Of a DNA stretch of 64,000 nucleotides, positions 1 to 64,000 are shown piece by piece; positions within the stretch are counted from its first letter, which is position 1, and each line of letters begins with the position of its first letter. The notes below the pieces were generated by a model. It did not search any database. It saw nothing but the letters and a program-made list of their open reading frames with translations, and was not told the origin of the DNA. Origin of the DNA: Verrucomicrobiota bacterium (lineage in GTDB: Bacteria; Verrucomicrobiota; Verrucomicrobiia; Verrucomicrobiales; Verrucomicrobiaceae); NCBI GenBank assembly GCA_040386955.1, contig JAZKER010000043.1, positions 1,847 through 65,846 on the forward strand. Direction: 5' to 3'. Both the position numbers and the translations under genes were made by a program.

Positions 1-245
1 CGGAACTCGCAGTGGGCGAAGGCTTGGTCGAAGTGACCGGTTCCACCACCCGCGTGCTGACGGACATGGCCCTCAGCAGCGATGAGATTGATGAAAAGGC
101 GGTCGAAGAAGCCATGGAGCGCGCCAAGCACTCCCTGGAAAGCCTGAAGCATGGCGAACAGCAGGAAGAAGTGGCCGCCGTCATGGCCATGATCCAGCGC
201 AGCGCCGCCCAGCTTCAACTCAAGCGCAAGCGCAAGACCATCTAA
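1..245 (+). CDS. atpC: F0F1 ATP synthase epsilon subunit, C-terminal part (5' end outside window)
   Basis: The frame is open from the window edge; the M at 12 in the track is an internal GTG. The helical C-terminal pattern LVEVTGSTTRVLTDMALSSDEIDEKAVEEAMERAKHSL...AAQLQLKRK resembles the epsilon C-terminal hairpin. A hairpin terminator follows. Confidence 0.8.
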   Translation, partial: ELAVGEGLVEVTGSTTRVLTDMALSSDEIDEKAVEEAMERAKHSLESLKHGEQQEEVAAVMAMIQRSAAQLQLKRKRKTI

Positions 246-258
246 GTTCGACTCTTTT

Positions 259-296
259 AAAACCCTTGGATGCCATTTGGTATCCAAGGGTTTTTT
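259..296 (+). terminator. Rho-independent terminator after atpC
   Basis: Stem cccttgga (263-270) pairs with tccaaggg (283-290) and is followed by tttttt (291-296). Confidence 0.75.
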
Positions 297-655
297 ATTG
301 GGCGCTCAGGGACACCGTGCAGGGAAGATCGGCTTTTGCGAGTTGTGAGAGAGAATGCCTGCACGGACCATTCAGAATGCGCCAATCCATGAACACATTC
401 TCTGCCAGAATGACGAATTCGCAGAGCGGGCCGAGCCGAGGTTTTTCAGAACTTCAGCTTGGCAAAAACCGCCACAGCTGACCCGCATCATTGCATCGGG
501 TCGGTAGAGGCCCTTCGGGTCTGCCGACGCTATCCGCGCATGACTCCATGCTAAGATGATCTGACTCCAATGAGTTTGTCTCTTTGGCTTGCCGTAAGCA
601 GCCAAGGGCATTCACAAAAGGGGCAGGGGAGAGGCTCTCAAACGAGGTGTTCGGC

Positions 656-1576
656 CTACTTCTTGGGCGCTGGGCGCGGCTGTTTGGGATAACCTTCCAG
701 TTTTACCAGGCTCAATTGGTTTTCTGTCGGAAAGTCTGCAGGCACATCTGCGGTGGCCTTCACCTCTCCTGTGGCCACCCATTCGGTGCCTCGCTGGAAG
801 GTTTCGTAAAATCCACGGCACAGCATGGAGTAGTCTGCATGGCCCAGCGTGGTGTGAAACACGCGGCCCTGGCCATAACTGAGCACCATCAGGTTGGGCT
901 CCTGTTCCGCCGTCAGGTCAGACTTGGCGCTGGCCAGGATCTGGATGTTTTCTGCGGGGCCGCGCAGACGGCTGTAAAGTTCGTCTTGGGCATGCAGCCA
1001 GCGCTTGGGCAGCCCCCGGGTGATGGGGTGCTCCGCATTCTGCAACTCGACGACGAATTCATGCTGCGGGCCATGGGCACCTCCTTTGCCGGCGCTGGTG
1101 TCGCGAAACAGCTTGCCGTCCTTGACATAGATCCATGGACCTGAAACTTCATCACGGCCACCCCAGCCGCCGACTCCAATCATTTGGTTATACTCTTTCC
1201 ATTCGGGGAACGAATTGTTGGCCGCGTGTACGGAGACAAAGCCGCCGCCACCTTTGACATAGGCATCAAAGGCCGTCCGCACAGCCTCTGGCCAGGGCTC
1301 GCCGTTGTAGTTGCTGACCACGGCGGCGTAACTCGTGAAATCAGGTTTCCAGCCTGCCCAGGCGTCCTGGGCCGCACCTTTGGGCGGTGCTGTGGAGACG
1401 GTCACTTCGAAGGCCCCGCTGCTTTCCAAGGCATCCTTGAGTACCGGGGTGGTGATGTCCCACTTATGGTTATTCTGCCCGTCCACGATGAGGATCTTTA
1501 GCTTCGCACTCGAAGCTCCAAAAGCGGTCCAAAGGGCGAGGCTTAACACCAGCAAAGTCGGGAACAGGGATTTCAT
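656..1576 (-). CDS. ThuA-domain (trehalose-utilisation-like) secreted protein
   Basis: Likely start is MKSLFPTLLVLSLALWTAFGA, a signal peptide; the ORF extends to 1612. ThuA-like blocks: KILIVDGQNNHKW, YVKGGGGFVSVHAANNSFPEWKEYNQMIG, GRVFHTTLGH. Confidence 0.8.
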   Translation of the reverse strand: MKSLFPTLLVLSLALWTAFGASSAKLKILIVDGQNNHKWDITTPVLKDALESSGAFEVTVSTAPPKGAAQDAWAGWKPDFTSYAAVVSNYNGEPWPEAVRTAFDAYVKGGGGFVSVHAANNSFPEWKEYNQMIGVGGWGGRDEVSGPWIYVKDGKLFRDTSAGKGGAHGPQHEFVVELQNAEHPITRGLPKRWLHAQDELYSRLRGPAENIQILASAKSDLTAEQEPNLMVLSYGQGRVFHTTLGHADYSMLCRGFYETFQRGTEWVATGEVKATADVPADFPTENQLSLVKLEGYPKQPRPAPKK

Positions 1577-1683
1577 GCCTGCTTTTAAGCCTGCGGCAGG
1601 GCCTTCAGGCAAGAAAAAACCATCCGCTGCGCTTTTATGAGCCCGGTAATTTAAAGGGGTGGGCCAGCTTCATTCTAGACAAC

Positions 1684-1721
1684 AAAAAACCGCCAGGAGC
1701 ACCCCAAGACTCCAGGCGGTT
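1684..1721 (-). terminator. Probable intrinsic terminator after the response-regulator gene
   Basis: On the minus strand, aaccgcc...ggcggtt arms are followed by a T-run (plus-strand aaaaaa at 1684-1689). The loop is long, so confidence is moderate. Confidence 0.45.
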
Positions 1722-1748
1722 GATGAGGGGATGTCAGCGGTTGAGATC

Positions 1749-2387
1749 CTATTTCTCCACCCAGCGGACAGCTTCCATCAGCAGTTCGCGGGCTGAGGCA
1801 AGGCCCAGCTTCTGACGGATGTTGGCCTTGTGGGCGTCCACCGTTTTGGCGCTGAGCTGCAGTTTTTCGGCGATTTCGTGGGAGTCGAAACCACGGCCGA
1901 CCATCTCGAAGACTTCGAGCTGACGGTCGCTGAGCATGCGTCCTGGTTCACCGCGGGAGCCGGAGCGAGGACCGCCACCGGAGACGATGCTGCCCAGAAG
2001 GTTGGCACTGAAGAAGAAGCCGCCACCGAGCACCTGGCGCACGGCCTGGAGCACACGGACAGCGCTTTCGCCTTTCATGATGTAGCCCATCGCGCCGGCA
2101 CGGAGGCAGCGTTCGGCATACACGTTTTCGTCATGCATGGAATACACCAGGACATGAATTTCTGGGTGGCTCTGCTTGAGCTTTTTCACCAGATCCACAC
2201 CGCTGCGGTCCTTCAGCGTGATGTCCAGAATGATCACATCAGGCTTGAGTTTAGGGATTTGCAGGAGGGCGGTATTGGCGTCTTCGGAACTGCCAACAAT
2301 CTGAAGGTCTTCCTGGTTCTCCAGGATTTTCTTCAGACCTTCGATCACGATCGGATGATCATCGAGGATGTAGAGTTTGTATTTCAC
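1749..2387 (-). CDS. Response regulator, NarL/LuxR family (REC + LuxR HTH)
   Basis: Receiver motifs DVIILDITL and MHDE. C-terminal HTH: LSDRQLEVFEMVGRGFDSHEIAEKLQLSAKTVDAHKANIRQKLG. It overlaps the upstream kinase gene by 4 nt. Confidence 0.9.
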   Translation of the reverse strand: MKYKLYILDDHPIVIEGLKKILENQEDLQIVGSSEDANTALLQIPKLKPDVIILDITLKDRSGVDLVKKLKQSHPEIHVLVYSMHDENVYAERCLRAGAMGYIMKGESAVRVLQAVRQVLGGGFFFSANLLGSIVSGGGPRSGSRGEPGRMLSDRQLEVFEMVGRGFDSHEIAEKLQLSAKTVDAHKANIRQKLGLASARELLMEAVRWVEK

Positions 2388-4741
2388 GGTTTGTATTTTG
2401 GCTTGTGGTTTGGTTTTGTCGTCGCTTGGGGTGGCCCCTCACCAGGTGGCAGGGGAAATTTGCAGGTGACACTGACGCCTCCTTCGGGCGGGCAGTTCAC
2501 GGAAAAGTCGGCATGGATCAGCGTTGCACGGTAGTGCATCACTCGCAGCCCGATCCCTTCAAAGCCTGGACGGCAGTCAAAGGAGCGGCCGTCATTGAAG
2601 ATCTCCATCTCGGCATGGCCAGTGTCGGCTTGGCGCAGGCTGATGGCGATGTGCGTGGGGTTGCCATGCCGGATGGCGTTGTTGATGGATTCCTGGGCAA
2701 TGCGGAAGAGGTGGCTGCTGAGGGCGGAGTCTGTGACCTTTAGCTCCAGATCTGCCGTAAAGGTGCATTCACGGCGGAAGCTGGTCCGCACCGTGTCCGC
2801 CAGCAGTTCCAGGGAGGCGGCCAGATCCCGATGCTGAATCGCTGTGGGGGACATGTTGCGGGAAAGCTGCCGCACTTGCTGGATGGCTTGCCGCACCAGT
2901 TCACGGATGCGTGCCGCCTCAGATTCTTCGCTGCCTTTCAGTCGCATCTGCAACATTTCGACCAGTGCCCCGATGCCCGTCAGCAGCTGCCCCACCCCGT
3001 CATGAAGATCATGGCCGATGCGGGCCTGCTCCTGCTCAATGGCCTCCATCAGATGATGCTGCAGGCGCTGCTGCTCCGTGATGTCAATCGCGGTGATGAT
3101 GAACCCTTCGATCTGCTGGTCCGCATTGCGCGTGGCCGTGTTGTGCACCTGGATGATTCGCAGGTCTCCTGCCTTCGTCCGTGCCCTGGAGATTGCGGTG
3201 ACACGTGGCGCACCTTCCAGGAGTTTTTTCAGGCGCTCTTTCGCCCGGGGCATCTCTTCGGCATCCACCAGCCCGCTTTCCCAGATGGTCTTGCCTGCCA
3301 GTTCCTTGGCGGAATAGCCGGATATTTTTTCCACGGCCGGGTTCACTTTTAGGATGCGGCCTTCCAGATCCACCAGCCCAATCATTGCCGCTGATTCGCG
3401 CACCAGCGTGTCATTGAGTTGCGACTGCCTTTTCAGCTCCTGCTCGGCCTGACGGCGTGCGCTGATATCGGTGAAAATGATGATGCCCTGGCCGCTTTCA
3501 TGGGCAGTGTCTGGCAGGAAGGTCACGGCCGCATGCGCATACAGGCATTTGCCTTCACGGCGCTTCAGGGTGATCTCGATCTCCCTTCGTGGTTTCACGT
3601 TGGCTTCCACCACCTGCTTCCAGAAGTCTTCTTCCGGCCGATTTTGTCCGTCCAGCAGGTCTGGAATGCGCATCTGCGTGAGCTGCTTGTCCGTGTACCC
3701 CAGCATGTGACGAAGGGCGGAGTTGACCTTGGTAATGAGGAGCGTTGTATCAAAGACGGCCACTCCTGAGGGGTTGTTTTCAAAGAGGCCCCGATAATAG
3801 GCCGCCTGCCTGCGGGTAAATTCTTCGGCGGCCAGCTGCTCACGAATGTCGCGTGTGGTTACCAGCACCCTGTCTCCTGGCAGCCGGCGCAAGACCACCT
3901 CCACCTTGTGTTTGCCGCCGTCCTTTTGCAGGTGCGAACCTCGGATGGTGACTTTCTGACAGGTCTTGGGAAGGGTGGGCTCCGTCTTTTTCCCGAGATC
4001 CATTTGCACCACGTGCTTGATGGATCGCCCATGCAGCTCAGCCTGCGTGTAGCCCAGGGTATCCAGCGCTCCCTGGTTGGCGAAGAGGATGCGCCACTTT
4101 TCATCCACCAGAAAGATCCCGTCCACCCACTCCTCCACCAGAGTGCGACATAGGGCATTGAGGGAGGCTTCATTTCTCAGTGCCTGAGTGGAGAGGGCCA
4201 GGGGGGTGATTACCTGCACTAGCCCGATCGCCCTCGTCATCGTTCCCTGGGCATTTCGTCGCAGGGCCCTCCAGTCATGCTGGATCCACTCCCAGCGTCC
4301 ATCCTTGCAGGCCACCCGCATTTGCACCGTGACAGTCTCAGTCTGCCCGCTCGCCAGGGATTCGCGGCCTATGCGCACCCGTTCCAGATCATCGGGATGG
4401 ACCAGAGAGTCCCACCCCTCTGGCAAGGCCTGGATTTCTTCAGGGGCATATCCATAAATGCCCGCCAGCCTATCTCCATTCTCGATCAGCTTCTGACTGT
4501 CGAAATCATAGATGTAGGCCACCCGTTCTTCGATCCCATCAATCCAGGCATTGCACAGCGGTTCAGCATTTTGCTCATCCTGCAAAGGGGATCGGCTGGT
4601 ACGACCCTGGCGGCGTTCGATCTTGTGTAGAAGCAGCAGTTCTTCCGCCTCCACAGAACCGGGCTTCCCAGCTGAAGACACACTCTCCGATCGATCTTGA
4701 GGATCTCGAAGAATATAGTTTTGCTGGGGGTTGAGGCTCAC
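2384..4741 (-). CDS. Multi-PAS sensor histidine kinase (HisKA_3 / HATPase)
   Basis: Several PAS-like segments. H-box RIGHDLHDGVGQLLTG is typical of NarX/DegS-type kinases. ATPase C-terminus: SINNAIRHG...GIGLRVMHYR. Confidence 0.85.
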   Translation of the reverse strand: MSLNPQQNYILRDPQDRSESVSSAGKPGSVEAEELLLLHKIERRQGRTSRSPLQDEQNAEPLCNAWIDGIEERVAYIYDFDSQKLIENGDRLAGIYGYAPEEIQALPEGWDSLVHPDDLERVRIGRESLASGQTETVTVQMRVACKDGRWEWIQHDWRALRRNAQGTMTRAIGLVQVITPLALSTQALRNEASLNALCRTLVEEWVDGIFLVDEKWRILFANQGALDTLGYTQAELHGRSIKHVVQMDLGKKTEPTLPKTCQKVTIRGSHLQKDGGKHKVEVVLRRLPGDRVLVTTRDIREQLAAEEFTRRQAAYYRGLFENNPSGVAVFDTTLLITKVNSALRHMLGYTDKQLTQMRIPDLLDGQNRPEEDFWKQVVEANVKPRREIEITLKRREGKCLYAHAAVTFLPDTAHESGQGIIIFTDISARRQAEQELKRQSQLNDTLVRESAAMIGLVDLEGRILKVNPAVEKISGYSAKELAGKTIWESGLVDAEEMPRAKERLKKLLEGAPRVTAISRARTKAGDLRIIQVHNTATRNADQQIEGFIITAIDITEQQRLQHHLMEAIEQEQARIGHDLHDGVGQLLTGIGALVEMLQMRLKGSEESEAARIRELVRQAIQQVRQLSRNMSPTAIQHRDLAASLELLADTVRTSFRRECTFTADLELKVTDSALSSHLFRIAQESINNAIRHGNPTHIAISLRQADTGHAEMEIFNDGRSFDCRPGFEGIGLRVMHYRATLIHADFSVNCPPEGGVSVTCKFPLPPGEGPPQATTKPNHKPKYKP

Positions 4742-5112
4742 TTTTTCAGTAAGAAATATCTGCGTTTTTAAAATTCAAATAGCACCCTTAGGAAAGCTGA
4801 TATTGGGCTAGGTGCAATTCTTTTTTCTAAATGCGCATGAAGTCCCTGCAAAAAGCATTCCCTAAGCCGTCGTCTCGACAGTAAGCTTTCTTATTCAAAA
4901 CCTCCCTGGGAAATACCGAGGTGGATGGAATACGAATACGTTTCTGCTTGTCCTGTCGCTGCCTTTTTCCTTCTTCTGTTTGGGGCGGTGCAATCGTACG
5001 CTTGCTTTGCACCAGTACGTTGATTTCCAGGGGGGATCGGTAATTTTAACCTTGGCTCCATGGCCGTAGGCCATAATCGGGGTTCTGATCGGAATCAATT
5101 TTGAGAATCAAC

Positions 5113-5517
5113 TCAGTCGTCTTTTTCTCGTCTTTTCAGGGCAATACGCTGAATTCCCTTCCTTAGAACAGGCACTTGAAAATTCACGATCAATCCTGTC
5201 TTCAGGCCGCTGAGTTTAAGCCATGTTTCCATACTGCGACGGTCCATGTCTGTCATCTCGTCGCTGGCCAGCACCCGCACCAGCAGGCTCTGGTCAATCA
5301 CAAAATCCAGGCATGCAGCCGCCAGGATCTGCTGCCCGCGATACATAAAGTTCAGGGGCTTTCGCCGTTCAAACGGGATCTCAAGACTCCTCAGTTCCAC
5401 GGCGAGGCACTCTTCGTAAGCATCCCTCGTCAGTCCAGTCCCCAGGGTCGCATGCACCTGCATGCAGGCGCGGATAACAATGTGAGGCAGGTCTTGAGCG
5501 TCCAGGATTGCAGTCAT
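5113..5517 (-). CDS. GxxExxY family protein (PD-(D/E)XK-like)
   Basis: GTGLTRDAYEECLAVELRSLEIPFERRKPLNFMYRGQQI matches the family signature. Size is about 130 aa. AT-rich spacers flank the gene. Confidence 0.8.
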   Translation of the reverse strand: MTAILDAQDLPHIVIRACMQVHATLGTGLTRDAYEECLAVELRSLEIPFERRKPLNFMYRGQQILAAACLDFVIDQSLLVRVLASDEMTDMDRRSMETWLKLSGLKTGLIVNFQVPVLRKGIQRIALKRREKDD

Positions 5518-5750
5518 AGGTCAGGGGCGGGCCGTCATGAAGTTCAAGGAAGAAGGGATAAGAAAGAGGGCGGCCCATGCCAGGGCAGAGATTCCACCCT
5601 GCCATCGCGCAAAGCTATGGAACCCCCTCCTGCCTGTCAAAGTTTCCACCCCTTTATTTTCCACTCGTCCCGCTTCATCTTTCGACGGCTCATCGTCGGT
5701 CTCATTTTGAGCTTTGAACTTTGCCCAAGGATCTCTAAAACTCATCTGTC

Positions 5751-6386
5751 ATGCCAAAAAACAGTCTTTCCAAAGAAGAAGTCAAATCCATGCTCCTGCT
5801 TGCCTGTGAGCGCATCATCGCGGCCGAGCCAGAGCTTTCAGAAGCAGACCGCAATCTTGGCGATGGCGACCATGGGCTGGGCATGGAGCGTGGCATGAAA
5901 GCCGCCACCGAGAAGCTTCTGTCTGGAGAGGTGGAGTCTGTTGAAAAGGCATTCTCCTCCGTCGGCATGGCCATGATGAGCAGCATGGGGGGGGCCTCCG
6001 GTGCCATTTTTGGGACCTTTTTCCGCAATGGCGGCAAGGCTCTCAATGGCCAGGAGACTTTCGATGCCGCCGCCCTCGCCGTCTTTTTACAGGCGGGTGT
6101 GGAGGGGGTGAAACAGCGCGGTGGCGCTGCGGTGGGTGACAAAACCGTGGTGGATGCCATGCAGCCAGCCGCAGACAAGGCTGCCGAGGTCACAGATCAG
6201 CCGTTGGCCGAAGCCTTGAGCGCGGTCCATGACGCATCTCTGGCAGGTCTGGAAGCCAGCAAAAGCATGATCGCCAAATTTGGCCGCGCTAAAACCCTCG
6301 GCGAAGCCTGCCTGGGTTTCCCGGATGCCGGGGCCCTTTCCGTCACCGTCATCCTCGGGGCGATGAAGGACTATGTGAATGCGTAG
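5751..6386 (+). CDS. DhaL/DAK2-domain protein (dihydroxyacetone kinase L-subunit-like), stand-alone
   Basis: NLGDGDHGLGMERG motif and an all-helical protein of about 210 aa. No DhaK or DhaM partner is present in the window. Confidence 0.75.
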   Translation: MPKNSLSKEEVKSMLLLACERIIAAEPELSEADRNLGDGDHGLGMERGMKAATEKLLSGEVESVEKAFSSVGMAMMSSMGGASGAIFGTFFRNGGKALNGQETFDAAALAVFLQAGVEGVKQRGGAAVGDKTVVDAMQPAADKAAEVTDQPLAEALSAVHDASLAGLEASKSMIAKFGRAKTLGEACLGFPDAGALSVTVILGAMKDYVNA

Positions 6387-6392
6387 GCTTTG

Positions 6393-8984
6393 TTACGGGG
6401 GCCAGTTGCGCAGCATCTCATGCCCTTCGCGAAAGCGGGGGGCCAGCATCAGGGCGTCGAGAAGATGTTTTTTGGCGAGCGCGCGGTCCTGAGTGATCAG
6501 CAGTTTGGCCAGGCGGTAATGCGTCTGTGCAGCACCTGCGGGATCTAGCAGCAGCACACGGCGGTAGGCTGCGGTGGCTTCTTCCGTCTGCCCCTGGGCT
6601 TCGGCTGCTTCCGCGAGAGCTTGCTGCGGTGTGCGGAGGAAGGGATTCAGCGCCAGGGCCTGTCGCGCCAGTGTCTGCAGGGAAGCCCAGTCCTTGCGGC
6701 TGCGATCCTCCTCAATCAAACGCAGGAAAACAGGCAGGGCGCTGCTCTCATGGACGGCGATGTGGCGCAGCACCTGCAGTTCCTCATCTTTTCGTTCCAG
6801 CTTCCGCAGTGCTGCGGCCTTGATCTGGTAGCCGCTTTCAGCACCGGTGTCTTCTGGCACCAGCAGAATAAGTTGTTCGGCCGTTTTGAGGGCCTCCTCC
6901 CACTTTTCCTCCTGCATCATCAGTTCGGCATACTGGCGTGTGGCTGGCAAGTTGGAGGGATGCTTGGCCCTGTAGGTCGCCAGGGAGTCGCGGTCCAGCG
7001 GATTGAGTTCTTCCGGACCGGGTTTCTCCCAGTCCGCCAGGGCTCCAAATTGCTTCAAGGCCTGCTCTTTCAGATATGCTTCAAAGTCTTTTTCCAGTTT
7101 CCCGATGTCCGCAGTATTGGCGGCGAGGGCCTCATTGATGCGTTTACCTGTAGCCAGATCGTTGAGAATGCGCTGAAGCGATTCCGGGCCGAAGCGCTCC
7201 AACAGCCAGGCCACCACCTGGCTGGATTGAAAGTAGGCAAACATCAGGTGGTCCTCATCCTTGGCGTTTAGAAAGGCGCTGGTCAGCTGTCCCACCGGTG
7301 TGATGGCCTCCTCCTCCAGGATCATCTGGCGAAACTGCGCATTCATCTTCATGCCCCAGGCCGGGTTTTGGAGGCTCTCTTCATGCACGCTGATGCCCTC
7401 GCTCAGCCAGCGGGGCATCTTGTTTCGGGTGAGGGTCAACGTGACGACATGGCAGAACTCATGCCAGAGGGTGGACTCCCAGTTGTTCCTCCCATGGGCC
7501 AGGCTTCCGGGGCTGTTCATGGTGATGACGGTACCAAAGCACACGCCTAGCAACCCCTGTCCGCCCAGGCTGCCAAAGGTGCGGATGGCAAAGTCCTGCT
7601 GGGCTCCAAAAAATTCGACCATCACCGGTCGCTTCAGTTCCAGCCCATACTTGGGGCAGAGCACTGACTTGGCCTCCCGCAGCAAGGCCAGCGCGCGCTC
7701 ACCATAGATGGGCCAGTCGCGCTTGGGCATTTTCAAAATGAAGTCATCATAGCTCTTCGTTACGTAGCCATTCATCTCCTTTTCCAGGAGGCCAATGTTG
7801 TGGGCCTGGATGTTGTAGCCGTCCTGTTCGCGGATCTCGGCAGCCAGTTTCCACGCCTCCTCTTCCTCTCCCAGGCGCAGCAGGTCATGGCAGAGCTGCA
7901 CCTTTGCAGGCAGAAAACCGGGGGTGAACTCGAGGGCCTTGCGCTGGTGTGCCTGACCTTCGGCAAAGCGGTAAGCCCGTGAAATCACCCGGCCAAGAAT
8001 ATGATCCACCTGCGGGTTTCGCGACCAGCGTTCCAGCCCCTGTTCCCGCGCCGCTGTGACCTTGGCTTCACCTGCCGCACTGAGGTGTGCCACCGCAGCG
8101 CGCAGGGCCCAGGCCTCGGGGCAGTTTTCCCGCACATCCAGGACCTTTTGGATCGCGGCCTCGGCCTCCATGAATTTCTCGGCGCCGATAAGCAGCTCCG
8201 CCTGCATGAGGTACGGCTCAGCCAGCACCGGATTCAGCTCCAGTGCCCGGGTGATGTTTTCCATCTGTTTTTCCCGGTCGCTGCTGGCAAAGGCCTGTGC
8301 CAGCCCGGCGCGCAGCCGGGCCGTCTCCCCATGCGCCTTCAGTCCGGCACGGAAGACATCAGCAGCGCGTGCATCATCCTCCTTGGTCAGGGCCAGATGG
8401 CCCTCCGCCAGATAGGCGCTTTCCAGCTTGGGATCCTTCTTCTGCGCTACCTTGAAATACTGCTCGATCACCTTTTTTGCATCCGCTCCGAGGGTCAAGG
8501 CAGCCTGTCCCAGCGACACCCACTCCTGCGCACTGCGTTCCTTGGGCTGCTTGGCCTTGGCGGCGGCATTCACGGCGGCAAGCGCTTGGTCGGCGATGTC
8601 CTGCCTCCCCAGCCGCTGGGCGTTTTCATACTGCAGCATCAGCAGTTCCAGGTTTTCAGGGAAGGTCTTGATGGCCAGTTGCACCTCATCTCGGGCGGTT
8701 TCCTCCTGGCCCTGATACATCAGCGCCTGCACCCGTATCAACCGCCATTCAGGGGCCTTCATACCGCGCTGGATGGCCGCCTCGCAGATGCGCCCGCAGA
8801 GCTCGTATTCCCCTTTGGCCAGCATCTGCGCCACAGGTGCCAGATTGCGATCCTCAAACAGCCGGTCGAGATCCAGCTCCTGCGCCCGTGAGGGTAGCAA
8901 TAGCGAGCAACCGGCGGCGATCAGAAGGAGAGTACGGCAGCGCATGGCAGTAGGCACAGCACAGAACGTGCGCAGCCGGGGCAT
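6393..8984 (-). CDS. Secreted TPR-repeat protein with embedded zincin (HExxH) peptidase-MA-like domain
   Basis: Signal-like N-terminus. Long TPR-like helical repeats on both sides of WHEFCHVVT...WLSEGISVHEE (HExxH plus a downstream E). Confidence 0.6.
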   Translation of the reverse strand: MPRLRTFCAVPTAMRCRTLLLIAAGCSLLLPSRAQELDLDRLFEDRNLAPVAQMLAKGEYELCGRICEAAIQRGMKAPEWRLIRVQALMYQGQEETARDEVQLAIKTFPENLELLMLQYENAQRLGRQDIADQALAAVNAAAKAKQPKERSAQEWVSLGQAALTLGADAKKVIEQYFKVAQKKDPKLESAYLAEGHLALTKEDDARAADVFRAGLKAHGETARLRAGLAQAFASSDREKQMENITRALELNPVLAEPYLMQAELLIGAEKFMEAEAAIQKVLDVRENCPEAWALRAAVAHLSAAGEAKVTAAREQGLERWSRNPQVDHILGRVISRAYRFAEGQAHQRKALEFTPGFLPAKVQLCHDLLRLGEEEEAWKLAAEIREQDGYNIQAHNIGLLEKEMNGYVTKSYDDFILKMPKRDWPIYGERALALLREAKSVLCPKYGLELKRPVMVEFFGAQQDFAIRTFGSLGGQGLLGVCFGTVITMNSPGSLAHGRNNWESTLWHEFCHVVTLTLTRNKMPRWLSEGISVHEESLQNPAWGMKMNAQFRQMILEEEAITPVGQLTSAFLNAKDEDHLMFAYFQSSQVVAWLLERFGPESLQRILNDLATGKRINEALAANTADIGKLEKDFEAYLKEQALKQFGALADWEKPGPEELNPLDRDSLATYRAKHPSNLPATRQYAELMMQEEKWEEALKTAEQLILLVPEDTGAESGYQIKAAALRKLERKDEELQVLRHIAVHESSALPVFLRLIEEDRSRKDWASLQTLARQALALNPFLRTPQQALAEAAEAQGQTEEATAAYRRVLLLDPAGAAQTHYRLAKLLITQDRALAKKHLLDALMLAPRFREGHEMLRNWPP

Positions 8985-9034
8985 TCCTGCGGGAATCCTC
9001 CGCGGGGCTCAGGCTTCGATGTCTTCTGCCCGCC

Positions 9035-10000
9035 TTATTTCAGCGCCGGAATATTGGCCGCGTCATGCAGGGCTTTCATTTCGGCATCGCTTAGCGCCCG
9101 GTTAAAAACCGCCAGCCCGCCGAATTTGCCGATAGTCGCCTCGCCCAGCATGGAGCCCACCGCGTAGCGTGCACCCACGGTGAAATCAGACCCCACACCA
9201 GATTTGGAGCCGGCATGTTTGGCTGCATCGTATTTGAAAATGCCACGCCCGTGATAGTAAGGGTTCATGCCGCGGTCTTTGCCATCGGGGCCTCCCTGGG
9301 TGAAATAGGGATCGCTGCGCTTATCCTTCACCGGGTCCAGTTTGCGCTCATCCAGCACTCCGTTGATGTAGGCACGGATGAATTTGGAATCATAGGTGAA
9401 GGCCAGGGTGCACCACTGCTCCTCAGGCACTTCCTGTTTGGTTGCCGCATAGTCGGCACACCAGGGAAAGGCGCTGCCGTCAGCCCGGCGGGTCACGCCC
9501 CCCTCACTGGAAATATGGGGCACAAGCTGGCGCGGGCCCCCATAGGTAGGCATGTTCATCAGCAGCGCATACTGGCGGGTGCCGCTGTCGTCATTGGCCC
9601 CTTTGCCTTCGCTCCACATGCCGGCGATGGTACGGCTCTGTTTCAGATTCACGATGCGGACGACGGCAAACAGGCTCACCTGGGCCTCTGGCCCGGAAAT
9701 GTTCAGGTCTCCCGTTTCTGCATAGGGGATGCTGAAATACTGTTTTCCATTCAAGTCGGCCGAGTAACCGGAAAAGGGCCCGCCTTCAGCCCGGGCGATG
9801 GGGCCACCGATCTCCTTCAGAGGGTGCGCCTGGGCTGTGCCAGTAGAGACGCGGGGCGTTCCAGGGGCTTCCCCGAAAGTCCAGAAAGCCACCAGGCCTG
9901 GCATCTGGGTCACCGCCTGGGAATCGCCTGCGGGCTGCGCCAGGGAAAGGGCAGGGAAGGACAGGACCAAAAGAAAATGGGGAATGCATTTCATACGCAT
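9035..10000 (-). CDS. Secreted LamG / concanavalin-A-like lectin domain protein
   Basis: Signal peptide [21 protein letters not shown]. LamG-like blocks: [15 protein letters not shown]...SLFAVVRI...WCTLAFTYD...IRAYINGVL...[16 protein letters not shown]. Confidence 0.6.
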
Positions 10001-10044
10001 TCCCCATCAGTCAGTTCGAGTCCTGAATCGGACAATGAATTTTT

Positions 10045-10551
10045 TCAGCGGCCAAAGTCGCTGATAGGCAGCAACTCGGTGGAGATCGGAGACAGATTTC
10101 CAGAGGAGGCCGCGAGTTCGTCACCTTCAAAATGGCGGCTCAGCAGGATACCTTCGATTTCCAAGGTCTGATCCTGCGGAAGAGCCTCCTTGATCAGTTC
10201 GCTGTCCACTGCAAAAGAAGGCCGATTTTGTAGAACAGAAGGCATGGGGCCATCCGCTGCGAGGGCGAATTGAGCCCCTTGTTGGGAGGTGGAACCAATG
10301 ACGCCCAAAGTGCCCCAGGCCGCCACGATGGCGAAGGCTGCCGTCGCCGTGGCGGTGGCCCATTTTGGCGAAATCACGTCGCTAAAAAAGGTGTTCACAC
10401 GCTCCCAGAGAAGACCCCGGGCAGACTGGCGCAGCAATTCCGAACGCTGGCGTTCGCGGAACTGGGTCACAAAATCTTCCACAAAATCATCACCAGGAGT
10501 CTCATACTGTTTCAGACGAAGCAGCCTTTGGATGTTTTCGAATTCGTTCAT
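10045..10551 (-). CDS. Putative anti-sigma factor (single-pass membrane protein)
   Basis: Lies immediately downstream of the ECF sigma gene. Short cytoplasmic N-domain, one TM segment (ATATAAFAIVAAWGTLGVIG), and no recognisable enzymatic motif. Confidence 0.45.
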   Translation of the reverse strand: MNEFENIQRLLRLKQYETPGDDFVEDFVTQFRERQRSELLRQSARGLLWERVNTFFSDVISPKWATATATAAFAIVAAWGTLGVIGSTSQQGAQFALAADGPMPSVLQNRPSFAVDSELIKEALPQDQTLEIEGILLSRHFEGDELAASSGNLSPISTELLPISDFGR

Positions 10552-10599
10552 GGTATTGCGTCGGAGTTGTATCAGGAGGTATTGTTAGCAGGAACTGTG

Positions 10600-11280
10600 T
10601 CACCTTACAAAATCTTCGAGATATGTCTGGAGAAGCCGATGTGCGTAGAAAAGCCTGGATCTCACAGTGCCTTCTGACACCCCGAGAATCTTGCTGATCT
10701 CGTTGTGCTGGAGGCCCTGGACATCGTAGAGAGTCACTACGGTTCGGTGATCTTCCGACAGCTTCATCATGGCGGTGTTCAATCTTTTTTGCAGCTCATG
10801 AATGTTTACCTCCCGCACGGTGTCCCGGTTCGCGGTGGTGATTTTAATGAATTCGGGGTCGTTTTGGATGCCGTTGTCCACGTCATCCAGGCTGATTTTG
10901 GCATGCCGACCCCGTTTTTTCAGGAAATTGAGGGTCATGTTCACCGAGATCGAATAGATCCAGGTGTAAAAGGAGGACTTGCCCATGAACCGCTTCAGTG
11001 AGCGGTAGGCCTTGGCAAAGATCTCCTGCAGCAGATCGGCGGTGTCCTCCCGGTTGGAGGTCATGTTGTACACCAGGCCGTAAAGCTTCGGCGTGTATTT
11101 GCGGACGAGTTCGTCAAAGGCACGGGTGTCCCCGGCCTGGGCGCGTTCCACCAGCGCCCGGTCTTCGGCTGCGCTGCTGCTGGCTGGGGGCTGATCCGTC
11201 GAGGTCTCCATGTTTCCGCTGACCGTGCGATCTGTGTCGCACGATTTCTTGAGCAAACCATCCATCGGGGAGTCAGACAA
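10600..11280 (-). CDS. ECF-type RNA polymerase sigma-70 family factor
   Basis: Region 2: FDELVRKYTPKLYGLVYNMTSNREDTADLLQEIFAKAY. Region 4 HTH: LYDVQGLQHNEISKILGVSEGTVRSRLFYAHRLL. Confidence 0.85.
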   Translation of the reverse strand: MSDSPMDGLLKKSCDTDRTVSGNMETSTDQPPASSSAAEDRALVERAQAGDTRAFDELVRKYTPKLYGLVYNMTSNREDTADLLQEIFAKAYRSLKRFMGKSSFYTWIYSISVNMTLNFLKKRGRHAKISLDDVDNGIQNDPEFIKITTANRDTVREVNIHELQKRLNTAMMKLSEDHRTVVTLYDVQGLQHNEISKILGVSEGTVRSRLFYAHRLLQTYLEDFVR

Positions 11281-11304
11281 GCTTTTCTTCTGGTAGGGGG
11301 TGAA

Positions 11305-11667
11305 TCAGGGGCGGGTCAGGCGGACGGCGACGTGGTCGCATCCAGGCAAGATACGTTTGCGAAGCTGCACTGTGACAGACTTCGCTCCAAACTCGCTCAA
11401 TGCGCAGGATGCCATTTCGGCGGCCAGGGTCTCAATCAGCTGCCGGGGCCGGGCCGCAGCCAGGGCACGCAGGCGTGTAGCCACGGCCGCGTAGTCCGTG
11501 GTCAGCCCCAGATTGTCTTCCATGTCCTCAAACTTCGTCGCCACCCGCAGCGTGATATCGGCCTGCAGGGTCTGCCAGGCGGCACGCTCTTCCTCCGGAA
11601 CGCCGATTTGCACAGGCAGATCCAGCCCTTGGATCAGGATTTCATCAGCGGGGGCAGGGGAACTCAT
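11305..11667 (-). CDS. folB: Dihydroneopterin aldolase
   Basis: About 120 aa. ILIQGLDLPVQIGVPEEERAAWQTLQADITL...DYAAV...IETLAAEMA is the FolB pattern. It overlaps the upstream HAD gene by 4 nt. Confidence 0.8.
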   Translation of the reverse strand: MSSPAPADEILIQGLDLPVQIGVPEEERAAWQTLQADITLRVATKFEDMEDNLGLTTDYAAVATRLRALAAARPRQLIETLAAEMASCALSEFGAKSVTVQLRKRILPGCDHVAVRLTRP

Positions 11668-12320
11668 GCACCCACTGTCAGCGAGCGCATCAGATGTGTC
11701 AAAGCCGACAGGTTCCTGACCAGAATATCAGGCTCGGCCTGCATGAGCGTGGGCACCGATTCATAACCTGTGGCGGTGGCGATGGTGGTCAGTCCGCCCG
11801 CTTTGCCGGCATGAATATCATGCCGCATGTCCCCCACAAAGGCTGTCTCTTCAGGTGCCAGTCCATGTTTCGTCAGCAGATCGTGGACATGGGTGCACTT
11901 GTCGATGACTCCGCAGTGCAGATGCTCAAAGAAATGGTCCACCCCGTTCACCCGGGCCTGCGCCAGCACATGCTCCAGAGGTGCGCTGCTGCACACAAAC
12001 ATGCGTCGACCGGTATCTGCAGCGAACTGCAGGAACTCCTGCGCGTGCTCGATCATCGGCACAGCATGGCTGTCGTCTTCAGGAAAATGTTTCAGGTAGA
12101 GCGCCTGAAGGTCTGTCAGGGGGACATCCGGCAGGATGTCGCGGTAAAACTCCGTGTAAGGCAGCCGAAAGAGTTCACGGAACGCCTCCCGGCTGAGGAC
12201 GGGTTTCGCGTAGTGGGTCATGACGCGGTTGGTGGCCGTGATCACGGCACCGAGGTCATCGGCCAGCGTGCCGGACCAGTCGAGGATGAGATTGCGGATC
12301 ATGCGGGCGGGGAAACCCAT
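11664..12320 (-). CDS. HAD-superfamily hydrolase (phosphatase)
   Basis: Motif I LILDWSGTLADD, motif III/IV VGDMRHDIHAGKAGG. Start may be the internal MIRNL at 12302. Confidence 0.75.
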   Translation of the reverse strand: MGFPARMIRNLILDWSGTLADDLGAVITATNRVMTHYAKPVLSREAFRELFRLPYTEFYRDILPDVPLTDLQALYLKHFPEDDSHAVPMIEHAQEFLQFAADTGRRMFVCSSAPLEHVLAQARVNGVDHFFEHLHCGVIDKCTHVHDLLTKHGLAPEETAFVGDMRHDIHAGKAGGLTTIATATGYESVPTLMQAEPDILVRNLSALTHLMRSLTVGA

Positions 12321-12519
12321 GTTTAAGTCACGATCGAGCGAGTCTCAAGAGAGGTCCGCCTTATTCGTTGTCCCTTGACGGCGATTTTTGCATGGCCTGG
12401 GCATCGGATGAAATTCGCTGCTGGACATCCTCTGGCGCGTCGTTTCCAATACCGCCCGCGCCGGAAACAAGCGCGTCTTTTAGCGATTCAAACCAACAAC
12501 CGACAGCAACCCCTACCTT

Positions 12520-13383
12520 ATGGCAAAAATCGAATTTGGCTCCCAGGTCTACACCTGGTTCATGCAGGGCACCGGCAAGGGCTACGACAATAAACTGGAC
12601 CACATGATCAAGGTGGCTGGCGAGGCCGGCTTCACGGGCATCGAGCCGATGGTCCTCCAGATTTCTGAAAGCGCCCTCGGCTGCGGCAAATATTGGCTGG
12701 GTGATTTCTGCGATCCGATCCGTCTCAAGGACGCTTTGCAGGAGCATAACGTCAAGCTCGCCGGTCTGGCCCTCGTTTGCGGCTGGGATGGCGATGAAGA
12801 GACTCCGGCTGAAAAGGAGGCTGCTGATTTCACCCTCGATCTCCTCAAACATTTCCCCGGTTCCATGCTGGGCACCGTCACGCTGCCAAGCGGTCGCAAA
12901 AACGACCTTCAGCGCCGTCGTCTGAATGTGGCCCGCAACGTGAACAACGTCTCCAAGCGCGCAGCCGACCTGGGCATCAAGGCCTCCTACCATCCAAACA
13001 GCCCGCCGCCCTCCCTCGTCCGCACCCAGGAGGACTACGACGTGGTCCTGAGCAGCCTCGATCCCAAAGTCACCGGCTGGACGCCTGATGTCGGCCACAT
13101 CATCCGTGGCGGCATGGATGTCATCGCCACGCTGAACAAATTCCAGCACCTGGTGAACCACATCCATTACAAGGATTACTCCGGCAATGGGCCTGAGCCA
13201 TGGGCGCAGATGGGCACCGGCAAGCTCGACTTCCACAAGATCACCGAGTGGCTTGTCGCCCGTAAATATGAAGGCTGGATCATCTGTGAAGATGAGGCCC
13301 ACATCGCCGTCGAAGATCCAGATGGTGTGACCAAGCAGAACGGCCAGTGGTGCAAGGAAAACCTTCACCCGCTGGTGGACTGA
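12520..13383 (+). CDS. Sugar phosphate isomerase/epimerase (xylose-isomerase-like TIM barrel)
   Basis: About 287 aa with GFTGIEP, YHPNS, PDVGHI, HIHYKD and ICEDE blocks typical of AP-endonuclease-2/xylose-isomerase-like barrels. Confidence 0.75.
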   Translation: MAKIEFGSQVYTWFMQGTGKGYDNKLDHMIKVAGEAGFTGIEPMVLQISESALGCGKYWLGDFCDPIRLKDALQEHNVKLAGLALVCGWDGDEETPAEKEAADFTLDLLKHFPGSMLGTVTLPSGRKNDLQRRRLNVARNVNNVSKRAADLGIKASYHPNSPPPSLVRTQEDYDVVLSSLDPKVTGWTPDVGHIIRGGMDVIATLNKFQHLVNHIHYKDYSGNGPEPWAQMGTGKLDFHKITEWLVARKYEGWIICEDEAHIAVEDPDGVTKQNGQWCKENLHPLVD

Positions 13384-13487
13384 GCTAACCAACTTTGATT
13401 CCATGCCGCCTCGTCGGGTGGCGTGGCTTTTGCCCCGCATGAACAGTGCCTGAGTTTATTCTCGGGCGGTTCTGCGGGGCTTTTATT

Positions 13488-16400
13488 TTATGCGGCGCAG
13501 TCAGCCTCAGGGGCTTTTCTGCGCCGCGTCAGCCAGAGGCCGACAGCGACGATCAACAGCATGGGCCGCGAAGGTTCGGGCACAAGCGTCACCATCAGCG
13601 TACCCTGAGTGTAGAGGTTGCTCAGGTCCCACATCAGACCTGGGCTCAGCGACGGCAGATCGGCCTGTGCAAAGGTGCCGTAAACAGGCTCCACCAGTCC
13701 GCTCCAGTCAAACAGCTTCCAGGTATCGCCATGGGCAAATCCGGTCATCTGCAAAGGATTGCCCACGCGCAGGGTGGTTCCTGTTCCAAGGCTCAGCGTA
13801 TTCGTCACGACCAGGAGGTCGGCCGCATTCGCATTGCCAGACTGGTCCAGGCCCAGACCTGCCCCGGAGAAAAGGTCCAGGTCAAAAAAGGATGTACCCT
13901 CCATCATCATCGCGCTGCCGCCGTTCATGGAGATTTCCAGTCGGCCCGCTGCTGGGGTTGCCAGGGTATTGTTGCCGACGCTGAGCGTGCCTCCGTTGAT
14001 GGTGATGTATTGGTCCGCTGCAGGAGCGATGCGTCCCGTGCCGCCCAGGGTCGCACCCGGCTGCACGAACACGCTGCCCAGCCCGGTGGCAGATCCTGCC
14101 ACATTTCCGGCCAGCAGGGTGCCCTCATTCACATAGGTGCCCCCCGTGTGCGTGCTGCCGCCGGTCAGCATCCAGGTGCCGCTTCCATACTTCTCCAGCA
14201 CCACTCCGGGTGCACCTGAAGCGGGTAGGGTATTGCCGATGCTGACGATTTCATTCGCCCCCGCATTGCTGCCACCCAGGCGCAGGTAACGCGGTGCCAG
14301 GTTGCTCCCTCCCGCCGTAAAGGGACTGGTGAACTTCACCGTCCCGGTGCCTGTGTTTTCGATGTTGGCAGTGACGGACAAGACATCGCGGATGACATCG
14401 CTGTTGATGATGGCGACCGGTCGGTTCGTCACGGAATCAGTGCTGCCAATGTAACGCAGGGTGGAGACGGCGGCGATGTTCATCGCCGAGGTGGTCAGGC
14501 TCGTCATTTCAATGATGGCTGCCGAAGCGTTGGCATTGCCCGTGCCTAGAGAGCTGGGCAGGCCTACATCGGCCAGGCGGGTCACTTCCACGGTGTCCCG
14601 CGAAAGGATCGTTTTGCCTTTGAATGTGTTCGCCGGACCCAGCTGGGTGGTGCCGATGCTGATGGTCAGGTTCAGATTGTCTTCATGAAGGCCAGGTCCC
14701 CCGATGTAGCCATTGCGGAAATCATGGGTCCCTGTCGCATAGGTCAAAAAGGTGGAGTAATTGCTGCTGCCGCCCACCAGGGCATTGGCGGAGCCATAGC
14801 CCTCCGCGCGCAGGCCGCCGTACTGGGTGATCGGCACCGTGCCGTTGCCCAGCACCAGTCTGCCGCTCGCCGCGCCTGAACCCAGGGTGAAGACGCCGCT
14901 GTGATACACCGGGTACACGATGGTGCTGCCTGTGCTGGAGGCCAGTTGCAAGGTTCCCTCCAGGATGCGGGTGGAGCCGCTGTAGTCACCGGCCAGGTAA
15001 CCTGCGGCATACTCGAGCAGGAGCGTTCCAGGCCCGGCCTTGGTCAGTCCGGCTACTGTGCCACCGGCGTTGTTGCTGATCTTTCCTGTGATCTTCAGCA
15101 ATCCTTGCGTGTTGTTTTGAATGATCACCAGATCTGCGGCAGAGGCCGGTGCGCGCAGGGTGCTGGCAGCGATGGTGATGTCATTTGCCCCCACTTCGGG
15201 TGTCACCAGGATGCCTCCCGTGGTCAGGATGCGTCCTGTGACATCCTGCGTGACGGTCGTCACCTGAGGCTGGTTGAACCGCAGGCTGGAGATGCTGGTG
15301 TTTGCCGAAAGGGTGGTCGTGGTGACGCTGGCGGCAATATCCGCATTCCCCTCCAGCGCTGTGGCTGTGCTGGCGGTATAACCACTGATGCTGGAAAGCC
15401 CCACGATGTTCCGGGAGGCTGTGGCAGAGGTGGCAGTGGCTGCCCAGTCGCTGGTACCCACGGTGGCATAGGCCACGCCTCCCGTGCCGGTCAGCAGGGT
15501 GTTGTTGGCCCCGGTCGTTGTAGTGATGGTCCCGGTGGTGGGCAGGTCAAACCGCATCACGGCGGCGGCTGGCCGCGTGATTGTTGTGAAGTTCAGGCTC
15601 AGGCTTGCGGCTCCATTTTGCTGGGCCGAAATGCGGTAGCTGCCAGCCGTGCCCAGGGTCACTGTGGTCAGGGCTTGGCTGTTGGTGGCCCCACTTTTTC
15701 CAGTGAGGATGAGGGTGGAGCTGTTGCTCAGGGAAAGCGCTGCCGCTGTCACACCGGTATAAAGCATGTTGGCTGCCGGGGCCGTGGTGCCGGCGAAGTT
15801 GAGGCTCAGCGTGCCATTGGTCACGGTCGTGGTGCCTGTGGCGGTGTTGGTGCCGTTCATCGTCAAAGTGCCCCGGCCTTCCTTGGTCACGGTGCCGGTG
15901 GCCAGGGCCAAGTTGCCCCGCAGATCAATGTTGCCATTGCCGCTAAAGGTCAGTCCCTGGCCACTGTTTTGCGCCGTGATGCCGCTGAGGATCAGCGTGC
16001 CGCTGTCGGAGGCGATCTTGGCCGCTCCTTGCAGACGCAGCACGGCGGAAAGGGTGTTGGTGCCGCTGAGGTTGCGGATGGCCCCATCCAGCGCGATGCC
16101 CTGGCCATTGGCCTGAATGTTCTCCGCCACGGTGATGTCACCGGCCAGATTCAGCGAGGCCCCGGTCATCACCTTGGTGATGCTGCTGCCCGCAGCGCCT
16201 AACGAAGTATTGTTCCGAATTTCGAGGATTCCGCTGTGTACGGCCACCGTGCCGGTAAAGCTGCTGGCCCCGGTCAGGACCGTTCGGCCACTGCCATTGA
16301 TCATCAAAGACACAATGCCCGTGCCGTTGTTCTTGATCCCTGAATTCACCGTCAGCGTGCTAGTTCCGGAGAGGTTGGTCAGGATCACTTGGCCCGCTGC

Positions 16401-18092
16401 ATTGTCTGCTGCGCCTGCGGTCAGGCTGCTGCCATCTCCCGGCTGGCCCACGGTGAGATGGCGTGCTCCGTTCACCACCTGGAGGCCGCCGATTTCACCC
16501 AGTCGCAGGGTGTTGGTTCCGCCGATGTTCAGCACCCGGTCCGCCGTGCTGTCCGTCATGGAAAGGGTGGCGATGCTGGTCAACGGTGCAGCCTGTGAAA
16601 CCTCGCCCGTTGACAGGGCGGAGAGCCGCAGGTGGGCTGTGGGATTCTCGGTCAATGGAACTCCGGTGGCATGCTCCGTCGTTCCCATGAAGTGGCCCAC
16701 CACACCGTCTGTCAGACCTGCCCAGGTGCTGGTCTTACCATCGGCACTGGTGTAAGTGGCCCAGGGGCCGATGAATGTATTACCCGAACCTCCCGCCGTG
16801 GCGGTGATGCTGCCAGCTGCCGGGCCGCGGATGGCCAGGGCACTCAGGTCGCTGCGCACCACGTCCCCCAGCGCCAGGCTGGCACTGCCACCTGTGCCGG
16901 AGAAAACTTCAATGGCTGTGGCCCCCTGCTGCACGTTCAGGCCGCCGAAGCTCTGGCTGTTGCTTTCGCCAGCAGCACCGTTCATCCGCAAGATGGTGGG
17001 GACCACCTGCCCGCCGATGAGGGTCAGGGCTCCCGGGGTGGTGCCATGGTAAAAGATGTTGCTATCCGGGGCGGAGGCAGCCGTGAAGTCCAGAATGTTC
17101 AGGCCGCCTTCCGTGGCCACCGTTTCACTCGTGCTTGTGAGGCTGGTCAGCCTGCCCAGCACCGTGCCGCCCGTGTAGGTGTTGGCCGCGCTGTAGGTCG
17201 TGGCGAGAACGGAGGTCGTCAGCACGGGAGCGTAGGCCGTGCGGGTGAAGGTCTTGCTGCTTCCGGGCGTCTCGGTGATGGGGGATGAAATGACGGCGTT
17301 CAGCACATTGATATGCGTATGAAAACGGGCATCGCCGCTCAGCGTGATGCCTCCCGTAAAGTTGGTGCCCGAAGTGCCCACCCGAATGGCTCCCCACTGG
17401 GCTCCACCGATCCCGGCAATCGTCATCGGCAGGGCAAAGTTGCCCGCGCCCGAGGTGGAGGCCACGGATCCCGGTTCCACCACCATCCGCTCCAGTCCAG
17501 CAAAGCGCGTGGGATTCACCGTCAGATAAATGCCGCCTGTCACATCGGCGGAGCTTTTCAGCGTCAGTGTGCCGGTGAGGTTGGGATTGGCCACATTGAG
17601 ATTGATGTAGCCCAGCAGGGGGCCTTCCGGTTTGTTCATCACCAAATTATGCCCTGCCAGCGGCACATTCACCTGAACGAATCCGGAACTGCCATTGGTG
17701 GCCCCGGACGAAATGCTCAGCACGGAGCCGGCGGCGAAATTCAGCGAGCCGCTGCCGATGAAGGAATAGGCCAGGTTTGCACTCGGCAGACTGGCGGAGA
17801 TGGGCAGGAAATTCAGGCCAGAAAGCGAGATGGCCTCATTCACCGTGATGGCCGCACCCGCATTGGTGGTGGTGGCGCCCAGCTGAGCGATGGCGTTGCC
17901 TGACCATGTCTGGTAAGCCGCCCCATCATACCAGCGCAGGTCCGTGAGATTCCAGGTGCCGGCGGCATTGTCAATGACACCGGAGGTGCCCAGATTTCCA
18001 TCCCAGGTAAACAGGGGAGCCTGTGCCTGGGCAGACGGACTGGCCATCAAGGCCGCCGTGATTGCAACCAACGGGGAAAGAACAAAACGCAT
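13488..18092 (-). CDS. Giant surface protein: autotransporter-associated beta-strand repeats with C-terminal PEP-CTERM sorting signal
   Basis: Likely start is MRFVLSPLVAITAALMASPSAQA; the ORF is open to 18218. Dozens of G/T/S/N-rich beta-helix repeats, e.g. GGSTHTGGTYVNEGTLLAGN. C-terminus is VPEPSRPMLLIVAVGLWLTRRRK. Confidence 0.8.
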   Translation of the reverse strand: MRFVLSPLVAITAALMASPSAQAQAPLFTWDGNLGTSGVIDNAAGTWNLTDLRWYDGAAYQTWSGNAIAQLGATTTNAGAAITVNEAISLSGLNFLPISASLPSANLAYSFIGSGSLNFAAGSVLSISSGATNGSSGFVQVNVPLAGHNLVMNKPEGPLLGYINLNVANPNLTGTLTLKSSADVTGGIYLTVNPTRFAGLERMVVEPGSVASTSGAGNFALPMTIAGIGGAQWGAIRVGTSGTNFTGGITLSGDARFHTHINVLNAVISSPITETPGSSKTFTRTAYAPVLTTSVLATTYSAANTYTGGTVLGRLTSLTSTSETVATEGGLNILDFTAASAPDSNIFYHGTTPGALTLIGGQVVPTILRMNGAAGESNSQSFGGLNVQQGATAIEVFSGTGGSASLALGDVVRSDLSALAIRGPAAGSITATAGGSGNTFIGPWATYTSADGKTSTWAGLTDGVVGHFMGTTEHATGVPLTENPTAHLRLSALSTGEVSQAAPLTSIATLSMTDSTADRVLNIGGTNTLRLGEIGGLQVVNGARHLTVGQPGDGSSLTAGAADNAAGQVILTNLSGTSTLTVNSGIKNNGTGIVSLMINGSGRTVLTGASSFTGTVAVHSGILEIRNNTSLGAAGSSITKVMTGASLNLAGDITVAENIQANGQGIALDGAIRNLSGTNTLSAVLRLQGAAKIASDSGTLILSGITAQNSGQGLTFSGNGNIDLRGNLALATGTVTKEGRGTLTMNGTNTATGTTTVTNGTLSLNFAGTTAPAANMLYTGVTAAALSLSNSSTLILTGKSGATNSQALTTVTLGTAGSYRISAQQNGAASLSLNFTTITRPAAAVMRFDLPTTGTITTTTGANNTLLTGTGGVAYATVGTSDWAATATSATASRNIVGLSSISGYTASTATALEGNADIAASVTTTTLSANTSISSLRFNQPQVTTVTQDVTGRILTTGGILVTPEVGANDITIAASTLRAPASAADLVIIQNNTQGLLKITGKISNNAGGTVAGLTKAGPGTLLLEYAAGYLAGDYSGSTRILEGTLQLASSTGSTIVYPVYHSGVFTLGSGAASGRLVLGNGTVPITQYGGLRAEGYGSANALVGGSSNYSTFLTYATGTHDFRNGYIGGPGLHEDNLNLTISIGTTQLGPANTFKGKTILSRDTVEVTRLADVGLPSSLGTGNANASAAIIEMTSLTTSAMNIAAVSTLRYIGSTDSVTNRPVAIINSDVIRDVLSVTANIENTGTGTVKFTSPFTAGGSNLAPRYLRLGGSNAGANEIVSIGNTLPASGAPGVVLEKYGSGTWMLTGGSTHTGGTYVNEGTLLAGNVAGSATGLGSVFVQPGATLGGTGRIAPAADQYITINGGTLSVGNNTLATPAAGRLEISMNGGSAMMMEGTSFFDLDLFSGAGLGLDQSGNANAADLLVVTNTLSLGTGTTLRVGNPLQMTGFAHGDTWKLFDWSGLVEPVYGTFAQADLPSLSPGLMWDLSNLYTQGTLMVTLVPEPSRPMLLIVAVGLWLTRRRKAPEADCAA

Positions 18093-18347
18093 TTGCAGTG
18101 GGGGGTTGCTCCACTGCTCAGCACAAGATGCTCCAATACCGTCCCGGCGGCCCGTCTTGGGCATGGAAGTATCATTTGAAGGGATTCCTGGCGCATTCCG
18201 GCCCCCTCTTTGGCTCATGGCCGCCCGCTCTCATTCGATGAGCCTGCCTTCAAGGGGATGCGCAACCTCGCCGATTGTGACGCATCCCTGTGCGGATGTC
18301 ACGAATCGGCTTATCGAGGAAAGTACACCCCAGTGGCCGCGTAATGA

Positions 18348-19331
18348 TTGGCTTCCATGATTCGCACCCTTCTCACTCTCGCCGTGGCCGTGCTGGCCAC
18401 CACTGCCGCTTCGGCTCAAAACATCCGCGCCGGCATCATCGGCCTGGATACTTCGCACGTGCTGTCCTTTACCAAGACACTGAACACCGACCCTCAGAAG
18501 CCGGAAGTCATGGGAGTGCGCATGGTCGCCGCCTATCCGCAAGGATCCAAGGACATCGAAGGCAGTATCAAACGCGTGCCGGAATACACCGAGAAAGTGA
18601 AAGCCCTGGGCGTCGAAATCGTCCCCAGCATTGATGCCTTGCTCGATAAGGTGGATGTCGTGTTTCTGGAGACCAATGACGGCCGCCCTCACCTTGAGCA
18701 GTTGATTCCCTGCCTGAAGGCGGGCAAGCCTGTCTTCATTGACAAGCCCATCGCCGGCACTCTCGTGGATGCCATCAAGATCTTTGACGAGGCCAAGAAA
18801 GCCGGTGTGCCCGTTTTCTCCTCTTCATCGCTTCGGTTTGGCAAAAACACTCAGGCCGTACGCGCGGGCAGCATCGGCACCGTGAAGCAGGCAGAGACCT
18901 TCAGCCCTGCCTCGCTGGAGGCCACGCATCCGGATCTTTTCTGGTATGGCATCCACGGAGTGGAGAGCCTCTTCACCACCATGGGCACAGGCTGCCTTTC
19001 TGTGAAACGCGGCACCACCGCCGATGGCAAAATCATGGTCACGGGCACCTGGGCAGGCGGCCGCACCGGCACCTTTACCGAGGGCAAAGGCTACGGTGGC
19101 AAGGCCGTCGGTGACAAAGGCGAATCCCCCGTGGGTGCCTACGATGGATATGACCCGCTGCTGTTCGCCGCCGTGCACTTCTTCCGCACCGGCCAGGCCC
19201 CGGTGACTCCTGAGGAAACCTTGGAAATCTACGCATTCATGGAGGCTGCTGACGAAAGCAAGCGCCAGGGCGGGGCCGAAGTGACCCTGAAGTCCGTCAT
19301 GGACAAGGCCCAGGCTGAAGCTCGCAAATAA
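18348..19331 (+). CDS. Gfo/Idh/MocA-family oxidoreductase with signal peptide
   Basis: N-terminal signal followed by the Rossmann start IRAGIIGLDTSH. Also VDVVFLETNDGRPH and PVFIDKP. Confidence 0.8.
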   Translation: MASMIRTLLTLAVAVLATTAASAQNIRAGIIGLDTSHVLSFTKTLNTDPQKPEVMGVRMVAAYPQGSKDIEGSIKRVPEYTEKVKALGVEIVPSIDALLDKVDVVFLETNDGRPHLEQLIPCLKAGKPVFIDKPIAGTLVDAIKIFDEAKKAGVPVFSSSSLRFGKNTQAVRAGSIGTVKQAETFSPASLEATHPDLFWYGIHGVESLFTTMGTGCLSVKRGTTADGKIMVTGTWAGGRTGTFTEGKGYGGKAVGDKGESPVGAYDGYDPLLFAAVHFFRTGQAPVTPEETLEIYAFMEAADESKRQGGAEVTLKSVMDKAQAEARK

Positions 19332-19364
19332 GCTTTAGTCCGATTCCATTTCTACCTTATTGTT

Positions 19365-19402
19365 AGGCCTGTCATCTGCGGATGACAGGCCTTTCTTTTT
19401 TA
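19365..19402 (+). terminator. Strong rho-independent terminator
   Basis: A 12-bp perfect stem, aggcctgtcatc (19365-19376) with gatgacaggcct (19381-19392), loop tgcg, then ttctttttt. Confidence 0.85.
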
Positions 19403-19453
19403 CAGGCAAGTCAGACCTTGTATTTCATGACTGAACGTCTCCTTGTTGCCTTC

Positions 19454-19795
19454 ATGAACAAACCTGCCTGCCCGATGTGTGAAATGGATGACATTCTGGA
19501 TCACGCCGATCGTTTTGAATGCGCCACCTGCGGTCATGAATGGCCGCATGAAGCCGTGGCCGAGGTTCCTGACGCTGCCCGTGTGGTGAAGGATGCCTAT
19601 GGTCATGTGCTGGCCGATGGTGACATCGTGGCCATGATCAAGGATCTCAAGCTGGGCGGCACCTCCCAGGTGCTGAAGGTGGGAACCAAGTCCAAGCCCA
19701 TCCGTCTGGTGGATGGCGACCATGAAATCTCCTGCAAGATGGAGGGGCTCGCCATTGCCCTGAAGGCCTGTTTTGTGAAAAAGGTGACTGTCTAG
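19454..19795 (+). CDS. phnA: PhnA-family zinc-ribbon protein
   Basis: MNKPACPMCEMDD...FECATCGHEW zinc ribbon plus the C-terminal block VKDAYGHVLADGDIV...VKGT-like. The track start at 19382 lies inside the upstream terminator, so the ATG at 19454 (or 19427) is preferred. Confidence 0.85.
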   Translation: MNKPACPMCEMDDILDHADRFECATCGHEWPHEAVAEVPDAARVVKDAYGHVLADGDIVAMIKDLKLGGTSQVLKVGTKSKPIRLVDGDHEISCKMEGLAIALKACFVKKVTV

Positions 19796-19984
19796 CAGTG
19801 GCTCGTGGGGGAGGGGAATAGGGACTCCCTCTGAGAGAGCGATGTCTTAGAAGGGGGAAAAGGAAGATTTTTTGGCGAAGTTGAATCCAAAGGCGCACCA
19901 CCGTCGGATCAACCCGCCAAGGATGGTCACGCCGGGTTCAATCACGGGCCAGGGCAGACCGTCACAATCCTCCATCTGCCTACC

Positions 19985-22900
19985 ATGAAGACACCCACCG
20001 CTCATTCCAGTGCGCATGCTGTGCCGTCCCGCTCTGCCACGGCCCCAACCGGTCAATGCAGGGCGACCAGCCCACATCCCGTTTCCACCTTCAGACCCTG
20101 GCTCTGTGGCCTCCTCTGTACACTGGCACTCCCCTGGGCCCATGCGGCAGACCCGACCACTCCGGTTTATCTTTTGAATGAGGACAACACGCTGGCGACC
20201 GCCACCCTGGGCACCGTCTCCACACCTGGTACGACCATCCCGGTCACAGGGGTGCAGATGGGAGATGTTCTCGTCACCCTGGATGTGCGGCCGCAAAATC
20301 AGGCGCTGTATGCCTTGGGCGTGAATGCCGTGGCTGATACGGTGACCCTCTATCATCTTTCTCCGGCCACAGGGTTGGCTGTCATGCTGGGCACGGCTTC
20401 CACTCTGGCAGATGGCGCAGGTCTCCCGCTTGATCTGCCTGCCACCGGCTGGGACATTGATTTTAATCCCTCCGTGGACCGCGTAAGGGTCATCAATGCT
20501 GCGGGGCTGAACTTTCGGATGAACCCCAACAACGGTGCCGTGGTGGATGCCAATGCGGGGGTGGCGGGCAACCAGATTGATTCCAACATCAACGGAGCCA
20601 CCATGTCCGTCTCTGCAACGGCCTACACCAACAGCCAGCCTAACAATGGAGGCATCACCACCCAATACACCGTTGATGCGGCGACAGATTCGATCTACAT
20701 CCAGAATCCGCCTAACAATGGCACGCAGACCAATGGCCTGGGTGTGACGGCGGCTGGCATGCCTCTGGCCATCACGGAGGTTAATGGCTTTGACATCGAG
20801 CCGGGCATCAATGCCACCACCAACAATGTGGCTCCTGCCTCTGGGAAAGCCTATGCCATCCTTCGCACCTCGGGACCATCAGGTCTTTATGAGGTCAATC
20901 TCACCACAGGTGCAGCCACTTTTCTGGGCGGCACCACCGTGCGCAGCTTTGCCCTGCGCACTCGCCTCGGCGCAGCGGTCGCTCTCAGTACGGGTGGCAC
21001 CAGCGTGGTCCGTTTTTCTCCCTTTGTGCCAGGCACCAGCACGTCCGTTGCAGTCACCGGCATTCAAAATAGCGAAATCCTGGTCGGCATGGATCAGCGC
21101 CCAGCCACCGGTCAGCTCATGGGCCTCGGCGTCAATGCCGATACCAACACGGCAACGCTCTACCTCATTGATCCTCAAACAGCCACGGCCACCGTGGTCG
21201 GTGCTGCTGCCGGACTGATTGCTTATCAGGACGCCACAGCCAACCCGATTGATCTTCCATCTCCTGCGGTCGCCGGTTACGGCTTCGATTTTAACCCCAC
21301 CGTGGACCGTGTGCGGGTGGTCACCAGCACGGGGCTCAATCTTCGCGTCAATCCCCTGAGCGGCACCGCCGTCGATGGCAATGTCATGGATGCCGGGACC
21401 AATCCGGACGGGATGATCAATGGCGGCGGCACTGGTGTTTCTCACACCGCCTACACCAACAGCTTTGGCGGTGCGACAGCCACCACCCAGTATGGCTTGG
21501 ATGATGTCAGCGATTCCCTCTACATTCAGAATCCGCCGAATGTCGGGACTCTGACTGTCGGTACCCCGCTCACGCTCAATGGGACACCCTTGGACATCTC
21601 CAGCGTCGGCGGTTTTGACATCCCGAACTTCGTGACCGTCAGCACTTCCAATACCCCGGCTGTGGGCCAAGGCTGGCTCGTGACCGATGTGGCTGCCGTC
21701 AGCTCGCTCTACCGTGTCAACCTTGCCAATGGTGTGGCCACTTCTGTGGGTTCACCGCTGATGTCATTGTCTTCCCTCGCCATCCTGTCTGTCCCCGTGG
21801 CACCTGTCGTCGTCTCTCCGACCACAGCGAATGTTGAAGCTTTCAGCTCCACTCTCGGCGGCACCCTTACCGACCATGGCGGGGCCCCTATCCTGCAGCG
21901 CGGCGTGGTGTTCTCCCTGACTTCTGCCAATGCGGACCCCATGATCGGCGGCACTGGCGTTACCCAGGCGGTGAGTATGAGTGCCACCAACGTTTTCTCC
22001 ACGGACGTGACGGGCCTCACTGGAAATTCAGGCTACAGCTTCCGGGCCTATGCCACCACCGAAGCCGGGACCAGCTATTCTCCCGTGGCCACCTTTACCA
22101 CAGCCCTGGCGGAGATTCCCGAATTTGACGATGCCAGCGTGGGTGCTTCGATCTCCCTCAATGTTGGCAAAGTCCCCGGGACTCTTCTGACGGTGAGCGG
22201 ACTCCCGCAGGGGCTGCGCTTTAATCCTGCCACGGGCACCATCACAGGCCGTGCCACCATGGCCGGAGTCTATGTCGTTTCCATCATCGCCAGACTGCCT
22301 GGAGGTACCGAGCAGACCTTTGAAGAAACGTTGGTTATCCAGGCCCTGCCAAAAACGGCGGTGGGGACCTTCATCGGCCACATTGAGGCCCAGGCGATTC
22401 TGAATGGCAATGCGGGCGGTCGTTTTGATCTCACCACCACCATCACCGGTGCCTATACCTTGAAGCTGACCCAGCGCAGCAAAACCGTGATGATCAAAGG
22501 CTACCTCGCAGCTACCCCAGGCGTGGCCCCAGAACTGATGGCCGACGGACCCGATGGCACCGATATCGTCCTCACGCTAAATGCTGACAACACAGCCACA
22601 GGTACCCTCACAGACGGGGTGTCCTCTGCGGCATTCTCCGGCTGGCGCAAGACCTTCGATAAGCTCCTCAATCCTGCCCAGGATGAGATGGGCTATTACG
22701 CCGTGGCTCTGGATTTGCAGCCTGGAGATGTCGGCAATGCGGCCATCCCACAGGGATCAGGCTATGCCGCAGTCAATGTCGCCCCGGATGGCAACACGAC
22801 GGTCAATGGTCGCACAGCCGATGGTAACGCCATCCTTTCCAGCGGCTTCGTGGGTTCTGCAGGTCAGGTGCTTGTCTATCAACCGCTTTACAACAAGCTC

Positions 22901-23473
22901 GGCTCGGTGCAGGGCGAACTCAGCCTCACGGTGGACTCCTCTGGCAACTATGCTGAAAACTACCTGGAAGGCACCGTGGTGTGGATCAAGCCCGCCACCA
23001 CAGGCCGCACCTACGCAGATGCCTTTGGTCCCCTCACCCTGGATGTTTATGGCAAGTATCTGGCCCGCGCCGCTACCGGCAGTGTCGCCCTGGGCCTGCC
23101 CTCCAGTGCGGATCCCGCCTCCTTGGTCTTCGCCCAGGGCGGCATCTCCGCCGCCTCCATCAATCCCAACATCACCAATGGCATCACCCTCCTTCGGCCT
23201 TCGCTGAAACTGGTGCTTCCAACAGCTGGCAGCGTGGACAATCCTGGGCGCACCACGCTGATGCTCAAGGCCGCCAACGGCAGCCTCACGGGCAGCTTCA
23301 CCCTGAAGGACGGCACCCTTCAGCGCAAAGTAACCTTCCAGGGCATGATCATCCGGGGCGAGACGGGCAGCATCCTGGCCAGTGGTTACTTCCTCCTTCC
23401 GCAGATCCCTGGGGGCGGGCAGTCTGCTGCCAAAGCCCCGATCCTCTCTGGCCGGTTTGATCTCCTGCCGTAA
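19985..23473 (+). CDS. Large secreted protein with two DUF4394-like modules and an Ig-like (He_PIG-type) segment
   Basis: Two copies of the pattern LVTLDVRPQNQALYALG...GWDIDFNPSVDRVRVINAAGLNFRMNP and LVGMDQRPATGQLMGLG...GYGFDFNPTVDRVRVVTSTGLNLRVNP, each followed by DSIYIQNPPN / DSLYIQNPPN. Later segment: GLPQGLRFNPATGTITG. Confidence 0.7.
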   Translation: MKTPTAHSSAHAVPSRSATAPTGQCRATSPHPVSTFRPWLCGLLCTLALPWAHAADPTTPVYLLNEDNTLATATLGTVSTPGTTIPVTGVQMGDVLVTLDVRPQNQALYALGVNAVADTVTLYHLSPATGLAVMLGTASTLADGAGLPLDLPATGWDIDFNPSVDRVRVINAAGLNFRMNPNNGAVVDANAGVAGNQIDSNINGATMSVSATAYTNSQPNNGGITTQYTVDAATDSIYIQNPPNNGTQTNGLGVTAAGMPLAITEVNGFDIEPGINATTNNVAPASGKAYAILRTSGPSGLYEVNLTTGAATFLGGTTVRSFALRTRLGAAVALSTGGTSVVRFSPFVPGTSTSVAVTGIQNSEILVGMDQRPATGQLMGLGVNADTNTATLYLIDPQTATATVVGAAAGLIAYQDATANPIDLPSPAVAGYGFDFNPTVDRVRVVTSTGLNLRVNPLSGTAVDGNVMDAGTNPDGMINGGGTGVSHTAYTNSFGGATATTQYGLDDVSDSLYIQNPPNVGTLTVGTPLTLNGTPLDISSVGGFDIPNFVTVSTSNTPAVGQGWLVTDVAAVSSLYRVNLANGVATSVGSPLMSLSSLAILSVPVAPVVVSPTTANVEAFSSTLGGTLTDHGGAPILQRGVVFSLTSANADPMIGGTGVTQAVSMSATNVFSTDVTGLTGNSGYSFRAYATTEAGTSYSPVATFTTALAEIPEFDDASVGASISLNVGKVPGTLLTVSGLPQGLRFNPATGTITGRATMAGVYVVSIIARLPGGTEQTFEETLVIQALPKTAVGTFIGHIEAQAILNGNAGGRFDLTTTITGAYTLKLTQRSKTVMIKGYLAATPGVAPELMADGPDGTDIVLTLNADNTATGTLTDGVSSAAFSGWRKTFDKLLNPAQDEMGYYAVALDLQPGDVGNAAIPQGSGYAAVNVAPDGNTTVNGRTADGNAILSSGFVGSAGQVLVYQPLYNKLGSVQGELSLTVDSSGNYAENYLEGTVVWIKPATTGRTYADAFGPLTLDVYGKYLARAATGSVALGLPSSADPASLVFAQGGISAASINPNITNGITLLRPSLKLVLPTAGSVDNPGRTTLMLKAANGSLTGSFTLKDGTLQRKVTFQGMIIRGETGSILASGYFLLPQIPGGGQSAAKAPILSGRFDLLP

Positions 23474-23595
23474 CAGGGATCCTCACATCGGTCTGACTCC
23501 TTTCAGCGCTTCTTTGCCCACGCGAAACCTTGTTTCGTGCGGGATGAGGAAGCGTTGATTGTTTTGAAAATGGTTATGCCAGAGGAAAGGAAGAA

Positions 23596-24417
23596 TCACG
23601 CCAATGGCGGCTCTTCAGAAACGAGCTTCAGCATCTGGCGTGAACGCTCCAGAAAGCGGCCCGCATCATCTGGATGCAGCACGTTTTGAAAACAGCAGCA
23701 AAACCAGCCATGGCCGACATACCAGCACTCTCCCTTCGGTGCAGTGGTTAGTTCGGCAAGAACCGCAGGCTTCAGGACTCGCGCCGCAGTTCCCGCATCT
23801 CCGTGGAAGATCCAGGTTTTGGCCAGGGCCTCATGTCCAGGCAGCACCAAAGCGTGGGCTCTCTGCGCACGCCTTTGTAGCCAGGGCGGTTTGGACATCA
23901 CGAATCCTGGAAGGTCTCCCGGTGACTGATCCGGGGCAGGGGAGAGAGGGCTCAGCCAGGTGATCACTGTCCGAATGTGTTCCTGGGAATAGCGGCCGCT
24001 GCCCGTCACAAAACGGAATTCAAAGATGCAGAGCGGATCCGTGTGCCCGTTCAGGGTGGCATACCATTGAACATTGGGGCCGCCCCCTCGCAGGTCCAGC
24101 ACCTGCGCCAGCGGCTTGACGTAGTTCCACAGCCGTTCGCATTTCTCTTTGTCAGGTGTCAGGGTGGCCTGCAAGCCAGCGGCCTGCAGATTTTTGGCCA
24201 GACGGGCCATCCTTTGGCGATGTTTGCGTCTGAGAATCATCCAGCCGAGAACGAAGGCCATGATGAGGGGGATGGCAAAATAGACCAGGTCAAAGGCTGT
24301 CATCCGCCTGGGGCCAAGCATCGGCACCGTGGCGATTTCCCCCACCACTGCCAGCAGACAAAGGACGACGATGATCCACTTCGTCCGTGGGGCTTTGCGG
24401 TATGCCGGATGTGCCAT
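23596..24417 (-). CDS. Hypothetical membrane protein (2 TM)
   Basis: Two N-terminal hydrophobic helices, then a soluble domain with no recognisable motif. Codon composition is typical for the genome. Confidence 0.5.
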   Translation of the reverse strand: MAHPAYRKAPRTKWIIVVLCLLAVVGEIATVPMLGPRRMTAFDLVYFAIPLIMAFVLGWMILRRKHRQRMARLAKNLQAAGLQATLTPDKEKCERLWNYVKPLAQVLDLRGGGPNVQWYATLNGHTDPLCIFEFRFVTGSGRYSQEHIRTVITWLSPLSPAPDQSPGDLPGFVMSKPPWLQRRAQRAHALVLPGHEALAKTWIFHGDAGTAARVLKPAVLAELTTAPKGECWYVGHGWFCCCFQNVLHPDDAGRFLERSRQMLKLVSEEPPLA

Positions 24418-24576
24418 GACACGGCAGTCTAAGCCAAAAGATCTTTCTTGTTAAGTCTTTCCCTGCTCCAAGACTGGTTTTCGAGGCACAACCGAAGCTG
24501 CCCAGGAAAAACGCGCGCACGGTTCTCCTGAAAGACCGCCGGGTCCTCCTCGTTTGAAGGGGCCAGCTTTCCTCTG

Positions 24577-25293
24577 ATGAAGATCTTCACACCTGCTCTC
24601 CTGGCTACCCTATTGGCTGCATCCTGCCTGCAGGCGGATGTCGCCGCTCCTGTGGCTGACCCGGATTTGCCGCAGCCGCTGGACGCGGCGTTTGCTGAGG
24701 CTCTGCTGACAGAGTCACCTTTCACCCGCTCGGTGAATCTGGAGGAGTCGCTTCAGCTCACAGGCATGGCCTATGTGGCGGGGCATCCTGTGGCCACAGT
24801 CTTCAATAAAGCCACCAATCAGAGCTACCTCGTCACCGATCAGCCTAACGAAATGGGTTGGCACCTCACGGCCGCAATGGCTGGCACGGACCTCAGCAAT
24901 TCCCAGGTGGAAATGCAGGTGGGGCCGGAGACCCTGGTCATGCACTACCATGGCCAGTCCATGGTTCCCGGTGGAGAGGCAAAGGACAGCTCAAAAAGCC
25001 GCCTGGCAGGCAAGGGCGAAGGCAAAAAGGCCTCCGGTAAAACCGCAGCATCCTCTTTGTTAGGTGATAAAGGGCGCGAGCTTTATGCCTCGCTCTCTTC
25101 CGAGGCCCGGGGCAAGTTTAAGGACCTGGTGAGGTCCCAGTTCGACAAGAAGCCGGATATGACCCCTGAGCAAAGCTCCGCTTATGCCCAGAAGGTCTTT
25201 GCCAAGATCAAAGAAAACGACCGCCCCTCGGCTGCGGGTACTCCAAAGCCTCCCAAACAAGGCAAGCCAGTCAAAAAGAAACAGGGAGCCTGA
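24577..25293 (+). CDS. Hypothetical secreted protein with Lys/Gly/Ser-rich C-terminal half
   Basis: Signal peptide MKIFTPALLATLLAASCLQA. Low-complexity basic tail. Its stop abuts the stop of the convergent ldt gene (tgatca). Confidence 0.55.
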   Translation: MKIFTPALLATLLAASCLQADVAAPVADPDLPQPLDAAFAEALLTESPFTRSVNLEESLQLTGMAYVAGHPVATVFNKATNQSYLVTDQPNEMGWHLTAAMAGTDLSNSQVEMQVGPETLVMHYHGQSMVPGGEAKDSSKSRLAGKGEGKKASGKTAASSLLGDKGRELYASLSSEARGKFKDLVRSQFDKKPDMTPEQSSAYAQKVFAKIKENDRPSAAGTPKPPKQGKPVKKKQGA

Positions 25294-26373
25294 TCAATGG
25301 ATCGAGACGGCCACCCCTGCACGCAGGCGGGTGGCCAGACGGACGATGTCCCAATTGGCCAGCCGCACGCAGCCATGGCTGGCACTGCGGCCGATGGCAT
25401 CCGGATCACCCGTGCCATGCAGGCCGATGCCACGCTTGTTCAGGGCGATCCAGATCACCCCCACCGGATTGTTAGGCCCAGGGGACAGCAGGTAGGTTTC
25501 ATCGCTCCGCTCGCCAGTCTTCAAAAAGGATTCATCGTAGCGAAAGTCGGGCAGCCGGGCGATGCCGCGCACCTTCCAGTCGCCTTCAGGAGACTGGGTC
25601 TGCTGTGAACCGATGGTGACCGGAAAGGCAGCCGTCAGCTTTCCAGCTTCAAAGAGGCGCAGCATATTGTCGCCCGTATCCACCTTTACCTCGATCTTGG
25701 CAGCCGTTCCGTCCGGGGTTTCCTTGTCGGAGGTCTTGTCTGCATTCTTGCCCTTGGGTTTGTCACCGTCATCACGGCTGTCAGTCAGATCCAAAAGGGG
25801 CAGGTCTTTGACCGCTGCCACATCAAAGGGCTCCACGTTCGGCACCTTGATTTTGTCACCCGCTTTCACGCTTTCCAGCTTGCCGGGATTGAGCTCCTTG
25901 AGGAAGTCGAGATCGCAATGGAATTTCTCCGCCAGGGCTTCCGCGAGGCTGGCATAGGGCAGCCACTTCAGCTTCGCCATGGCCTTCACTTCTTTGGGCA
26001 GTTCTCCCACGGTCTTCTGGTCTGCTTCGGTCACCGTGTACTCGATGAAGGCCGGGCCGATGCTGGCCAGATCCAGGTCCTTGAGATCGGGCAAAGGGCG
26101 CTTGGCCTTGTCATCCTTGGCAGGCTCCACCGCCGTTGCCTCTTCTTTCCCATGTGCCTGGCGGTAAAGGTGGAACGCCTTCTCCGTGAAGCCACCGTAG
26201 TGGCCGTCGATCTTGCCTGGGCCGAAGCCCGCGCGGTCCAGGAAGACTTGGAGCAGGGTTGCTGCCTCCACCTCCGAAGATGCAGCAGGCGGATCGGTCT
26301 GCGCCGCGAGGGCAGAGGTGAGCGGCCCGAAGAGGCAGGCAGCCAGAAGCAGGAAACGAGGTGACGGATTCAT
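25294..26373 (-). CDS. L,D-transpeptidase (YkuD domain) with peptidoglycan-binding-like N-domain
   Basis: Catalytic block GLHGTGDPDAIGRSASHGCVRLANWD. Signal peptide starts at MNPSPRFLLLAACLF. PG-binding-like segment: FGPGKIDGHYGGFTEKAF. Confidence 0.85.
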   Translation of the reverse strand: MNPSPRFLLLAACLFGPLTSALAAQTDPPAASSEVEAATLLQVFLDRAGFGPGKIDGHYGGFTEKAFHLYRQAHGKEEATAVEPAKDDKAKRPLPDLKDLDLASIGPAFIEYTVTEADQKTVGELPKEVKAMAKLKWLPYASLAEALAEKFHCDLDFLKELNPGKLESVKAGDKIKVPNVEPFDVAAVKDLPLLDLTDSRDDGDKPKGKNADKTSDKETPDGTAAKIEVKVDTGDNMLRLFEAGKLTAAFPVTIGSQQTQSPEGDWKVRGIARLPDFRYDESFLKTGERSDETYLLSPGPNNPVGVIWIALNKRGIGLHGTGDPDAIGRSASHGCVRLANWDIVRLATRLRAGVAVSIH

Positions 26374-26417
26374 GCACAGCATTCGCGGCTGTGCCCCTCA
26401 CTGGCTGTGCATCTCTG

Positions 26418-27509
26418 CTACCTCACCAGCATCCACAGCGTGCTGGCTCCGTGACCAGCGGGGAAATCGGTCTGCGAGGCGATCCTCACATAGTCCACGG
26501 CCCGCCGCTTGATCTTGGCGCACTGTCGCGAGCGGCGTTCCAGGGAGACGGGGTCCAGCTTCGTGCAGTTCGTGGAAAGCAAGATGGCGCACTTGGGCAT
26601 GGCCAGTTCCAGGGCGGCATTCACCAAGTCTTCAAAATGCTGCTCCACCTGCCAGAGACGCCCCTTGTCATTTCGCGAGAACGTGGGCGGATCCAAGATG
26701 ATGACATCGAAGCGTTCGCCCCTGCGTTCCAGCCTGGGCATGAGTTCCTGGGCATCATCGGCGATGAAGCGATGCTTTGTTTCAGCAATGCCATTGAGCG
26801 CGAGGTTTTGCTTGCCGCGATCCAGCGACTTCTTGGAAAGGTCCACGCTCACCGTTTCAGCCCCCGCAAGTCCGGCGACGACGGTGAAGCTGCAGGTGTA
26901 GGCAAAGGTGTTCAGCATCCGCTTTGGCTTGAACAGGGGAAGCTGGGCCCGGTTGGCGCGCTGATCCAGGAACAAGCCGTGGCTGTAGCCTGCGGCAAAA
27001 TCCAGGCCGTAGCGCACTCCGGCTTCAGTCACGACGGTGGTCATGGGAAGGGTGGCATCGCCGCTTTTCAGCACGGGAGAGATCCGCTCATCATTCTTCA
27101 GTGGCAAAAAGCGGGTGAAGACACGCACGGGAGCCCAGCCCGACTGGCTGCTCCAGGTTTCCAGCCCCGCGCTCAGTTCCGCCAGGGCCGCATCGTTTTT
27201 ATGGGAGATCATGGCGTCGTCTCCCAGGCGCTCCACCCAGCCCCCGGAGCCTGAGCCGATGCGGTGGGCGGTGGTCCCGGCTGCTTCAAAAAGGGCTCTT
27301 TGGGCAGGCGCAATCCAGGTGATGGGTTGCACGGCAGGACGTCGGGAAAGGGAGGGATGCACCTCGCATCCTGCCGCAGAATCCGGCCCTGAGCAAACTG
27401 CACCTGCTTGTGCGCGTGGAAACGCGGTCCAGAGGCAAGATTTCACTTTGCCAAATTCAGTCTTCGCCACAACCATAAGTCGCCCGGCCCAGAGGCTGAA
27501 AACTCGCAA
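26418..27509 (-). CDS. Class I SAM-dependent (RlmI/RlmK-like) RNA methyltransferase
   Basis: GLFLDQR, LNTFAYTCSFTV, and FDVIILDPPTFS (the DPPxF motif). The exact start is uncertain because the N-terminal ~60 aa of the ORF look non-coding-like. Confidence 0.7.
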   Translation of the reverse strand: MRVFSLWAGRLMVVAKTEFGKVKSCLWTAFPRAQAGAVCSGPDSAAGCEVHPSLSRRPAVQPITWIAPAQRALFEAAGTTAHRIGSGSGGWVERLGDDAMISHKNDAALAELSAGLETWSSQSGWAPVRVFTRFLPLKNDERISPVLKSGDATLPMTTVVTEAGVRYGLDFAAGYSHGLFLDQRANRAQLPLFKPKRMLNTFAYTCSFTVVAGLAGAETVSVDLSKKSLDRGKQNLALNGIAETKHRFIADDAQELMPRLERRGERFDVIILDPPTFSRNDKGRLWQVEQHFEDLVNAALELAMPKCAILLSTNCTKLDPVSLERRSRQCAKIKRRAVDYVRIASQTDFPAGHGASTLWMLVR

Positions 27510-27534
27510 CCCTACTCAAGACTTTCCCTGAACC

Positions 27535-27723
27535 ATGCGGAGCCAGAAACAGACCAATAAGCCACCCCGGCCCTTCAAGAGTGGCAACTCAGACTTCGGG
27601 TGGGGAGGAAATCGCAGCGGCGGTTTTATTCCTGGGCAGAAACCAGCGGTCAAAGTGAAGAAAAAAACGGCGGAGGAGTCGGCCAAACCGCCCCCGGAAT
27701 CCTCTCCACCCTCGCAGGAGTAG
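27535..27723 (+). CDS. Possible small basic protein (62 aa)
   Basis: An ORF only. It is Lys/Pro/Gly-rich with no recognisable motif. Confidence 0.25.
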   Translation: MRSQKQTNKPPRPFKSGNSDFGWGGNRSGGFIPGQKPAVKVKKKTAEESAKPPPESSPPSQE

Positions 27724-28064
27724 GCTCAGGCTTCCCATTCGGAAGCGGTTGTCCTCTGTGACGAAGGCCACTTTTGCGAGGCATGAAAACTCTTCAGTAC
27801 CTGCTCGTTGAGCTGTTTGTCCTTAGCCTGAAACGGCAGCCCCATAGTGGATTGTTGAATACTTATTGTTAGACCCGCACGGGTTGCACAAAGGTATCGT
27901 CGTCCACAGATGGACCAGGAGAGGGATGGTCTTGGCAAGCAGCGGCCAAAACACATCCTCCCTCGCCCCGCTTGCGGGGAGCAGGGCTGGGGTGAGGCGC
28001 GGTCGAAGCTCGAGCGATCCTAATCCCGAGGGGAAAACCAAACCCGTTTTAACGGGCGATGGTG

Positions 28065-29186
28065 TTAGACTCTCAGCTCGCGGAAGGTCAAATGCAGCGC
28101 TTTTTCAAGCTGGGGCAGCTTCCACTTTTCCTTCGGGTGGATGAGGCAGAGCGACATCCCCTTTTTGCCAGCTCGGGCCGTGCGACCGCTGCGGTGCGTG
28201 TAGTATTCCAGCTGGTCCGGGAGCTGGTGATGGATCACAAAGGCCAGATCGGCCACGTCAATGCCGCGCGCGGCCACATCGGTGGCGACGACGAACTGCA
28301 CACGTTCCTTTTTAAAGGCCCGCATCACTTTGTCGCGCTCCTTCTGCATCAGGTCCCCCTGTAGCACATCCACCGGCAGGCCGAGGGCCGCCAGCTCGCG
28401 GCACAGGGTGTTTGCATCCGCCTTGGTACGGCAGAAGATGATGCCTCGCCCTTCCTGCTGGCGTTTCAGGAAATCGCTGATGAACTCCGTCTTTTCCTCA
28501 GGCTTCAGGATCACAAACCGATGGTCAATGTCCCGGTTCACCACGTGGCCCTGGTCAATCTGGATCGTGTGCGGATTTGGCGCCATGCATCCTTTGATCA
28601 GCGTGTGAATCGCCTCTGGAAACGTCGCCGAAAACAGCCAGGTGCTCTGCCTCTTTGTCGTCAGTTTCAGGATCTCCTGAAGCTCCTTTTTGAAACCCAT
28701 GCTCAGCATCTCATCCGCCTCATCCAGAACCACGTGCTTGACGTTTTCCAGAGACAAGGCCCGCCGCTCGATCATGTCGATGATCCGTCCTGGCGTCCCG
28801 ACCACAATATTGGTCGGCCGTTTCAGCGCCTCCACCTGCCGGTCAATGTTGTCCCCCCCGGTGATCACCTCCACAAAGATTTTCTCCTGGACCTGCTTGG
28901 TGAACTTGAAGAGCTGTTTGCCGATCTGCTTTGCCAGTTCGCGGGTCGGCGCAATCACCAGTCCCTGCACCACGGGCAGCTTCGAATTCATCTTCATCAG
29001 CAGAGGCAGGCCAAATGCCGCCGTCTTGCCCGTGCCCGTCTGGGCTTGGGCAACAAGATCCGCCCCCTCCTTCAGTAAGAACGGAATCACACGCTGCTGT
29101 ACCTGCGTCGGCACCAGAATCCCCAGCTCTTCCAGCCCGCGGATCAGGTCATGACGAACACCCAGCTCTCTAAAATTTTGCGACAT
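28065..29186 (-). CDS. DEAD-box ATP-dependent RNA helicase
   Basis: Q-motif region FRELGV, Walker A AQTGTGKT, VLDEADEM, SAT, HRSGRTARAG. Start taken at MSQNF; the ORF is open to 29213. Confidence 0.9.
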   Translation of the reverse strand: MSQNFRELGVRHDLIRGLEELGILVPTQVQQRVIPFLLKEGADLVAQAQTGTGKTAAFGLPLLMKMNSKLPVVQGLVIAPTRELAKQIGKQLFKFTKQVQEKIFVEVITGGDNIDRQVEALKRPTNIVVGTPGRIIDMIERRALSLENVKHVVLDEADEMLSMGFKKELQEILKLTTKRQSTWLFSATFPEAIHTLIKGCMAPNPHTIQIDQGHVVNRDIDHRFVILKPEEKTEFISDFLKRQQEGRGIIFCRTKADANTLCRELAALGLPVDVLQGDLMQKERDKVMRAFKKERVQFVVATDVAARGIDVADLAFVIHHQLPDQLEYYTHRSGRTARAGKKGMSLCLIHPKEKWKLPQLEKALHLTFRELRV

Positions 29187-29316
29187 TCCTCTGCCATCCC
29201 TCAGGATGGGCACGAATGCCAGCAGAATGAACTGTGAGCACTTTGGATCTGAAGTGATCCCCTGCTAGATCAGGCGTCCGCTCAAAATGGAGAAAAGTTC
29301 ATTCCTGTGACCCTTC

Positions 29317-29817
29317 TCAGAGGTTGGCGAGGTCTTCGGCCAGACGGTCGAACATGGACAGCCAGCTTGGGTAGGCACCCGTGCGCCGGGCGATGGATTC
29401 CTGCACGCTTTGGTGGAGTGTCAGGAGGGTGCTGCCGTCGGCTTGTTCGGCCAAAGTGAGGGTGACGGTGGTTTCAGCAGGCCAGTCGGGATCATGCCCG
29501 GCCTCTCCGGCGGCAATGAGATGGCCAGCCGCATCCGCAAGGGCCATGGTGTAAACGAGCCGTTCAGGCGGCACGATCTCCAGGTAGGTTCCCAGGCACC
29601 AGCAGTCCCCAAAACTCGGGTTGCTGATGCGCGAGTGAAAACTGCCACCGACGCGAAAGTCAAAGCGGGCAAAGTGGATGTCACAGCCCTCCGGTGCATG
29701 CCAGCGGGTGAGGTGGACGCGATCTGTCCAGGCCTGCCACACAAGCTGGCGCGGCGCGCGGAAGGTACGGGTGATGAGGACTTCGCCATCGGCGGAAGGT
29801 GGAGTGGGTGCAGTCAT
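29317..29817 (-). CDS. SRPBCC / AHSA1-family protein
   Basis: ITRTFRAPRQLVWQAWTD...RWHAPEG...FDFRVGGSF...ERLVYT. It overlaps the upstream arsR-type gene by 4 nt, a common pairing. Confidence 0.85.
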   Translation of the reverse strand: MTAPTPPSADGEVLITRTFRAPRQLVWQAWTDRVHLTRWHAPEGCDIHFARFDFRVGGSFHSRISNPSFGDCWCLGTYLEIVPPERLVYTMALADAAGHLIAAGEAGHDPDWPAETTVTLTLAEQADGSTLLTLHQSVQESIARRTGAYPSWLSMFDRLAEDLANL

Positions 29818-30182
29818 GGTGCTGGGATGTCGGTTGGTGTTTTTGTTGGGTGGGCTTGCATTTCGGCAAGGTAATTCTCCAGGCGGTCAAAGCTGGCCTC
29901 CCAGTGGCGGCGGTAGCTTTCCATCCACGTCTGGGCCTGCTGCATGGGCCCGGCATTCAGGCTGAGGCAGTGGACGCGGCCCAGGCGGCGGCGGCTGATG
30001 AGGCCCGCCTCTTCCAGCACGCGCAGGTGTTTGGACACGGCAGGCAGGGACATCGCATGGGGTTTGGCCAGATCCGTCACACAGCAGTCACCCCGCGAAA
30101 GGTGGTCCAATAGGCTGCGACGGGTGGGATCCGCGAGGGCGGCAAAGGTAAGATTCAAAATTCCGGCCTGACATTTAACCAT
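29814..30182 (-). CDS. ArsR/SmtB-family transcriptional regulator
   Basis: FAALADPTRRSLLDHLSRGDCCVTDLAKPHAMSLPAVSKHLRVLEEAGLI winged-helix signature. Confidence 0.9.
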   Translation of the reverse strand: MVKCQAGILNLTFAALADPTRRSLLDHLSRGDCCVTDLAKPHAMSLPAVSKHLRVLEEAGLISRRRLGRVHCLSLNAGPMQQAQTWMESYRRHWEASFDRLENYLAEMQAHPTKTPTDIPAP

Positions 30183-30210
30183 TTGGTTAAATATTGTATT
30201 GTAACAATAT
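30173..30210. promoter_or_regulatory. Two adjacent palindromes at the arsR start: candidate operator
   Basis: ATTTAACCA-TT-TGGTTAAAT (30173-30192) spans the arsR ATG. ATATTGT-N6-ACAATAT lies at 30191-30210. Confidence 0.4.
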
Positions 30211-30328
30211 GAGCAAGAACGAATTTATCTTTTTTAACAGTGGGTGCCCGCGCTTGTTACGCGACTGACACCGGATTTTCGCGCTTCCAGCCTTCCCATT
30301 CGCTGCACCTTTCTTTACCATACCGCGC

Positions 30329-31225
30329 ATGAACCGCCAAACTGCCGCCGACTTTGATCAGGATCTCCTCAATCTGTATGACGACTATGCTCATGGCCGC
30401 GTGGATCGGCGGGGCTTTTTGGAGCGCGCCTCCCGATTCGCCGTGGGTGGGATCACTGCGGCGGCTCTGCTGGAAATGCTCAGCCCCAACTATGCCCTGG
30501 CCGAACAGGTGGCGAAGGACGATCCTCGCATCCAGGCTGCCTATGCGGAGTATGATTCGTCCCAGGGTGCGGGCAAGATGCGCGGCCTGCTGGTGAAGCC
30601 CGCCAAGGCGGAGGGCAAGCTTCCGGGCGTCCTGGTTATCCATGAAAACCGAGGCCTCAATCCTTACATCGAAGACGTGGCCCGCCGGGTGGCCGTGGCA
30701 GGCTATGTGGCCTTTGCTCCCGATGCCCTTTTCCCTCTCGGCGGTTATCCTGGCAGTGATGACAAGGGGCGTGAGATGCAGGCCAAACGCGATCCCGCGC
30801 AGATGACCGAGGACTTCATCGCCGCCGCCAAATGGCTGGCCGCACATGCCGGCTGCAATGGCAAGGTGGGCGTGGTCGGCTTTTGCTACGGAGGCGGCAT
30901 GTCAAACACACTTGCGGTTAGGTTGCCGGACGTCATTCGTGCCGCCGTCCCTTTCTACGGCCGCCAGCCCGCAGCCGAGGATGTGCCCAAGATCAAGGCC
31001 GCCCTGCTGATCCACAACGCCGAGATGGATCAAAAGGTCAACGAAGGCTGGCCAGCCTATGAAGCCGCATTGAAAAAGGCCAACGTCCGTTACACCGCCC
31101 ACATGTATCCGGGTGCCAATCACGGCTTCCACAATGACACGACACCGCGATATGATGCCGCCGCTGCCAAACTGGCCTGGGAAAGGACCCTCGCTTTCTT
31201 CAACGAGACCCTCAAGGCTGGCTAA
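30329..31225 (+). CDS. Dienelactone hydrolase family protein (Tat-like leader)
   Basis: [16 protein letters not shown] leader. [32 protein letters not shown]. Nucleophile elbow VGFCYGG. C-terminal [11 protein letters not shown]. Confidence 0.85.
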
Positions 31226-31347
31226 ACTCCCTCTTTCTCTCGGTCTCAGAGCGCCGTGATGGAGATGAAATCCGTTCGCGGTCAAGCCTCTCGGTGGACT
31301 TGAACTCCGCCGTTCTTGTGGGTAGCTGATCTTCACCTTCATTCACC

Positions 31348-31815
31348 ATGCCTCACGTCCCCGGTCTCCGCAGTTGCTACGCCAAAGTTGGCCGCCTCAT
31401 CCACTTCGGCCGCATGCTTGATAAAATTCGTCTTCATGCCCAGAGCAGGCTTCCTGCCGACTACGTGCCACTCGTCGGCGATGCCCAAGTTTACACGCTC
31501 GACAGCCGCCTCTGCCGCTTCCTTGGCGTGCCTTATGAGATCATCCGGGACCACGTCCTTCTCCATCCCGCCGCGAGTGATGAGGACATCCTCGCCTGGA
31601 CTCAGGCACGCGGCGCTCTGCGTTCGGATGAAGAGTGCCACATTTGGAACCGCTTCATTGCCAAACTCGGCTGGCGGGATGAACGCAGCCACGTCCTCCC
31701 CCAGCGCATCATCGACAGCGGCCTAACCGGAAAGACCATCGAAACCCTCATCGACCACATTGAGTACGACGAAGGCCGTGACCCCGTCGCCGACCGCTCC
31801 TGGGAGAAGATCTAG
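31348..31815 (+). CDS. DUF5069-like protein
   Basis: N-terminal GRLIHFGRMLDKIRLHAQSRLPADY pattern, which I recognise as DUF5069-type. About 155 aa. Confidence 0.55.
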   Translation: MPHVPGLRSCYAKVGRLIHFGRMLDKIRLHAQSRLPADYVPLVGDAQVYTLDSRLCRFLGVPYEIIRDHVLLHPAASDEDILAWTQARGALRSDEECHIWNRFIAKLGWRDERSHVLPQRIIDSGLTGKTIETLIDHIEYDEGRDPVADRSWEKI

Positions 31816-31949
31816 CAGATCGTTGTCAGGCGTCATCGTTAGCAATCATTCTCCCATGTCCCCCTAACGCTGATGTTGGTATGCGACCGCGTCGCTGTCC
31901 TGGAATTTTGGTGACACGCCTGCTCTGGCGGGGTAAAGCAAGCGACTGT

Positions 31950-32744
31950 ATGTGGAACTTGCGAATGAATCAAATGTGGTTGGGCATCAGCCTTTTAATT
32001 TTTATGCCTGCAATGGTTCAGGCGGATGGAAAACATTTGGAAGTGATGGCTCCTCTCTGTAGGCAAAATGATTTTCATGGTAAACCACACTTGGTGACGG
32101 AAAGCAGTTTCGAGTCCCTCGAGGGGGATCATGACAAATTGGAATCCGTCAAGCGTTCTGAGTATGACAAAGATGGAAACGCGATCCGGGTGGAAACCTT
32201 TGATTCTTCAAATCGTAAGACTGACTCAGAGATATACACTTACGACGAGGGGGGCACGTGGGTATCACTTGTTGAATTGAGCGAGGGTACCCAAACCGCC
32301 TTTCAAATCTTTGTGGATCTCAAAACGAAACGCATCGCCAAGGTGGACCAGCGATCAAAAAATACCGAGTTCATCAGCTATTCCGAGCAAGGCTTTGAAT
32401 TGGGAAGTATTACTCAAACTATCGCAGGGAAGACCTTGGAGAAGACGACATTCAGGCGGAATGCCCTCAACAAAGAAGAACATGTTCTTTTTGAAGAGCC
32501 GATTGGAAAAAAGACATCCGAATTTATCATCCAATGGCTGCCCGAGGGCTTTGAGCGTACTTCCACCATCATCATGCACGACAAGGACGGGGATCAATTC
32601 GTCATGACTTATGAATACCCTGAAATCGATTCGGCAGGGAATTGGCTGACCCAGATTGAAAAATCAGTTCTGATTCTAAAGAACGGCGAAAAACGTTCAC
32701 TGCCAACTGTGACCAACAAACGAAAGATCTCCTATTATCCTTAG
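31950..32744 (+). CDS. Orphan secreted protein, AT-rich gene, with YD-like motifs
   Basis: Visibly lower GC than its neighbours. Signal-like segment MWNLRMNQMWLGISLLIFMPAMVQA. Motifs YDKDGN and YTYDEGG. Start is ambiguous (31881, 31950, 31965 or 31974). Confidence 0.5.
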   Translation: MWNLRMNQMWLGISLLIFMPAMVQADGKHLEVMAPLCRQNDFHGKPHLVTESSFESLEGDHDKLESVKRSEYDKDGNAIRVETFDSSNRKTDSEIYTYDEGGTWVSLVELSEGTQTAFQIFVDLKTKRIAKVDQRSKNTEFISYSEQGFELGSITQTIAGKTLEKTTFRRNALNKEEHVLFEEPIGKKTSEFIIQWLPEGFERTSTIIMHDKDGDQFVMTYEYPEIDSAGNWLTQIEKSVLILKNGEKRSLPTVTNKRKISYYP

Positions 32745-32787
32745 CCCGCCCCGGAAGTCAGGCAAGGCGCGAGAGTTGAGAGTTAGG

Positions 32788-33579
32788 TTAGCTCACCTCA
32801 ACTGAACTGCCCAGCCAAGCATCAAAGCGCGTCGTGCCGAGCAGGGGATTCGCACCGGGCGTGAGGCTCTGGTCATTGACCTCGGTGCCAAAGTATCCGG
32901 CACCAGGGTCTGTCTCCACCGTGCGGTCATCCTGGGTCGCGTTCAGGTAGCGGCGGGCGATTTCATCCAGCCGGATCGGCTCGGGACCGGCCAGCTCCAT
33001 CATGCCTTGGGCAGGCGCAGCGAGGGCGATCTCCACCAAAGCGGTGGCCACATCTTCCGCGGCAATCGGCTGCATGAGCACCGAGGACAAACGCACCGTC
33101 TGCTCCACCGTGCTGGCGTGGGCAATGCTGCCGATGAACTCAAAAAACTGCGTCGCACGGACGATCGTGTAAGGAATGGGGGATGCCTTGATGAGCTGTT
33201 CCTGCGCCAACTTCGCACGGAAGTAACCGCTGGCCAGCAGACGCTCCGTGCCCACCACAGACAGCGCGATGTGATGCTTCACTCCAGCGGCCTTTTCAGC
33301 TGCCAGCAGGTTGCGGCCCGAGGTCTCAAAGAAGTCCATCACAGGTCCGTCTTCAAAGGAGGGCGAATTCGCCACATCCACCACCACCTGGGCACCTGCC
33401 AGCGCCTCTGCCAAGCCTTCACCCGTCAGGGTATTGACACCCGTGCGGGGAGAGGCGGCCACCACCTCGTGCCCCCGCTGGCGAAGCTTGTTGGTGAGCT
33501 TGCCTCCGATGAGGCCAGTGCCGCCGATGATGACGATTTTCATATTCTTGTTTTTGTTGCTGGATGTTTGGTTATTCAT
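32788..33579 (-). CDS. NmrA-like / atypical SDR NAD(P)H-binding protein
   Basis: MKIVIIGGTGLIGGKL Rossmann motif. It is divergent from a LysR regulator gene. Confidence 0.8.
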   Translation of the reverse strand: MNNQTSSNKNKNMKIVIIGGTGLIGGKLTNKLRQRGHEVVAASPRTGVNTLTGEGLAEALAGAQVVVDVANSPSFEDGPVMDFFETSGRNLLAAEKAAGVKHHIALSVVGTERLLASGYFRAKLAQEQLIKASPIPYTIVRATQFFEFIGSIAHASTVEQTVRLSSVLMQPIAAEDVATALVEIALAAPAQGMMELAGPEPIRLDEIARRYLNATQDDRTVETDPGAGYFGTEVNDQSLTPGANPLLGTTRFDAWLGSSVEVS

Positions 33580-33653
33580 GGCGAGGTCAGCATGGCATCA
33601 GCATCGCTTTCCGTGTAGCCACCCCTTCCGCATAACAGTCATTCAACATTTGC

Positions 33654-34580
33654 ATGAGAGCCTTTGAAGACCTGACCCTGCTTCGTGCCTTCGTTAGCAT
33701 CGTCGAATCCGGCAGCATCTCCGCTGCGGCACGTCGCCTGCGAGTGTCTCAGCCCACCCTCAGCCGCCAGCTGCGGTCTCTGGAGGAACTGTGCGGCACT
33801 GCACTTCTGCGCCGGGACACCCATCAGATGAGCGTGACGGAGACCGGGCAGCGCTTCCTGGCCGATGCCAGGACCCTGCTGGGCCATGCCGAGGAGGCCG
33901 CCCGTCGCCTGCATGCAGATCACACCACCTTGAGCGGCCAGCTGCATTTGTTTGCCACGGTGGACCTGGGGCAGTGGGTGGTCACACCTTTGGTTAGCCA
34001 GTTCTTGCAGGCAAACCCTCAGGTCAGCGCCACCCTGGCCTTGAACAACCGTCCCCTGCACATGATCCAGGAAGGCTGCGACGTCGGGATTGTACCGGGC
34101 AGGATCACTGATGACAGCGTCATCGCCCGTCCCGCAGGCGTCATCCCTCTGCACCTCGCGGCCTCACCCGCCTTGGTCCAGGGCCGGCCTCCGGTGAAGA
34201 CACTGGCCGATCTGAAGCCCTGGCCCTGGGTCTCCCTGTCAGGCTCTCATTTCTGGGGCACGACGGACGTCACCCTTTACGATTCCAAAGGTGCCGCTCA
34301 GACCTTGCCGACCACGCCCGTCCTCGTCTCGGAAGGCGTCACCAGCATCCGTGAAGCCGTGCGCGAGGGTCTCGGCGTTGCATTGCTGCCGGATTGGCTG
34401 ATCGAAAAAGACCTCGAGGCAGGTACCCTTGTGCGCGTCCTGCCAAGGCTCAAGGCCAAGGACCTGCCCATCCACGTGGTCTATGCCGGCCAGCGCGTGC
34501 TCCCCGCCCGCGTCAGTGCCTTCATTGACTTTGCCGTTCGATCTCTGATGACATTCGGCAAAGCCCCGCCCAAGCCCTGA
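33654..34580 (+). CDS. LysR-family transcriptional regulator
   Basis: HTH FVSIVESGSISAAARRLRVSQPTLSRQLRSLEE plus a LysR substrate-binding-like C-domain. Confidence 0.9.
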   Translation: MRAFEDLTLLRAFVSIVESGSISAAARRLRVSQPTLSRQLRSLEELCGTALLRRDTHQMSVTETGQRFLADARTLLGHAEEAARRLHADHTTLSGQLHLFATVDLGQWVVTPLVSQFLQANPQVSATLALNNRPLHMIQEGCDVGIVPGRITDDSVIARPAGVIPLHLAASPALVQGRPPVKTLADLKPWPWVSLSGSHFWGTTDVTLYDSKGAAQTLPTTPVLVSEGVTSIREAVREGLGVALLPDWLIEKDLEAGTLVRVLPRLKAKDLPIHVVYAGQRVLPARVSAFIDFAVRSLMTFGKAPPKP

Positions 34581-34610
34581 AGATGGCGATTGAGCAGCTC
34601 GTGCATCCCT

Positions 34611-35072
34611 TCAGGCTTTCGATGGCCATTCAGTCCCCGCGAGTTCGGGCGGCAATTGAGTCGGGTCCACCGGGTAGATCAAAGACATGTCAGGCGGCGT
34701 GGTCGCGCTTGGCAGGAATTCAGTTTCCTCGGGGCCACCGATGATCAGCCAAAGCACTTCGCTTTCAGTGTCATTAAACACCTGACGGAGCTGATCTGGC
34801 CCCACCAGCACCCCGCCGTATCGGGGGAGGGTCAGACTTTCCTCGCCCACTCTCAGGCGACCTGTGCCTTCCAGCACAAAGTAAAATTCCTCCGCTCGCA
34901 CGTGCTTGTGCAGGGTGTTGGCACTGCCGGGCGGCAGTCGCCACAGTCGCGCGCCCAGATTCTCACTGCCCGTGCGCTCGAGGTAGTCCGCATTCGGGAT
35001 CTTCATCAGATTCGACAGCCGCCATGAAAGGTCTTCTGGCCGGATGAGATGGTAACCCTGGATGGCGTTCAT
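34611..35072 (-). CDS. Cupin-domain protein
   Basis: LHKHVRAEEFYFVLEGTG...GEES cupin motif 1 and 2 pattern. About 150 aa. Confidence 0.7.
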   Translation of the reverse strand: MNAIQGYHLIRPEDLSWRLSNLMKIPNADYLERTGSENLGARLWRLPPGSANTLHKHVRAEEFYFVLEGTGRLRVGEESLTLPRYGGVLVGPDQLRQVFNDTESEVLWLIIGGPEETEFLPSATTPPDMSLIYPVDPTQLPPELAGTEWPSKA

Positions 35073-35147
35073 ACAAAGAAGCGGCGTTGAAAAGCGCGAC
35101 TCAAACGAAGCGACGAAAGGTGAGCGGATGTGTGGTTGAGTAACTCC

Positions 35148-35645
35148 TCATCGTCCCACCACTTCCAACAGCTCCACCTGAAAGATCAGGTCGCTGTTCG
35201 GCGGAATTTTGCCGCCCACGGCACGGTTGCCATAGGCCAGCCGGGCAGGGATAAGCAGTAGCCACTTGTCTCCCGGTTTCATCAGCTGAAGCGCCTCCGT
35301 CCAGCCGGGAATCACCTGGCCCACGCCAAAGGTCGCAGGCTGGCCGCGCTCGATCGAGCTGTCGAAGACCGTGCCATCAGCGAGCGTGCCGTGGTAGTGA
35401 ACCGAAACGGAATCGCTGTAGGAGGGCGATCTGCCGTAGGTGGGCCCAGAGGCCAGCACCCGATATTGCAGACCGCTGGCGGTCGTCACCACACCGGAAG
35501 GGGATACGCTGGGCGTTACAGCCGCCGCACCACCCACACCCGGCACTGGCGGCTGCCGCACTGTCTTCTTCTTTTTCACAGGTTCCGTTTGGCAGGCCGT
35601 GAGGCACAGCAGGAGGGCGGCAGAGAAAAAAGGAAAAAGCTTCAT
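35148..35645 (-). CDS. FKBP-type peptidyl-prolyl isomerase lipoprotein
   Basis: Lipobox LLCLTAC. VHYHGTLADGTVFDSS...FGVGQVIPGWTEAL...IPARLAYG. Confidence 0.9.
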   Translation of the reverse strand: MKLFPFFSAALLLCLTACQTEPVKKKKTVRQPPVPGVGGAAAVTPSVSPSGVVTTASGLQYRVLASGPTYGRSPSYSDSVSVHYHGTLADGTVFDSSIERGQPATFGVGQVIPGWTEALQLMKPGDKWLLLIPARLAYGNRAVGGKIPPNSDLIFQVELLEVVGR

Positions 35646-35816
35646 GGAATGAAAAAAGGGGAATGGCAGACTGCACCGGAATATGTTCAGAAAGGGCCGC
35701 CCAGAGCCAGCACTTTTTCATCGGCAAGGGCGGATCCTTTCTTCAGCCTCCTTTTCCATCTGGCCTGTTTCAAGCTTCACGCATCTATAGACGAACGTGG
35801 AATTTCCAGGTATTAA

Positions 35817-38192
<2,376 letters not shown>

Positions 38193-38210
38193 TACCTGAG
38201 GTTAGGCATT

Positions 38211-38256
38211 CACCACACGCCCCCGGATCTTCATCAGGTCCGGGGGCTTTTTGTGT
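38211..38256 (+). terminator. katG terminator = copy A of a repeated terminator element
   Basis: Hairpin cccccgga (38220-38227) with tccggggg (38239-38246), then ctttttgtgt. It is near-identical to 41934-41980. Confidence 0.75.
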
Positions 38257-38697
38257 GCACAGACGAAGCCTTTCTCGGGAGGAAGAGGCGTGTCAAAGTC
38301 TGCCGGGTGGAAGTCTCCTCTGCTGCATCCGGATTCCAGGGATAGCTGTGTGGCCACTACCTGCTCGGGCAGCACATGATCTCGCATCACGGCGGGACTA
38401 AAGGCGACGGAGGACTCCCTGGCTTGAGAGAGGCATTCTGCGCACGTCTCGAGGCACGGAAGTTTCAAATTGAGATCGCTTGGCTTCTTATTATTAGATT
38501 AATAGATTAAGTATTAAATTATATAATGTGGAATCAAGTTGGGGTTTAAGGTATTGGGTAAAAGATTGAATGAAACGATATTTTGTGAATAAACATCTAG
38601 TAAAAATAATCCGATTGCGCAATGGATGTCTTCGTTGATCGCTAAAATAAACATTAATAATATGCTTAAAATACATAAGATCCGTCGCATTGGAGAA

Positions 38698-40050
38698 ATG
38701 GGTAAAAATACCCTATGTCTAGTTTTTGCATGTACCTCGCTGACCCTGATGGGGGCGGAAGATCCGTTCGCCAATAGCCAGACGCAGGCTCCTTCCGAGT
38801 ATAAAGGCCCGCAATTTGCCTTGAGTCATGCCTACCCCGGGGATCTTCCACCCCCGCCGATGCCTTGGCGTGAGACCCTCAAAGGGCAGCCCATATCGAA
38901 GGAGACGGCGAGTGCGTATGCGGATGTGCTCAAGGAGACGGTTTCGACGGACATGAAGGTCCTGATCGCCGACTACCCGGCTTGGAATGCGGGAGAGCGC
39001 GGTTGGTTCAATCAGCCTTGGCTCTCATCCATCCGGGAACCCATCCACGGCATGTTCCAGGCCACCACGACCAATGCGAGCCTCTTCAATGACCCGGCTC
39101 TCAAGGTCAATTACATGAATGACTTCGGCGCCGTTTATTACAATCCCACTGCAGCCGTCACATTGGGGCGTTTTTGGGGGAGTTCCGCCATGAAGCCAAA
39201 CCTCATCACGGAGGCGGCTCAGTTCCCCGAGGGCTCCATCATCGTGAAGCTTGCGTTTACGCAGATCACTGCGGAAGAATGGCCCATGTTGGCCGGATCT
39301 CCCTCGTGGCAGATCTTTGCCAATGAGGTCAATTCGAAAAACGGAAATCCGGCGGATAAACCGACCCTGTTCAATGTCCAGCTGCTGCAGATGGACATCA
39401 TTGTGAAGGATTCGGTCGCAGCACCGAAGACCGGATGGGTCTTCTCGACCTTGGTTTATGATAACCGCATCCAAGGCGATTTCTGGCAGCGGATGATCCC
39501 GCTCGGCGCCATGTGGGGCAATGATCCGGACGTGAACTCGTCCGTTGAGCCGGGTGTTCGGGCTCCGCTGAACGAGACCTGGATCAATCCCGCCTCGCCC
39601 GCCTATGCTCAGGCGACTCTGGGCTGGGGCGGACGCCTGTCCGGCCCCAATGATCAGGCCGTGCAGGCGGCTGGTGAATACATTGATCCGGCCACTGGCA
39701 AACCAGGCACCGTTCCTGTGGCCAACTCCTCGTGCATGAGCTGCCACAGTCCGGCGGAATGGCAGAATCAGTCATTTCTCATGCCGGGTCATATCGACGA
39801 AAAGCTTGGCTACGTCATGGCGACGCCGGGCTCTCCCGACTGGTTCCGATGGTTCCAGAACCGTCCCGGCACAGTGCCCATGGACGAGGGCAGCATCGCC
39901 TTGGACTACGATATGATGTTTTCATTCAAGGCCCTCAAGCTATGGGCCGCCGCGAATCAGAAACCGGTGGACAACCTTCGCCTCTTCAAGCGCCCAAGCG
40001 AAATGTTGCTGATGAAAAAGCGGCTGGCTGCTCCCTCCGAGAACAAATAA
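38698..40050 (+). CDS. Secreted protein with a single CxxCH heme-c motif
   Basis: GGAG sits 3 nt upstream of the ATG at 38698. Signal peptide MGKNTLCLVFACTSLTLMGA. CMSCH at 39733-39747. No other motif recognised. The track start at 38626 lies in the AT-rich leader. Confidence 0.55.
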   Translation: MGKNTLCLVFACTSLTLMGAEDPFANSQTQAPSEYKGPQFALSHAYPGDLPPPPMPWRETLKGQPISKETASAYADVLKETVSTDMKVLIADYPAWNAGERGWFNQPWLSSIREPIHGMFQATTTNASLFNDPALKVNYMNDFGAVYYNPTAAVTLGRFWGSSAMKPNLITEAAQFPEGSIIVKLAFTQITAEEWPMLAGSPSWQIFANEVNSKNGNPADKPTLFNVQLLQMDIIVKDSVAAPKTGWVFSTLVYDNRIQGDFWQRMIPLGAMWGNDPDVNSSVEPGVRAPLNETWINPASPAYAQATLGWGGRLSGPNDQAVQAAGEYIDPATGKPGTVPVANSSCMSCHSPAEWQNQSFLMPGHIDEKLGYVMATPGSPDWFRWFQNRPGTVPMDEGSIALDYDMMFSFKALKLWAAANQKPVDNLRLFKRPSEMLLMKKRLAAPSENK

Positions 40051-40105
40051 CGGCCGCTGGTTGACACCTGCAAACTCGAACGCGCTGAGAAGACGGCTAG
40101 TGAAT

Positions 40106-40133
40106 GGAGCGGGAGCCTGCGGGCTCTCGCTCC
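40106..40133 (+). other. Intercistronic stem-loop between heme-c gene and flavoprotein gene
   Basis: ggagcgggagcc-tgcg-ggctctcgctcc forms a 12-bp stem with 1 mismatch. There is no T-tract, so it is more likely an mRNA processing or stability element than a terminator. Confidence 0.4.
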
Positions 40134-40197
40134 CACAAGTATCCGATCCTGTCGAAGCAGGGATCTCAGGCACCCCGTATCCACATGACCCACTTGC

Positions 40198-41916
40198 ATG
40201 ATGAACCATACCTATAAAACCTTTTTCGAAGGAGACGCGCCAAAACCGGCCGGGATATCCCTGGGCTATCCGGTCCCCGGGCCACAATCGGCCAGTGCAG
40301 ATCAGATCGCCAACGCTGCCTTCTTTGCCTCCGCCTGCGACTGGAACACCGTTCTCACGGAGACCTTTGATTTCATCGTGGTCGGCACCGGCCCTACCGG
40401 CGTGGCCTTTATCGAGGAATCGTTCCGCCTCAATCCCAAGGCAAGGATTCTGGTCCTTGATCGTGGCGGCTTTTGGCTGCCGGTGCATTACCAGATGCTG
40501 GCCACCAGTTTCCAGGCCACGGGCGGCTCTCCTCCCACCACTTACCCGTGGACCCGGACCACCCAGATGGTGACGACAGGCGAGAAGTTTTTTCAGGCCG
40601 GTTACATGCCCATCGTTGGCGGGCGCTCAAGCTACTGGAGCGCCTGGTGCCCGATGCCAAACCCGGATCAGATGCGCGACTGGCCGGACGAAGTCATCGC
40701 GGTGACGCAGCAGCCCGGCTTTTGGGAACGGGCCAAAAAATTCCTGCATGTCACCTCCATGGACCAAATCCAGGATGGCGTTTACGGGAACCTTCAAACG
40801 CAGCTCGACTCAAACATTCAGCAGAACTTCAGGCGGCTCGTCCCGACGGCCCAGCACGCTTATGCGGCCCCTATCGCCGTGGATATCCCAGAATGGAAAT
40901 CGGTGAAGTTCTTCAAATACTCGACGGTCGGCACTTTGTTCGACCTTTATGAGGCGCAAAAAGCCCTGGCCGCGGCCGGGAAGGGCACCGCATTGACAAT
41001 GGCCGACCACTGCGTGGTCGATCGGATGATTCACGACGGGCAGGGCTCTGTCATCGCGCTGGAGACAAGCCGGGGACCTCTGCCAGTCGGGAATGCCAAG
41101 GTGATTTTGTCCATGGGGGCGATACCGCCGGCGACGCTGCTGATGAACTCGTTTGGGGATCGCCTGCCCAATGCCGGCCAGCGATACACAGGGCATTTCA
41201 TGTCGCATGTCACCGCCCGGGTCAGGCGCTCCGCCTTTAAGGATTTGTCTTCGCTGGAAATCGCGGCGCTTTACCTGGATGGCAAGGCCGCCAACGGCTT
41301 GCAATACCATGTGCAGACCAGCGCCTTTTCAGCGACTGATCCCGTCGCAGACGCGGGTACCATCGCTCGGGAGGCCCCCGATGCGGCGGCCGTCGCCACA
41401 CCGGCTCAATTGGGCGAGTCGGTGGAGTACGTGGTCTTTGTTTGCGCAACCCTGGGGGAGGTAAGCGAGAAAAATCCGGACAATTGGCTCAGGCGCAATG
41501 GCGGCGGCGATCCGACCACCAACATTTCGCTCCAGCTGACGCTCAACTCTGACGATTACGACCTATGGGAGGTGCTCGATGCCGCGACCTACCAGAACAT
41601 CGAAGCCATGACCGCGCCTGCTGGTGCCGCCGCGCCGGTTGTCGAATACTGGGTTGAGCAGCCCGATGGCACCGGCAAATGGGAAACCACAAAGCCACCT
41701 CGGGAACAGATTCGCCTCAACATCATTGTGCACGAAGCCTCCCCTCTCTGGATGGGAACCGATGCCCGGACGTCGGTGGTCGGGCTCGATTATCGTCCGC
41801 ACGGTGTTGCCAACGTCTATGTCACAGGGGCATCGCTGTTCCCCACTTGCGGCTCATGGAATCCGACCCTCACGATGTGCGGGCTCGCTCAGGATCTCGC
41901 CAGCCGGCTCGCATAA
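40198..41916 (+). CDS. GMC / pyranose-oxidase-like FAD-dependent oxidoreductase
   Basis: N-terminal FDFIVVGTGPTGVAF dinucleotide fold, GGRSSYWSAWCP, and the C-terminal GMC block NVYVTGASLFPTCGSWNPTLTMCGLA. Confidence 0.7.
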   Translation: MMNHTYKTFFEGDAPKPAGISLGYPVPGPQSASADQIANAAFFASACDWNTVLTETFDFIVVGTGPTGVAFIEESFRLNPKARILVLDRGGFWLPVHYQMLATSFQATGGSPPTTYPWTRTTQMVTTGEKFFQAGYMPIVGGRSSYWSAWCPMPNPDQMRDWPDEVIAVTQQPGFWERAKKFLHVTSMDQIQDGVYGNLQTQLDSNIQQNFRRLVPTAQHAYAAPIAVDIPEWKSVKFFKYSTVGTLFDLYEAQKALAAAGKGTALTMADHCVVDRMIHDGQGSVIALETSRGPLPVGNAKVILSMGAIPPATLLMNSFGDRLPNAGQRYTGHFMSHVTARVRRSAFKDLSSLEIAALYLDGKAANGLQYHVQTSAFSATDPVADAGTIAREAPDAAAVATPAQLGESVEYVVFVCATLGEVSEKNPDNWLRRNGGGDPTTNISLQLTLNSDDYDLWEVLDAATYQNIEAMTAPAGAAAPVVEYWVEQPDGTGKWETTKPPREQIRLNIIVHEASPLWMGTDARTSVVGLDYRPHGVANVYVTGASLFPTCGSWNPTLTMCGLAQDLASRLA

Positions 41917-41933
41917 TTCCCAGGCTCAGGCCT

Positions 41934-41980
41934 CACCACACGCCCCCGGATCTCCCTCAGGTCTGGGGGCGTTTTTGTGT
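41934..41980 (+). terminator. Terminator = copy B of the repeated element
   Basis: caccacacgcccccggatctccctcaggtctgggggcgtttttgtgt matches about 43 of 47 aligned positions with copy A. Similarity continues weakly for about 20 nt further. Confidence 0.75.
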
Positions 41981-42049
41981 CTCCGAAGCAGCCTTCGCCC
42001 GCCATCTTCAACCCTTCAAGGATACCAATGCGCAGGGCAGGGGGCAAGC

Positions 42050-42616
42050 TCAGGCGGTGGCGTTCTTCGCCATCTTGGCCAGAATGTCCCCATAATGCTC
42101 CGCCGCGCATTCCGGGCACACCCCGTGGCTGAATCGTGCCTCCGTCCGCGAAGTCACATAATCCTCGATCTCGTGCCAGTTCCCCGCCTCGTCCCGGATG
42201 TCCTTGCAAAAGGAGCACGTCGGCAAAATGCCCTCCAGCGTCCGCACCCGGGCCCGCAGCGCCTGCGTCTGCTGCGAAAGCTTGCCCGCCAGAAACGTGA
42301 TGAACAGCAGCACCCCCAGCCGCAGCACCGCATTCACGATGGCCTCAGGCAGTGTGTAGGGGATGCCCCAGGCATACTGGATGCAAAAACGGATCACGCA
42401 CAAAATCGTCCCCAGGATCAGGGCCGTCCGCAGCCCGCAGTTCCACGACATCAGCGTCACCGGAATCACAAACATAACGGGAAAGAAAATGATCGGCCCT
42501 GACAGGAAATCGAAACACGCCATCACCAGGGCAATACAAAACAACACCCACCGGTTGTTCCAGGGAGCTCGCTCGAAAAAGTACTCAGTAGGGGGTGGCG
42601 GCATACGCTCACTCAT
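42050..42616 (-). CDS. Membrane protein (about 4 TM) with C-terminal CxxC...CPxC zinc-ribbon-like module
   Basis: Four hydrophobic helices, a short coiled linker, then CSFCKDIRDEAGNWHEIEDYVTSRTEARFSHGVCPEC. Confidence 0.6.
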   Translation of the reverse strand: MSERMPPPPTEYFFERAPWNNRWVLFCIALVMACFDFLSGPIIFFPVMFVIPVTLMSWNCGLRTALILGTILCVIRFCIQYAWGIPYTLPEAIVNAVLRLGVLLFITFLAGKLSQQTQALRARVRTLEGILPTCSFCKDIRDEAGNWHEIEDYVTSRTEARFSHGVCPECAAEHYGDILAKMAKNATA

Positions 42617-42882
42617 GCTCGTAACTGCCTAAGGAGCAAGGTTTTAACTCCACACAAGTGTTTATTGAATTCAACTCCGTCTGCCCCAGCAGCACAACCT
42701 CCCCCAAGGAGCGGGACTTGCCAAGTCCCGGCCTTTGAACCTCAGCCCATCTCACGCCCTGGCAGCACAGCCCCACCGCCCGGTCATCCATCTCCGAGCT
42801 TCTCCTGCGCCTCCTTACCACACTTCCTGTTAATCCTGCCATCCTGTGAATCCTGTAAAAAGGGCCACCCACTGCTCCACCC

Positions 42883-44154
42883 TCACCCCATCACGCCCCT
42901 CAGTACCCCCATCTGCGACTTCGCCCGCTCCTCCACATACGCCATCGCCTTCTTCACCTTCGCCTCCGCCGCCGGGTAGTCTTTGTGAATCCCCATCAGG
43001 ATCTCAAACATCTTCTCCGCCGGCGTTGCATCAAACTCCGGCGCCCATTCCTCCAGGCCGATGTCCTTGAACATCCAGCACTTCGGCGAGTGAAACTCCG
43101 AAAACGTGTGCATCATCGGCGTCCCCATCGCCAGGGCCATGATCGGCGTGTGCGGTTCGTGACAGATCACCGTATGCGCCCGCGCATAGAAGGAGCAGGC
43201 CTCGTCCACATTCCAAAATTCGTCAAAGTTCACCACGTGCTTCTTCAGGTCATCCGGCAGCGGATCATAGACAAATTTCTTGTTATACTCCATCTCCTTT
43301 CGCACCTCGGGAGCAATCACCACCTTGTAGCCCGTTTCCTTCACCCACATGGCGATGAGGTCCTGGTAAACTTTCGCGCGACGGGTGTCATCGGCGATGT
43401 TCTCCGGCGTCGGGTTCAGCGGATTCAGCTTCTGCGGCCGTTTGTCATCCACCCCTGGGCTCGTCGGTGAATGCGTGCGCAATTGCAGGGTGATGAATTT
43501 CTTCTCCTCCAGCCCATGCTTCTTCATCCGCGCCAGCGCCTTCTCCTCATCGCGCACATCAATGCCAAAGCAGCCATCCGGGCCGAACTCCAGCACCGGC
43601 GGCTTCACGCCCACGTCCTGCAGCAGCTTCAGCGTCTTGGAATCCCGGCAATAGATGAAGGCCGCACCATTCAGCAGGGCGATGCGTTTCTCCGCATCCT
43701 TGCCCGTCACCATGTCCGGAAAGTACGACTGCCCCTGCAACCCCCACGGTTTGCCGATCTTCTGGCAATAGGCCATGAAATCCGTCGGCTGCCCCATGCC
43801 CGGCCCGCGCAGGAAAAAGTCACTGCGCCCCACCGCCTTTTGCACCGCCCCGTCTTTCTCCGAGAGCGATCCCTTCACGATCTCCAGCTTCGGAAACCGC
43901 TTCATCAGCATCGCATCCACCTCCTCATTCGTGTTCGCCGCCCAGAGAATCATCTTCGCCTCCGGCAGATACTGCTCCAAAAACCGCAACGTCCCCGGTG
44001 TATGCCCAATGTCCCCAATGTTCTTCGTCGCCCAGGCACACTGCAGCAGCACCGTCTTCTGCTTTCCAGTGGATTGGGCAAGAGCCGCAGCAGGCAAGGA
44101 GGCAGCGCCAAGCGCAAGACCGGAGTTTTTGAGGAAGGAACGACGTGAAAGCAT
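42883..44154 (-). CDS. Polysaccharide pyruvyl-transferase-family protein with a twin-arginine signal
   Basis: MLSRRSFLKNSGLALGAASLPAAALA is a consensus SRRxFLK leader. N-terminal NIGDIGH and C-terminal ARAHTVICHEPHTPIMALAMGTPMM resemble PS_pyruv_trans blocks. Confidence 0.6.
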   Translation of the reverse strand: MLSRRSFLKNSGLALGAASLPAAALAQSTGKQKTVLLQCAWATKNIGDIGHTPGTLRFLEQYLPEAKMILWAANTNEEVDAMLMKRFPKLEIVKGSLSEKDGAVQKAVGRSDFFLRGPGMGQPTDFMAYCQKIGKPWGLQGQSYFPDMVTGKDAEKRIALLNGAAFIYCRDSKTLKLLQDVGVKPPVLEFGPDGCFGIDVRDEEKALARMKKHGLEEKKFITLQLRTHSPTSPGVDDKRPQKLNPLNPTPENIADDTRRAKVYQDLIAMWVKETGYKVVIAPEVRKEMEYNKKFVYDPLPDDLKKHVVNFDEFWNVDEACSFYARAHTVICHEPHTPIMALAMGTPMMHTFSEFHSPKCWMFKDIGLEEWAPEFDATPAEKMFEILMGIHKDYPAAEAKVKKAMAYVEERAKSQMGVLRGVMG

Positions 44155-44265
44155 AAGAACAAAAAGTGTAGAACGGATAAAAGGGCAACAACAACCCTAT
44201 TCTTGTCACGGACGTTTCAAACGGAGGGCTGGCCTGAGGTCAGGCAACGGCCCGTCTTTTCAAAA

Positions 44266-46839
44266 TCAGATCCGGCGCAGGATATCGAGCGGTGGATGAT
44301 TGGAAACACCCCGGCTAAGAGCGAGGCCTCCCAGAACGGAGATGGCCGTGGTGGTGACAAAGGCACCCAGCAGTGTCACGACATCCGGCGACGGCGAAGT
44401 TTTGAAAACGTAAACGGCGAGGATAGAAGTAGCTCCCACGGCGAGAAGAGTTCCGGTGAGGGCGGAAAGGAAACCAAGGGTGGCGTACTCGATGACGAGG
44501 ATGGTGCGGACCTGCCGCGCAGATGCGCCGAGCGTTCGGAGCAAGACACTTTCGCGCAGGCGCACATCTCGACCATTGAGCAGCGTGCCCACCACAATGG
44601 GCAACGCAGCGATCAGCGTAAATCCACCCATGATCGTGATGACCCACGAGATCTTCGAGAACAGCGAGCGAATCGTTTCTAAAATCTGGGACAGGTCAAT
44701 GGAGGAGACGTTGGGAAACTCTCGCGTCAGGCCTTGTTGCAGGCGGCCTACCGCGGCTGCATCCGGGGTGCGAGTGGTCACCACATGAAATCCCGGTGCA
44801 CCGTCCAGAGGTCCAGGCGGAAAAACCATGAAGAAGTTGAGGTTAAACCGGCTCCAATCCACTTTTCGGATGCTGGTCACGCGGGCTTCCAGGGTGATGC
44901 CCTGGATATCCAGCGTCAGCGTGTCGCCAAGTTGAAGGCGCATGTCCCCGGCGATTTTTTCTTCGAGCGAGACCGGTATGGGGCCATCTGGACTGGGCAG
45001 GTTCTCATGCCATTCTCCGGCAACCAGAGTTTCACTGGAGTTCAGATTCGCTCGATAGGTGGACCGGAATTCACGGTTGGCAATCCAGCGCGGCACCCCT
45101 TCCGCCTTAGTGACTGGCACGCCTTTGAGGGCCTGGACCCGCATGGTGACCATGGGGGCGGTTTCTAAAACGGGCAGCCCCTGGCTTTTCACCAGCGAAG
45201 TCACGCCTTCGACTTGATCAGGCTGGACGTCGATCAGGTACAGGTTGGGGTTTTCCTGGGTCTCGCTGATGCGGAGACGTTGCTGCAAAAGATCCCCGGC
45301 TAGCAGGATGGTGAGCAGGAGAAAGGTGCCCAGCCCGAGCGAGAGCAGAAACAGCAAGGTCTGGTTGCCGGGTCGATGAAGATTGGAAATGCCCTGCCGC
45401 AGGAGGTAAGGCCAACTTGGCCGGACGATGCGGCGCGTCACAGCCACCAGCACCCGGGCCACCCCAATGACCAGGGCAAAAGCAGCGCCAAGTCCGCCAA
45501 CCAAAAGCACGGCACGTTTCCAGTCCGCATCATTGGTTAGGGATAGCAGGAGCAGCAGGGCGGTGAGAAGCAAATAGACTGGCAACGTGCGGAGGGGGTT
45601 ACCAGGTAAAAAGTTGCCGCTGCGCAGCGTGGCAGCCGGTGAAATGCGATGAATTTTCAGGATAGGGATGAGCGCGAAACCACAGCACACGCCCAGGCCC
45701 GCCAAGGTGGTGCGAAAGACGATGGCCCATTCGGGGGCGACCTCCACAGCTACTGGAAGGCTGTCTTTAAACAAGACCAGCAGGCCGGTTTGCAAAAGCA
45801 CCCCCAGCCCCGCACCCAGGATGGCCCCCAGAAGGGCCAGCGTGGCGCTCTGGGCGATGTAAACGGCTGCGGCGAGCTGCCGTGGCGCGCCGAGACAGCG
45901 CAAGATGGCGATGGTGGTAACGCGCCGATTAATGTGGGACTGCACCGCCCCCGCTACCCCCAGGGCACCGAGGGCCAGGGACGCCAGCGCCAGGATGCCG
46001 AGGTATCGTTGAAACAAATCCAGGGCATCGCCCAGGGTTTCCTGGCGGTCCCCCGGTGTCTCCAGTCGCCAGGACGAGGTGGGGAATTCGCGGCGCAGGT
46101 TTTCCTTCAGCTCGGCAGAGGGAGATTTTTGGGCGGTTTCGAGATGGACCAGATGGGTCACCATGCTGTTGGCGCCGATGAGTCCGCTCTGCTGGATATC
46201 GGACAGGTGAACATACGCCTCGGGGGCGATGCCACTGAAGCGGCTGGCGCGCGGCGGGGAGTTGAGGATGCTGCCGAGAATCTTCAAATGCAGGCGGCCC
46301 AGCTCGATCTCGTCGCCTAGCTTCACCTGGAATTGCTCCAAAAGGGAAGCCTCTAAAAACACGCCGGGCTGATCCGAGCGGCGCTGCCAGGCATCCGCAG
46401 GAAGCGTTTCGATTTTCCCATAATAAGGATACTCGCCTTCGAGGGCGCGCACGTTCACCAGCCGTGCCCCGCCATTGGGGAAGGTCATCATGGATGGGAA
46501 GGCAACCTCGCGAGTGGTCCGGGAGGAAATCTTGGCCAGCTTGTCAAACTCCTCCGCCTTGATCGGCTGCGAGGAAGAGACCTGAAGATCCGAGCCGAGG
46601 AGTTCCTTGGCCTGGGTTTGGATGCCGGTTTCGACACTGCCTTTCAGCGAATGAATGGCGACCAGCGCGGCGATGCCGGAAACGATGGCGAGGGAGAAAA
46701 TGAGCAAGCGCAGGCGCTGTGTGCGGCTGTCCCGCCACGCCATCTGCCAGGTCCAGGGATGCAGCAGGGCAGGGATGAGGTGGGTCGGGAGCGGGCGTGG
46801 ATCAGACGGCATTTTCTTCCTCCGCGATGATCTTCCCAC
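44266..46839 (-). CDS. ABC transporter permease, double FtsX/MacB-type (YbbP-like)
   Basis: About 850 aa with two FtsX-like 4-TM modules separated by large periplasmic domains. It overlaps or abuts the ATPase gene. Start could instead be 46812 or 46743. Confidence 0.85.
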   Translation of the reverse strand: MGRSSRRKKMPSDPRPLPTHLIPALLHPWTWQMAWRDSRTQRLRLLIFSLAIVSGIAALVAIHSLKGSVETGIQTQAKELLGSDLQVSSSQPIKAEEFDKLAKISSRTTREVAFPSMMTFPNGGARLVNVRALEGEYPYYGKIETLPADAWQRRSDQPGVFLEASLLEQFQVKLGDEIELGRLHLKILGSILNSPPRASRFSGIAPEAYVHLSDIQQSGLIGANSMVTHLVHLETAQKSPSAELKENLRREFPTSSWRLETPGDRQETLGDALDLFQRYLGILALASLALGALGVAGAVQSHINRRVTTIAILRCLGAPRQLAAAVYIAQSATLALLGAILGAGLGVLLQTGLLVLFKDSLPVAVEVAPEWAIVFRTTLAGLGVCCGFALIPILKIHRISPAATLRSGNFLPGNPLRTLPVYLLLTALLLLLSLTNDADWKRAVLLVGGLGAAFALVIGVARVLVAVTRRIVRPSWPYLLRQGISNLHRPGNQTLLFLLSLGLGTFLLLTILLAGDLLQQRLRISETQENPNLYLIDVQPDQVEGVTSLVKSQGLPVLETAPMVTMRVQALKGVPVTKAEGVPRWIANREFRSTYRANLNSSETLVAGEWHENLPSPDGPIPVSLEEKIAGDMRLQLGDTLTLDIQGITLEARVTSIRKVDWSRFNLNFFMVFPPGPLDGAPGFHVVTTRTPDAAAVGRLQQGLTREFPNVSSIDLSQILETIRSLFSKISWVITIMGGFTLIAALPIVVGTLLNGRDVRLRESVLLRTLGASARQVRTILVIEYATLGFLSALTGTLLAVGATSILAVYVFKTSPSPDVVTLLGAFVTTTAISVLGGLALSRGVSNHPPLDILRRI

Positions 46840-47527
46840 CCTCCATTTTCACCACGCGCCGGGCTTTCGCGGCTAGGCCGGGGTCATGCGTCACAATCAC
46901 CAGCGCCGTGCCTGCCTCACGATTCAGCCGGAACAGCATCTCCACAATGGGCGCGCTGGTGGCGGCGTCGAGGTTGCCCGTGGGTTCATCGGCCAGGAGG
47001 ATTTTTGGGCGATGCACAAACGCTCGGGCCAGGGCCACGCGTTGCTGCTCGCCGCCCGAAAGCTGGGCGGGGTAATGCCCCAACCGCTTGCCCAGGCCCA
47101 CTTCATGGAGCAGGGCTTCCGCCACTTTTTGGCGACCTGTCTCGCCCCGCAGTTCCAGCGGCACCAGCACGTTCTCCAGGGCGGTCAGTGTTGGGATGAG
47201 TTGGAAGTTTTGGAAAACGAAACCCACCAGCTTATTGCGCAGCGCCGCCCGCGCATCCTGGGAAAGGTTTTCAAAAGCCTGCCCATCGAGTTTCAGGGAG
47301 CCGGATGTGGCATCGTCCAGCCCGGCGCATAGGCCTAACAGCGTGGTCTTGCCACTTCCTGAGGGACCGGTGATCGCCAGCGTGTCGCCCGCATCCAGCG
47401 TCAGGTTGATGTCGTTCAGCACCGTCAGCTCATGCTCGGCACTGCGATAGATTTTTTGGAGCGCCTGGATCTCCAGGATGGGCCGTTTGACAGCCGCAGT
47501 CGATGATTCTAGTCTGGCAGATGACAT
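46802..47527 (-). CDS. ABC transporter ATP-binding protein (YbbA/LolD-like)
   Basis: GPSGSGKTT, LSGGEQQRVALARA, ILLADEPTGNLD, VTHD. Confidence 0.9.
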   Translation of the reverse strand: MSSARLESSTAAVKRPILEIQALQKIYRSAEHELTVLNDINLTLDAGDTLAITGPSGSGKTTLLGLCAGLDDATSGSLKLDGQAFENLSQDARAALRNKLVGFVFQNFQLIPTLTALENVLVPLELRGETGRQKVAEALLHEVGLGKRLGHYPAQLSGGEQQRVALARAFVHRPKILLADEPTGNLDAATSAPIVEMLFRLNREAGTALVIVTHDPGLAAKARRVVKMEGGKIIAEEENAV

Positions 47528-47529
47528 GG

Positions 47530-48180
47530 ATGAAATGGCTGGTGTTCGGACTGCTGATGTCAGTGTCGGGGGGCTGGATGGCTACGTTGCCCGCCCAAAC
47601 CGCAGCCGTAGGAAAAAAAAGAATCGTCGTTTTAGGCGACAGCATCTCCGCCGGCTACGGCCTGGATCGTGATCAAGCCTACCCAGCTTTGTTGCAAAAG
47701 AAAATGGATGCCGAGGGCCTGCCCTATGAGGTGGTGAATGCCGGTGTGAGTGGCGATACCACCGCTGGCGGCCTCCGGCGGATCGACTGGGCCCTGGGCC
47801 CGAAAGGCGCGGACGTGCTGGTGATCGCCCTCGGCGGCAATGACGGCCTGCGCGGCGTCTCCCCCGAACAGACGGAAAAGAATCTGACCGGCATCGTTGC
47901 CAAAGCCCGCGCCAAGAACCCCACCATCAAGATCCTCATCGCCGGCATGCAGATGCCCGATAACCTCGGCCCCAAGTACGTCGAGGCCTTCAAAGCCGTG
48001 TTCCCCAAAGTATCCACCACCGAAAAAACCGACCTCCTCCCCTATCTCCTCGAAGGCGTCGGCGGCGATGAAAAACTCAACCAACCCGACCGCATTCATC
48101 CCACGGCAGAGGGGCAGCAGAAGATTGCCGATTTGGTCTGGGCAAAGCTGAAAGCCATGCTGCCCGAGGCGGCCCATTGA
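47530..48180 (+). CDS. GDSL/SGNH arylesterase-lysophospholipase (TesA-like)
   Basis: Signal peptide, then VVLGDSISAGYG, GGNDG and DRIHP blocks. It is divergent from the ABC ATPase with only 2 nt between the two start codons, the same module order as E. coli tesA-ybbA-ybbP. Confidence 0.85.
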   Translation: MKWLVFGLLMSVSGGWMATLPAQTAAVGKKRIVVLGDSISAGYGLDRDQAYPALLQKKMDAEGLPYEVVNAGVSGDTTAGGLRRIDWALGPKGADVLVIALGGNDGLRGVSPEQTEKNLTGIVAKARAKNPTIKILIAGMQMPDNLGPKYVEAFKAVFPKVSTTEKTDLLPYLLEGVGGDEKLNQPDRIHPTAEGQQKIADLVWAKLKAMLPEAAH

Positions 48181-48229
48181 TCCAAGCCTGTCGAGCAACC
48201 CCTTTTAAGTGAAGAGCGAGGGCACTTGT

Positions 48230-48606
48230 AAACAGGCCGCTTTGGTCTAGAGACGCTCTATCTTCACCATCCGCTTTGGCACAATCCCGATTGACCGGTC
48301 CAGCAGCACCCCTTGTGGAGGAGAAGTCCGCACGGTTCACCGCGACCGGTATCGGCTTGGAGAGGTGGCTTTCACGACTTTCAGCCTACTAAAACTTTTA
48401 TCCGAATTGCATCCGTCTCCTCATTGGTGCTCATCGCCCGGGGAAGAATTTCACCTCCAGCATCTACTACCTCAAAAACCGCAATGTCACTGGTGTATGC
48501 CTAGCGTCCCCAGTATTCTTCGTCCCGAGTCCACACTGGAGCAGGGGGGACCAGTGAACTGCGCGGCAGCAGGCGAGGCCGACGCGGCAAAAAATGCGGC
48601 GTTAGA
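48230..48606 (-). pseudogene. Decayed N-terminal fragment of a paralogue of the 42883-44154 pyruvyl-transferase-like gene
   Basis: Nucleotide-level similarity is visible: 48445-48545 matches 43950-44050 at roughly 75-80 percent. The minus-strand reading LLQCGLGTKNTGDARHTPVTLRFLR** compares with LLQCAWATKNIGDIGHTPGTLRFLEQY. There are in-frame TAG TAG codons at 48464-48469 and several frameshifts. The leader is cut at about 48606 and the C-terminal ~290 codons are missing. Confidence 0.65.
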
Positions 48607-48733
48607 TCAGATGTATAAAGCTAACCGATGAATGAAGAACGTCATCTTTTCGAATTCTCATATTTGCTGTTCCGATCGTTTCAGAAATAGCTTGATATTT
48701 CATTATGCAATGGGAAATCTCTTAAAATACAGA

Positions 48734-48762
48734 TGTTTAGAATTCGGGTGCCTTTATATAAT
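48734..48762 (+). promoter_or_regulatory. Candidate sigma-70-like promoter of the island operon
   Basis: tgttta (48734-48739), 17 nt spacer, then tataat (48757-48762), about 25 nt upstream of the ATG at 48787. No experimental support. Confidence 0.3.
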
Positions 48763-48786
48763 TCCCATTTAGAACCAAGATAAATC

Positions 48787-49707
48787 ATGGCCTGGAGCAC
48801 AGATGACTGGCAAGAATACAATATGTCGCTTGCTGCGCAGTTTCACCGAGGATCGTTTCAAACTATTCCTGACAATCACGGTGGTGATGGTGGATTGGAA
48901 GGATTTTCGAAAGATGATCTCGCCGTTGGCTATCAGTGCTATGTGCCAGAGGAAGATGCCGAGAGTTCATTCGCTACACGAATTCTCAGAAAGATCAATA
49001 GCGACACCCTAAAACTTAAAAAAAACGCTGTTTTTTTCAGTAAATGCCTTGATGCTATCAAATTAAAGCGATGGACACTGATCATACCGGCTGAGTATTT
49101 GAAAGATAATCAATTAACTCAACACGTCGGTGTACGAACGGGCGAAGTACGTTCTTGGGATCTGTCTTTCATCGACAAACAGTTTACCATCACAGTCGGC
49201 TCTGGTGCTGAGTTTGATGGTGTCCGAGATCGTTGTCGTGAGTTTGGTAGAAAAAGAATAAATATACTGACTGAACCTCCTACTGATACCGAGCAAAAAG
49301 AATGGGAGCTTGCTAACGAACCCAAGATGCAATTGCTTGATGACAAGTTGGGTAAATCGAAGCGTCCCCGACTAGCAATTTCAGCTATCCGGTCAGCACT
49401 TGTCCGGAATGCAGTAATTGCTCAAAACGCCTTCAATCGGATAGAAAAAGAGGATCCTGAAGGATGGGAGAGACTAGTTAAAACAAAAAGTGAGAAGAGA
49501 GATGCATTGGAATTGGAAAGTGCGTTGAATACTGCAATCCCTGCGGAATTTATTACAAAGGTAAAAGCCGAATACCAGGCCAGAGCGCTTGAGGTAATGC
49601 CCGCACTGACAGAGGCTGCAGCACGAATACTTGCGGACGAAGCTATCGTGGAGTGGTTATTTGCTTGTCCCCTTAACTTCTTTGAAAGTGAATCTGATGG
49701 AAAGTGA
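48787..49707 (+). CDS. Island gene A: putative effector (LmuA / ABC-3C effector position), N-terminal REase-like motif plus helical C-domain
   Basis: 306 aa. GGDGGLEGF...GYQCY (residues 32-52) resembles Mrr-type DGGIDG...QxK but carries Y in place of K. The C-terminal ~130 aa are predicted helical. It overlaps gene B by 11 nt. Confidence 0.55.
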   Translation: MAWSTDDWQEYNMSLAAQFHRGSFQTIPDNHGGDGGLEGFSKDDLAVGYQCYVPEEDAESSFATRILRKINSDTLKLKKNAVFFSKCLDAIKLKRWTLIIPAEYLKDNQLTQHVGVRTGEVRSWDLSFIDKQFTITVGSGAEFDGVRDRCREFGRKRINILTEPPTDTEQKEWELANEPKMQLLDDKLGKSKRPRLAISAIRSALVRNAVIAQNAFNRIEKEDPEGWERLVKTKSEKRDALELESALNTAIPAEFITKVKAEYQARALEVMPALTEAAARILADEAIVEWLFACPLNFFESESDGK

Positions 49708-50188
49708 TGCCTTAGATCTCCTTACACAATTGGGCGCAACGTTTACTTTTAGAAAACGCCCCATCCCAATTCCTTACGATATGCGAGCAGATTATCGTAT
49801 TGCAATCATACTGCTTATGTTACGCTACTGCGGATGGAAAGGACAGGCTCCTTTAGCAAAACTACATGTTCTAAATTGGGCACACAGAACAACAGACGGT
49901 CAACGTGCCTTATTGGATCGCCTTGATGGCAATTTGCACATGAGGGGCATCCAGATAAAGTTTGATCCGGCTTTTAGTCGCGCTATCGACTTGTCGCGGG
50001 GCGAAGGTTTAATAGAACGGACAGAATCTCATGCTTTAGTCCTGACTCCGTCAGGCAATGCTTGGCTGGATGAAATTGAAAGCGATGCTTCATGTCTAGT
50101 ACAGGAAAGAAATTTTTTCGAATCAGTTGGCATGCGGCTTAAAAACTCAATACTTAAATCCATTCTTAACCCTTCTTCAATATGGTGA
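49697..50188 (+). CDS. Island gene B: small middle component (LmuC/DdmB / ABC-3C MC position), probable winged-helix
   Basis: 163 aa starting at MESDALDL, inside the track ORF 49631-50188. The segment GEGLIERTESHALVLTPSGNAWL looks like a wHTH wing. Its stop overlaps the gene C start (ATGGTGA). Confidence 0.5.
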   Translation: MESDALDLLTQLGATFTFRKRPIPIPYDMRADYRIAIILLMLRYCGWKGQAPLAKLHVLNWAHRTTDGQRALLDRLDGNLHMRGIQIKFDPAFSRAIDLSRGEGLIERTESHALVLTPSGNAWLDEIESDASCLVQERNFFESVGMRLKNSILKSILNPSSIW

Positions 50189-52341
50189 AACTTCGTATTA
50201 GAGAGTTGAGGATTTTAGTTCAAACTGCCATTGGTGAATTTGGAGTCAAACTATCACTGCAGAATGGATTGACCGTCATTCGAGCTGACAATTCCTCGGG
50301 TAAATCCACGATTGTTCAAAGCATGATTTATGGACTTGGACTGGAAGGAATGTTAAGTGCTAGTCGAAGCGTACCTTTGCCGCACGCGATAACTCATATG
50401 ATTGATGCGGAGGATGGTTCACGCCATGAAGTTATATCCTCTGAAGTTCAGTTAGAATTTTCTAACCACGATGGTCACATCGTAACGACTATTAGGCGTG
50501 TAAAAGGGGCGCTTAATCACAATTTAATTACTGTTGTTCACGGTCCGGCAATCTCTGCTCCTGACCCCGTTATTCCCTATGAGCTGGAGGACAAATATGT
50601 CAGAGATCGTGGTGCAGCCACCAAGCCTGAGGGCTTTCATTATTGGTTATCAACGTTTCTCGGCTGGACGCTGCCACAGGTGACCACCTTCGATGGAAAG
50701 TCTTGCCCTCTTTACATTGAATCTATGTTTCCCCTGATTCTTATCGAGCAGAAGAAGGCCTGGACAGGAATTCAAGCGCGAATGCCAACTCAGTTTCAGA
50801 TTCGTGATGCATCAAAACGCGCAATTGAGTTCATCCTAAAATTGTCTGTGTTCGAATTGATTGCAAAGGCACAGCAACTTCGTGATGCAAAGGCGGAGAT
50901 TCAGCGGCAATGGCAACGGTGGACGTTAGAAGCATCTTCAGCCGCCAGGCAGGCTGGCGGCATTATCAATGGTTTAACTGAGATGCCAATGAAGCAATGG
51001 TCGGTCAAAGAACCTGTTACATTAATGCTTTATCGTGATAATCGATGGGTGGATATCAACCAGGCAAAACAAGCAGATCAAACAGAGATTGATAGCTTGA
51101 TATCAAAGGAAATCCCCGAAGTATCTGCGGTTTCGGATCAGCTAACCGCACAATTGAGAGAAGTTGAGGAAGAGTTGCAAACTATCCAAGTTACCTTGGT
51201 TGAAGCTATTCAGGATGTTAGTGCTAAACGTGTGCAGATGACGGGCCTAGAAGCCAGGCTAGTTGAATTGGCCGACGATCTTGCAGGTAATAAATCTGTT
51301 CGTAAACTCCGAACAATGGGGGCAAGATATATACCAAAAATTGTAACTGATCACCGTTGTCCCACTTGCCATCAAAACGTGGACGAAAGTTTGTTGCCTC
51401 AAGATAATGCAGTTAACGTAATGTCACTCGAAGACAGTATTAATTTTATTGAGGCTCAGCAAGAAATTTACAATGCTGCAAAAGGTAGTTTGATTCGAGC
51501 TATTTCTGTTATAAACGCGGAAATAGCTGCGTTGAGAGAAAAGGAGGCTGAAATACGTGCTAGGATTAGGGCCCTCAAAACTAGCTTGGTTTCCGAAGGA
51601 CATGCGCCATCACGCGCTGCTATTGAAGCCTTACAAGTTGCTCAAGCTCGCTTAGCTCGAACAATCGAAGCCGAAAATATTATAGAAGTAGATTTCTCTC
51701 AGCTTAAATCTCTTTGTTCTCAATGGTTGGCTGTAACAGAGGAGTTAAAAAAGTTACCTGATGACTATTTAACTAAGGACGATCAGCGCAAAATTAAGAC
51801 GTTGGAGATGCTCTTCCAATCGCATGCCACTGCGTTTGATGTGCGAAGCGTGGCCCCCAAAGATATTACGTTGTCGAGGGAGAGCTACAAGCCTGAATAT
51901 AAGGGTTTCGATTTGGAATTCGATCTTTCGGCTAGTGATTTGATCCGCACCATTTGGGCCTATCTTCATTCGCTGTTGGAGCTAGCTCGCGAGGAGGATA
52001 CTAATCATCCCGGTTTGCTTGTACTTGATGAACCAAGGCAGCAAGACACGAATCGAGAGAGCTTTGCGAGTTTCTTCGTGCGTGCTCAAACTTCTGCGGA
52101 TTTTGACCAACAAGTGATTGTCACGACAAGTGAGAAGGAGGAGGAACTAAAGCGCATTCTGGACGGAGTGGCTCATCGATTAATTGAATTTAAGACAGAT
52201 CACATTCTGACCCGCGTCCCCTCCCAGGGAAATGATTCACAGGATTTGCCTGCAAAAGAAGAGGTAGATACACCTCTGAATGATGCGCCTCAGGAAACTA
52301 AAACCGCTGAAGCTAGCGACGATGACGATATTCCGTTTTAA
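50182..52341 (+). CDS. Island gene C: ABC/SMC (Rad50/LmuB-like) ATPase with long coiled-coil insert, CxxC hook-like motif and SSB-like acidic C-terminal tip
   Basis: Walker A ADNSSGKST (50284-50310). About 390 aa of heptad-rich sequence with CPTC at its centre (51358-51369). Degenerate signature LSASD. Walker B LLVLDEP (about 52015-52035). Tail ends ...ASDDDDIPF. Confidence 0.8.
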   Translation: MVKLRIRELRILVQTAIGEFGVKLSLQNGLTVIRADNSSGKSTIVQSMIYGLGLEGMLSASRSVPLPHAITHMIDAEDGSRHEVISSEVQLEFSNHDGHIVTTIRRVKGALNHNLITVVHGPAISAPDPVIPYELEDKYVRDRGAATKPEGFHYWLSTFLGWTLPQVTTFDGKSCPLYIESMFPLILIEQKKAWTGIQARMPTQFQIRDASKRAIEFILKLSVFELIAKAQQLRDAKAEIQRQWQRWTLEASSAARQAGGIINGLTEMPMKQWSVKEPVTLMLYRDNRWVDINQAKQADQTEIDSLISKEIPEVSAVSDQLTAQLREVEEELQTIQVTLVEAIQDVSAKRVQMTGLEARLVELADDLAGNKSVRKLRTMGARYIPKIVTDHRCPTCHQNVDESLLPQDNAVNVMSLEDSINFIEAQQEIYNAAKGSLIRAISVINAEIAALREKEAEIRARIRALKTSLVSEGHAPSRAAIEALQVAQARLARTIEAENIIEVDFSQLKSLCSQWLAVTEELKKLPDDYLTKDDQRKIKTLEMLFQSHATAFDVRSVAPKDITLSRESYKPEYKGFDLEFDLSASDLIRTIWAYLHSLLELAREEDTNHPGLLVLDEPRQQDTNRESFASFFVRAQTSADFDQQVIVTTSEKEEELKRILDGVAHRLIEFKTDHILTRVPSQGNDSQDLPAKEEVDTPLNDAPQETKTAEASDDDDIPF

Positions 52342-52369
52342 TAGGAATGTTCTTATCTAGCATCCCGCT

Positions 52370-53755
52370 TTATAACACCCTCACCATCTCTTCCATCCGC
52401 TTCGTCGCGATGCCAATGGGCCGGTCGAGGGGCACGCCTGCGCAGGTCAGTAGTGTGGTGAGCAGATCTCCCTGATTGCCTTGGGTATCGGCCAGGAAAC
52501 GGCCGGTGTTGACGGAGCCGCCGCCTTTGCCGACGATGATGAAGGGGAGGTTTTTGCGGCTGTGGTCGTTGCCGTCTTCCAGGCCGGAGCCCCACATCAT
52601 GAGGCAGTTGTCCAGGAGGCTGCCGTCGCCTTCGCGGAGGCTGGCCATCTTTTTCACCATGTAGGCAAACTGGGTGATGTTGAAAGCGGTGATGGCGGCG
52701 ACTTTCGCGACTTGATCGGCCTTGTGGTTGTGATGCGTCTGGGAGTGATGCGAGTCGGTGAAGCCGAGTTCCGGATACGAGACACCATTGGGCGTGGAGC
52801 CGATGTAGGTGCTGACGCGGGTGGTATCCGTCTGGAAGGCGAGCACGTTGAGGTCGCACATGACCTGCATGTATTCGCTGCGTTTGTCGCCCTCGGGAAT
52901 GCGGATCTCGATGGGCGGTGAATCCGTGGCGCTGCGCTTGCTGGAGGCGACCCCGGCTTTCTCCAGGGCGGATTCTTTCTGGCGCATTTCGATGGCGGCG
53001 ATGCGGCGCTCCACAGAGCGCACGCTGTCCAGGTATTCGTCCAGCTTGTGCTGGTCGTTCTGCGGCAGCTTCTTGCGCAGGTCCCGCGCACCGCCGATCA
53101 CCAGGTCCAGCATCTGCCGCTCCAGCGGATCGGCCTTGCGGCTGCTGCCGGAGGAGTCCGACTTGCCGAACAAACGATTCAGTACGTTGCGCGGATTGAT
53201 CTCTGCCGGGACGGCCTGCGTGGGCGAGCGGTAGCTGCAGTGCGAGTAGTAACCTTCGTTCAGGCCTTCCTGGTTCTCCTTGTGCGTCTGCGGCATGGTG
53301 GCCAGCTCCAGCGAGGGCAGGGAAGTCATCGCACCCACGTAGTTCGCGGCGATCTGGTCCGCCGAGATGGCGATGTGGATCTGGTTGCGCTTGCTCGGGT
53401 CTGGCAGGCAGGCGGTGAGCCAGGTGGAAAGCTCCAGCGCATGCGGAGCGCCATTGAAGGGGGCGATGGGCACCCCGGAGATGCCCTTCATCAGCAGGCA
53501 CTGATCCAGAATGGGCCGCAGGGACTCCAGCGCAGGGGGCGGGGAGCTGAGGTAGCTCTCCGGCGTGGCAGGCCAGAACTGATCTGGAATCACCCCATGC
53601 GGCATGTACATGAACCCGAGGCGCACGGGTGGCTTCACCGCCGCCCGCCCTTTGACGGAGTCTGCCCAGCCCATCGTTTCCAAAAGCGGCAGGCCCAGGC
53701 TGGCTCCAATGCCTTTCAAATACGTGCGGCGATCAATGAGGTTCTTGCGGGTCAT
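52370..53755 (-). CDS. DUF1501-family (sulfatase-like) protein with Tat-type leader
   Basis: [26 protein letters not shown] leader. The size and the pairing with an upstream DUF1592-type gene are typical of PVC genomes. Confidence 0.85.
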
Positions 53756-53783
53756 GGCAGGGACAATGGAAGGGGGGCTAAAC

Positions 53784-55724
53784 TCAGTCTTGGACGCGGC
53801 GATTCAGAAAGGGGTAACTGGTGACGATCTCCGTGATGAGGGTCTGCATCCGATAGCCATCCTGGGCGATGGTTTTCATGAGCTGATCCACCACGATCTT
53901 GTCATAACCTTCAAGCTGCCGGCACAGCGCATAGGCCATGAGCTTCTCCGTTAAGTTACGGGCCAGATCGTCCTTTCGTGCAGCGATGATGCTTTTCAGC
54001 TCGCCAGGGGTGGAGAACCGCTTGCCCCCTGGCAGCTCGCCCGCGGCATCAATGGCCCCGCCCGTATCATCCTTGTCCCGCCAGCGGCCGATGGCATCGA
54101 AGTTCTCCAGGCCAAAGCCGATGGGGTCCAGGATCTTGTGGCAGTTGGCGCACACGGCATTCGTCCGGTGCAGTTCCGTGCGCTGTCGCAGGGTCAGATT
54201 GGCCACCTGTTTTTGGTCCTGCTTTTCCAGTGCCGGGACATTCGGCGGGGCAGGGGGCACGTGCTCCCCCAGCACCTGCTCCAGCACCCACACGCCCCGG
54301 TTCACCGCGCTGGTGCGGTTGGGGAAAGAGGTGGTGGCCAAAATGCCCGGCATGCCCAGGATGCCACCGCGATTCGCATTCGTCAGCTTCACCTTGCGCA
54401 TCTTGGGCCCGGTGACGTCCTTCTCCAGGCCATAGACCTTGGCCAGTGTCTCATTGAGGAAGGTGTAGTCGCTGGCCACAAAGGCGACCACGCTGAGGTT
54501 CCCCCGCACGATGCTGTCAAAGAACAGCCGCGCCTCATCATACATGGCCGTACGCAGCGCGGGTGTCATCTGCGGGAACTTCTTTGGATCAAACGTCTTA
54601 CCCTCCAGACTGCCCAAACCCAGCCACTGTGACCCGAACCCATCAAACAAGGCCCGTGCACGAGGATCGGCCAGCATGCGTTTCACCTGGACCTTGAGTA
54701 CTCCGGGTTCATGAAGCTTGCCCGCATCCGCCTGCGCGGACAGCTCCTCATCCGGCATCGTGGCCCACAGCAGATACGACAGACGGGATGCGAGTTGGTA
54801 ATCATCCAGGGGTACGATGGTCTTGCCGGCCTCCGCTTCCTTCGCCGGAGTGATGTAAAGGAATTGTGGGGATACGAGCAATGCTTTGAGCATCAGGCGC
54901 AGCGACCCTTGGTAATCCAGTTGGTTAGACCGACCCAGATCAAACACGCCCGCCAGCGTGGCCACCTCCGCCTCTGAGGGCGGCCTGCGGTAGGCGCGTC
55001 GCGCCAGCGTGCGGGCCACCTTCTGAGCGGATTCGCGTTCATCCGTTCCTGGGGCTGGTGGTTTGCCTAACCAACGATTCTGCCATTTCGTGGGCGGCTT
55101 CCCCGGTGCGGCAAAGATGCGGTCCAGCACTTCATTGGCGATGCCGAGGTATTGCTCCGTCTGCATGGGGGAGAGCGAATTCAGATACCCCTGGCCGGCC
55201 ACCTCATCCGGCAGTTCCTCCGCCACCGCAGGGTCCACGCCAAAGAGATCGTGCAGCGTGTTGCCATACTCCACCTTGGTCAGGCGACGGATGACAAACG
55301 GGCCCGGATCCTTCGCGCTGAGGTACTTGACCTTGCCCAGGCTTTGCAGAAACAGCTCGCGCTCCTCATTCGCAGGCTGGTCCGAATCATCCGGCGGCAT
55401 GTCATGCGCGTTCACATTGGCAAAGGCCTGCATCCATTTCCGGCTCGCCGAAGACTCGCCTGGATTCTTCAGTGCCGGCTCAAAGTTCAGCCCGCCCTTC
55501 GTGCGCCGGTTGCTATGGCACTCGATGCAATACGTCTTCACAAACGGCGCCACGCCTTTCTTGAACGACTCTTTCGCCTCCGCCTGCAGCGCGGCAAATT
55601 CCGCATCTGCCACCCCCTCGGCTGGCATCCGACTAGGCATCGCCAGCATCAGCCCAAGGCTCAACACACTGAAAAACATCAGGCCAGGGCTGGTCAATTC
55701 GGATTTCGTCATTCGGATCTTCAA
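53784..55724 (-). CDS. DUF1592/DUF1595/DUF1588/DUF1585-type protein with planctomycete cytochrome-c motif
   Basis: N-terminal CIECHS (CxxCH) and C-terminal [25 protein letters not shown] (DUF1585-like). Confidence 0.85.
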
Positions 55725-55887
55725 AAAGGGGGAGCATTAACTACGGACAGCGGCCCGTCTCCTTATCAGGAAACCGACATTGAGATGATGCGTAAACCAT
55801 GATCCAAGCCCTTATTTTGGGCCTCAATAAGATGATGATGTGGCTCTTGGTTTGACAACATGAGAAGAGGAACGTTCCGTCAACGAC

Positions 55888-56463
55888 ATGCAGCTCGATC
55901 TGTTTTCAATGCCCAAAACAAAGCCTCAAATGAACAATTTGTTTTTCGCGATCTTTCCCACACGCGAAGCGGCGTTGCAGCTGGCTAAAGCCGGAACCTG
56001 GCTAGACCAGAGACATCAATTGCGGGCAAACCCTCGCCCTATCGATCATTTGCATATCAGCCTTTTGGGATTCGGGCAGTTCATTGAGGTGCCCTCCGTG
56101 TATGTCGAAACAGCCAAGCGGGCTGGGGAGGCGGTCGCAGCTGATTTTTTGCCATTTCAGGTAACCTTAAATCAGGCCTTAATCTACAACGGTAATGGTG
56201 CCTTGGTTTTAGAGTCAGATGAACCGTCTGCCGCCACTCTAACAACATTGTGCGGGCAGCTGGGGAGGGAGCTCAATGCTTTCTCCGGCGCGAATCCCAA
56301 AACCCGTTCATCCACGCCTCATCTGACCCTGGCTTACTGCCACGAAAGACTCCGGCATGAACCTGCCACTCCCATTAGCTGGGTTGTCAATGAGATCGAG
56401 CTAATCATCAGCGAGGAAGGGAAGAGCATTTATCACCGGATTGGAAAATGGCAGTTGGGGTAG
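55888..56463 (+). CDS. 2H phosphoesterase (LigT / 2'-5' RNA ligase-like)
   Basis: Two Hx(S/T)x motifs, HLHISL and PHLTLAY, about 100 aa apart. About 190 aa. Confidence 0.75.
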   Translation: MQLDLFSMPKTKPQMNNLFFAIFPTREAALQLAKAGTWLDQRHQLRANPRPIDHLHISLLGFGQFIEVPSVYVETAKRAGEAVAADFLPFQVTLNQALIYNGNGALVLESDEPSAATLTTLCGQLGRELNAFSGANPKTRSSTPHLTLAYCHERLRHEPATPISWVVNEIELIISEEGKSIYHRIGKWQLG

Positions 56464-56557
56464 GCTCTTGAGCCGTGAATCCAACTTTGTTGTCCAAAGA
56501 TGTCCTGGAGCGGCTGCCTCGTTCGTCGTTGTATTGAATCCGAACCTTCTAACCATC

Positions 56558-57016
56558 ATGAACACTGATACCCATACCATCCGTCTGCACCGTGTCCTGC
56601 GTGCCAAACCTGAGCGTGTCTATCGCGCTTTTCTCGATGCTGATGCCAAGGCCAAATGGCTGCCGCCTCACGGCTTCACGGGCAAGGTGCACCACCTGGA
56701 TGCCCGGGTGGGCGGCACTTACCGGATGTCCTTCACCAATTTCACCACGGGCTCCAGCCACTCCTTTGGCGGCACTTACACGGAGCTCACACCGCACGAG
56801 CGCATCCGCTACACGGACAAGTTTGAGGATCCGAATCTGCCCGGGGAGATGCACGTCACGGTGGAGCTGAAGGAGGTCTTCTGCGGTACCGAATTGAACA
56901 TCACGCAGGCAGGGGTGCCTGCCATGATCCCTGCGGAGGCCTGTTACCAGGGCTGGCAGGAGTCGCTGATCCTCCTTGCTCAGTTGGTGGAGCCTGAGAT
57001 CCCGGATGAGGTCTAA
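56558..57016 (+). CDS. SRPBCC / AHSA1-family protein
   Basis: IRLHRVLRAKPERVYRAFLDADA...WLPP...LDARVGGTYRMSF...ERIRYTD. Start taken at MNTDTH, inside the track ORF beginning at 56441. Confidence 0.85.
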   Translation: MNTDTHTIRLHRVLRAKPERVYRAFLDADAKAKWLPPHGFTGKVHHLDARVGGTYRMSFTNFTTGSSHSFGGTYTELTPHERIRYTDKFEDPNLPGEMHVTVELKEVFCGTELNITQAGVPAMIPAEACYQGWQESLILLAQLVEPEIPDEV

Positions 57017-57226
57017 CCAAGCACACCTGCTGGTGCAGGCGGCTACATAAGATGCTGCGTTCGCCTTTTCGGGTGAAGAAACGGGGCTTGGCAAGCCCCG
57101 TTCCTTGGGGCGGCGGGAAGCTCGGTATGCCAGAGTGTCTCGGCCATCCTGCGTGCGCGGGACGCGGGCAGCTACGGCGCTTGCTGGTAAGGGTTTACTT
57201 CAAAAAGCTTCCATGGCCCGGATTGC

Positions 57227-58453
57227 TCAGGCGGAGCCTTCGGGGCGTTGTTTTTCGGCTTCCATGGCGGCTTTTTCGGCGGCGATGGCGGCCAGGGCTG
57301 CGGCGCGGCGGGCGCGTTCCTTGGCCTCCTGCTCGGCGCGGGCCTTGGTGGCGGCGGCTTCGCGGCGGGCTTTGGCTTCTTCTTCGACCTGGCGGGCGGC
57401 TTCTTTCTCGGAGTCCTGCTTGGCCTTCAGAGCAGCGGCAGCGGCTTTCACGGCTTCGAGTTCACGGCGTGCCAGCTCGCGGGTGGCTTCCTTGGCGGCC
57501 TCATGTTCGGCATCGGCTTTGGCCTTGGCTTCGGCGGCGGCTTGGCGGGCGGCGATCTTCTCGGCCTGGAGACGGGCATTCTCGGCTGCTTTCTCTGCGG
57601 CTGCTTGGGCGCGGGCCAGAGTGGCTGCTTCCTTTTCAGCTTGGAGACGAGCTTTCTCTGCGGCCTTTTCGGCAACGGCCTGTTCTTTGGCGATGCGGGC
57701 GGCTTCTTTTTCCTCGGCGATGCGTGCTTTCTCTGCGGTTTTTTCTGCGTCGGCCTGTTCTTTGGCGATACGGGCAGCTTCTTTTGCTTCGGTCAAACGG
57801 GCTTTTTCAGCGGCCTTTTCTGCTGCGGCCTGTTCGCGAGCGGCGATGGCGGCTTCTTTTTCGGCTTGGAGGCGGGCTCTCTCGGCAGCCTGTTCGGCGG
57901 CGGCCTGTTCTTTGGCAAGCCGGGCGGCTTCTTTCTCTTCGGCAATGCGGGCTTTCTCGGCGGCCTTGGCTGCAACCGCTTGCTCGCGAGCGAGGATGGC
58001 CGCCTCTTTTTCAGCTTGGAGACGAGCCTTCTCCGCGGCCTTTTCAGCTGCGGCCTGTTCACGGGCAGCGATGGCGGCTTCTTTCTCGGCTTGGAGACGG
58101 GCTTTTTCAGCAGCCTGTTCGGCGGCGGCTTGTTCCTTGGCCACTCGGGCAGCTTCTTTCTCTTCGGCAATGCGAGCTTTCTCGGCGGCCTTGGCGGCTT
58201 CTTTTTCGGCGATGGCTTGTTCGCGGGCGAGGATGATGGCTTCTTTGGCTGCGATGTCGGCGGCGAATTTGGCTTCCTGGGCTTCGGCCAGCTTCGTGGT
58301 GAACTCACGCAACTGGCGGGCGAGGTTCTGGGCGGTTTCGGTCAGGACGAGGGCGGCGTCGGAGGGCACGCGGGGCAGGAGTTCCAGCGACTCGAGCCGG
58401 GCGGCGGTGTCGTTGAGAAGGGCGGTGAACTTGGGGTCGAGTCTCGTGGTCAT
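57227..58453 (-). CDS. Ala/Glu/Lys-rich coiled-coil repeat protein
   Basis: Unique N-terminal ~60 aa, no signal peptide, then about nine 25-aa units of the type AAEKARLQAEKEAAIAAREQAAAEK. Confidence 0.6.
   Translation of the reverse strand: MTTRLDPKFTALLNDTAARLESLELLPRVPSDAALVLTETAQNLARQLREFTTKLAEAQEAKFAADIAAKEAIILAREQAIAEKEAAKAAEKARIAEEKEAARVAKEQAAAEQAAEKARLQAEKEAAIAAREQAAAEKAAEKARLQAEKEAAILAREQAVAAKAAEKARIAEEKEAARLAKEQAAAEQAAERARLQAEKEAAIAAREQAAAEKAAEKARLTEAKEAARIAKEQADAEKTAEKARIAEEKEAARIAKEQAVAEKAAEKARLQAEKEAATLARAQAAAEKAAENARLQAEKIAARQAAAEAKAKADAEHEAAKEATRELARRELEAVKAAAAALKAKQDSEKEAARQVEEEAKARREAAATKARAEQEAKERARRAAALAAIAAEKAAMEAEKQRPEGSA
57515..58265. repeat. 75-bp in-frame tandem repeat array (about 9-10 copies)
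   Basis: Plus-strand unit cctgttctttggcgatgcgggcggcttctttttcctcggcgatgcgtgctttctctgcggttttttctgcgtcgg recurs every 75 nt with variation. Confidence 0.8.
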
Positions 58454-58745
58454 CGGTGAGTTGGCTGAAGCGGGACCTTCATGAATGGAGACGGTTGGGG
58501 GCGTGTAAAGTTCTTCTGGGCCGGATTTGGGGGCGGGTAGTTTTACACCTCAGTTCGATTCCCATGAAGTTGGTGCGTTACGAAGGTTCGCTAGTTGATC
58601 GCCGCCATTGCCGCAAAGCGCGGCCCGGACAGATCTCTGCACTTGTACTCCCGCGCCATTGCAATCCGCCACTCCACCGGCGTCTGCATCCGCCCGGCTC
58701 CATCACTCTTTGTGAGCATCACGCCACGCCTTGCTGGGAGAGTGA

Positions 58746-59291
58746 TCACCCGTTTTGCAAAATCTCCGCCCCCGAAGCGGAGGTTTTTCTGTAGAGAACG
58801 TGGTGACGCAAAGGATGGTTTTCCTCCAGCGAAGGGTGCATGAAGTCATCGCTTGGATCGTGTGAAAAACCCAGTCGTTCCATCAGTTTTCGGGACCTTA
58901 AATTGGTGGCTGCCGTGAAGGAGACGAGCTGATCCAGGCGCATAACCGAAAAGGCATAATCTGCCGCCTGCCGGGCCGCTGCAAAGGCGATGCCCCGTCC
59001 CCAATACTCTCGGCGCAAACGCCAGCCGATTTCTACGCAGGGCGTAAAGTGCGCCGAAAATTTGGGTTCCGACAAGCCCGCAAAACCTGTGAATTTGCCT
59101 TCCGCCTCAATGGCCCACAGGCCCCATCCTCGTTGCTCAATGCCCTGGCGAAATCGCAGCAAGGTTTGCCGTGATTCCTCAGCTGTCAGCGTGCGTGGGA
59201 AAAACTGCATCACTTCCAGGTCCGCATTCATCGAAGCAAACGCTTCCAAATCGGAATCCTCCCACTGACGGAGTATGACGGCGGGTTTCAT
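58746..59291 (-). CDS. GNAT-family N-acetyltransferase (RimJ/RimL-like)
   Basis: ILRQWEDSDLEAF...WAIE...FAGL...EIGWRLRREYWGRGIAFAAARQA. Start taken at MKPAV; the ORF is open to 59336. Confidence 0.85.
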   Translation of the reverse strand: MKPAVILRQWEDSDLEAFASMNADLEVMQFFPRTLTAEESRQTLLRFRQGIEQRGWGLWAIEAEGKFTGFAGLSEPKFSAHFTPCVEIGWRLRREYWGRGIAFAAARQAADYAFSVMRLDQLVSFTAATNLRSRKLMERLGFSHDPSDDFMHPSLEENHPLRHHVLYRKTSASGAEILQNG

Positions 59292-59542
59292 GAGTTTGCC
59301 GGATAGGGTTGAGAGACAAAATTCAACTGCTGGCACCTTGGTGCGATGTCATGGTTGCTGCCCCTTCGATGGGTGAAGCATGTTTCGCAAGCCCAGGTGG
59401 TTCAAGGCTTGGCTGGGACAGTGGTGGTGCGGGCGGGCACAGTTTACGAACTTCCTTCGGGATCAAGCTGGTTTAACACCACACCTTGGACCGGAATCTT
59501 TGGCGATGGAGCGGACGGAGGCCTTGCTTCTTTCCAGGCTTC

Positions 59543-60322
59543 CTAACTCTTCTGCCCGAGCCACACGGCCATGAGGCCAGCACGGCTGTTGACGCCGAAT
59601 TTACGGAAGATTTCGGTGATGTGTTTGTGGGTCATGCCCACGGTCTTCCCGATCTCCTCGGCGATCTGTTTTTCGCTGAGTTCGGTAAGAAGGAGTTTGG
59701 TGACCTGGCGCTGGATGGGCGAGAGGGGGCGCTCGGCGATCAGCAGGCCGTGGCTGAGAGCGAGCTGGCGGTGAAACCATTTGATGCCCCGCAGCGCGTA
59801 AGTTGCGATGGCTTCCTCCTCGGCGGTGAAATCCGATTCTCCACCCACGCGCTGGAACCCAAAGAAGGATTCGCAATCTTCATTGAGAGGAAAGGAGATG
59901 AAAAGCTGATCGTGAAACCCACGCGAGGCGTGGAAGGTTTGATAGTATTCCTCGTGGAACCAGGCGGGGCGCATGACGTGACGGAGGCGGAAGGCGCGGA
60001 AGGTGCCCATATCGCGCGCGGCTCTGGCGATCCCTTCGTTCGGCTCGCTGCGCTTCCATTTCGCGGCCTGGGCGCGGTAAGCTTCGTCATGGATCGGGGC
60101 GGGGTGGAGATGGCAGTAGGCGCGCGGGCGAAATCCTTTCAGAGGGTCCTCCGGGAGCGTGGAATCGAGGCGCACGGAGCCGAGCCAGTGGGCATTCCCC
60201 GCATGGATCATGCCGGCGATGGCTTCCATCAGATAAAGCTGCGCGCGATCGGTTTCGGAAACTGGAAAGTCCGCCAGCCGGTCCCACAGGAGGTGAATCG
60301 CGTCTTGCTGGGCTTTCGTCAT
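59543..60322 (-). CDS. LuxR-family transcriptional regulator (C-terminal HTH, uncharacterised N-domain)
   Basis: LSPIQRQVTKLLLTELSEKQIAEEIGKTVGMTHKHITEIFRKFGVNSRAGL. Start probably MTKAQQ at 60322; the ORF is open to 60412. Confidence 0.7.
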   Translation of the reverse strand: MTKAQQDAIHLLWDRLADFPVSETDRAQLYLMEAIAGMIHAGNAHWLGSVRLDSTLPEDPLKGFRPRAYCHLHPAPIHDEAYRAQAAKWKRSEPNEGIARAARDMGTFRAFRLRHVMRPAWFHEEYYQTFHASRGFHDQLFISFPLNEDCESFFGFQRVGGESDFTAEEEAIATYALRGIKWFHRQLALSHGLLIAERPLSPIQRQVTKLLLTELSEKQIAEEIGKTVGMTHKHITEIFRKFGVNSRAGLMAVWLGQKS

Positions 60323-60438
60323 GAGGCAGTAAAGTGTGTTCTCACCGCCCTGCCGGAGGCTGGAACATGGCGTCCTGACAAGGCATTCACATTCAGGGCG
60401 GAGCGGAACCAAGGGGGCTATTTAGCCACGTTGTCAAA

Positions 60439-60460
60439 TTCGATGATCCTTCGATGATCC
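60439..60460. promoter_or_regulatory. Perfect 11-bp tandem direct repeat in the divergent luxR / PEP-CTERM-gene intergenic region
   Basis: ttcgatgatcc occurs twice with no spacer (60439-60449 and 60450-60460). Confidence 0.35.
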
Positions 60461-60531
60461 CAGGCGTGATTGACCGACACTTTCGGCACGCTGCCCGCCT
60501 CTCCCAGTAAACTAAAATCCATCGAAATTTC

Positions 60532-62814
60532 GTGCAGCCAGTCCACTTCCTCCTCGCCCTCGCCGCCGTTTTCGCAGTCTCCTCCCTCCACGCCACTGGC
60601 CTCACCTCCACGGGCCGTGTGGAAGGCGACGCCTTTGGCGGGTCCGCGAGCCTGTCCGGCACCACCGCCCTCGTCGGGGAGAAGAACAAAAGCAGCTTTC
60701 AAGGCGCGGCTTACATCTACTGGGCGGTGACTACCGGCACCAGCACCGCCCGCACCCAGAATATCAAACTCACCGCCTCGGATGGCACATCTTACCTTCA
60801 ATTCGGCGCTTCCACGAGCCTGTCCGGTGCCACCGCCCTCGTCGGCGCTTTTGGCTTCAATGGTCAAACCGGGGCGGCCTACGTCTTTCGGGATGTGACC
60901 ACCGGCAGCGGCGGCACCCGCACCGAGAACCTCAAGCTCATCGCCTCAGACGGCGCGTCTGGCGATCAATTCGGAGGATCTGTGAGCCAGTCCGGCACCA
61001 CCGCCCTCGTCGGCGCACAGTATGCGCGGGTCGGGGCGAACGCCCTCCAAGGTTCAGCCTATGTCTTCCGGGACGTGTCCACCGCGAGTGGCACCCGCAC
61101 CGAGGACCTCAAGCTCATCGCCTCAGAGGCGGCCACTTTCTTCGGCTCGTCCCTGAGCCTGTCTGGCAGCACCGCCATCGTCGGCGCGAACCGGACGGGT
61201 ATCGATCGGTCCGGCTCAGCCTACGTCTTTCGAAATGTGACCACAGGCAGCGGCGGCACCCGCACCGAGGACCTCAGGCTCACCGCCTCGGACGCTGGGT
61301 ACAACGATTTCTTCGGCCACTCAGTGAGCCAATCCGGCACCATTGCCATCGTCGGTGCGAATGGCAAAAATGCCTTGCGGGGCGCAGCCTACGTCTTCCG
61401 AGATGTGAGCACAGGCAGCGGTAGTATCACGGAGGATCTCAAGCTCGCCGCTTCGGATGGCGGAGCGGAAGACAAATTCGGCGAATCCGTAAGCCTGTCC
61501 GCCACCACCGCCCTTGTCGGCGCGATGGGCAAAAGCTCGTTTACGGGCGCAGTCTATCTCTACCGGGATGTGACCACAGGCAGCGGTACCCGCACCCAGG
61601 ATATCAAGCTCACCGCCTCGGATGCCATCTCGAACGCCTACTTCGGCAACGCTGTGAACATCGATGGCGATGACTTCATCATCGGATCGTATGGCAAAGA
61701 TTCCTTCCGGGGCAAAGCCTACGTCGGCAGTGTTTCCAGCATGACCACGTTGGATGCCGGCAATGCCAGCCGCATCATTGCCGGCATCAGCTTCACCTCG
61801 CAAGAGAACTGGACCATCGGCCAAACCACGGACGCCAACATCGTAACCCTCTCCGCCGGAGATACGGCCCGCGTCACCGCCGCCTCCACCACCGTGTCCA
61901 TCGGCAAGGAAGCTGGGTCGGACAATAATCGGCTCGTCATCGCTGGCACCCTCACCGCCAATGAGATTCACATCGGCTCCCTCGCAGGCAATCAAGGCAA
62001 CATGCTGCAGATCGGCTCTGGCGGCACTACCGGCTCAGTGGCAGGCGACATCATCAACCACGGCAACCTGACCTTTAACCGCAGCGATGCTTCCACCCAC
62101 ACGCATCTGATCTCCGGCACCGGAACGGTTACCAAGCTCGGCACCGGCACCCTCACTCTTACGGCTGCGAGCACTTACACCGGCCTGACGGCGATCAATC
62201 GCGGCAAGCTCATCGTGGACGGTTCCATCGCCAGCTCCGCCGTCGCGATCAACAGCAGTGGCACCCTCAGCGGCCAGGGCACCGTCGGTGCGGTGACGCT
62301 CAACAGCGGCGGCACGATCTCCCCCGGCAACAGCCCCGGTATCCTGAACACTGGCAACGAGATTTGGAACAGCGGCGGCAGCTACCTGTGGGAACTCAAC
62401 TCCGCCACAGGAGTCGCCGGAACGAACTGGGATCTGCTCAACATCACCGGCACGCTCTCTCTCGACAGCCTTGCCGCCGCTGCCCCGTTTTCGATCAAGG
62501 TCATTTCGCTGGGGTTGGATCACAACCCGGGCCAAGCCGCCAACTTCGATCTGGCGCAGAATTATTCGTGGGTCCTGACCACCGCCAGCAGCGGCGTCAC
62601 GGGTTTCTCCGCCGACAAATTTGCCATCGATACCAGCGGCTTTCTGAATTTCCCCAGCAATGGCGGCTTCACAGTCAGCCAGATCGGCAACGACGTCCTC
62701 CTCAGATTTGCCATCGTCCCCGAGCCCTCAAGGGCGATGCTGCTGGGTTGCGCCCTCAGCGGTCTGACGTTGCTGCGCCTGCGCGGCCGACGTTTGAGCC
62801 ATGAGATCCTCTGA
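60532..62814 (+). CDS. Surface protein: FG-GAP-like repeats + autotransporter-associated beta-strand repeats + PEP-CTERM anchor
   Basis: Signal peptide. About 9 repeats of the type FGxSVSxSGxTALVGA...GAAYVFRDVTTGSG. GTGTVTKLGTGTLTLTAASTYTGLTAINRGKLIVDG. C-terminus VPEPSRAMLLGCALSGLTLLRLRGRR. Confidence 0.75.
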   Translation: MQPVHFLLALAAVFAVSSLHATGLTSTGRVEGDAFGGSASLSGTTALVGEKNKSSFQGAAYIYWAVTTGTSTARTQNIKLTASDGTSYLQFGASTSLSGATALVGAFGFNGQTGAAYVFRDVTTGSGGTRTENLKLIASDGASGDQFGGSVSQSGTTALVGAQYARVGANALQGSAYVFRDVSTASGTRTEDLKLIASEAATFFGSSLSLSGSTAIVGANRTGIDRSGSAYVFRNVTTGSGGTRTEDLRLTASDAGYNDFFGHSVSQSGTIAIVGANGKNALRGAAYVFRDVSTGSGSITEDLKLAASDGGAEDKFGESVSLSATTALVGAMGKSSFTGAVYLYRDVTTGSGTRTQDIKLTASDAISNAYFGNAVNIDGDDFIIGSYGKDSFRGKAYVGSVSSMTTLDAGNASRIIAGISFTSQENWTIGQTTDANIVTLSAGDTARVTAASTTVSIGKEAGSDNNRLVIAGTLTANEIHIGSLAGNQGNMLQIGSGGTTGSVAGDIINHGNLTFNRSDASTHTHLISGTGTVTKLGTGTLTLTAASTYTGLTAINRGKLIVDGSIASSAVAINSSGTLSGQGTVGAVTLNSGGTISPGNSPGILNTGNEIWNSGGSYLWELNSATGVAGTNWDLLNITGTLSLDSLAAAAPFSIKVISLGLDHNPGQAANFDLAQNYSWVLTTASSGVTGFSADKFAIDTSGFLNFPSNGGFTVSQIGNDVLLRFAIVPEPSRAMLLGCALSGLTLLRLRGRRLSHEIL

Positions 62815-63096
62815 TTTCTCTTCCTGTTGAAGGGACCATCCGGCGACAAGCTGCATGGCTTGAGCTTCGCTGAGAGTCTGGGGCGCAGGTCTTTTTTGTG
62901 TGCAACGGTTCACAACTTGCCTCGCGTCATCAAAGATGGGCATCCAGCCTGATGGCTGCCAATTTCATTTGCCGCAATGCTTCTTGGAACCTGGCCCTTT
63001 TTGCAATTACTGGTGGCTCATCTGGGTGTGCCATTCTCTGATTGCAGGCGAAGCAAGTTTTGCGAGCCCTTGTATTTCAAGGCTTGACCGGGACAG

Positions 63097-63186
63097 TGGC
63101 GGTGAGAGAGGGATTCGAACCCTCGGTAGCGGTAAGGCTACGTATCTTTAGCAAAGATATGCTTTCGACCACTCAGCCATCTCACC
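63097..63186 (-). tRNA. tRNA-Ser (anticodon GCU), CCA encoded
   Basis: Minus-strand GGTGAGATGGCTGAGTGGTCGAAAGCATATCTTTGCTAAAGATACGTAGCCTTACCGCTACCGAGGGTTCGAATCCCTCTCTCACCGCCA. 7-bp acceptor stem, anticodon stem TATCT/AGATA with loop TTGCTAA, long variable arm, T-loop GGTTCGAATCC, discriminator G. Confidence 0.9.
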
Positions 63187-63320
63187 AAAACTGTCTTCCC
63201 GCAGTGCGGGCAGGTGGGACTATTAGCGCGACACTGGGGCTGCCGTCAATTCAAAAGATGCACTCATGAAACAGAATCTCCACTTCCCCCTTCGCGGGTC
63301 CTGCGTACGCTAGCTTGTCT

Positions 63321-64000
63321 ATGAACGGGAACCCCTCCGACCGCCCAGGCACCCTGGAAAAAGCTCTCAAGATCAATCTCGCCCACAAGATCTACGGCAC
63401 CTTTGCCGAAATCGGGGCCGGGCAGGAGATCGCCAACTGGTTCTTCCGCGCGGGCGGGGCCTCCGGCACGGTGGCCAAGACCATGTCCGCCTATGACATG
63501 ACCTTCAGCGATGAGATCTATGGTAAAAGCGCCCGCTACGTCTCGCGCCAGCGCATGGTGGCCATGCTGGATCACGAGTACCAGATCGTGCATGAGCGCC
63601 TCGCCGAAAAGCGTGGGCAGGGGACCACCTTTTTTGCCCTGGCCAATACCGTCCGCGCCAAAGGCTTCCGCGATACCAAGGAGGAGTGCCATGGCTGGAT
63701 GGGCCTGCGTTTTCAAACGGACCCCATGGGCCCCTGCAATGACATCCAGCTCCACGTCCGCCTTACCGATGCCACCAATGCCCGCCAGGCCGAGGCCCTG
63801 GGCATCCTCGGTGTCAATCTCCTCTACGCCGCCTACCACCTGCGCGACCACCTGCCCACCTTCCTCCACAGCCTCATGGATGAGCTGTCGCGCTGGCGCG
63901 TGGAGATCGACATGGTGGACTTCAGCGGCCCCGCCTTTGAAGCCCCCGTTTATCAAGACCGCCTCGTCGCCCTGGAACTCGTCCGCAGCGACCTTGCCGA
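63321..64000 (+). CDS. Conserved hypothetical protein, N-terminal 226 codons (runs off the window end)
   Basis: Absent from the ORF track because no stop is reached. ATG at 63321, open to 64000. MNGNPSDRPGTLEKALKINLAHKIYGTFAEIGAGQEIANWFFRAGGASGTVAKTMSAYDMTFSDEIYG... has host-like codon bias. The antisense 63264-63956 ORF is the shadow of this gene. Confidence 0.7.
   Translation, partial: MNGNPSDRPGTLEKALKINLAHKIYGTFAEIGAGQEIANWFFRAGGASGTVAKTMSAYDMTFSDEIYGKSARYVSRQRMVAMLDHEYQIVHERLAEKRGQGTTFFALANTVRAKGFRDTKEECHGWMGLRFQTDPMGPCNDIQLHVRLTDATNARQAEALGILGVNLLYAAYHLRDHLPTFLHSLMDELSRWRVEIDMVDFSGPAFEAPVYQDRLVALELVRSDLA

Follow-up and report, generated by a model that had tools for sequence, protein, structure and literature searches.

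A probable horizontally acquired Lamassu operon whose ATPase ends in an SSB-like tail, in a Verrucomicrobiota genome

Gene layout and base composition

The window analysed here is a stretch of 64,000 nucleotides from a Verrucomicrobiota bacterium, in which three consecutive genes occupy the plus strand, with a tesA-like gene on their left and a DUF1552 gene on their right. Gene A, lmuA (48787–49707), encodes 306 aa and matches the PADLOC LmuA model PDLC03852 at 4.1e-10; gene B, lmuC (49697–50188), encodes a middle component of 163 aa, counted from the ATG at 49697, and matches the LmuC model PDLC03871 at 7.8e-19 over residues 17–157. Gene C, lmuB (50182–52341), encodes a 719-aa SMC/Rad50-like ABC ATPase that matches the LmuB model PDLC03863 over essentially its full length, with an E-value of 2.1e-106 across residues 4–672; Pfam AAA_23 also matches it, at 3.8e-6. 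Read directly from the sequence, lmuA and lmuC overlap by 11 nt (ATGGAAAGTGA, 49697–49707) and lmuC and lmuB by 7 nt (ATGGTGA, 50182–50188), and the three genes are translationally coupled. Coordinates and sequence thus agree with the preliminary description, which had reported three same-strand reading frames of these lengths and overlaps. The 11-nt and 7-nt overlaps recur in the orthologous operons of genomes L001 and L039, and overlaps of 8 and 7 nt are found in L003.

The operon differs sharply in composition from its surroundings. In 100-nt windows, GC content falls from 0.51–0.65 to 0.33–0.35 at about 48600 and returns to 0.58–0.62 at 52350, which bears out the drop near 48615 and the recovery after 52341 that had been noted earlier. 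Over 48620–52369 the GC content is 0.440, compared with 0.593 ± 0.014 in all other segments of the same length (z = −10.8), the lowest of which reaches 0.556. The same difference is seen at third codon positions, where GC3 is 0.36–0.40 in the three lmu genes and 0.71–0.83 in six flanking genes. An AT-rich leader (48620–48786, plus strand, GC 0.33–0.43) precedes lmuA and presumably contains the promoter, and a search of its plus strand for a sigma-70 consensus found none.

Insertion site and distribution of the operon

Comparison with the closest genome, L007 (OW818661.1), places the operon within a variable segment that runs from the stop codon of the tesA-like gene to the stop codon of the DUF1552 gene (48185–52374). 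In blastn searches, window positions 42890–48184 aligned with L007 positions 5393–10682 (92% identity) and positions 52375–55768 with L007 positions 15929–19299 (86%), whereas nothing between 48185 and 52374 showed similarity to L007. At exactly the same junctions, L007 carries a different Lamassu cassette of 5.25 kb, with Pfam matches to CTD7 (1e-37), MC3 (6e-48) and DUF3732 (3e-51). The two cassettes share insertion site, orientation, A-C-B gene order and low GC, but the L007 cassette belongs to another subtype (PADLOC models PDLC03848, PDLC03870 and PDLC03859), with an LmuA of 400 aa, an LmuB of 648 aa that has neither a CxxC annotation nor a tail, and an extra ORF of 372 aa; BLASTP between the two sets of proteins gave no alignment beyond the Walker motifs. 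Because the closest genome carries an unalignable Lamassu subtype at this position, the site between the tesA-like and DUF1552 genes is interpreted as a hotspot of cassette exchange. A search for an empty site, with the flanks joined and no cassette between them, found none, the L007 site being occupied by its own Lamassu.

Two decayed gene fragments, both on the minus strand, lie in the left spacer. The first (48250–48312) resembles the last 21 codons of a DUF1552 gene (tblastn, 12/21 identical, E 0.002 in a small search) and forms a direct repeat with 52386–52439 (72% over 54 nt). The second (48449–48544) derives from a paralogue of the pyruvyl transferase gene at 42883–44154, to which it is 77% identical over 95 nt; its translation retains 19 of 32 identical residues and contains two in-frame stop codons. 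The flanking genes encode a pyruvyl transferase, an FtsX/MacB permease, an ABC ATPase, a GDSL lipase, and DUF1552, PSD-domain, 2'-5' RNA ligase-like and AHSA1 proteins. The right-hand neighbour (52370–53755) had been named DUF1501; its Pfam match is instead to DUF1552/HXXSHH (2.9e-78). The description of the island as integrase-less holds: no integrase, transposase or tRNA was found within about 6 kb, and the sole tRNA lies at 63097–63186.

Beyond this locus, L001, L003, L004, L005/6 and L039 retain the order and sizes of the three genes together with their start/stop overlaps, all with different neighbourhoods, and the lmuC position is filled by a gene of 162–166 aa in L001, L003, L004 and L039. 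Members of the LmuB subfamily were found on 44 plasmids; on an Agrobacterium pTi plasmid, the subfamily gene adjoins AbiEii and RES toxin genes. The LmuA family comprises about 927 cluster representatives at the 50%-identity level.

Features of the ATPase and the effector

LmuB has the layout reported in the preliminary description, with Walker A near the N-terminus, Walker B near the C-terminus and a coiled coil between them. Walker A (A35-D-N-S-S-G40-K41-S42-T43; 50284–50310, plus strand) keeps A35, N37, G40, K41 and S42 invariant across 28 homologues. The signature-like SASD (residues 583–586) and the Walker B/D-loop LLVLDEPRQ (612–620) together span 51928–52041 on the plus strand; S583, A584, S585, D586, D616, E617, P618 and Q620 are invariant in the same 28 homologues, and within the Walker B motif LLVLDE (612–617) E617 is the catalytic residue. 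About 330 residues of coiled-coil-type sequence separate the two halves of the head, and at the coiled-coil apex lies a CPTC zinc-hook motif (C393-x-x-C396; 51358–51369, plus strand), of which C393, P394 and C396 are invariant in the 28 homologues, each having one single CxxC. According to published work, Lamassu defence depends on both the zinc hook and the ATPase motifs.

Of the two add-ons to the ATPase that had been singled out as unusual, the CxxC hook is an already known feature of LmuB; the other, the C-terminal tail (52198–52338, plus strand), is indeed unusual. [quoted passage not shown] The tail is restricted to the seven closest LmuB orthologues, the window's own and six others, with a tip of the form [DE]4-IPF. 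Mean pairwise identity among these seven proteins is 62% in the body, 18% in the linker and 73% in the tip, and IPF is invariant. The bacterial SSB tail follows the same plan, with a variable disordered linker of about 40 residues and an acidic IPF tip at the extreme C-terminus; the tip of E. coli SSB is MDFDDDIPF (PMC7913777), and it shares its final six residues, DDDIPF, with the window's LmuB. Unlike in SSB, the tail is carried by an SMC-like immune ATPase rather than by an OB-fold ssDNA-binding protein, and it appears to be previously undescribed in LmuB. At replication forks it might tether the complex to genome-maintenance proteins that interact with SSB, or it might act as an intramolecular regulator.

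LmuA comprises an N-terminal effector head (residues 1 to about 160) and a helical C-terminal domain (about 165–300). The head contains conserved putative active-site motifs, G33-D34-G-G36-L-E38-G-F, Q50-C51-Y52 and K69 (48880–48993, plus strand), whose residues are invariant or nearly so in alignments of 13, 25 and 57 sequences, QCY being invariant across the family. AF2 models reached a pLDDT of 80 for full-length LmuA and 89 for the head, the latter with the element order H-E-E-E-H-H-E-H-E-H. That the head is hard to assign, as had been remarked, was confirmed: it matched no Pfam family in any of 57 relatives and no PDB sequence, and Foldseek gave no match below E 0.01. The best PDB fold matches of the full-length model are weak ones to the LmuA tetramers 9hr5/9nxx (E 0.04–0.09), with the Shedu nuclease among the others; the head alone finds Can2 among weak PDB matches and, as its best viral fold match, a putative endodeoxyribonuclease I (E 0.019, probability 0.91, TM 0.41), with VRR-Nuc and 'nuclease' entries also among the weak viral matches.

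The head, an alpha/beta domain of about 160 aa, would best fit a divergent PD-(D/E)xK (Mrr-like) DNase, because of the conserved D34/E38...Q50-x-Y52...K69 and the alpha-beta-beta-beta-alpha-beta order in its predicted structure. Mrr and other PD-(D/E)xK effectors (Lamassu-Mrr, Lamassu-PDDEXK, Cap4) share this core order, with GDGG(L/I)(E/D)G preceding strand 2 and strand 3 bearing a Qx- motif, as in the LmuA head. They differ in that LmuA has an invariant tyrosine in place of the canonical lysine, for which K69 on the next helix may stand in, and in that none of its fold matches reaches significance. Neither Pfam Mrr_cat nor any other nuclease family matched LmuA, and although hhalign set GDGGLEGF on the GDGGIDGV of E. 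coli Mrr, it did so with a probability of 2% and no statistical support.

A Lamassu whose LmuA head is not a nuclease, but has a different toxic activity or a fold without characterised relatives, is an unlikely alternative that nevertheless carries some weight. It is consistent with the lack of Pfam, PDB-sequence or significant Foldseek matches, with the invariant motif being QCY, with its cysteine, and not (D/E)xK, and with the diversity of Lamassu effector heads, for which the literature gives at least nine domain types. Against it, D34/E38 before strand 2, Q50-x-Y52 on strand 3 and the order of elements fit the PD-(D/E)xK core; GDGG(L/I)(E/D)G resembles Mrr; and nucleases (endonuclease I, VRR-Nuc, Can2, Shedu) are the only recurrent theme in the weak fold matches. 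A Cys-His hydrolase is disfavoured since no invariant histidine that could partner C51 was found in the LmuA-family alignments.

System identity and proposed mechanism

Taken together, the segment probably represents a horizontally acquired three-gene anti-phage/anti-plasmid Lamassu system (LmuA-LmuC-LmuB) of the 'short' or type II class, also termed ABC-3C, which would act by abortive infection and occupies a chromosomal hotspot. Both the assignment, which upholds the class and the order of effector, small component and SMC-like ATPase proposed earlier, and the horizontal gain proposed with it follow from the subtype-specific PADLOC matches to all three proteins, the recurrence of the three genes in unrelated neighbourhoods, also on plasmids, the atypical GC, and the presence of a different Lamassu at the corresponding position of the sister genome L007. 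The suggestion that this operon was the window's leading candidate for a new kind of system did not hold: all three genes fit models already present in PADLOC-DB v2 (2023), so that, judged by these profile matches, the architecture is a subtype already modelled in defence-gene databases and not a new variant. PADLOC output carries no subtype label, and the subtype is defined here by the model ids PDLC03852, PDLC03871 and PDLC03863 alone. The window operon is a member, with LmuB matching at full length (2e-106), but a distant one: PDLC03852 is matched by 55 of 57 sampled LmuA relatives, at best with 1.9e-39, compared with only 4e-10 for the window's LmuA, which shares 22–30% identity with most of its family. 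We found no experimental defence test of this subtype in the accessible literature; of Millman et al., who tested six Lamassu-family operons, the accessible text does not place the PDLC03852-type LmuA family among them.

The short Lamassu systems of V. cholerae (DdmABC) and Salmonella enterica (LmuACB; ABC-3C) have the same effector/middle/SMC-like ATPase order, a small LmuC, an LmuA with an N-terminal head and a helical C-terminal domain, and an LmuB with split ABC heads, a coiled coil and a CxxC hook. Their Walker B consensus, hhhhD[Q/S/T/E], includes the hhhhDE of the window's LmuB. In body length (about 675 aa), this LmuB falls between the averages reported for Lamassu, about 600 aa in short systems and about 800 aa in long ones. 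The window's LmuB differs in its SSB-like tail, and its LmuA head has no Pfam family or significant fold match, whereas solved systems carry a Cap4 nuclease head; sequence comparison detected no similarity between the operon's proteins and the solved Lamassu chains. The Pfam profiles that had been suggested for testing, DUF3732 and the ABC-3C families, do not match this subtype: DUF3732 and the middle-component families gave no match to the operon's proteins, and the C-terminal-domain families stayed below threshold, CTD7 reaching only E = 0.19.

A mechanism can be proposed by analogy with solved Lamassu systems, in which LmuA is sequestered as a monomer and activated by DNA-end sensing and tetramerisation. 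A Rad50-like LmuB dimer, joined via the CPTC zinc hook, would keep one LmuA monomer inactive, and LmuC would assist this restraint, with the helical C-terminal domain of LmuA as the contact. When LmuB/LmuC engage the DNA of an invading phage or plasmid, at its ends or as replication intermediates, LmuA would be freed; it would then oligomerise and activate its N-terminal head, killing or arresting the cell. This would agree with abortive infection, given in the accessible literature as the mode of action of Lamassu-family systems.

It is improbable that the cassette is instead a decaying or inactive remnant with no defence function. The decayed fragments in the left spacer, the undetected consensus promoter and an effector lacking the canonical catalytic lysine would accord with decay, but none of the three ORFs is disrupted or shortened in comparison with homologues, LmuB retains its catalytic ATPase residues and LmuA every residue that is invariant in its family, and the coupling overlaps are preserved as in the orthologues. 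QCY is not a local lesion, being invariant across the whole LmuA family.

Still less probable is a housekeeping module of DNA repair or chromosome maintenance, of the SbcCD, Rad50-Mre11, RecN, RecF or SMC kind. SbcCD/Rad50-Mre11 likewise uses an SMC-like ABC ATPase with a zinc hook to recognise DNA ends, and it is proposed in the literature as the ancestor of Lamassu; a PHROG SbcC-like family matches LmuB at 5e-8, and in the PDB and NCBIfam LmuB finds nothing beyond weak matches to the heads of Rad50 and SMC. The NCBIfam scores, however, are far under their cut-offs (27 bits against 729 for SMC, 20 against 1087 for Rad50), the coiled coil is much shorter, and the Mre11/SbcD nuclease (phosphoesterase) partner is absent, its place being taken by LmuA and LmuC. 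The operon is also mobile, with GC and GC3 foreign to the genome and a patchy spread that includes plasmids, and its three genes are absent from L007, replaced there by another Lamassu. The Lamassu assignment is equally preferred over Wadjet, PbeABC or another SMC/ABC-based family of defence systems, a reading that is hardly credible: the secondary PADLOC matches of LmuB to PbeC (~1e-5) and other ATPase models fall some 100 orders of magnitude short of its LmuB match and cover the coiled coil only, JetA, JetB and JetD-like genes are absent, and genes A and B match LmuA and LmuC models only.

Three-gene layout and membership of the Lamassu family

The AT-rich cassette (48620-52369 with its leader) carries lmuA (gene A, 48787-49707, 306 aa), lmuC (gene B, 49697-50188, 163 aa) and lmuB (gene C, 50182-52341, 719 aa), all on the + strand. 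The genes are co-directional and tightly linked: read in the sequence, lmuA and lmuC overlap by 11 nt (ATGGAAAGTGA, 49697-49707), and lmuC and lmuB overlap by 7 nt (ATGGTGA, 50182-50188). These three reading frames and both overlaps lie exactly where the preliminary description had placed them. The gene call for LmuB, P0014 (718 aa), uses a GTG start at 50185, one codon after the ATG at 50182, and the overlap with lmuC is preserved with either start. The same lmuA-lmuC-lmuB triad was found among unrelated neighbours in other genomes, at the loci L001 (306/163/718 aa, overlaps of 11 and 7 nt), L003 (308/164/681 aa), L004 (312/166/679 aa), L005, L006 and L039 (307/164/716 aa). The overlaps are kept in orthologous operons, the position and size of LmuC are kept in five related loci, and the operon coupling is conserved.

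PADLOC profiles assigned A to LmuA (PDLC03852, 4.1e-10), B to LmuC (PDLC03871, 7.8e-19) and C to LmuB (PDLC03863, 2.1e-106, residues 4-672 of 719). As judged from these profile matches, all three proteins belong to the Lamassu (LmuACB / ABC-3C) family, the class that had been proposed for the operon beforehand. The Pfam families suggested for checking that proposal failed for this operon, while the PADLOC profiles matched. Pfam placed just AAA_23/SMC_N in the N-terminal part of C, with no match to DUF3732; B matched neither the middle-component (MC) families nor any other Pfam family; and among the CTD families CTD7 stayed below its gathering score of 27.6 in A, at 12.4 bits (E 0.19). NCBIfam provided a family for neither A nor B. 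Sequence searches of the PDB with single proteins and with profiles returned no Lamassu chain: A and B gave noise only, and C gave only weak Walker A matches to Rad50 and SMC.

Two other placements of the ATPase were considered and rejected. Membership of another SMC-based defence family (Wadjet or PbeABC) has in its favour a match of LmuB to PbeC at approximately 1e-5, which is about 100 orders of magnitude weaker than the match to the LmuB model, and A and B hit no models but those of LmuA and LmuC. The housekeeping families SbcCD, Rad50-Mre11, RecN, RecF and SMC, some of which (RecN, RecF, SbcC) the preliminary description had named as refuting its reading, are excluded because NCBIfam scores of 13-31 bits fall far under cut-offs of 300-1087, and the ATPase is encoded beside lmuA and lmuC, not beside a gene for an Mre11/SbcD phosphoesterase or a kleisin/ScpAB protein.

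The operon is a fairly divergent member of a Lamassu subtype already modelled in PADLOC-DB v2, and its architecture is known; the earlier suggestion that it was the best candidate for a novel system variant was therefore dropped. PDLC03852 and PDLC03863 may represent the 'hypothetical-effector' Lamassu subtype of DefenseFinder. Some 10-15% of prokaryotic genomes reportedly carry Lamassu, and as a Lamassu operon the cassette is ordinary. Three features are unusual: an effector head without an assigned fold, an SSB-like tail on LmuB, and a single site, lacking an integrase, at which two subtypes have been exchanged.

The LmuA effector head

A word-indexed protein search returned only 13 relatives of LmuA. 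An exhaustive profile search returned 927 cluster representatives at E ≤ 0.001, including 438 at E ≤ 1e-30, and nearly all of the 927 were approximately 300 aa long and matched over their full length. PDLC03852 was matched by 55 of 57 sampled relatives, with E-values reaching 1.9e-39; no Pfam domain was found in these 57 proteins, which gave scattered chance matches only. The family to which the head belongs is sizeable, with about 927 cluster representatives, and lacks a Pfam entry, a structure and an assigned chemistry.

The AF2 model of LmuA (pLDDT 80) comprises two domains: the N-terminal effector head (residues 1 to about 160) and a helical C-terminal part (about 165-300), which carries an invariant W290...C294-P-L-x-F at its end. 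In Foldseek searches of the PDB, the best matches of the full-length model were the solved LmuA tetramers 9hr5 and 9nxx, which were weak (E 0.04-0.09, probability 0.54-0.75). Modelled alone, the head reached a pLDDT of 89 and a pTM of 0.84. Its secondary-structure elements run H-E-E-E-H-H-E-H-E-H, and G33, D34, G36, E38, Q50, C51, Y52 and K69 are invariant. In the model this layout is compatible with a PD-(D/E)xK core: acidic residues directly precede strand 2, Q-x-Y lies on strand 3 and a lysine lies on the next helix. It differs from the canonical motif in lacking the lysine, with QCY instead. The segment GDGGLEGF resembles GDGGIDGV of E. coli Mrr, and hhalign of the head profile against Mrr aligns the two segments without significance (E 0.02, probability 2%).

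Weak fold matches of the models share one recurring theme, which is nucleases: VRR-Nuc for the head in BFVD, Can2 for the head in the PDB, and Shedu for the full-length protein in the PDB. The best match of the head was at E 0.07 in the PDB, and in BFVD it was a putative endodeoxyribonuclease I (E 0.019, TM 0.41). No match at E < 0.01 was returned by Foldseek for the full-length or head model against the PDB or for the head model against BFVD, and Pfam matched neither Mrr_cat nor any other nuclease family in the head. A head with a chemistry other than that of a nuclease is a live rival. Taken together, the PD-(D/E)xK-like layout, the Mrr-like motif and the nuclease theme among the fold matches make a divergent PD-(D/E)xK-type DNase the most likely activity, one that we consider probable while allowing real room for another. 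We infer that the head acts as a nuclease.

By analogy with published work on Lamassu, LmuB2-LmuC would sequester monomeric LmuA, and DNA ends or replication intermediates would trigger its release. The freed LmuA would then oligomerise, rendering the head active and resulting in abortive infection.

The LmuB ATPase and its SSB-like tail

LmuB is an SMC/Rad50-like ABC ATPase in which the N- and C-terminal halves of the head are split by a coiled coil. In an alignment of 28 LmuB homologues, the Walker A residues A35, N37, G40, K41 and S42, the Q-loop residue Q190, a single CPTC (C393-C396), SASD (583-586), the Walker B residue D616 and the catalytic E617 were all invariant. The ATPase looks active because these motifs are retained, and both it and the zinc hook are intact. 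The preliminary description had counted two unusual add-ons to the ATPase, of which the C-terminal tail stands and the CxxC hook does not: in the literature CxxC zinc hooks are a variable yet normal feature of LmuB, present in 0, 1 or 2 copies, and defence by the Salmonella Lamassu needs the zinc hook. Short and long Lamassu have been distinguished by Walker B (hhhhD[Q/S/T/E] in short, hhhhDD in long), LmuB size (about 600 aa against about 800 aa) and the number of CxxC motifs (0-2 against 1) (PMC12663957). Walker B of the present LmuB, LLVLDE, fits the short consensus, and the protein has one CxxC; its body of about 675 aa is intermediate between the two classes.

The tail (52198-52338, residues about 673-719) consists of a disordered linker and a DDDDIPF tip. 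The protein ends in ...TKTAEASDDDDIPF, closing with ...ASDDDDIPF. More than 17 genome-maintenance proteins dock at the tip of E. coli SSB, MDFDDDIPF (PMC7913777), whose final six residues are the same as those of LmuB. The tail is limited to this LmuB and its six closest orthologues (≥56% identity), and sister LmuBs end about 40 residues earlier. Across the seven tailed proteins, mean pairwise identity was 62% in the body, 18% in the linker and 73% in the last seven residues, where IPF never varies. SSB itself is conserved in this way, with a variable disordered linker followed by a conserved acidic tip, and the tail has both hallmarks of an SSB-Ct: a poorly conserved linker and an acidic tip ending in D-(I/L)-P-F. 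The Lamassu structure and evolution literature that we searched contained no mention of SSB, and, among the publications searched, none mentioned SSB-Ct and Lamassu together. An SSB-like tail on LmuB is unusual, and by itself would count as a new LmuB variant.

A functional link between the tail and SSB is plausible on two published grounds: LmuB has been found enriched at the origin of lambda replication in infected cells, and Bacillus subtilis SbcC requires the SSB C-terminus in order to localise at replication forks (PMC3000357). The proposed ancestor of Lamassu is a relative of SbcC. The tail would thereby tie the Lamassu complex to the SSB interactome. That LmuB of this small clade acquired a functional SSB-tail mimic ([DE]4-IPF) coupling the immune complex to that interactome is a tentative reading, to which we give somewhat less than even weight. 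Such a tail could recruit the complex to fork and repair proteins (PriA, RecQ, RecG, ExoI, RecJ or the chi subunit), or it could serve to lure SSB-hijacking phage proteins. The tail might also fold back on a surface that binds SSB-Ct and descends from an SbcC-like ancestor, acting as an autoinhibitory pseudo-ligand that is displaced by DNA or SSB. If the mimicry is real, it would represent a previously undescribed route by which an SMC-based defence finds or senses replicating foreign DNA, combined in one operon with an effector head of a possibly new nuclease family. Through the tail, a connection of Lamassu sensing with the replication/repair hub becomes testable, which could inform how Lamassu finds its targets.

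Foreign composition and cassette exchange at the tesA-DUF1552 site

The composition of the cassette is foreign. Per 100-nt window, GC content is 0.51-0.65 up to about 48600, where it falls to 0.33-0.35, and is back to 0.58-0.62 at 52350, confirming the sharp edges noted earlier. Cassette GC was 0.440 versus 0.593 ± 0.014 in all the other equally long windows (z = -10.8), and GC3 was 0.36-0.40 in A, B and C versus 0.71-0.83 in six flanking genes. Gene calls, Pfam and a tRNA search revealed no integrase, transposase or tRNA near the cassette, in keeping with its initial description as an integrase-less island. Elsewhere in the window, GC drops under 0.5 in a single 1-kb stretch (0.479 at 31751), which lies over a gene at 31881-32744. 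The 287-aa product of this gene is hydrophobic in an N-terminal segment and suggests no function, and the gene may be another acquired one.

The left neighbour of the cassette is a tesA-like gene. The right neighbour (52370-53755, - strand), initially taken for DUF1501, is in fact DUF1552/HXXSHH (Pfam 2.9e-78), and it is paired with a gene for a PSD1-5 domain protein (53784-55724). In the closest genome, L007 (OW818661.1, a 6.17-Mb chromosome), the tesA-like and DUF1552 proteins share 96% identity with their counterparts in the window. The two genomes are collinear to the tesA stop (48184) and again from the DUF1552 stop (52375), and the equivalent of 48185-52374 is occupied in L007 (L007:10683-15928) by a different, low-GC Lamassu cassette of 5.25 kb. 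This cassette encodes LmuA of 400 aa (PDLC03848; Pfam CTD7, 1e-37), LmuC of 162 aa (PDLC03870; Pfam MC3, 6e-48) and LmuB of 648 aa (PDLC03859; Pfam DUF3732, 3e-51), and thus matches all three of the MC, CTD and DUF3732 families, in contrast to the window operon, which matches none. An extra 372-aa ORF after its lmuB (L007:14779-15897) has no PADLOC or Pfam match and may represent a defence gene, either accessory or embedded.

BLASTP between the two sets of Lamassu proteins aligned the Walker motifs alone, which indicates cassette replacement, not divergence; hhalign showed no significant similarity between the LmuA family and LmuA of L007. Because a different Lamassu subtype occupies exactly the same junctions in L007, the site between the tesA-like and DUF1552 genes is a Lamassu-exchange hotspot without an integrase. 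Cassette exchange at this site, a clean natural case of two unrelated subtypes at the same junctions in sister genomes and no integrase, is of interest for the way in which defence cassettes replace one another.

To the left of lmuA, the 600-bp spacer contains a decayed DUF1552 3' end (48250-48312) and a fragment of a decayed pyruvyl-transferase paralogue, its 5' part, with in-frame stops (48449-48544). These decayed gene fragments suggest earlier rearrangements at the site. The former includes a 54-nt direct repeat (D2, 72%) with 52386-52439, which is a decayed gene fragment; no att-like flanking direct repeats were found. Neither the 30 genome loci nor the 80 metagenome loci contained an empty site. 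Synteny of tesA and DUF1552 was kept only in L007 among the 30 genome loci, and tesA or lmu genes lay near DUF1552 relatives in none of the 80 metagenome loci.

Members of the LmuB subfamily are also carried on plasmids (n = 44, about 35% identity). On the Agrobacterium tumefaciens pTi, a conjugative Ti plasmid (L038, NZ_CP048526.1:10251-20269), an lmuA-lmuC-lmuB triad with a LmuB 36% identical to the present one is annotated merely as hypothetical proteins and adjoins a transposase, a DUF6088/AbiEii pair and a RES toxin gene. A tblastn search of GenBank phages gave no match for LmuB, although PHROG contains families matching A (3.6e-10) and C (2.6e-89). At L039, the genome of the LmuB orthologue P0019, two small genes (L039:2453-3308), encoding proteins of 95 aa and 191 aa (the latter with a weak DUF6036 match), sit between the genes for the succinate dehydrogenase flavoprotein and iron-sulfur subunits, about 2.3 kb upstream of the triad.

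Follow-up and report, generated by a model that had tools for sequence, protein, structure and literature searches.

A conserved SSB-like C-terminal tail on the LmuB ATPase of a verrucomicrobial type II Lamassu cassette

The Lamassu cassette and its genomic island

Here, we describe a three-gene locus in a 64-kb window (the whole stretch of DNA that was analyzed) of a Prosthecobacter-like verrucomicrobial genome (Table 1). It represents an anti-phage Lamassu cassette of type II (the "short" type, which contains LmuC) with the gene order LmuA-LmuC-LmuB and forms an island of low GC content in this genome. Based on a repeat search, the island is bordered by an imperfect direct repeat of ~130 nt (families D1 [54 nt, 72% identity] and D10) with a spacing of ~4.13 kb, and the GC content drops from ~0.60 to ~0.44 immediately to the right of the left repeat copy. 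The gene order, gene sizes, and overlaps of the cassette are repeated in nine related loci.

Table 1. Features of the Lamassu locus, in window coordinates
Feature	Position (nt)	Strand	Basis
LmuA, effector subunit, 306 aa	48787..49707	+	PADLOC LmuA PDLC03852, 4e-10
LmuC, small middle subunit, 163 aa	49697..50188	+	PADLOC LmuC PDLC03871, 1e-18
LmuB body, residues 1-678	50182..52215	+	PADLOC LmuB PDLC03863, Pfam, AF2, Foldseek
LmuB disordered acidic linker, residues 679-712, VPSQGNDSQDLPAKEEVDTPLNDAPQETKTAEAS	52216..52317	+	AF2, composition, clade alignment
LmuB SSB-Ct-type tip D-D-D-D-I-P-F, free C-terminus, residues 713-719	52318..52338	+	Sequence, clade conservation
Tandem stop codons TAA TAG closing LmuB	52339..52344	+	Sequence
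DUF1552 gene, convergent to LmuB; its end lies 28 nt beyond the tandem stops	52370..53755	-	
Left island-bordering direct repeat, displaced remnant of the 3' end of the DUF1552 gene	48236..48370	.	Repeat search, alignment
Right island-bordering direct repeat, inside the 3' end of the DUF1552 gene	52362..52500	.	Repeat search, pairwise alignment

The N-terminal domain of LmuA has an alpha-beta-beta-beta-alpha-beta arrangement and is followed by a helical C-terminal domain (AF2 model, pLDDT 80). Based on an alignment, D34, E38, Q50, and K69 are invariant in the N-terminal domain, which is probably a PD-(D/E)xK-like nuclease. The best Foldseek matches of LmuA, to the solved LmuA (Cap4) nucleases, were non-significant (E 0.04-0.09), as was a match to the Shedu nuclease, and the effector had no significant match in Pfam, NCBIfam, or PDB sequences. 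LmuA residues 202-290 gave a sub-threshold match to the Pfam family CTD7 of ABC-3C (E 0.19, 12.4 bits; cut-off 27.6); ABC-3C (ABC three-component) is a name that we take to include Lamassu-like systems. For LmuC, we used the ATG at 49697 as the start codon; the mechanical ORF begins at a TTG at 49631. The LmuC gene shares 11 nt with LmuA and 7 nt with LmuB, and its homologues have a length of 163-164 aa and overlaps identical to those described here.

LmuB (ORF 50182..52341 on the + strand, 719 aa from the ATG at 50182) is a Lamassu-type SMC/Rad50-like ATPase, as the first-pass annotation had claimed. The PADLOC model PDLC03863 (LmuB) matched residues 4-672 at 2e-106 over profile positions 3-597 of 610, together with many weaker LmuB models, and the only Pfam families detected were AAA_23, SMC_N, and AAA_15. 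LmuB comprises a Rad50/SbcC-like ABC ATPase head, an antiparallel coiled coil, and a single CxxC zinc hook. In an alignment of 35 sequences, Walker A (G39-K40-S41), Q189, the zinc hook cysteines C392 and C395, the signature motif (S582-A-S-D585), and Walker B (D615-E616) are invariant (P0001 numbering; +1 for the ORF from ATG 50182). The AF2 model (mean pLDDT 83) has long helices at residues 222-256, 313-377, 415-469, and 477-523, and its best Foldseek matches were 9uxh_F, 9hqx_f, 9hqu_A, and 9hqx_B (E 5e-14 to 5e-13, probability 1.0), with the solved Lamassu LmuB chains outranking Rad50, SMC, and MukB. LmuB is not an SSB: it has no Pfam SSB match, and its AF2 model, a Rad50-like head plus coiled coil, contains no OB fold.

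The C-terminal tail of LmuB and its conservation

The C-terminus of LmuB reads ...TKTAEASDDDDIPF and is followed by TAA and, immediately after it, a second in-frame stop codon, TAG. The last seven sense codons are GAC GAT GAC GAT ATT CCG TTT and encode D-D-D-D-I-P-F, precisely as the first-pass annotation had it. The low-complexity stretch that it had placed ahead of this tip is also real; its proposed start at 52210 lies one codon upstream of the peptide quoted there and two codons upstream of the boundary that we obtained by homology, which falls after a conserved HILTR at residue 679 (nt 52216), a difference that is immaterial. The tail thus defined has 41 aa, of which 12 are acidic, 2 basic, 5 Pro, and 11 Ser, Thr, Gln, or Asn; its linker portion of 34 aa is acidic and rich in Pro, Ser, Thr, and Gln. 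The earlier description of the tail as disordered agrees with the AF2 prediction, in which residues 681-718 have a pLDDT of ~35 and no secondary structure, and with the position of the tail beyond the family profile, which stops at residue 672. In the same model, in which the tail is of low confidence, the tip is not docked onto the LmuB head.

A DDD[IL]PF tip is near-universal among bacterial SSBs, and the corresponding layout is present in LmuB, with four acidic residues directly before I-P-F-COOH at the extreme C-terminus. From typical amino-acid frequencies, rough arithmetic puts the chance of a random protein ending in [DE]3-[IL]-P-F at the order of 1e-7 to 1e-6. In all six frames of the window, LmuB is the sole case of an ORF ending in [DE]2+[ILVMF]PF-stop, and there is no ssb gene either in the window or in those loci of relatives that were examined. 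Among PDB sequences, the tail found only an acidic match to calsequestrin, which is meaningless. We considered and rejected three other accounts of the tail: (i) a beta-clamp-binding motif, the consensus of which is QL[SD]LF-like, because the Gln/Leu pattern is absent; (ii) an ssrA-like degron, on motif grounds; and (iii) an assembly or frameshift artefact, because eight independent assemblies all have the tail in frame.

The first-pass annotation had raised the question of whether an acidic, I-P-F-type terminus is conserved in a clade of close homologues, and this turned out to be so. A tip of the form [DE][DE][DEN][DE]-I-P-F-stop is present in all eight known members (a sample of eight sequences, mostly metagenomic) of a clade that is monophyletic in 200/200 NJ bootstraps, and it is lacking in the sister clade. 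In the eight members, the invariant I-P-F is preceded by the acidic runs DDDD, DEDD, DEDD, EEDD, DDND, EDDE, EDDE, and EDDE. Within the tailed clade, identity amounts to 55-75% in the body (61% pairwise), ~26% in the linker, 74% in the last seven residues, and 100% in IPF; the linker varies in length between 31 and 38 aa and the whole tail between 38 and 45 aa, and the net charge of the whole tail between -7 and -11. The codons of the tip vary synonymously between loci (GAC/GAT, ATT/ATC, CCG/CCT, and TTT/TTC), and each of the three stop codons occurs. Because eight of eight members keep the tip despite a hypervariable linker and synonymous variation of the tip codons, we conclude from these comparisons that the tip is maintained by purifying selection rather than arising by chance.

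The sister clade has the same operon with an LmuB that stops directly after the ATPase head, arguing that the tail is an accessory module and not a core requirement. No decayed tail follows the stop codon in the untailed gene of Luteolibacter, in agreement with acquisition by the tailed clade rather than a recent loss. The distribution of the tail suggests a single gain followed by retention in a small verrucomicrobial-type clade. More widely, in a family of 2527 members, 148 of the 150 closest representatives lack such a tail, and only one further protein among them, the distant singleton P0162, ends in ...NDIPF; it is 33% identical, is encoded in an operon of the same type, and carries the tip behind a short spacer of ~5-9 aa. 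We consider this tip a probable independent second gain. Scans of genomes, metagenomes, and viral contigs brought up no new tailed members, with an untailed Luteolibacter MAG, Polyangium, and one fragment among the matches listed. Searches with LmuB using tblastn gave no match in phage records and 44 relatives on plasmids (33-37% identity), all of them aligned only to ~residue 680 and without a tail. The clade of P0015, P0017, and P0045 has a different C-terminal extension, for which a Pfam scan was empty.

Possible functions of the tail

The SSB-Ct peptide DDDIPF serves as a hub for many genome-maintenance proteins (PMC5872125, PMC10164576). Lamassu occurs in ~15% of prokaryotic genomes and responds to DNA ends and to intermediates at phage replication origins (PMC12663957), and a 2026 preprint cites ssDNA hairpins at plasmid or phage replication origins as activating a Lamassu system. 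The LmuB tail offers a hypothesis for how a Lamassu sensor might locate such rare DNA structures in a DNA-filled cell. As the likeliest explanation, we suggest that the tail could be a trans-acting SSB-Ct mimic that docks the Lamassu sensor onto host or phage SSB-Ct-binding proteins, a proposal drawn from sequence comparison to which we give about an even chance. Beyond the conserved SSB-Ct-like peptide itself, all that follows is what we infer.

According to this model, an LmuB2-LmuC-LmuA complex would behave like the solved Lamassu complexes and keep LmuA sequestered in monomeric form until it is freed by DNA ends or replication-origin intermediates and oligomerizes into an active effector. 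By analogy with studied homologues (PMC12663957; bioRxiv 10.1101/2025.03.14.643221), such sequestration and release of LmuA, as well as anti-phage or anti-plasmid activity, can be expected of the cassette described here. The two tails per complex would mimic the SSB-Ct in trans, with the terminal Phe, the carboxylate, and the acidic run engaging the hydrophobic pocket and basic rim of SSB-interacting proteins. Candidate partners are the clamp-loader chi subunit, PriA, RecQ, RecJ, ExoI, RecG, and phage proteins that use the SSB-Ct peptide. The tail would tether the sensor at replisomes, stalled forks, and resected ends, i.e., at the sites where the Lamassu triggers arise, and tethering would increase the local concentration of the sensor and, in this way, its sensitivity. 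A tail occupying the SSB-Ct pocket of a partner would compete with SSB; therefore, recruitment would work only via partners that are otherwise held on DNA.

The tail could instead act in cis as an autoinhibitor or pseudo-ligand by folding onto the DNA-binding surface of LmuB or onto an SSB-Ct pocket inherited from an SbcC-like ancestor. The acidic tails of SSB and T7 gp2.5, both of which end in Phe, fold back on their own DNA-binding clefts and provide a precedent, and the tail of LmuB, with its net charge of -7 to -11 across the clade, is joined to the ATPase head; its acidic linker would also fit an electrostatic, DNA-mimicking autoinhibitor. A pocket in LmuB is conceivable because localization of B. 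subtilis SbcC to forks depends on the SSB C-terminus (PMC3000357), and Lamassu and LmuB have been proposed to derive from SbcCD and SbcC, respectively (PMC12663957). We nevertheless regard autoinhibition in cis as unlikely, and we hold the same view of its corollary that the sensor is kept off host DNA until DNA ends or SSB-coated ssDNA displace the tail. AF2 gave no docked conformation (tip pLDDT ~35), and only seven fixed substitutions distinguish the tailed from the untailed LmuB proteins, none of which creates a basic residue or a pocket-like feature; similarly, no clade-specific substitution in LmuA or LmuC was suggestive in these small samples. Both computational tests are weak; together, the missing docking and the missing co-varying pocket in the partner subunits favor a partner in trans. 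Moreover, pure electrostatic shielding would not need an invariant I-P-F-COOH. Alternatively, the tail could be a bait: by imitating the SSB hub peptide, Lamassu would be bound by phage proteins that hijack the SSB-Ct, and these would bring in phage recombination or replication intermediates or trigger the sensor directly. Phage recombinases depend on the last seven residues of the host SSB (ETfinder paper, PMC13490951), DRT10 triggering implicates a phage SSB-like protein with FDDDIPF together with host SbcB (bioRxiv 10.64898/2026.04.29.721553), a phage SSB is implicated in triggering AbpAB (PMC10732053), and the tip of LmuB is the exact hub motif and under selection. However, a flexible linker of >30 aa is poorly suited to an allosteric trigger, the untailed sister clade shows that the sensor needs no tail, and the data look alike for bait and plain recruitment. 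Accordingly, we doubt that the tail is a bait, and we are just as hesitant about its wider scope, in which Lamassu would detect, or be drawn to, phage proteins and DNA intermediates that exploit host SSB, with hijacking of the hub coupled to the release of LmuA. Such phage proteins would include annealing recombinases of the RecT/Red-beta type as well as factors for phage replication or anti-repair.

We considered two further explanations. LmuB could be a client of SSB itself, with the tip binding the OB fold of DNA-free SSB, such that Lamassu would be stored, e.g., in SSB condensates, and delivered upon the appearance of ssDNA. In E. coli SSB, the tip binds the OB fold only weakly, and the acidic linker of LmuB is unlike SSB linkers, arguing against this explanation. 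We consider it improbable even though the layout of linker plus tip is common to the LmuB tail and SSB, and condensation of SSB needs the linker and the contact of the C-terminal peptide with the OB fold and is reversed by ssDNA (bioRxiv 10.1101/797431). Finally, the tail could be a neutral or accidental appendage, i.e., a coincidence or a relic of recombination with the 3' end of an ssb gene, without function today. The small size of the tailed clade and the occurrence of the same operon in the untailed sister clade would be in line with this. In contrast, IPF and the acidic run persist in eight of eight members despite ~40-45% divergence of the body, a scrambled linker, and synonymous codon changes, the distant LmuB P0162 also ends in NDIPF, and the chance expectation per protein is minute (see above), making a functionless tail very improbable.

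Significance and relation to known systems

In the literature searched, we found no paper that links Lamassu to an SSB C-terminal peptide, and SSB is nowhere mentioned in the three Lamassu structure papers; this agrees with the statement in the first-pass annotation that the feature is undescribed for Lamassu-type ATPases. If docking in trans is correct, an SSB docking peptide on LmuB may address the sensor to the SSB interactome, including the replisome, restart, and resection enzymes, or present it as bait for phage proteins. LmuB would then be the first immune sensor with an SSB-Ct mimic within the literature searched, and the SSB-Ct peptide would be an address tag that can be transferred to proteins other than SSB. 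If the bait explanation were true instead, a bacterial "guard/decoy" strategy would have been built from a seven-residue peptide. As the probable independent second gain in P0162 hints, tagging with an SSB-Ct may offer a portable means of connecting immune sensors to the hub of replication and repair.

The cassette shares its three-gene order and its island setting with the type II or "short" Lamassu systems DdmABC of V. cholerae and LmuACB of S. enterica (PDB 9hqu, 9hqx, 9uxh). In common with these systems, it has an LmuB with a Rad50-like head, a short coiled coil, and a CxxC hook, a small LmuC, and an LmuA with an effector and helical domains. It differs from them as follows: (i) the effector domain of LmuA matches no Pfam family; and (ii) above all, the 41-aa C-terminal extension of linker plus SSB-Ct-type tip is present in LmuB here and absent from solved type II Lamassu. 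In sequence, LmuB is only 11-15% identical to its solved counterparts.

Whereas the linker of E. coli SSB is rich in Gly, Gln, and Pro, that of LmuB is acidic and rich in Pro, Ser, and Thr. The DDDIPF of LmuB is identical to the tip of E. coli SSB; however, the Phe at -7 in E. coli (FDDDIPF) is absent from LmuB. An LmuB dimer presumably displays two tails, compared with four in an SSB tetramer. As in bacterial SSB, a disordered linker is followed by an acidic run and a terminal [I/L]-P-F, and the combination of a conserved tip with a hypervariable linker is also described for SSB (PMC5872125, bioRxiv 10.1101/797431).

Among eukaryotic sensors of DNA double-strand breaks, Nbs1, Ku80, and ATRIP have acidic C-terminal recruitment motifs on flexible tails. 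The likeness of these proteins and of T7 gp2.5 to the LmuB tail is a functional analogy only, with different partners and no sequence homology. In comparison with SbcCD and Rad50-Mre11, LmuB is likewise an SMC-like ATPase with a CxxC zinc hook, and in both cases, a Rad50-like machine would be linked to the SSB hub. The polarity is inverted, however, in that SbcC is a client that reads the SSB peptide, whereas LmuB carries the peptide itself. Activation is likewise linked to SSB or an SSB-like protein in AbpAB and in DRT10/UG17; in the latter, host SbcB/ExoI, one of the partners of the SSB C-terminal tip, is part of the link as well. While the SSB or SSB-like trigger of DRT10 and AbpAB is encoded by the phage, the SSB-Ct-type peptide is here built into the sensor.

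The LmuB tail and the Lamassu cassette

The LmuB ORF encodes a protein of 719 aa that ends in ...TKTAEASDDDDIPF; its stop codon is TAA, with a TAG in frame directly behind it. The first-pass annotation had read the last seven codons (52318-52338) as D-D-D-D-I-P-F, and the translation agrees. Across the six reading frames of the window, no ORF besides LmuB has a [DE]2+[ILVMF]PF-stop end; therefore, the window holds no ssb gene for comparison. By homology, the tail starts at residue 679 (nt 52216), past the conserved HILTR, and comprises 41 aa, of which 12 are acidic, 2 are basic, 5 are Pro, and 11 are S/T/Q/N. The match to the PADLOC LmuB profile stops at residue 672, which places the tail outside the family model. 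In an AlphaFold2 model built on a 35-sequence alignment, the body is confidently predicted (mean pLDDT 83, pTM 0.70), while residues 681-718 have a pLDDT of about 35 and no secondary structure.

Features of the cassette and its borders
Feature	Position	Strand	Remark
Left direct repeat copy	48236-48370		looks like a displaced remnant of the DUF1552 gene 3' end
LmuA	48787..49707	+	PADLOC profile, 4e-10
LmuC	49697..50188	+	PADLOC profile, 1e-18
LmuB	50182..52341	+	PADLOC profile, 2e-106
Right direct repeat copy	52362-52500		3' end of the DUF1552 gene
DUF1552 gene	52370..53755	-

This is a genuine Lamassu locus. Pfam recognizes only AAA_23 and SMC_N in LmuB, both N-terminal. Invariant in the family alignment are Walker A G39-K40-S41, Q189, the zinc hook C392-x-x-C395, the signature S582-A-S-D585, and Walker B D615-E616 (numbering of sequence P0001; add 1 for the ORF from ATG 50182). 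In Foldseek, the LmuB model matches solved Lamassu LmuB chains best (9uxh_F, 9hqx, and 9hqu; E about 1e-13), ahead of Rad50, SMC, MukB, and JetC. The three genes are co-directional, and their overlaps (LmuA/LmuC, 11 nt; LmuC/LmuB, 7 nt) suggest translational coupling. The mechanically called LmuC ORF begins at TTG 49631 (185 aa); because homologues have 163-164 aa, translation most likely starts at ATG 49697. The N-terminal domain of LmuA has an alpha-beta-beta-beta-alpha-beta core in which D34, E38, Q50, and K69 are invariant, and its C-terminal domain is helical. Its top structural matches in Foldseek, all non-significant, are solved LmuA (Cap4) nucleases and the Shedu nuclease, and neither Pfam nor NCBIfam has a family that matches its effector domain. 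LmuA is taken here as a probable PD-(D/E)xK-like nuclease and may represent an undescribed nuclease-type Lamassu effector.

The cassette forms a low-GC island (0.44 vs about 0.60 in the flanks) and has no integrase. On either side lies a copy of an imperfect direct repeat, about 130 nt long, that stems from the DUF1552 gene's 3' end. Proteins encoded in the flanks cluster with Prosthecobacter species (Verrucomicrobiota) at ≥90% identity. The orthologous flanking genes lie 4 accession numbers apart in Prosthecobacter dejongeii and 14 in P. algae, which suggests a variable integration hotspot. Elsewhere in the window, 57227-58453 (minus) contains a 408-aa Ala/Glu/Lys-rich ORF built from tandem repeat units (…AEKARLQAEKEAAIAAREQAAAEKA…); owing to the repeat composition, both strands of this region have long open reading frames.

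Conservation and history of the tail

Among 5.8 billion protein clusters searched, 44 relatives were found. All six closest relatives (56-64% identity) and the cluster mate P0214 carry a tail of 38-45 aa; with the LmuB of the window, they form a tailed clade of eight proteins, mostly from metagenomes. Conservation of the tip in close homologues, a check raised in the first-pass annotation, is borne out by an acidic-IPF end in all eight: DDDDIPF, DEDDIPF (twice), EEDDIPF, DDNDIPF, and EDDEIPF (three times). Pairwise identity averages 61% in the body and 74% over the last seven residues, with I-P-F invariant, so that the tip is on average more conserved than the ATPase body; identity in the linker is about 26%, an optimistic value from global alignment. 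Across six loci, the tip codons differ synonymously (GAC/GAT, GAA/GAG, ATT/ATC, CCG/CCT, and TTT/TTC), and TAA, TAG, and TGA all serve as the following stop. Judged from these comparisons, the conserved entity is the tip peptide and not its nucleotide sequence, and the tail is more than a product of chance. It is clearly under selection.

In a neighbour-joining tree of the LmuB body (674 columns), the tailed proteins were monophyletic in 200/200 bootstraps. Their sister is an untailed clade (197/200), with a Luteolibacter MAG among its members; it also has the LmuA-LmuC-LmuB operon, its LmuB stops 0-6 residues past the head, and no decayed tail was found 3' of the stop codon. The simplest history would be one gain of the tail, which was then kept in every known descendant.

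Searching 1.84 billion representatives exhaustively with an HMM returned 2527 family members. Among the best 150 of these, almost all stop at the profile end and the tail is confined to the window's own cluster. Plasmid-borne relatives are untailed, no relatives were found in phage records, and scans of genomes, metagenomes, and viral contigs added no tailed members. P0162 (L014:6001-8055), a distant singleton LmuB with 33% identity, ends in ...VRQQELQNDIPF, where a very short linker carries a minimal SSB-like tip; its LmuA-LmuC-LmuB operon lies beside toxin-antitoxin genes and an ArdC-like (ArdcN-domain) gene. Because, by our arithmetic, a D-I-P-F terminus is expected by chance only about 1e-3 times in the about 200 other sequences inspected, this lone sequence without close relatives probably represents a minimal tip gained a second time, independently. 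P0088, a relative of P0162, ends in ...KLSPDDGF, which is short, acidic, and Phe-terminated and recalls the SSB-type tails of phages, a likeness observed just once. A neighbouring LmuB clade (P0015 [L006:6001-8418], P0017, and P0045) carries another add-on, in which an acidic linker (…ADEDDDEGE…) leads into a domain of about 100 aa that no Pfam family matches. Accessory modules thus seem to be readily accepted at the LmuB C-terminus, an apparent hotspot for them.

Proposed function of the tail

The DDDIPF hexapeptide at the SSB C-terminus (SSB-Ct) is a conserved dock for many genome-maintenance proteins (PMC5872125, PMC10164576). What is established here is an LmuB with a disordered, acidic, hypervariable linker and a conserved terminal peptide that fits this consensus; as far as sequence analysis reaches, the earlier proposal that the ATPase may mimic the SSB tail is supported. 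In solved Lamassu, an LmuA monomer is sequestered by LmuB2-LmuC; it is released by dsDNA ends in vitro and by a transient lambda replication origin intermediate in vivo, and freed LmuA tetramerises into the active nuclease (PMC12663957; bioRxiv 10.1101/2025.03.14.643221). A 2026 preprint cites reports of a Lamassu system switched on by ssDNA hairpins that form at the replication origins of plasmids or phages (bioRxiv 10.64898/2026.07.10.737580).

We consider it an even chance that the tail is a trans-acting SSB-Ct mimic. Its Phe-COOH and acidic run would enter the SSB-binding pockets of SSB-interacting proteins (candidates are the clamp-loader chi, PriA, RecQ, RecJ, ExoI, and RecG). Through such partners, themselves bound to DNA, the LmuB2-LmuC-LmuA sensor would be tethered to forks and processed ends, where Lamassu triggers arise. 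SbcCD is the proposed ancestor of Lamassu (PMC12663957), and the SSB C-terminal domain brings Bacillus subtilis SbcC to replication forks (PMC3000357). The tail could instead act in cis, autoinhibiting LmuB as a DNA-mimicking polyanion or as the pseudo-ligand of an SSB-Ct pocket inherited from SbcC. This we regard as rather unlikely. AlphaFold2 predicts no docked conformation on LmuB, and the only seven fixed LmuB differences between tailed and untailed clades introduce no basic or pocket-forming residues; LmuA and LmuC show no suggestive clade-specific changes. These results weakly favour a trans partner over cis.

A tail serving as bait for phage proteins that exploit the SSB-Ct of the host (for example, annealing proteins of the RecT/Red-beta type; PMC13490951) is an unlikely reading, and partitioning of tailed LmuB with SSB through a tip-OB interaction strikes us as quite improbable. 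A neutral relic is disfavoured by the conservation pattern and very unlikely. The tail is small and rare, yet mechanistically suggestive for how Lamassu finds its DNA triggers, and its function is very easy to test.

The Lamassu structure papers mention neither SSB nor a C-terminal tail, and the literature searched describes no SSB-type tip on LmuB or another defence ATPase, in line with what the first-pass annotation had supposed for Lamassu. The tail is a previously undescribed accessory module on a known kind of system, Lamassu; the closest literature concerns phage SSB-like triggers of other systems, among which the DRT10 trigger bears FDDDIPF.
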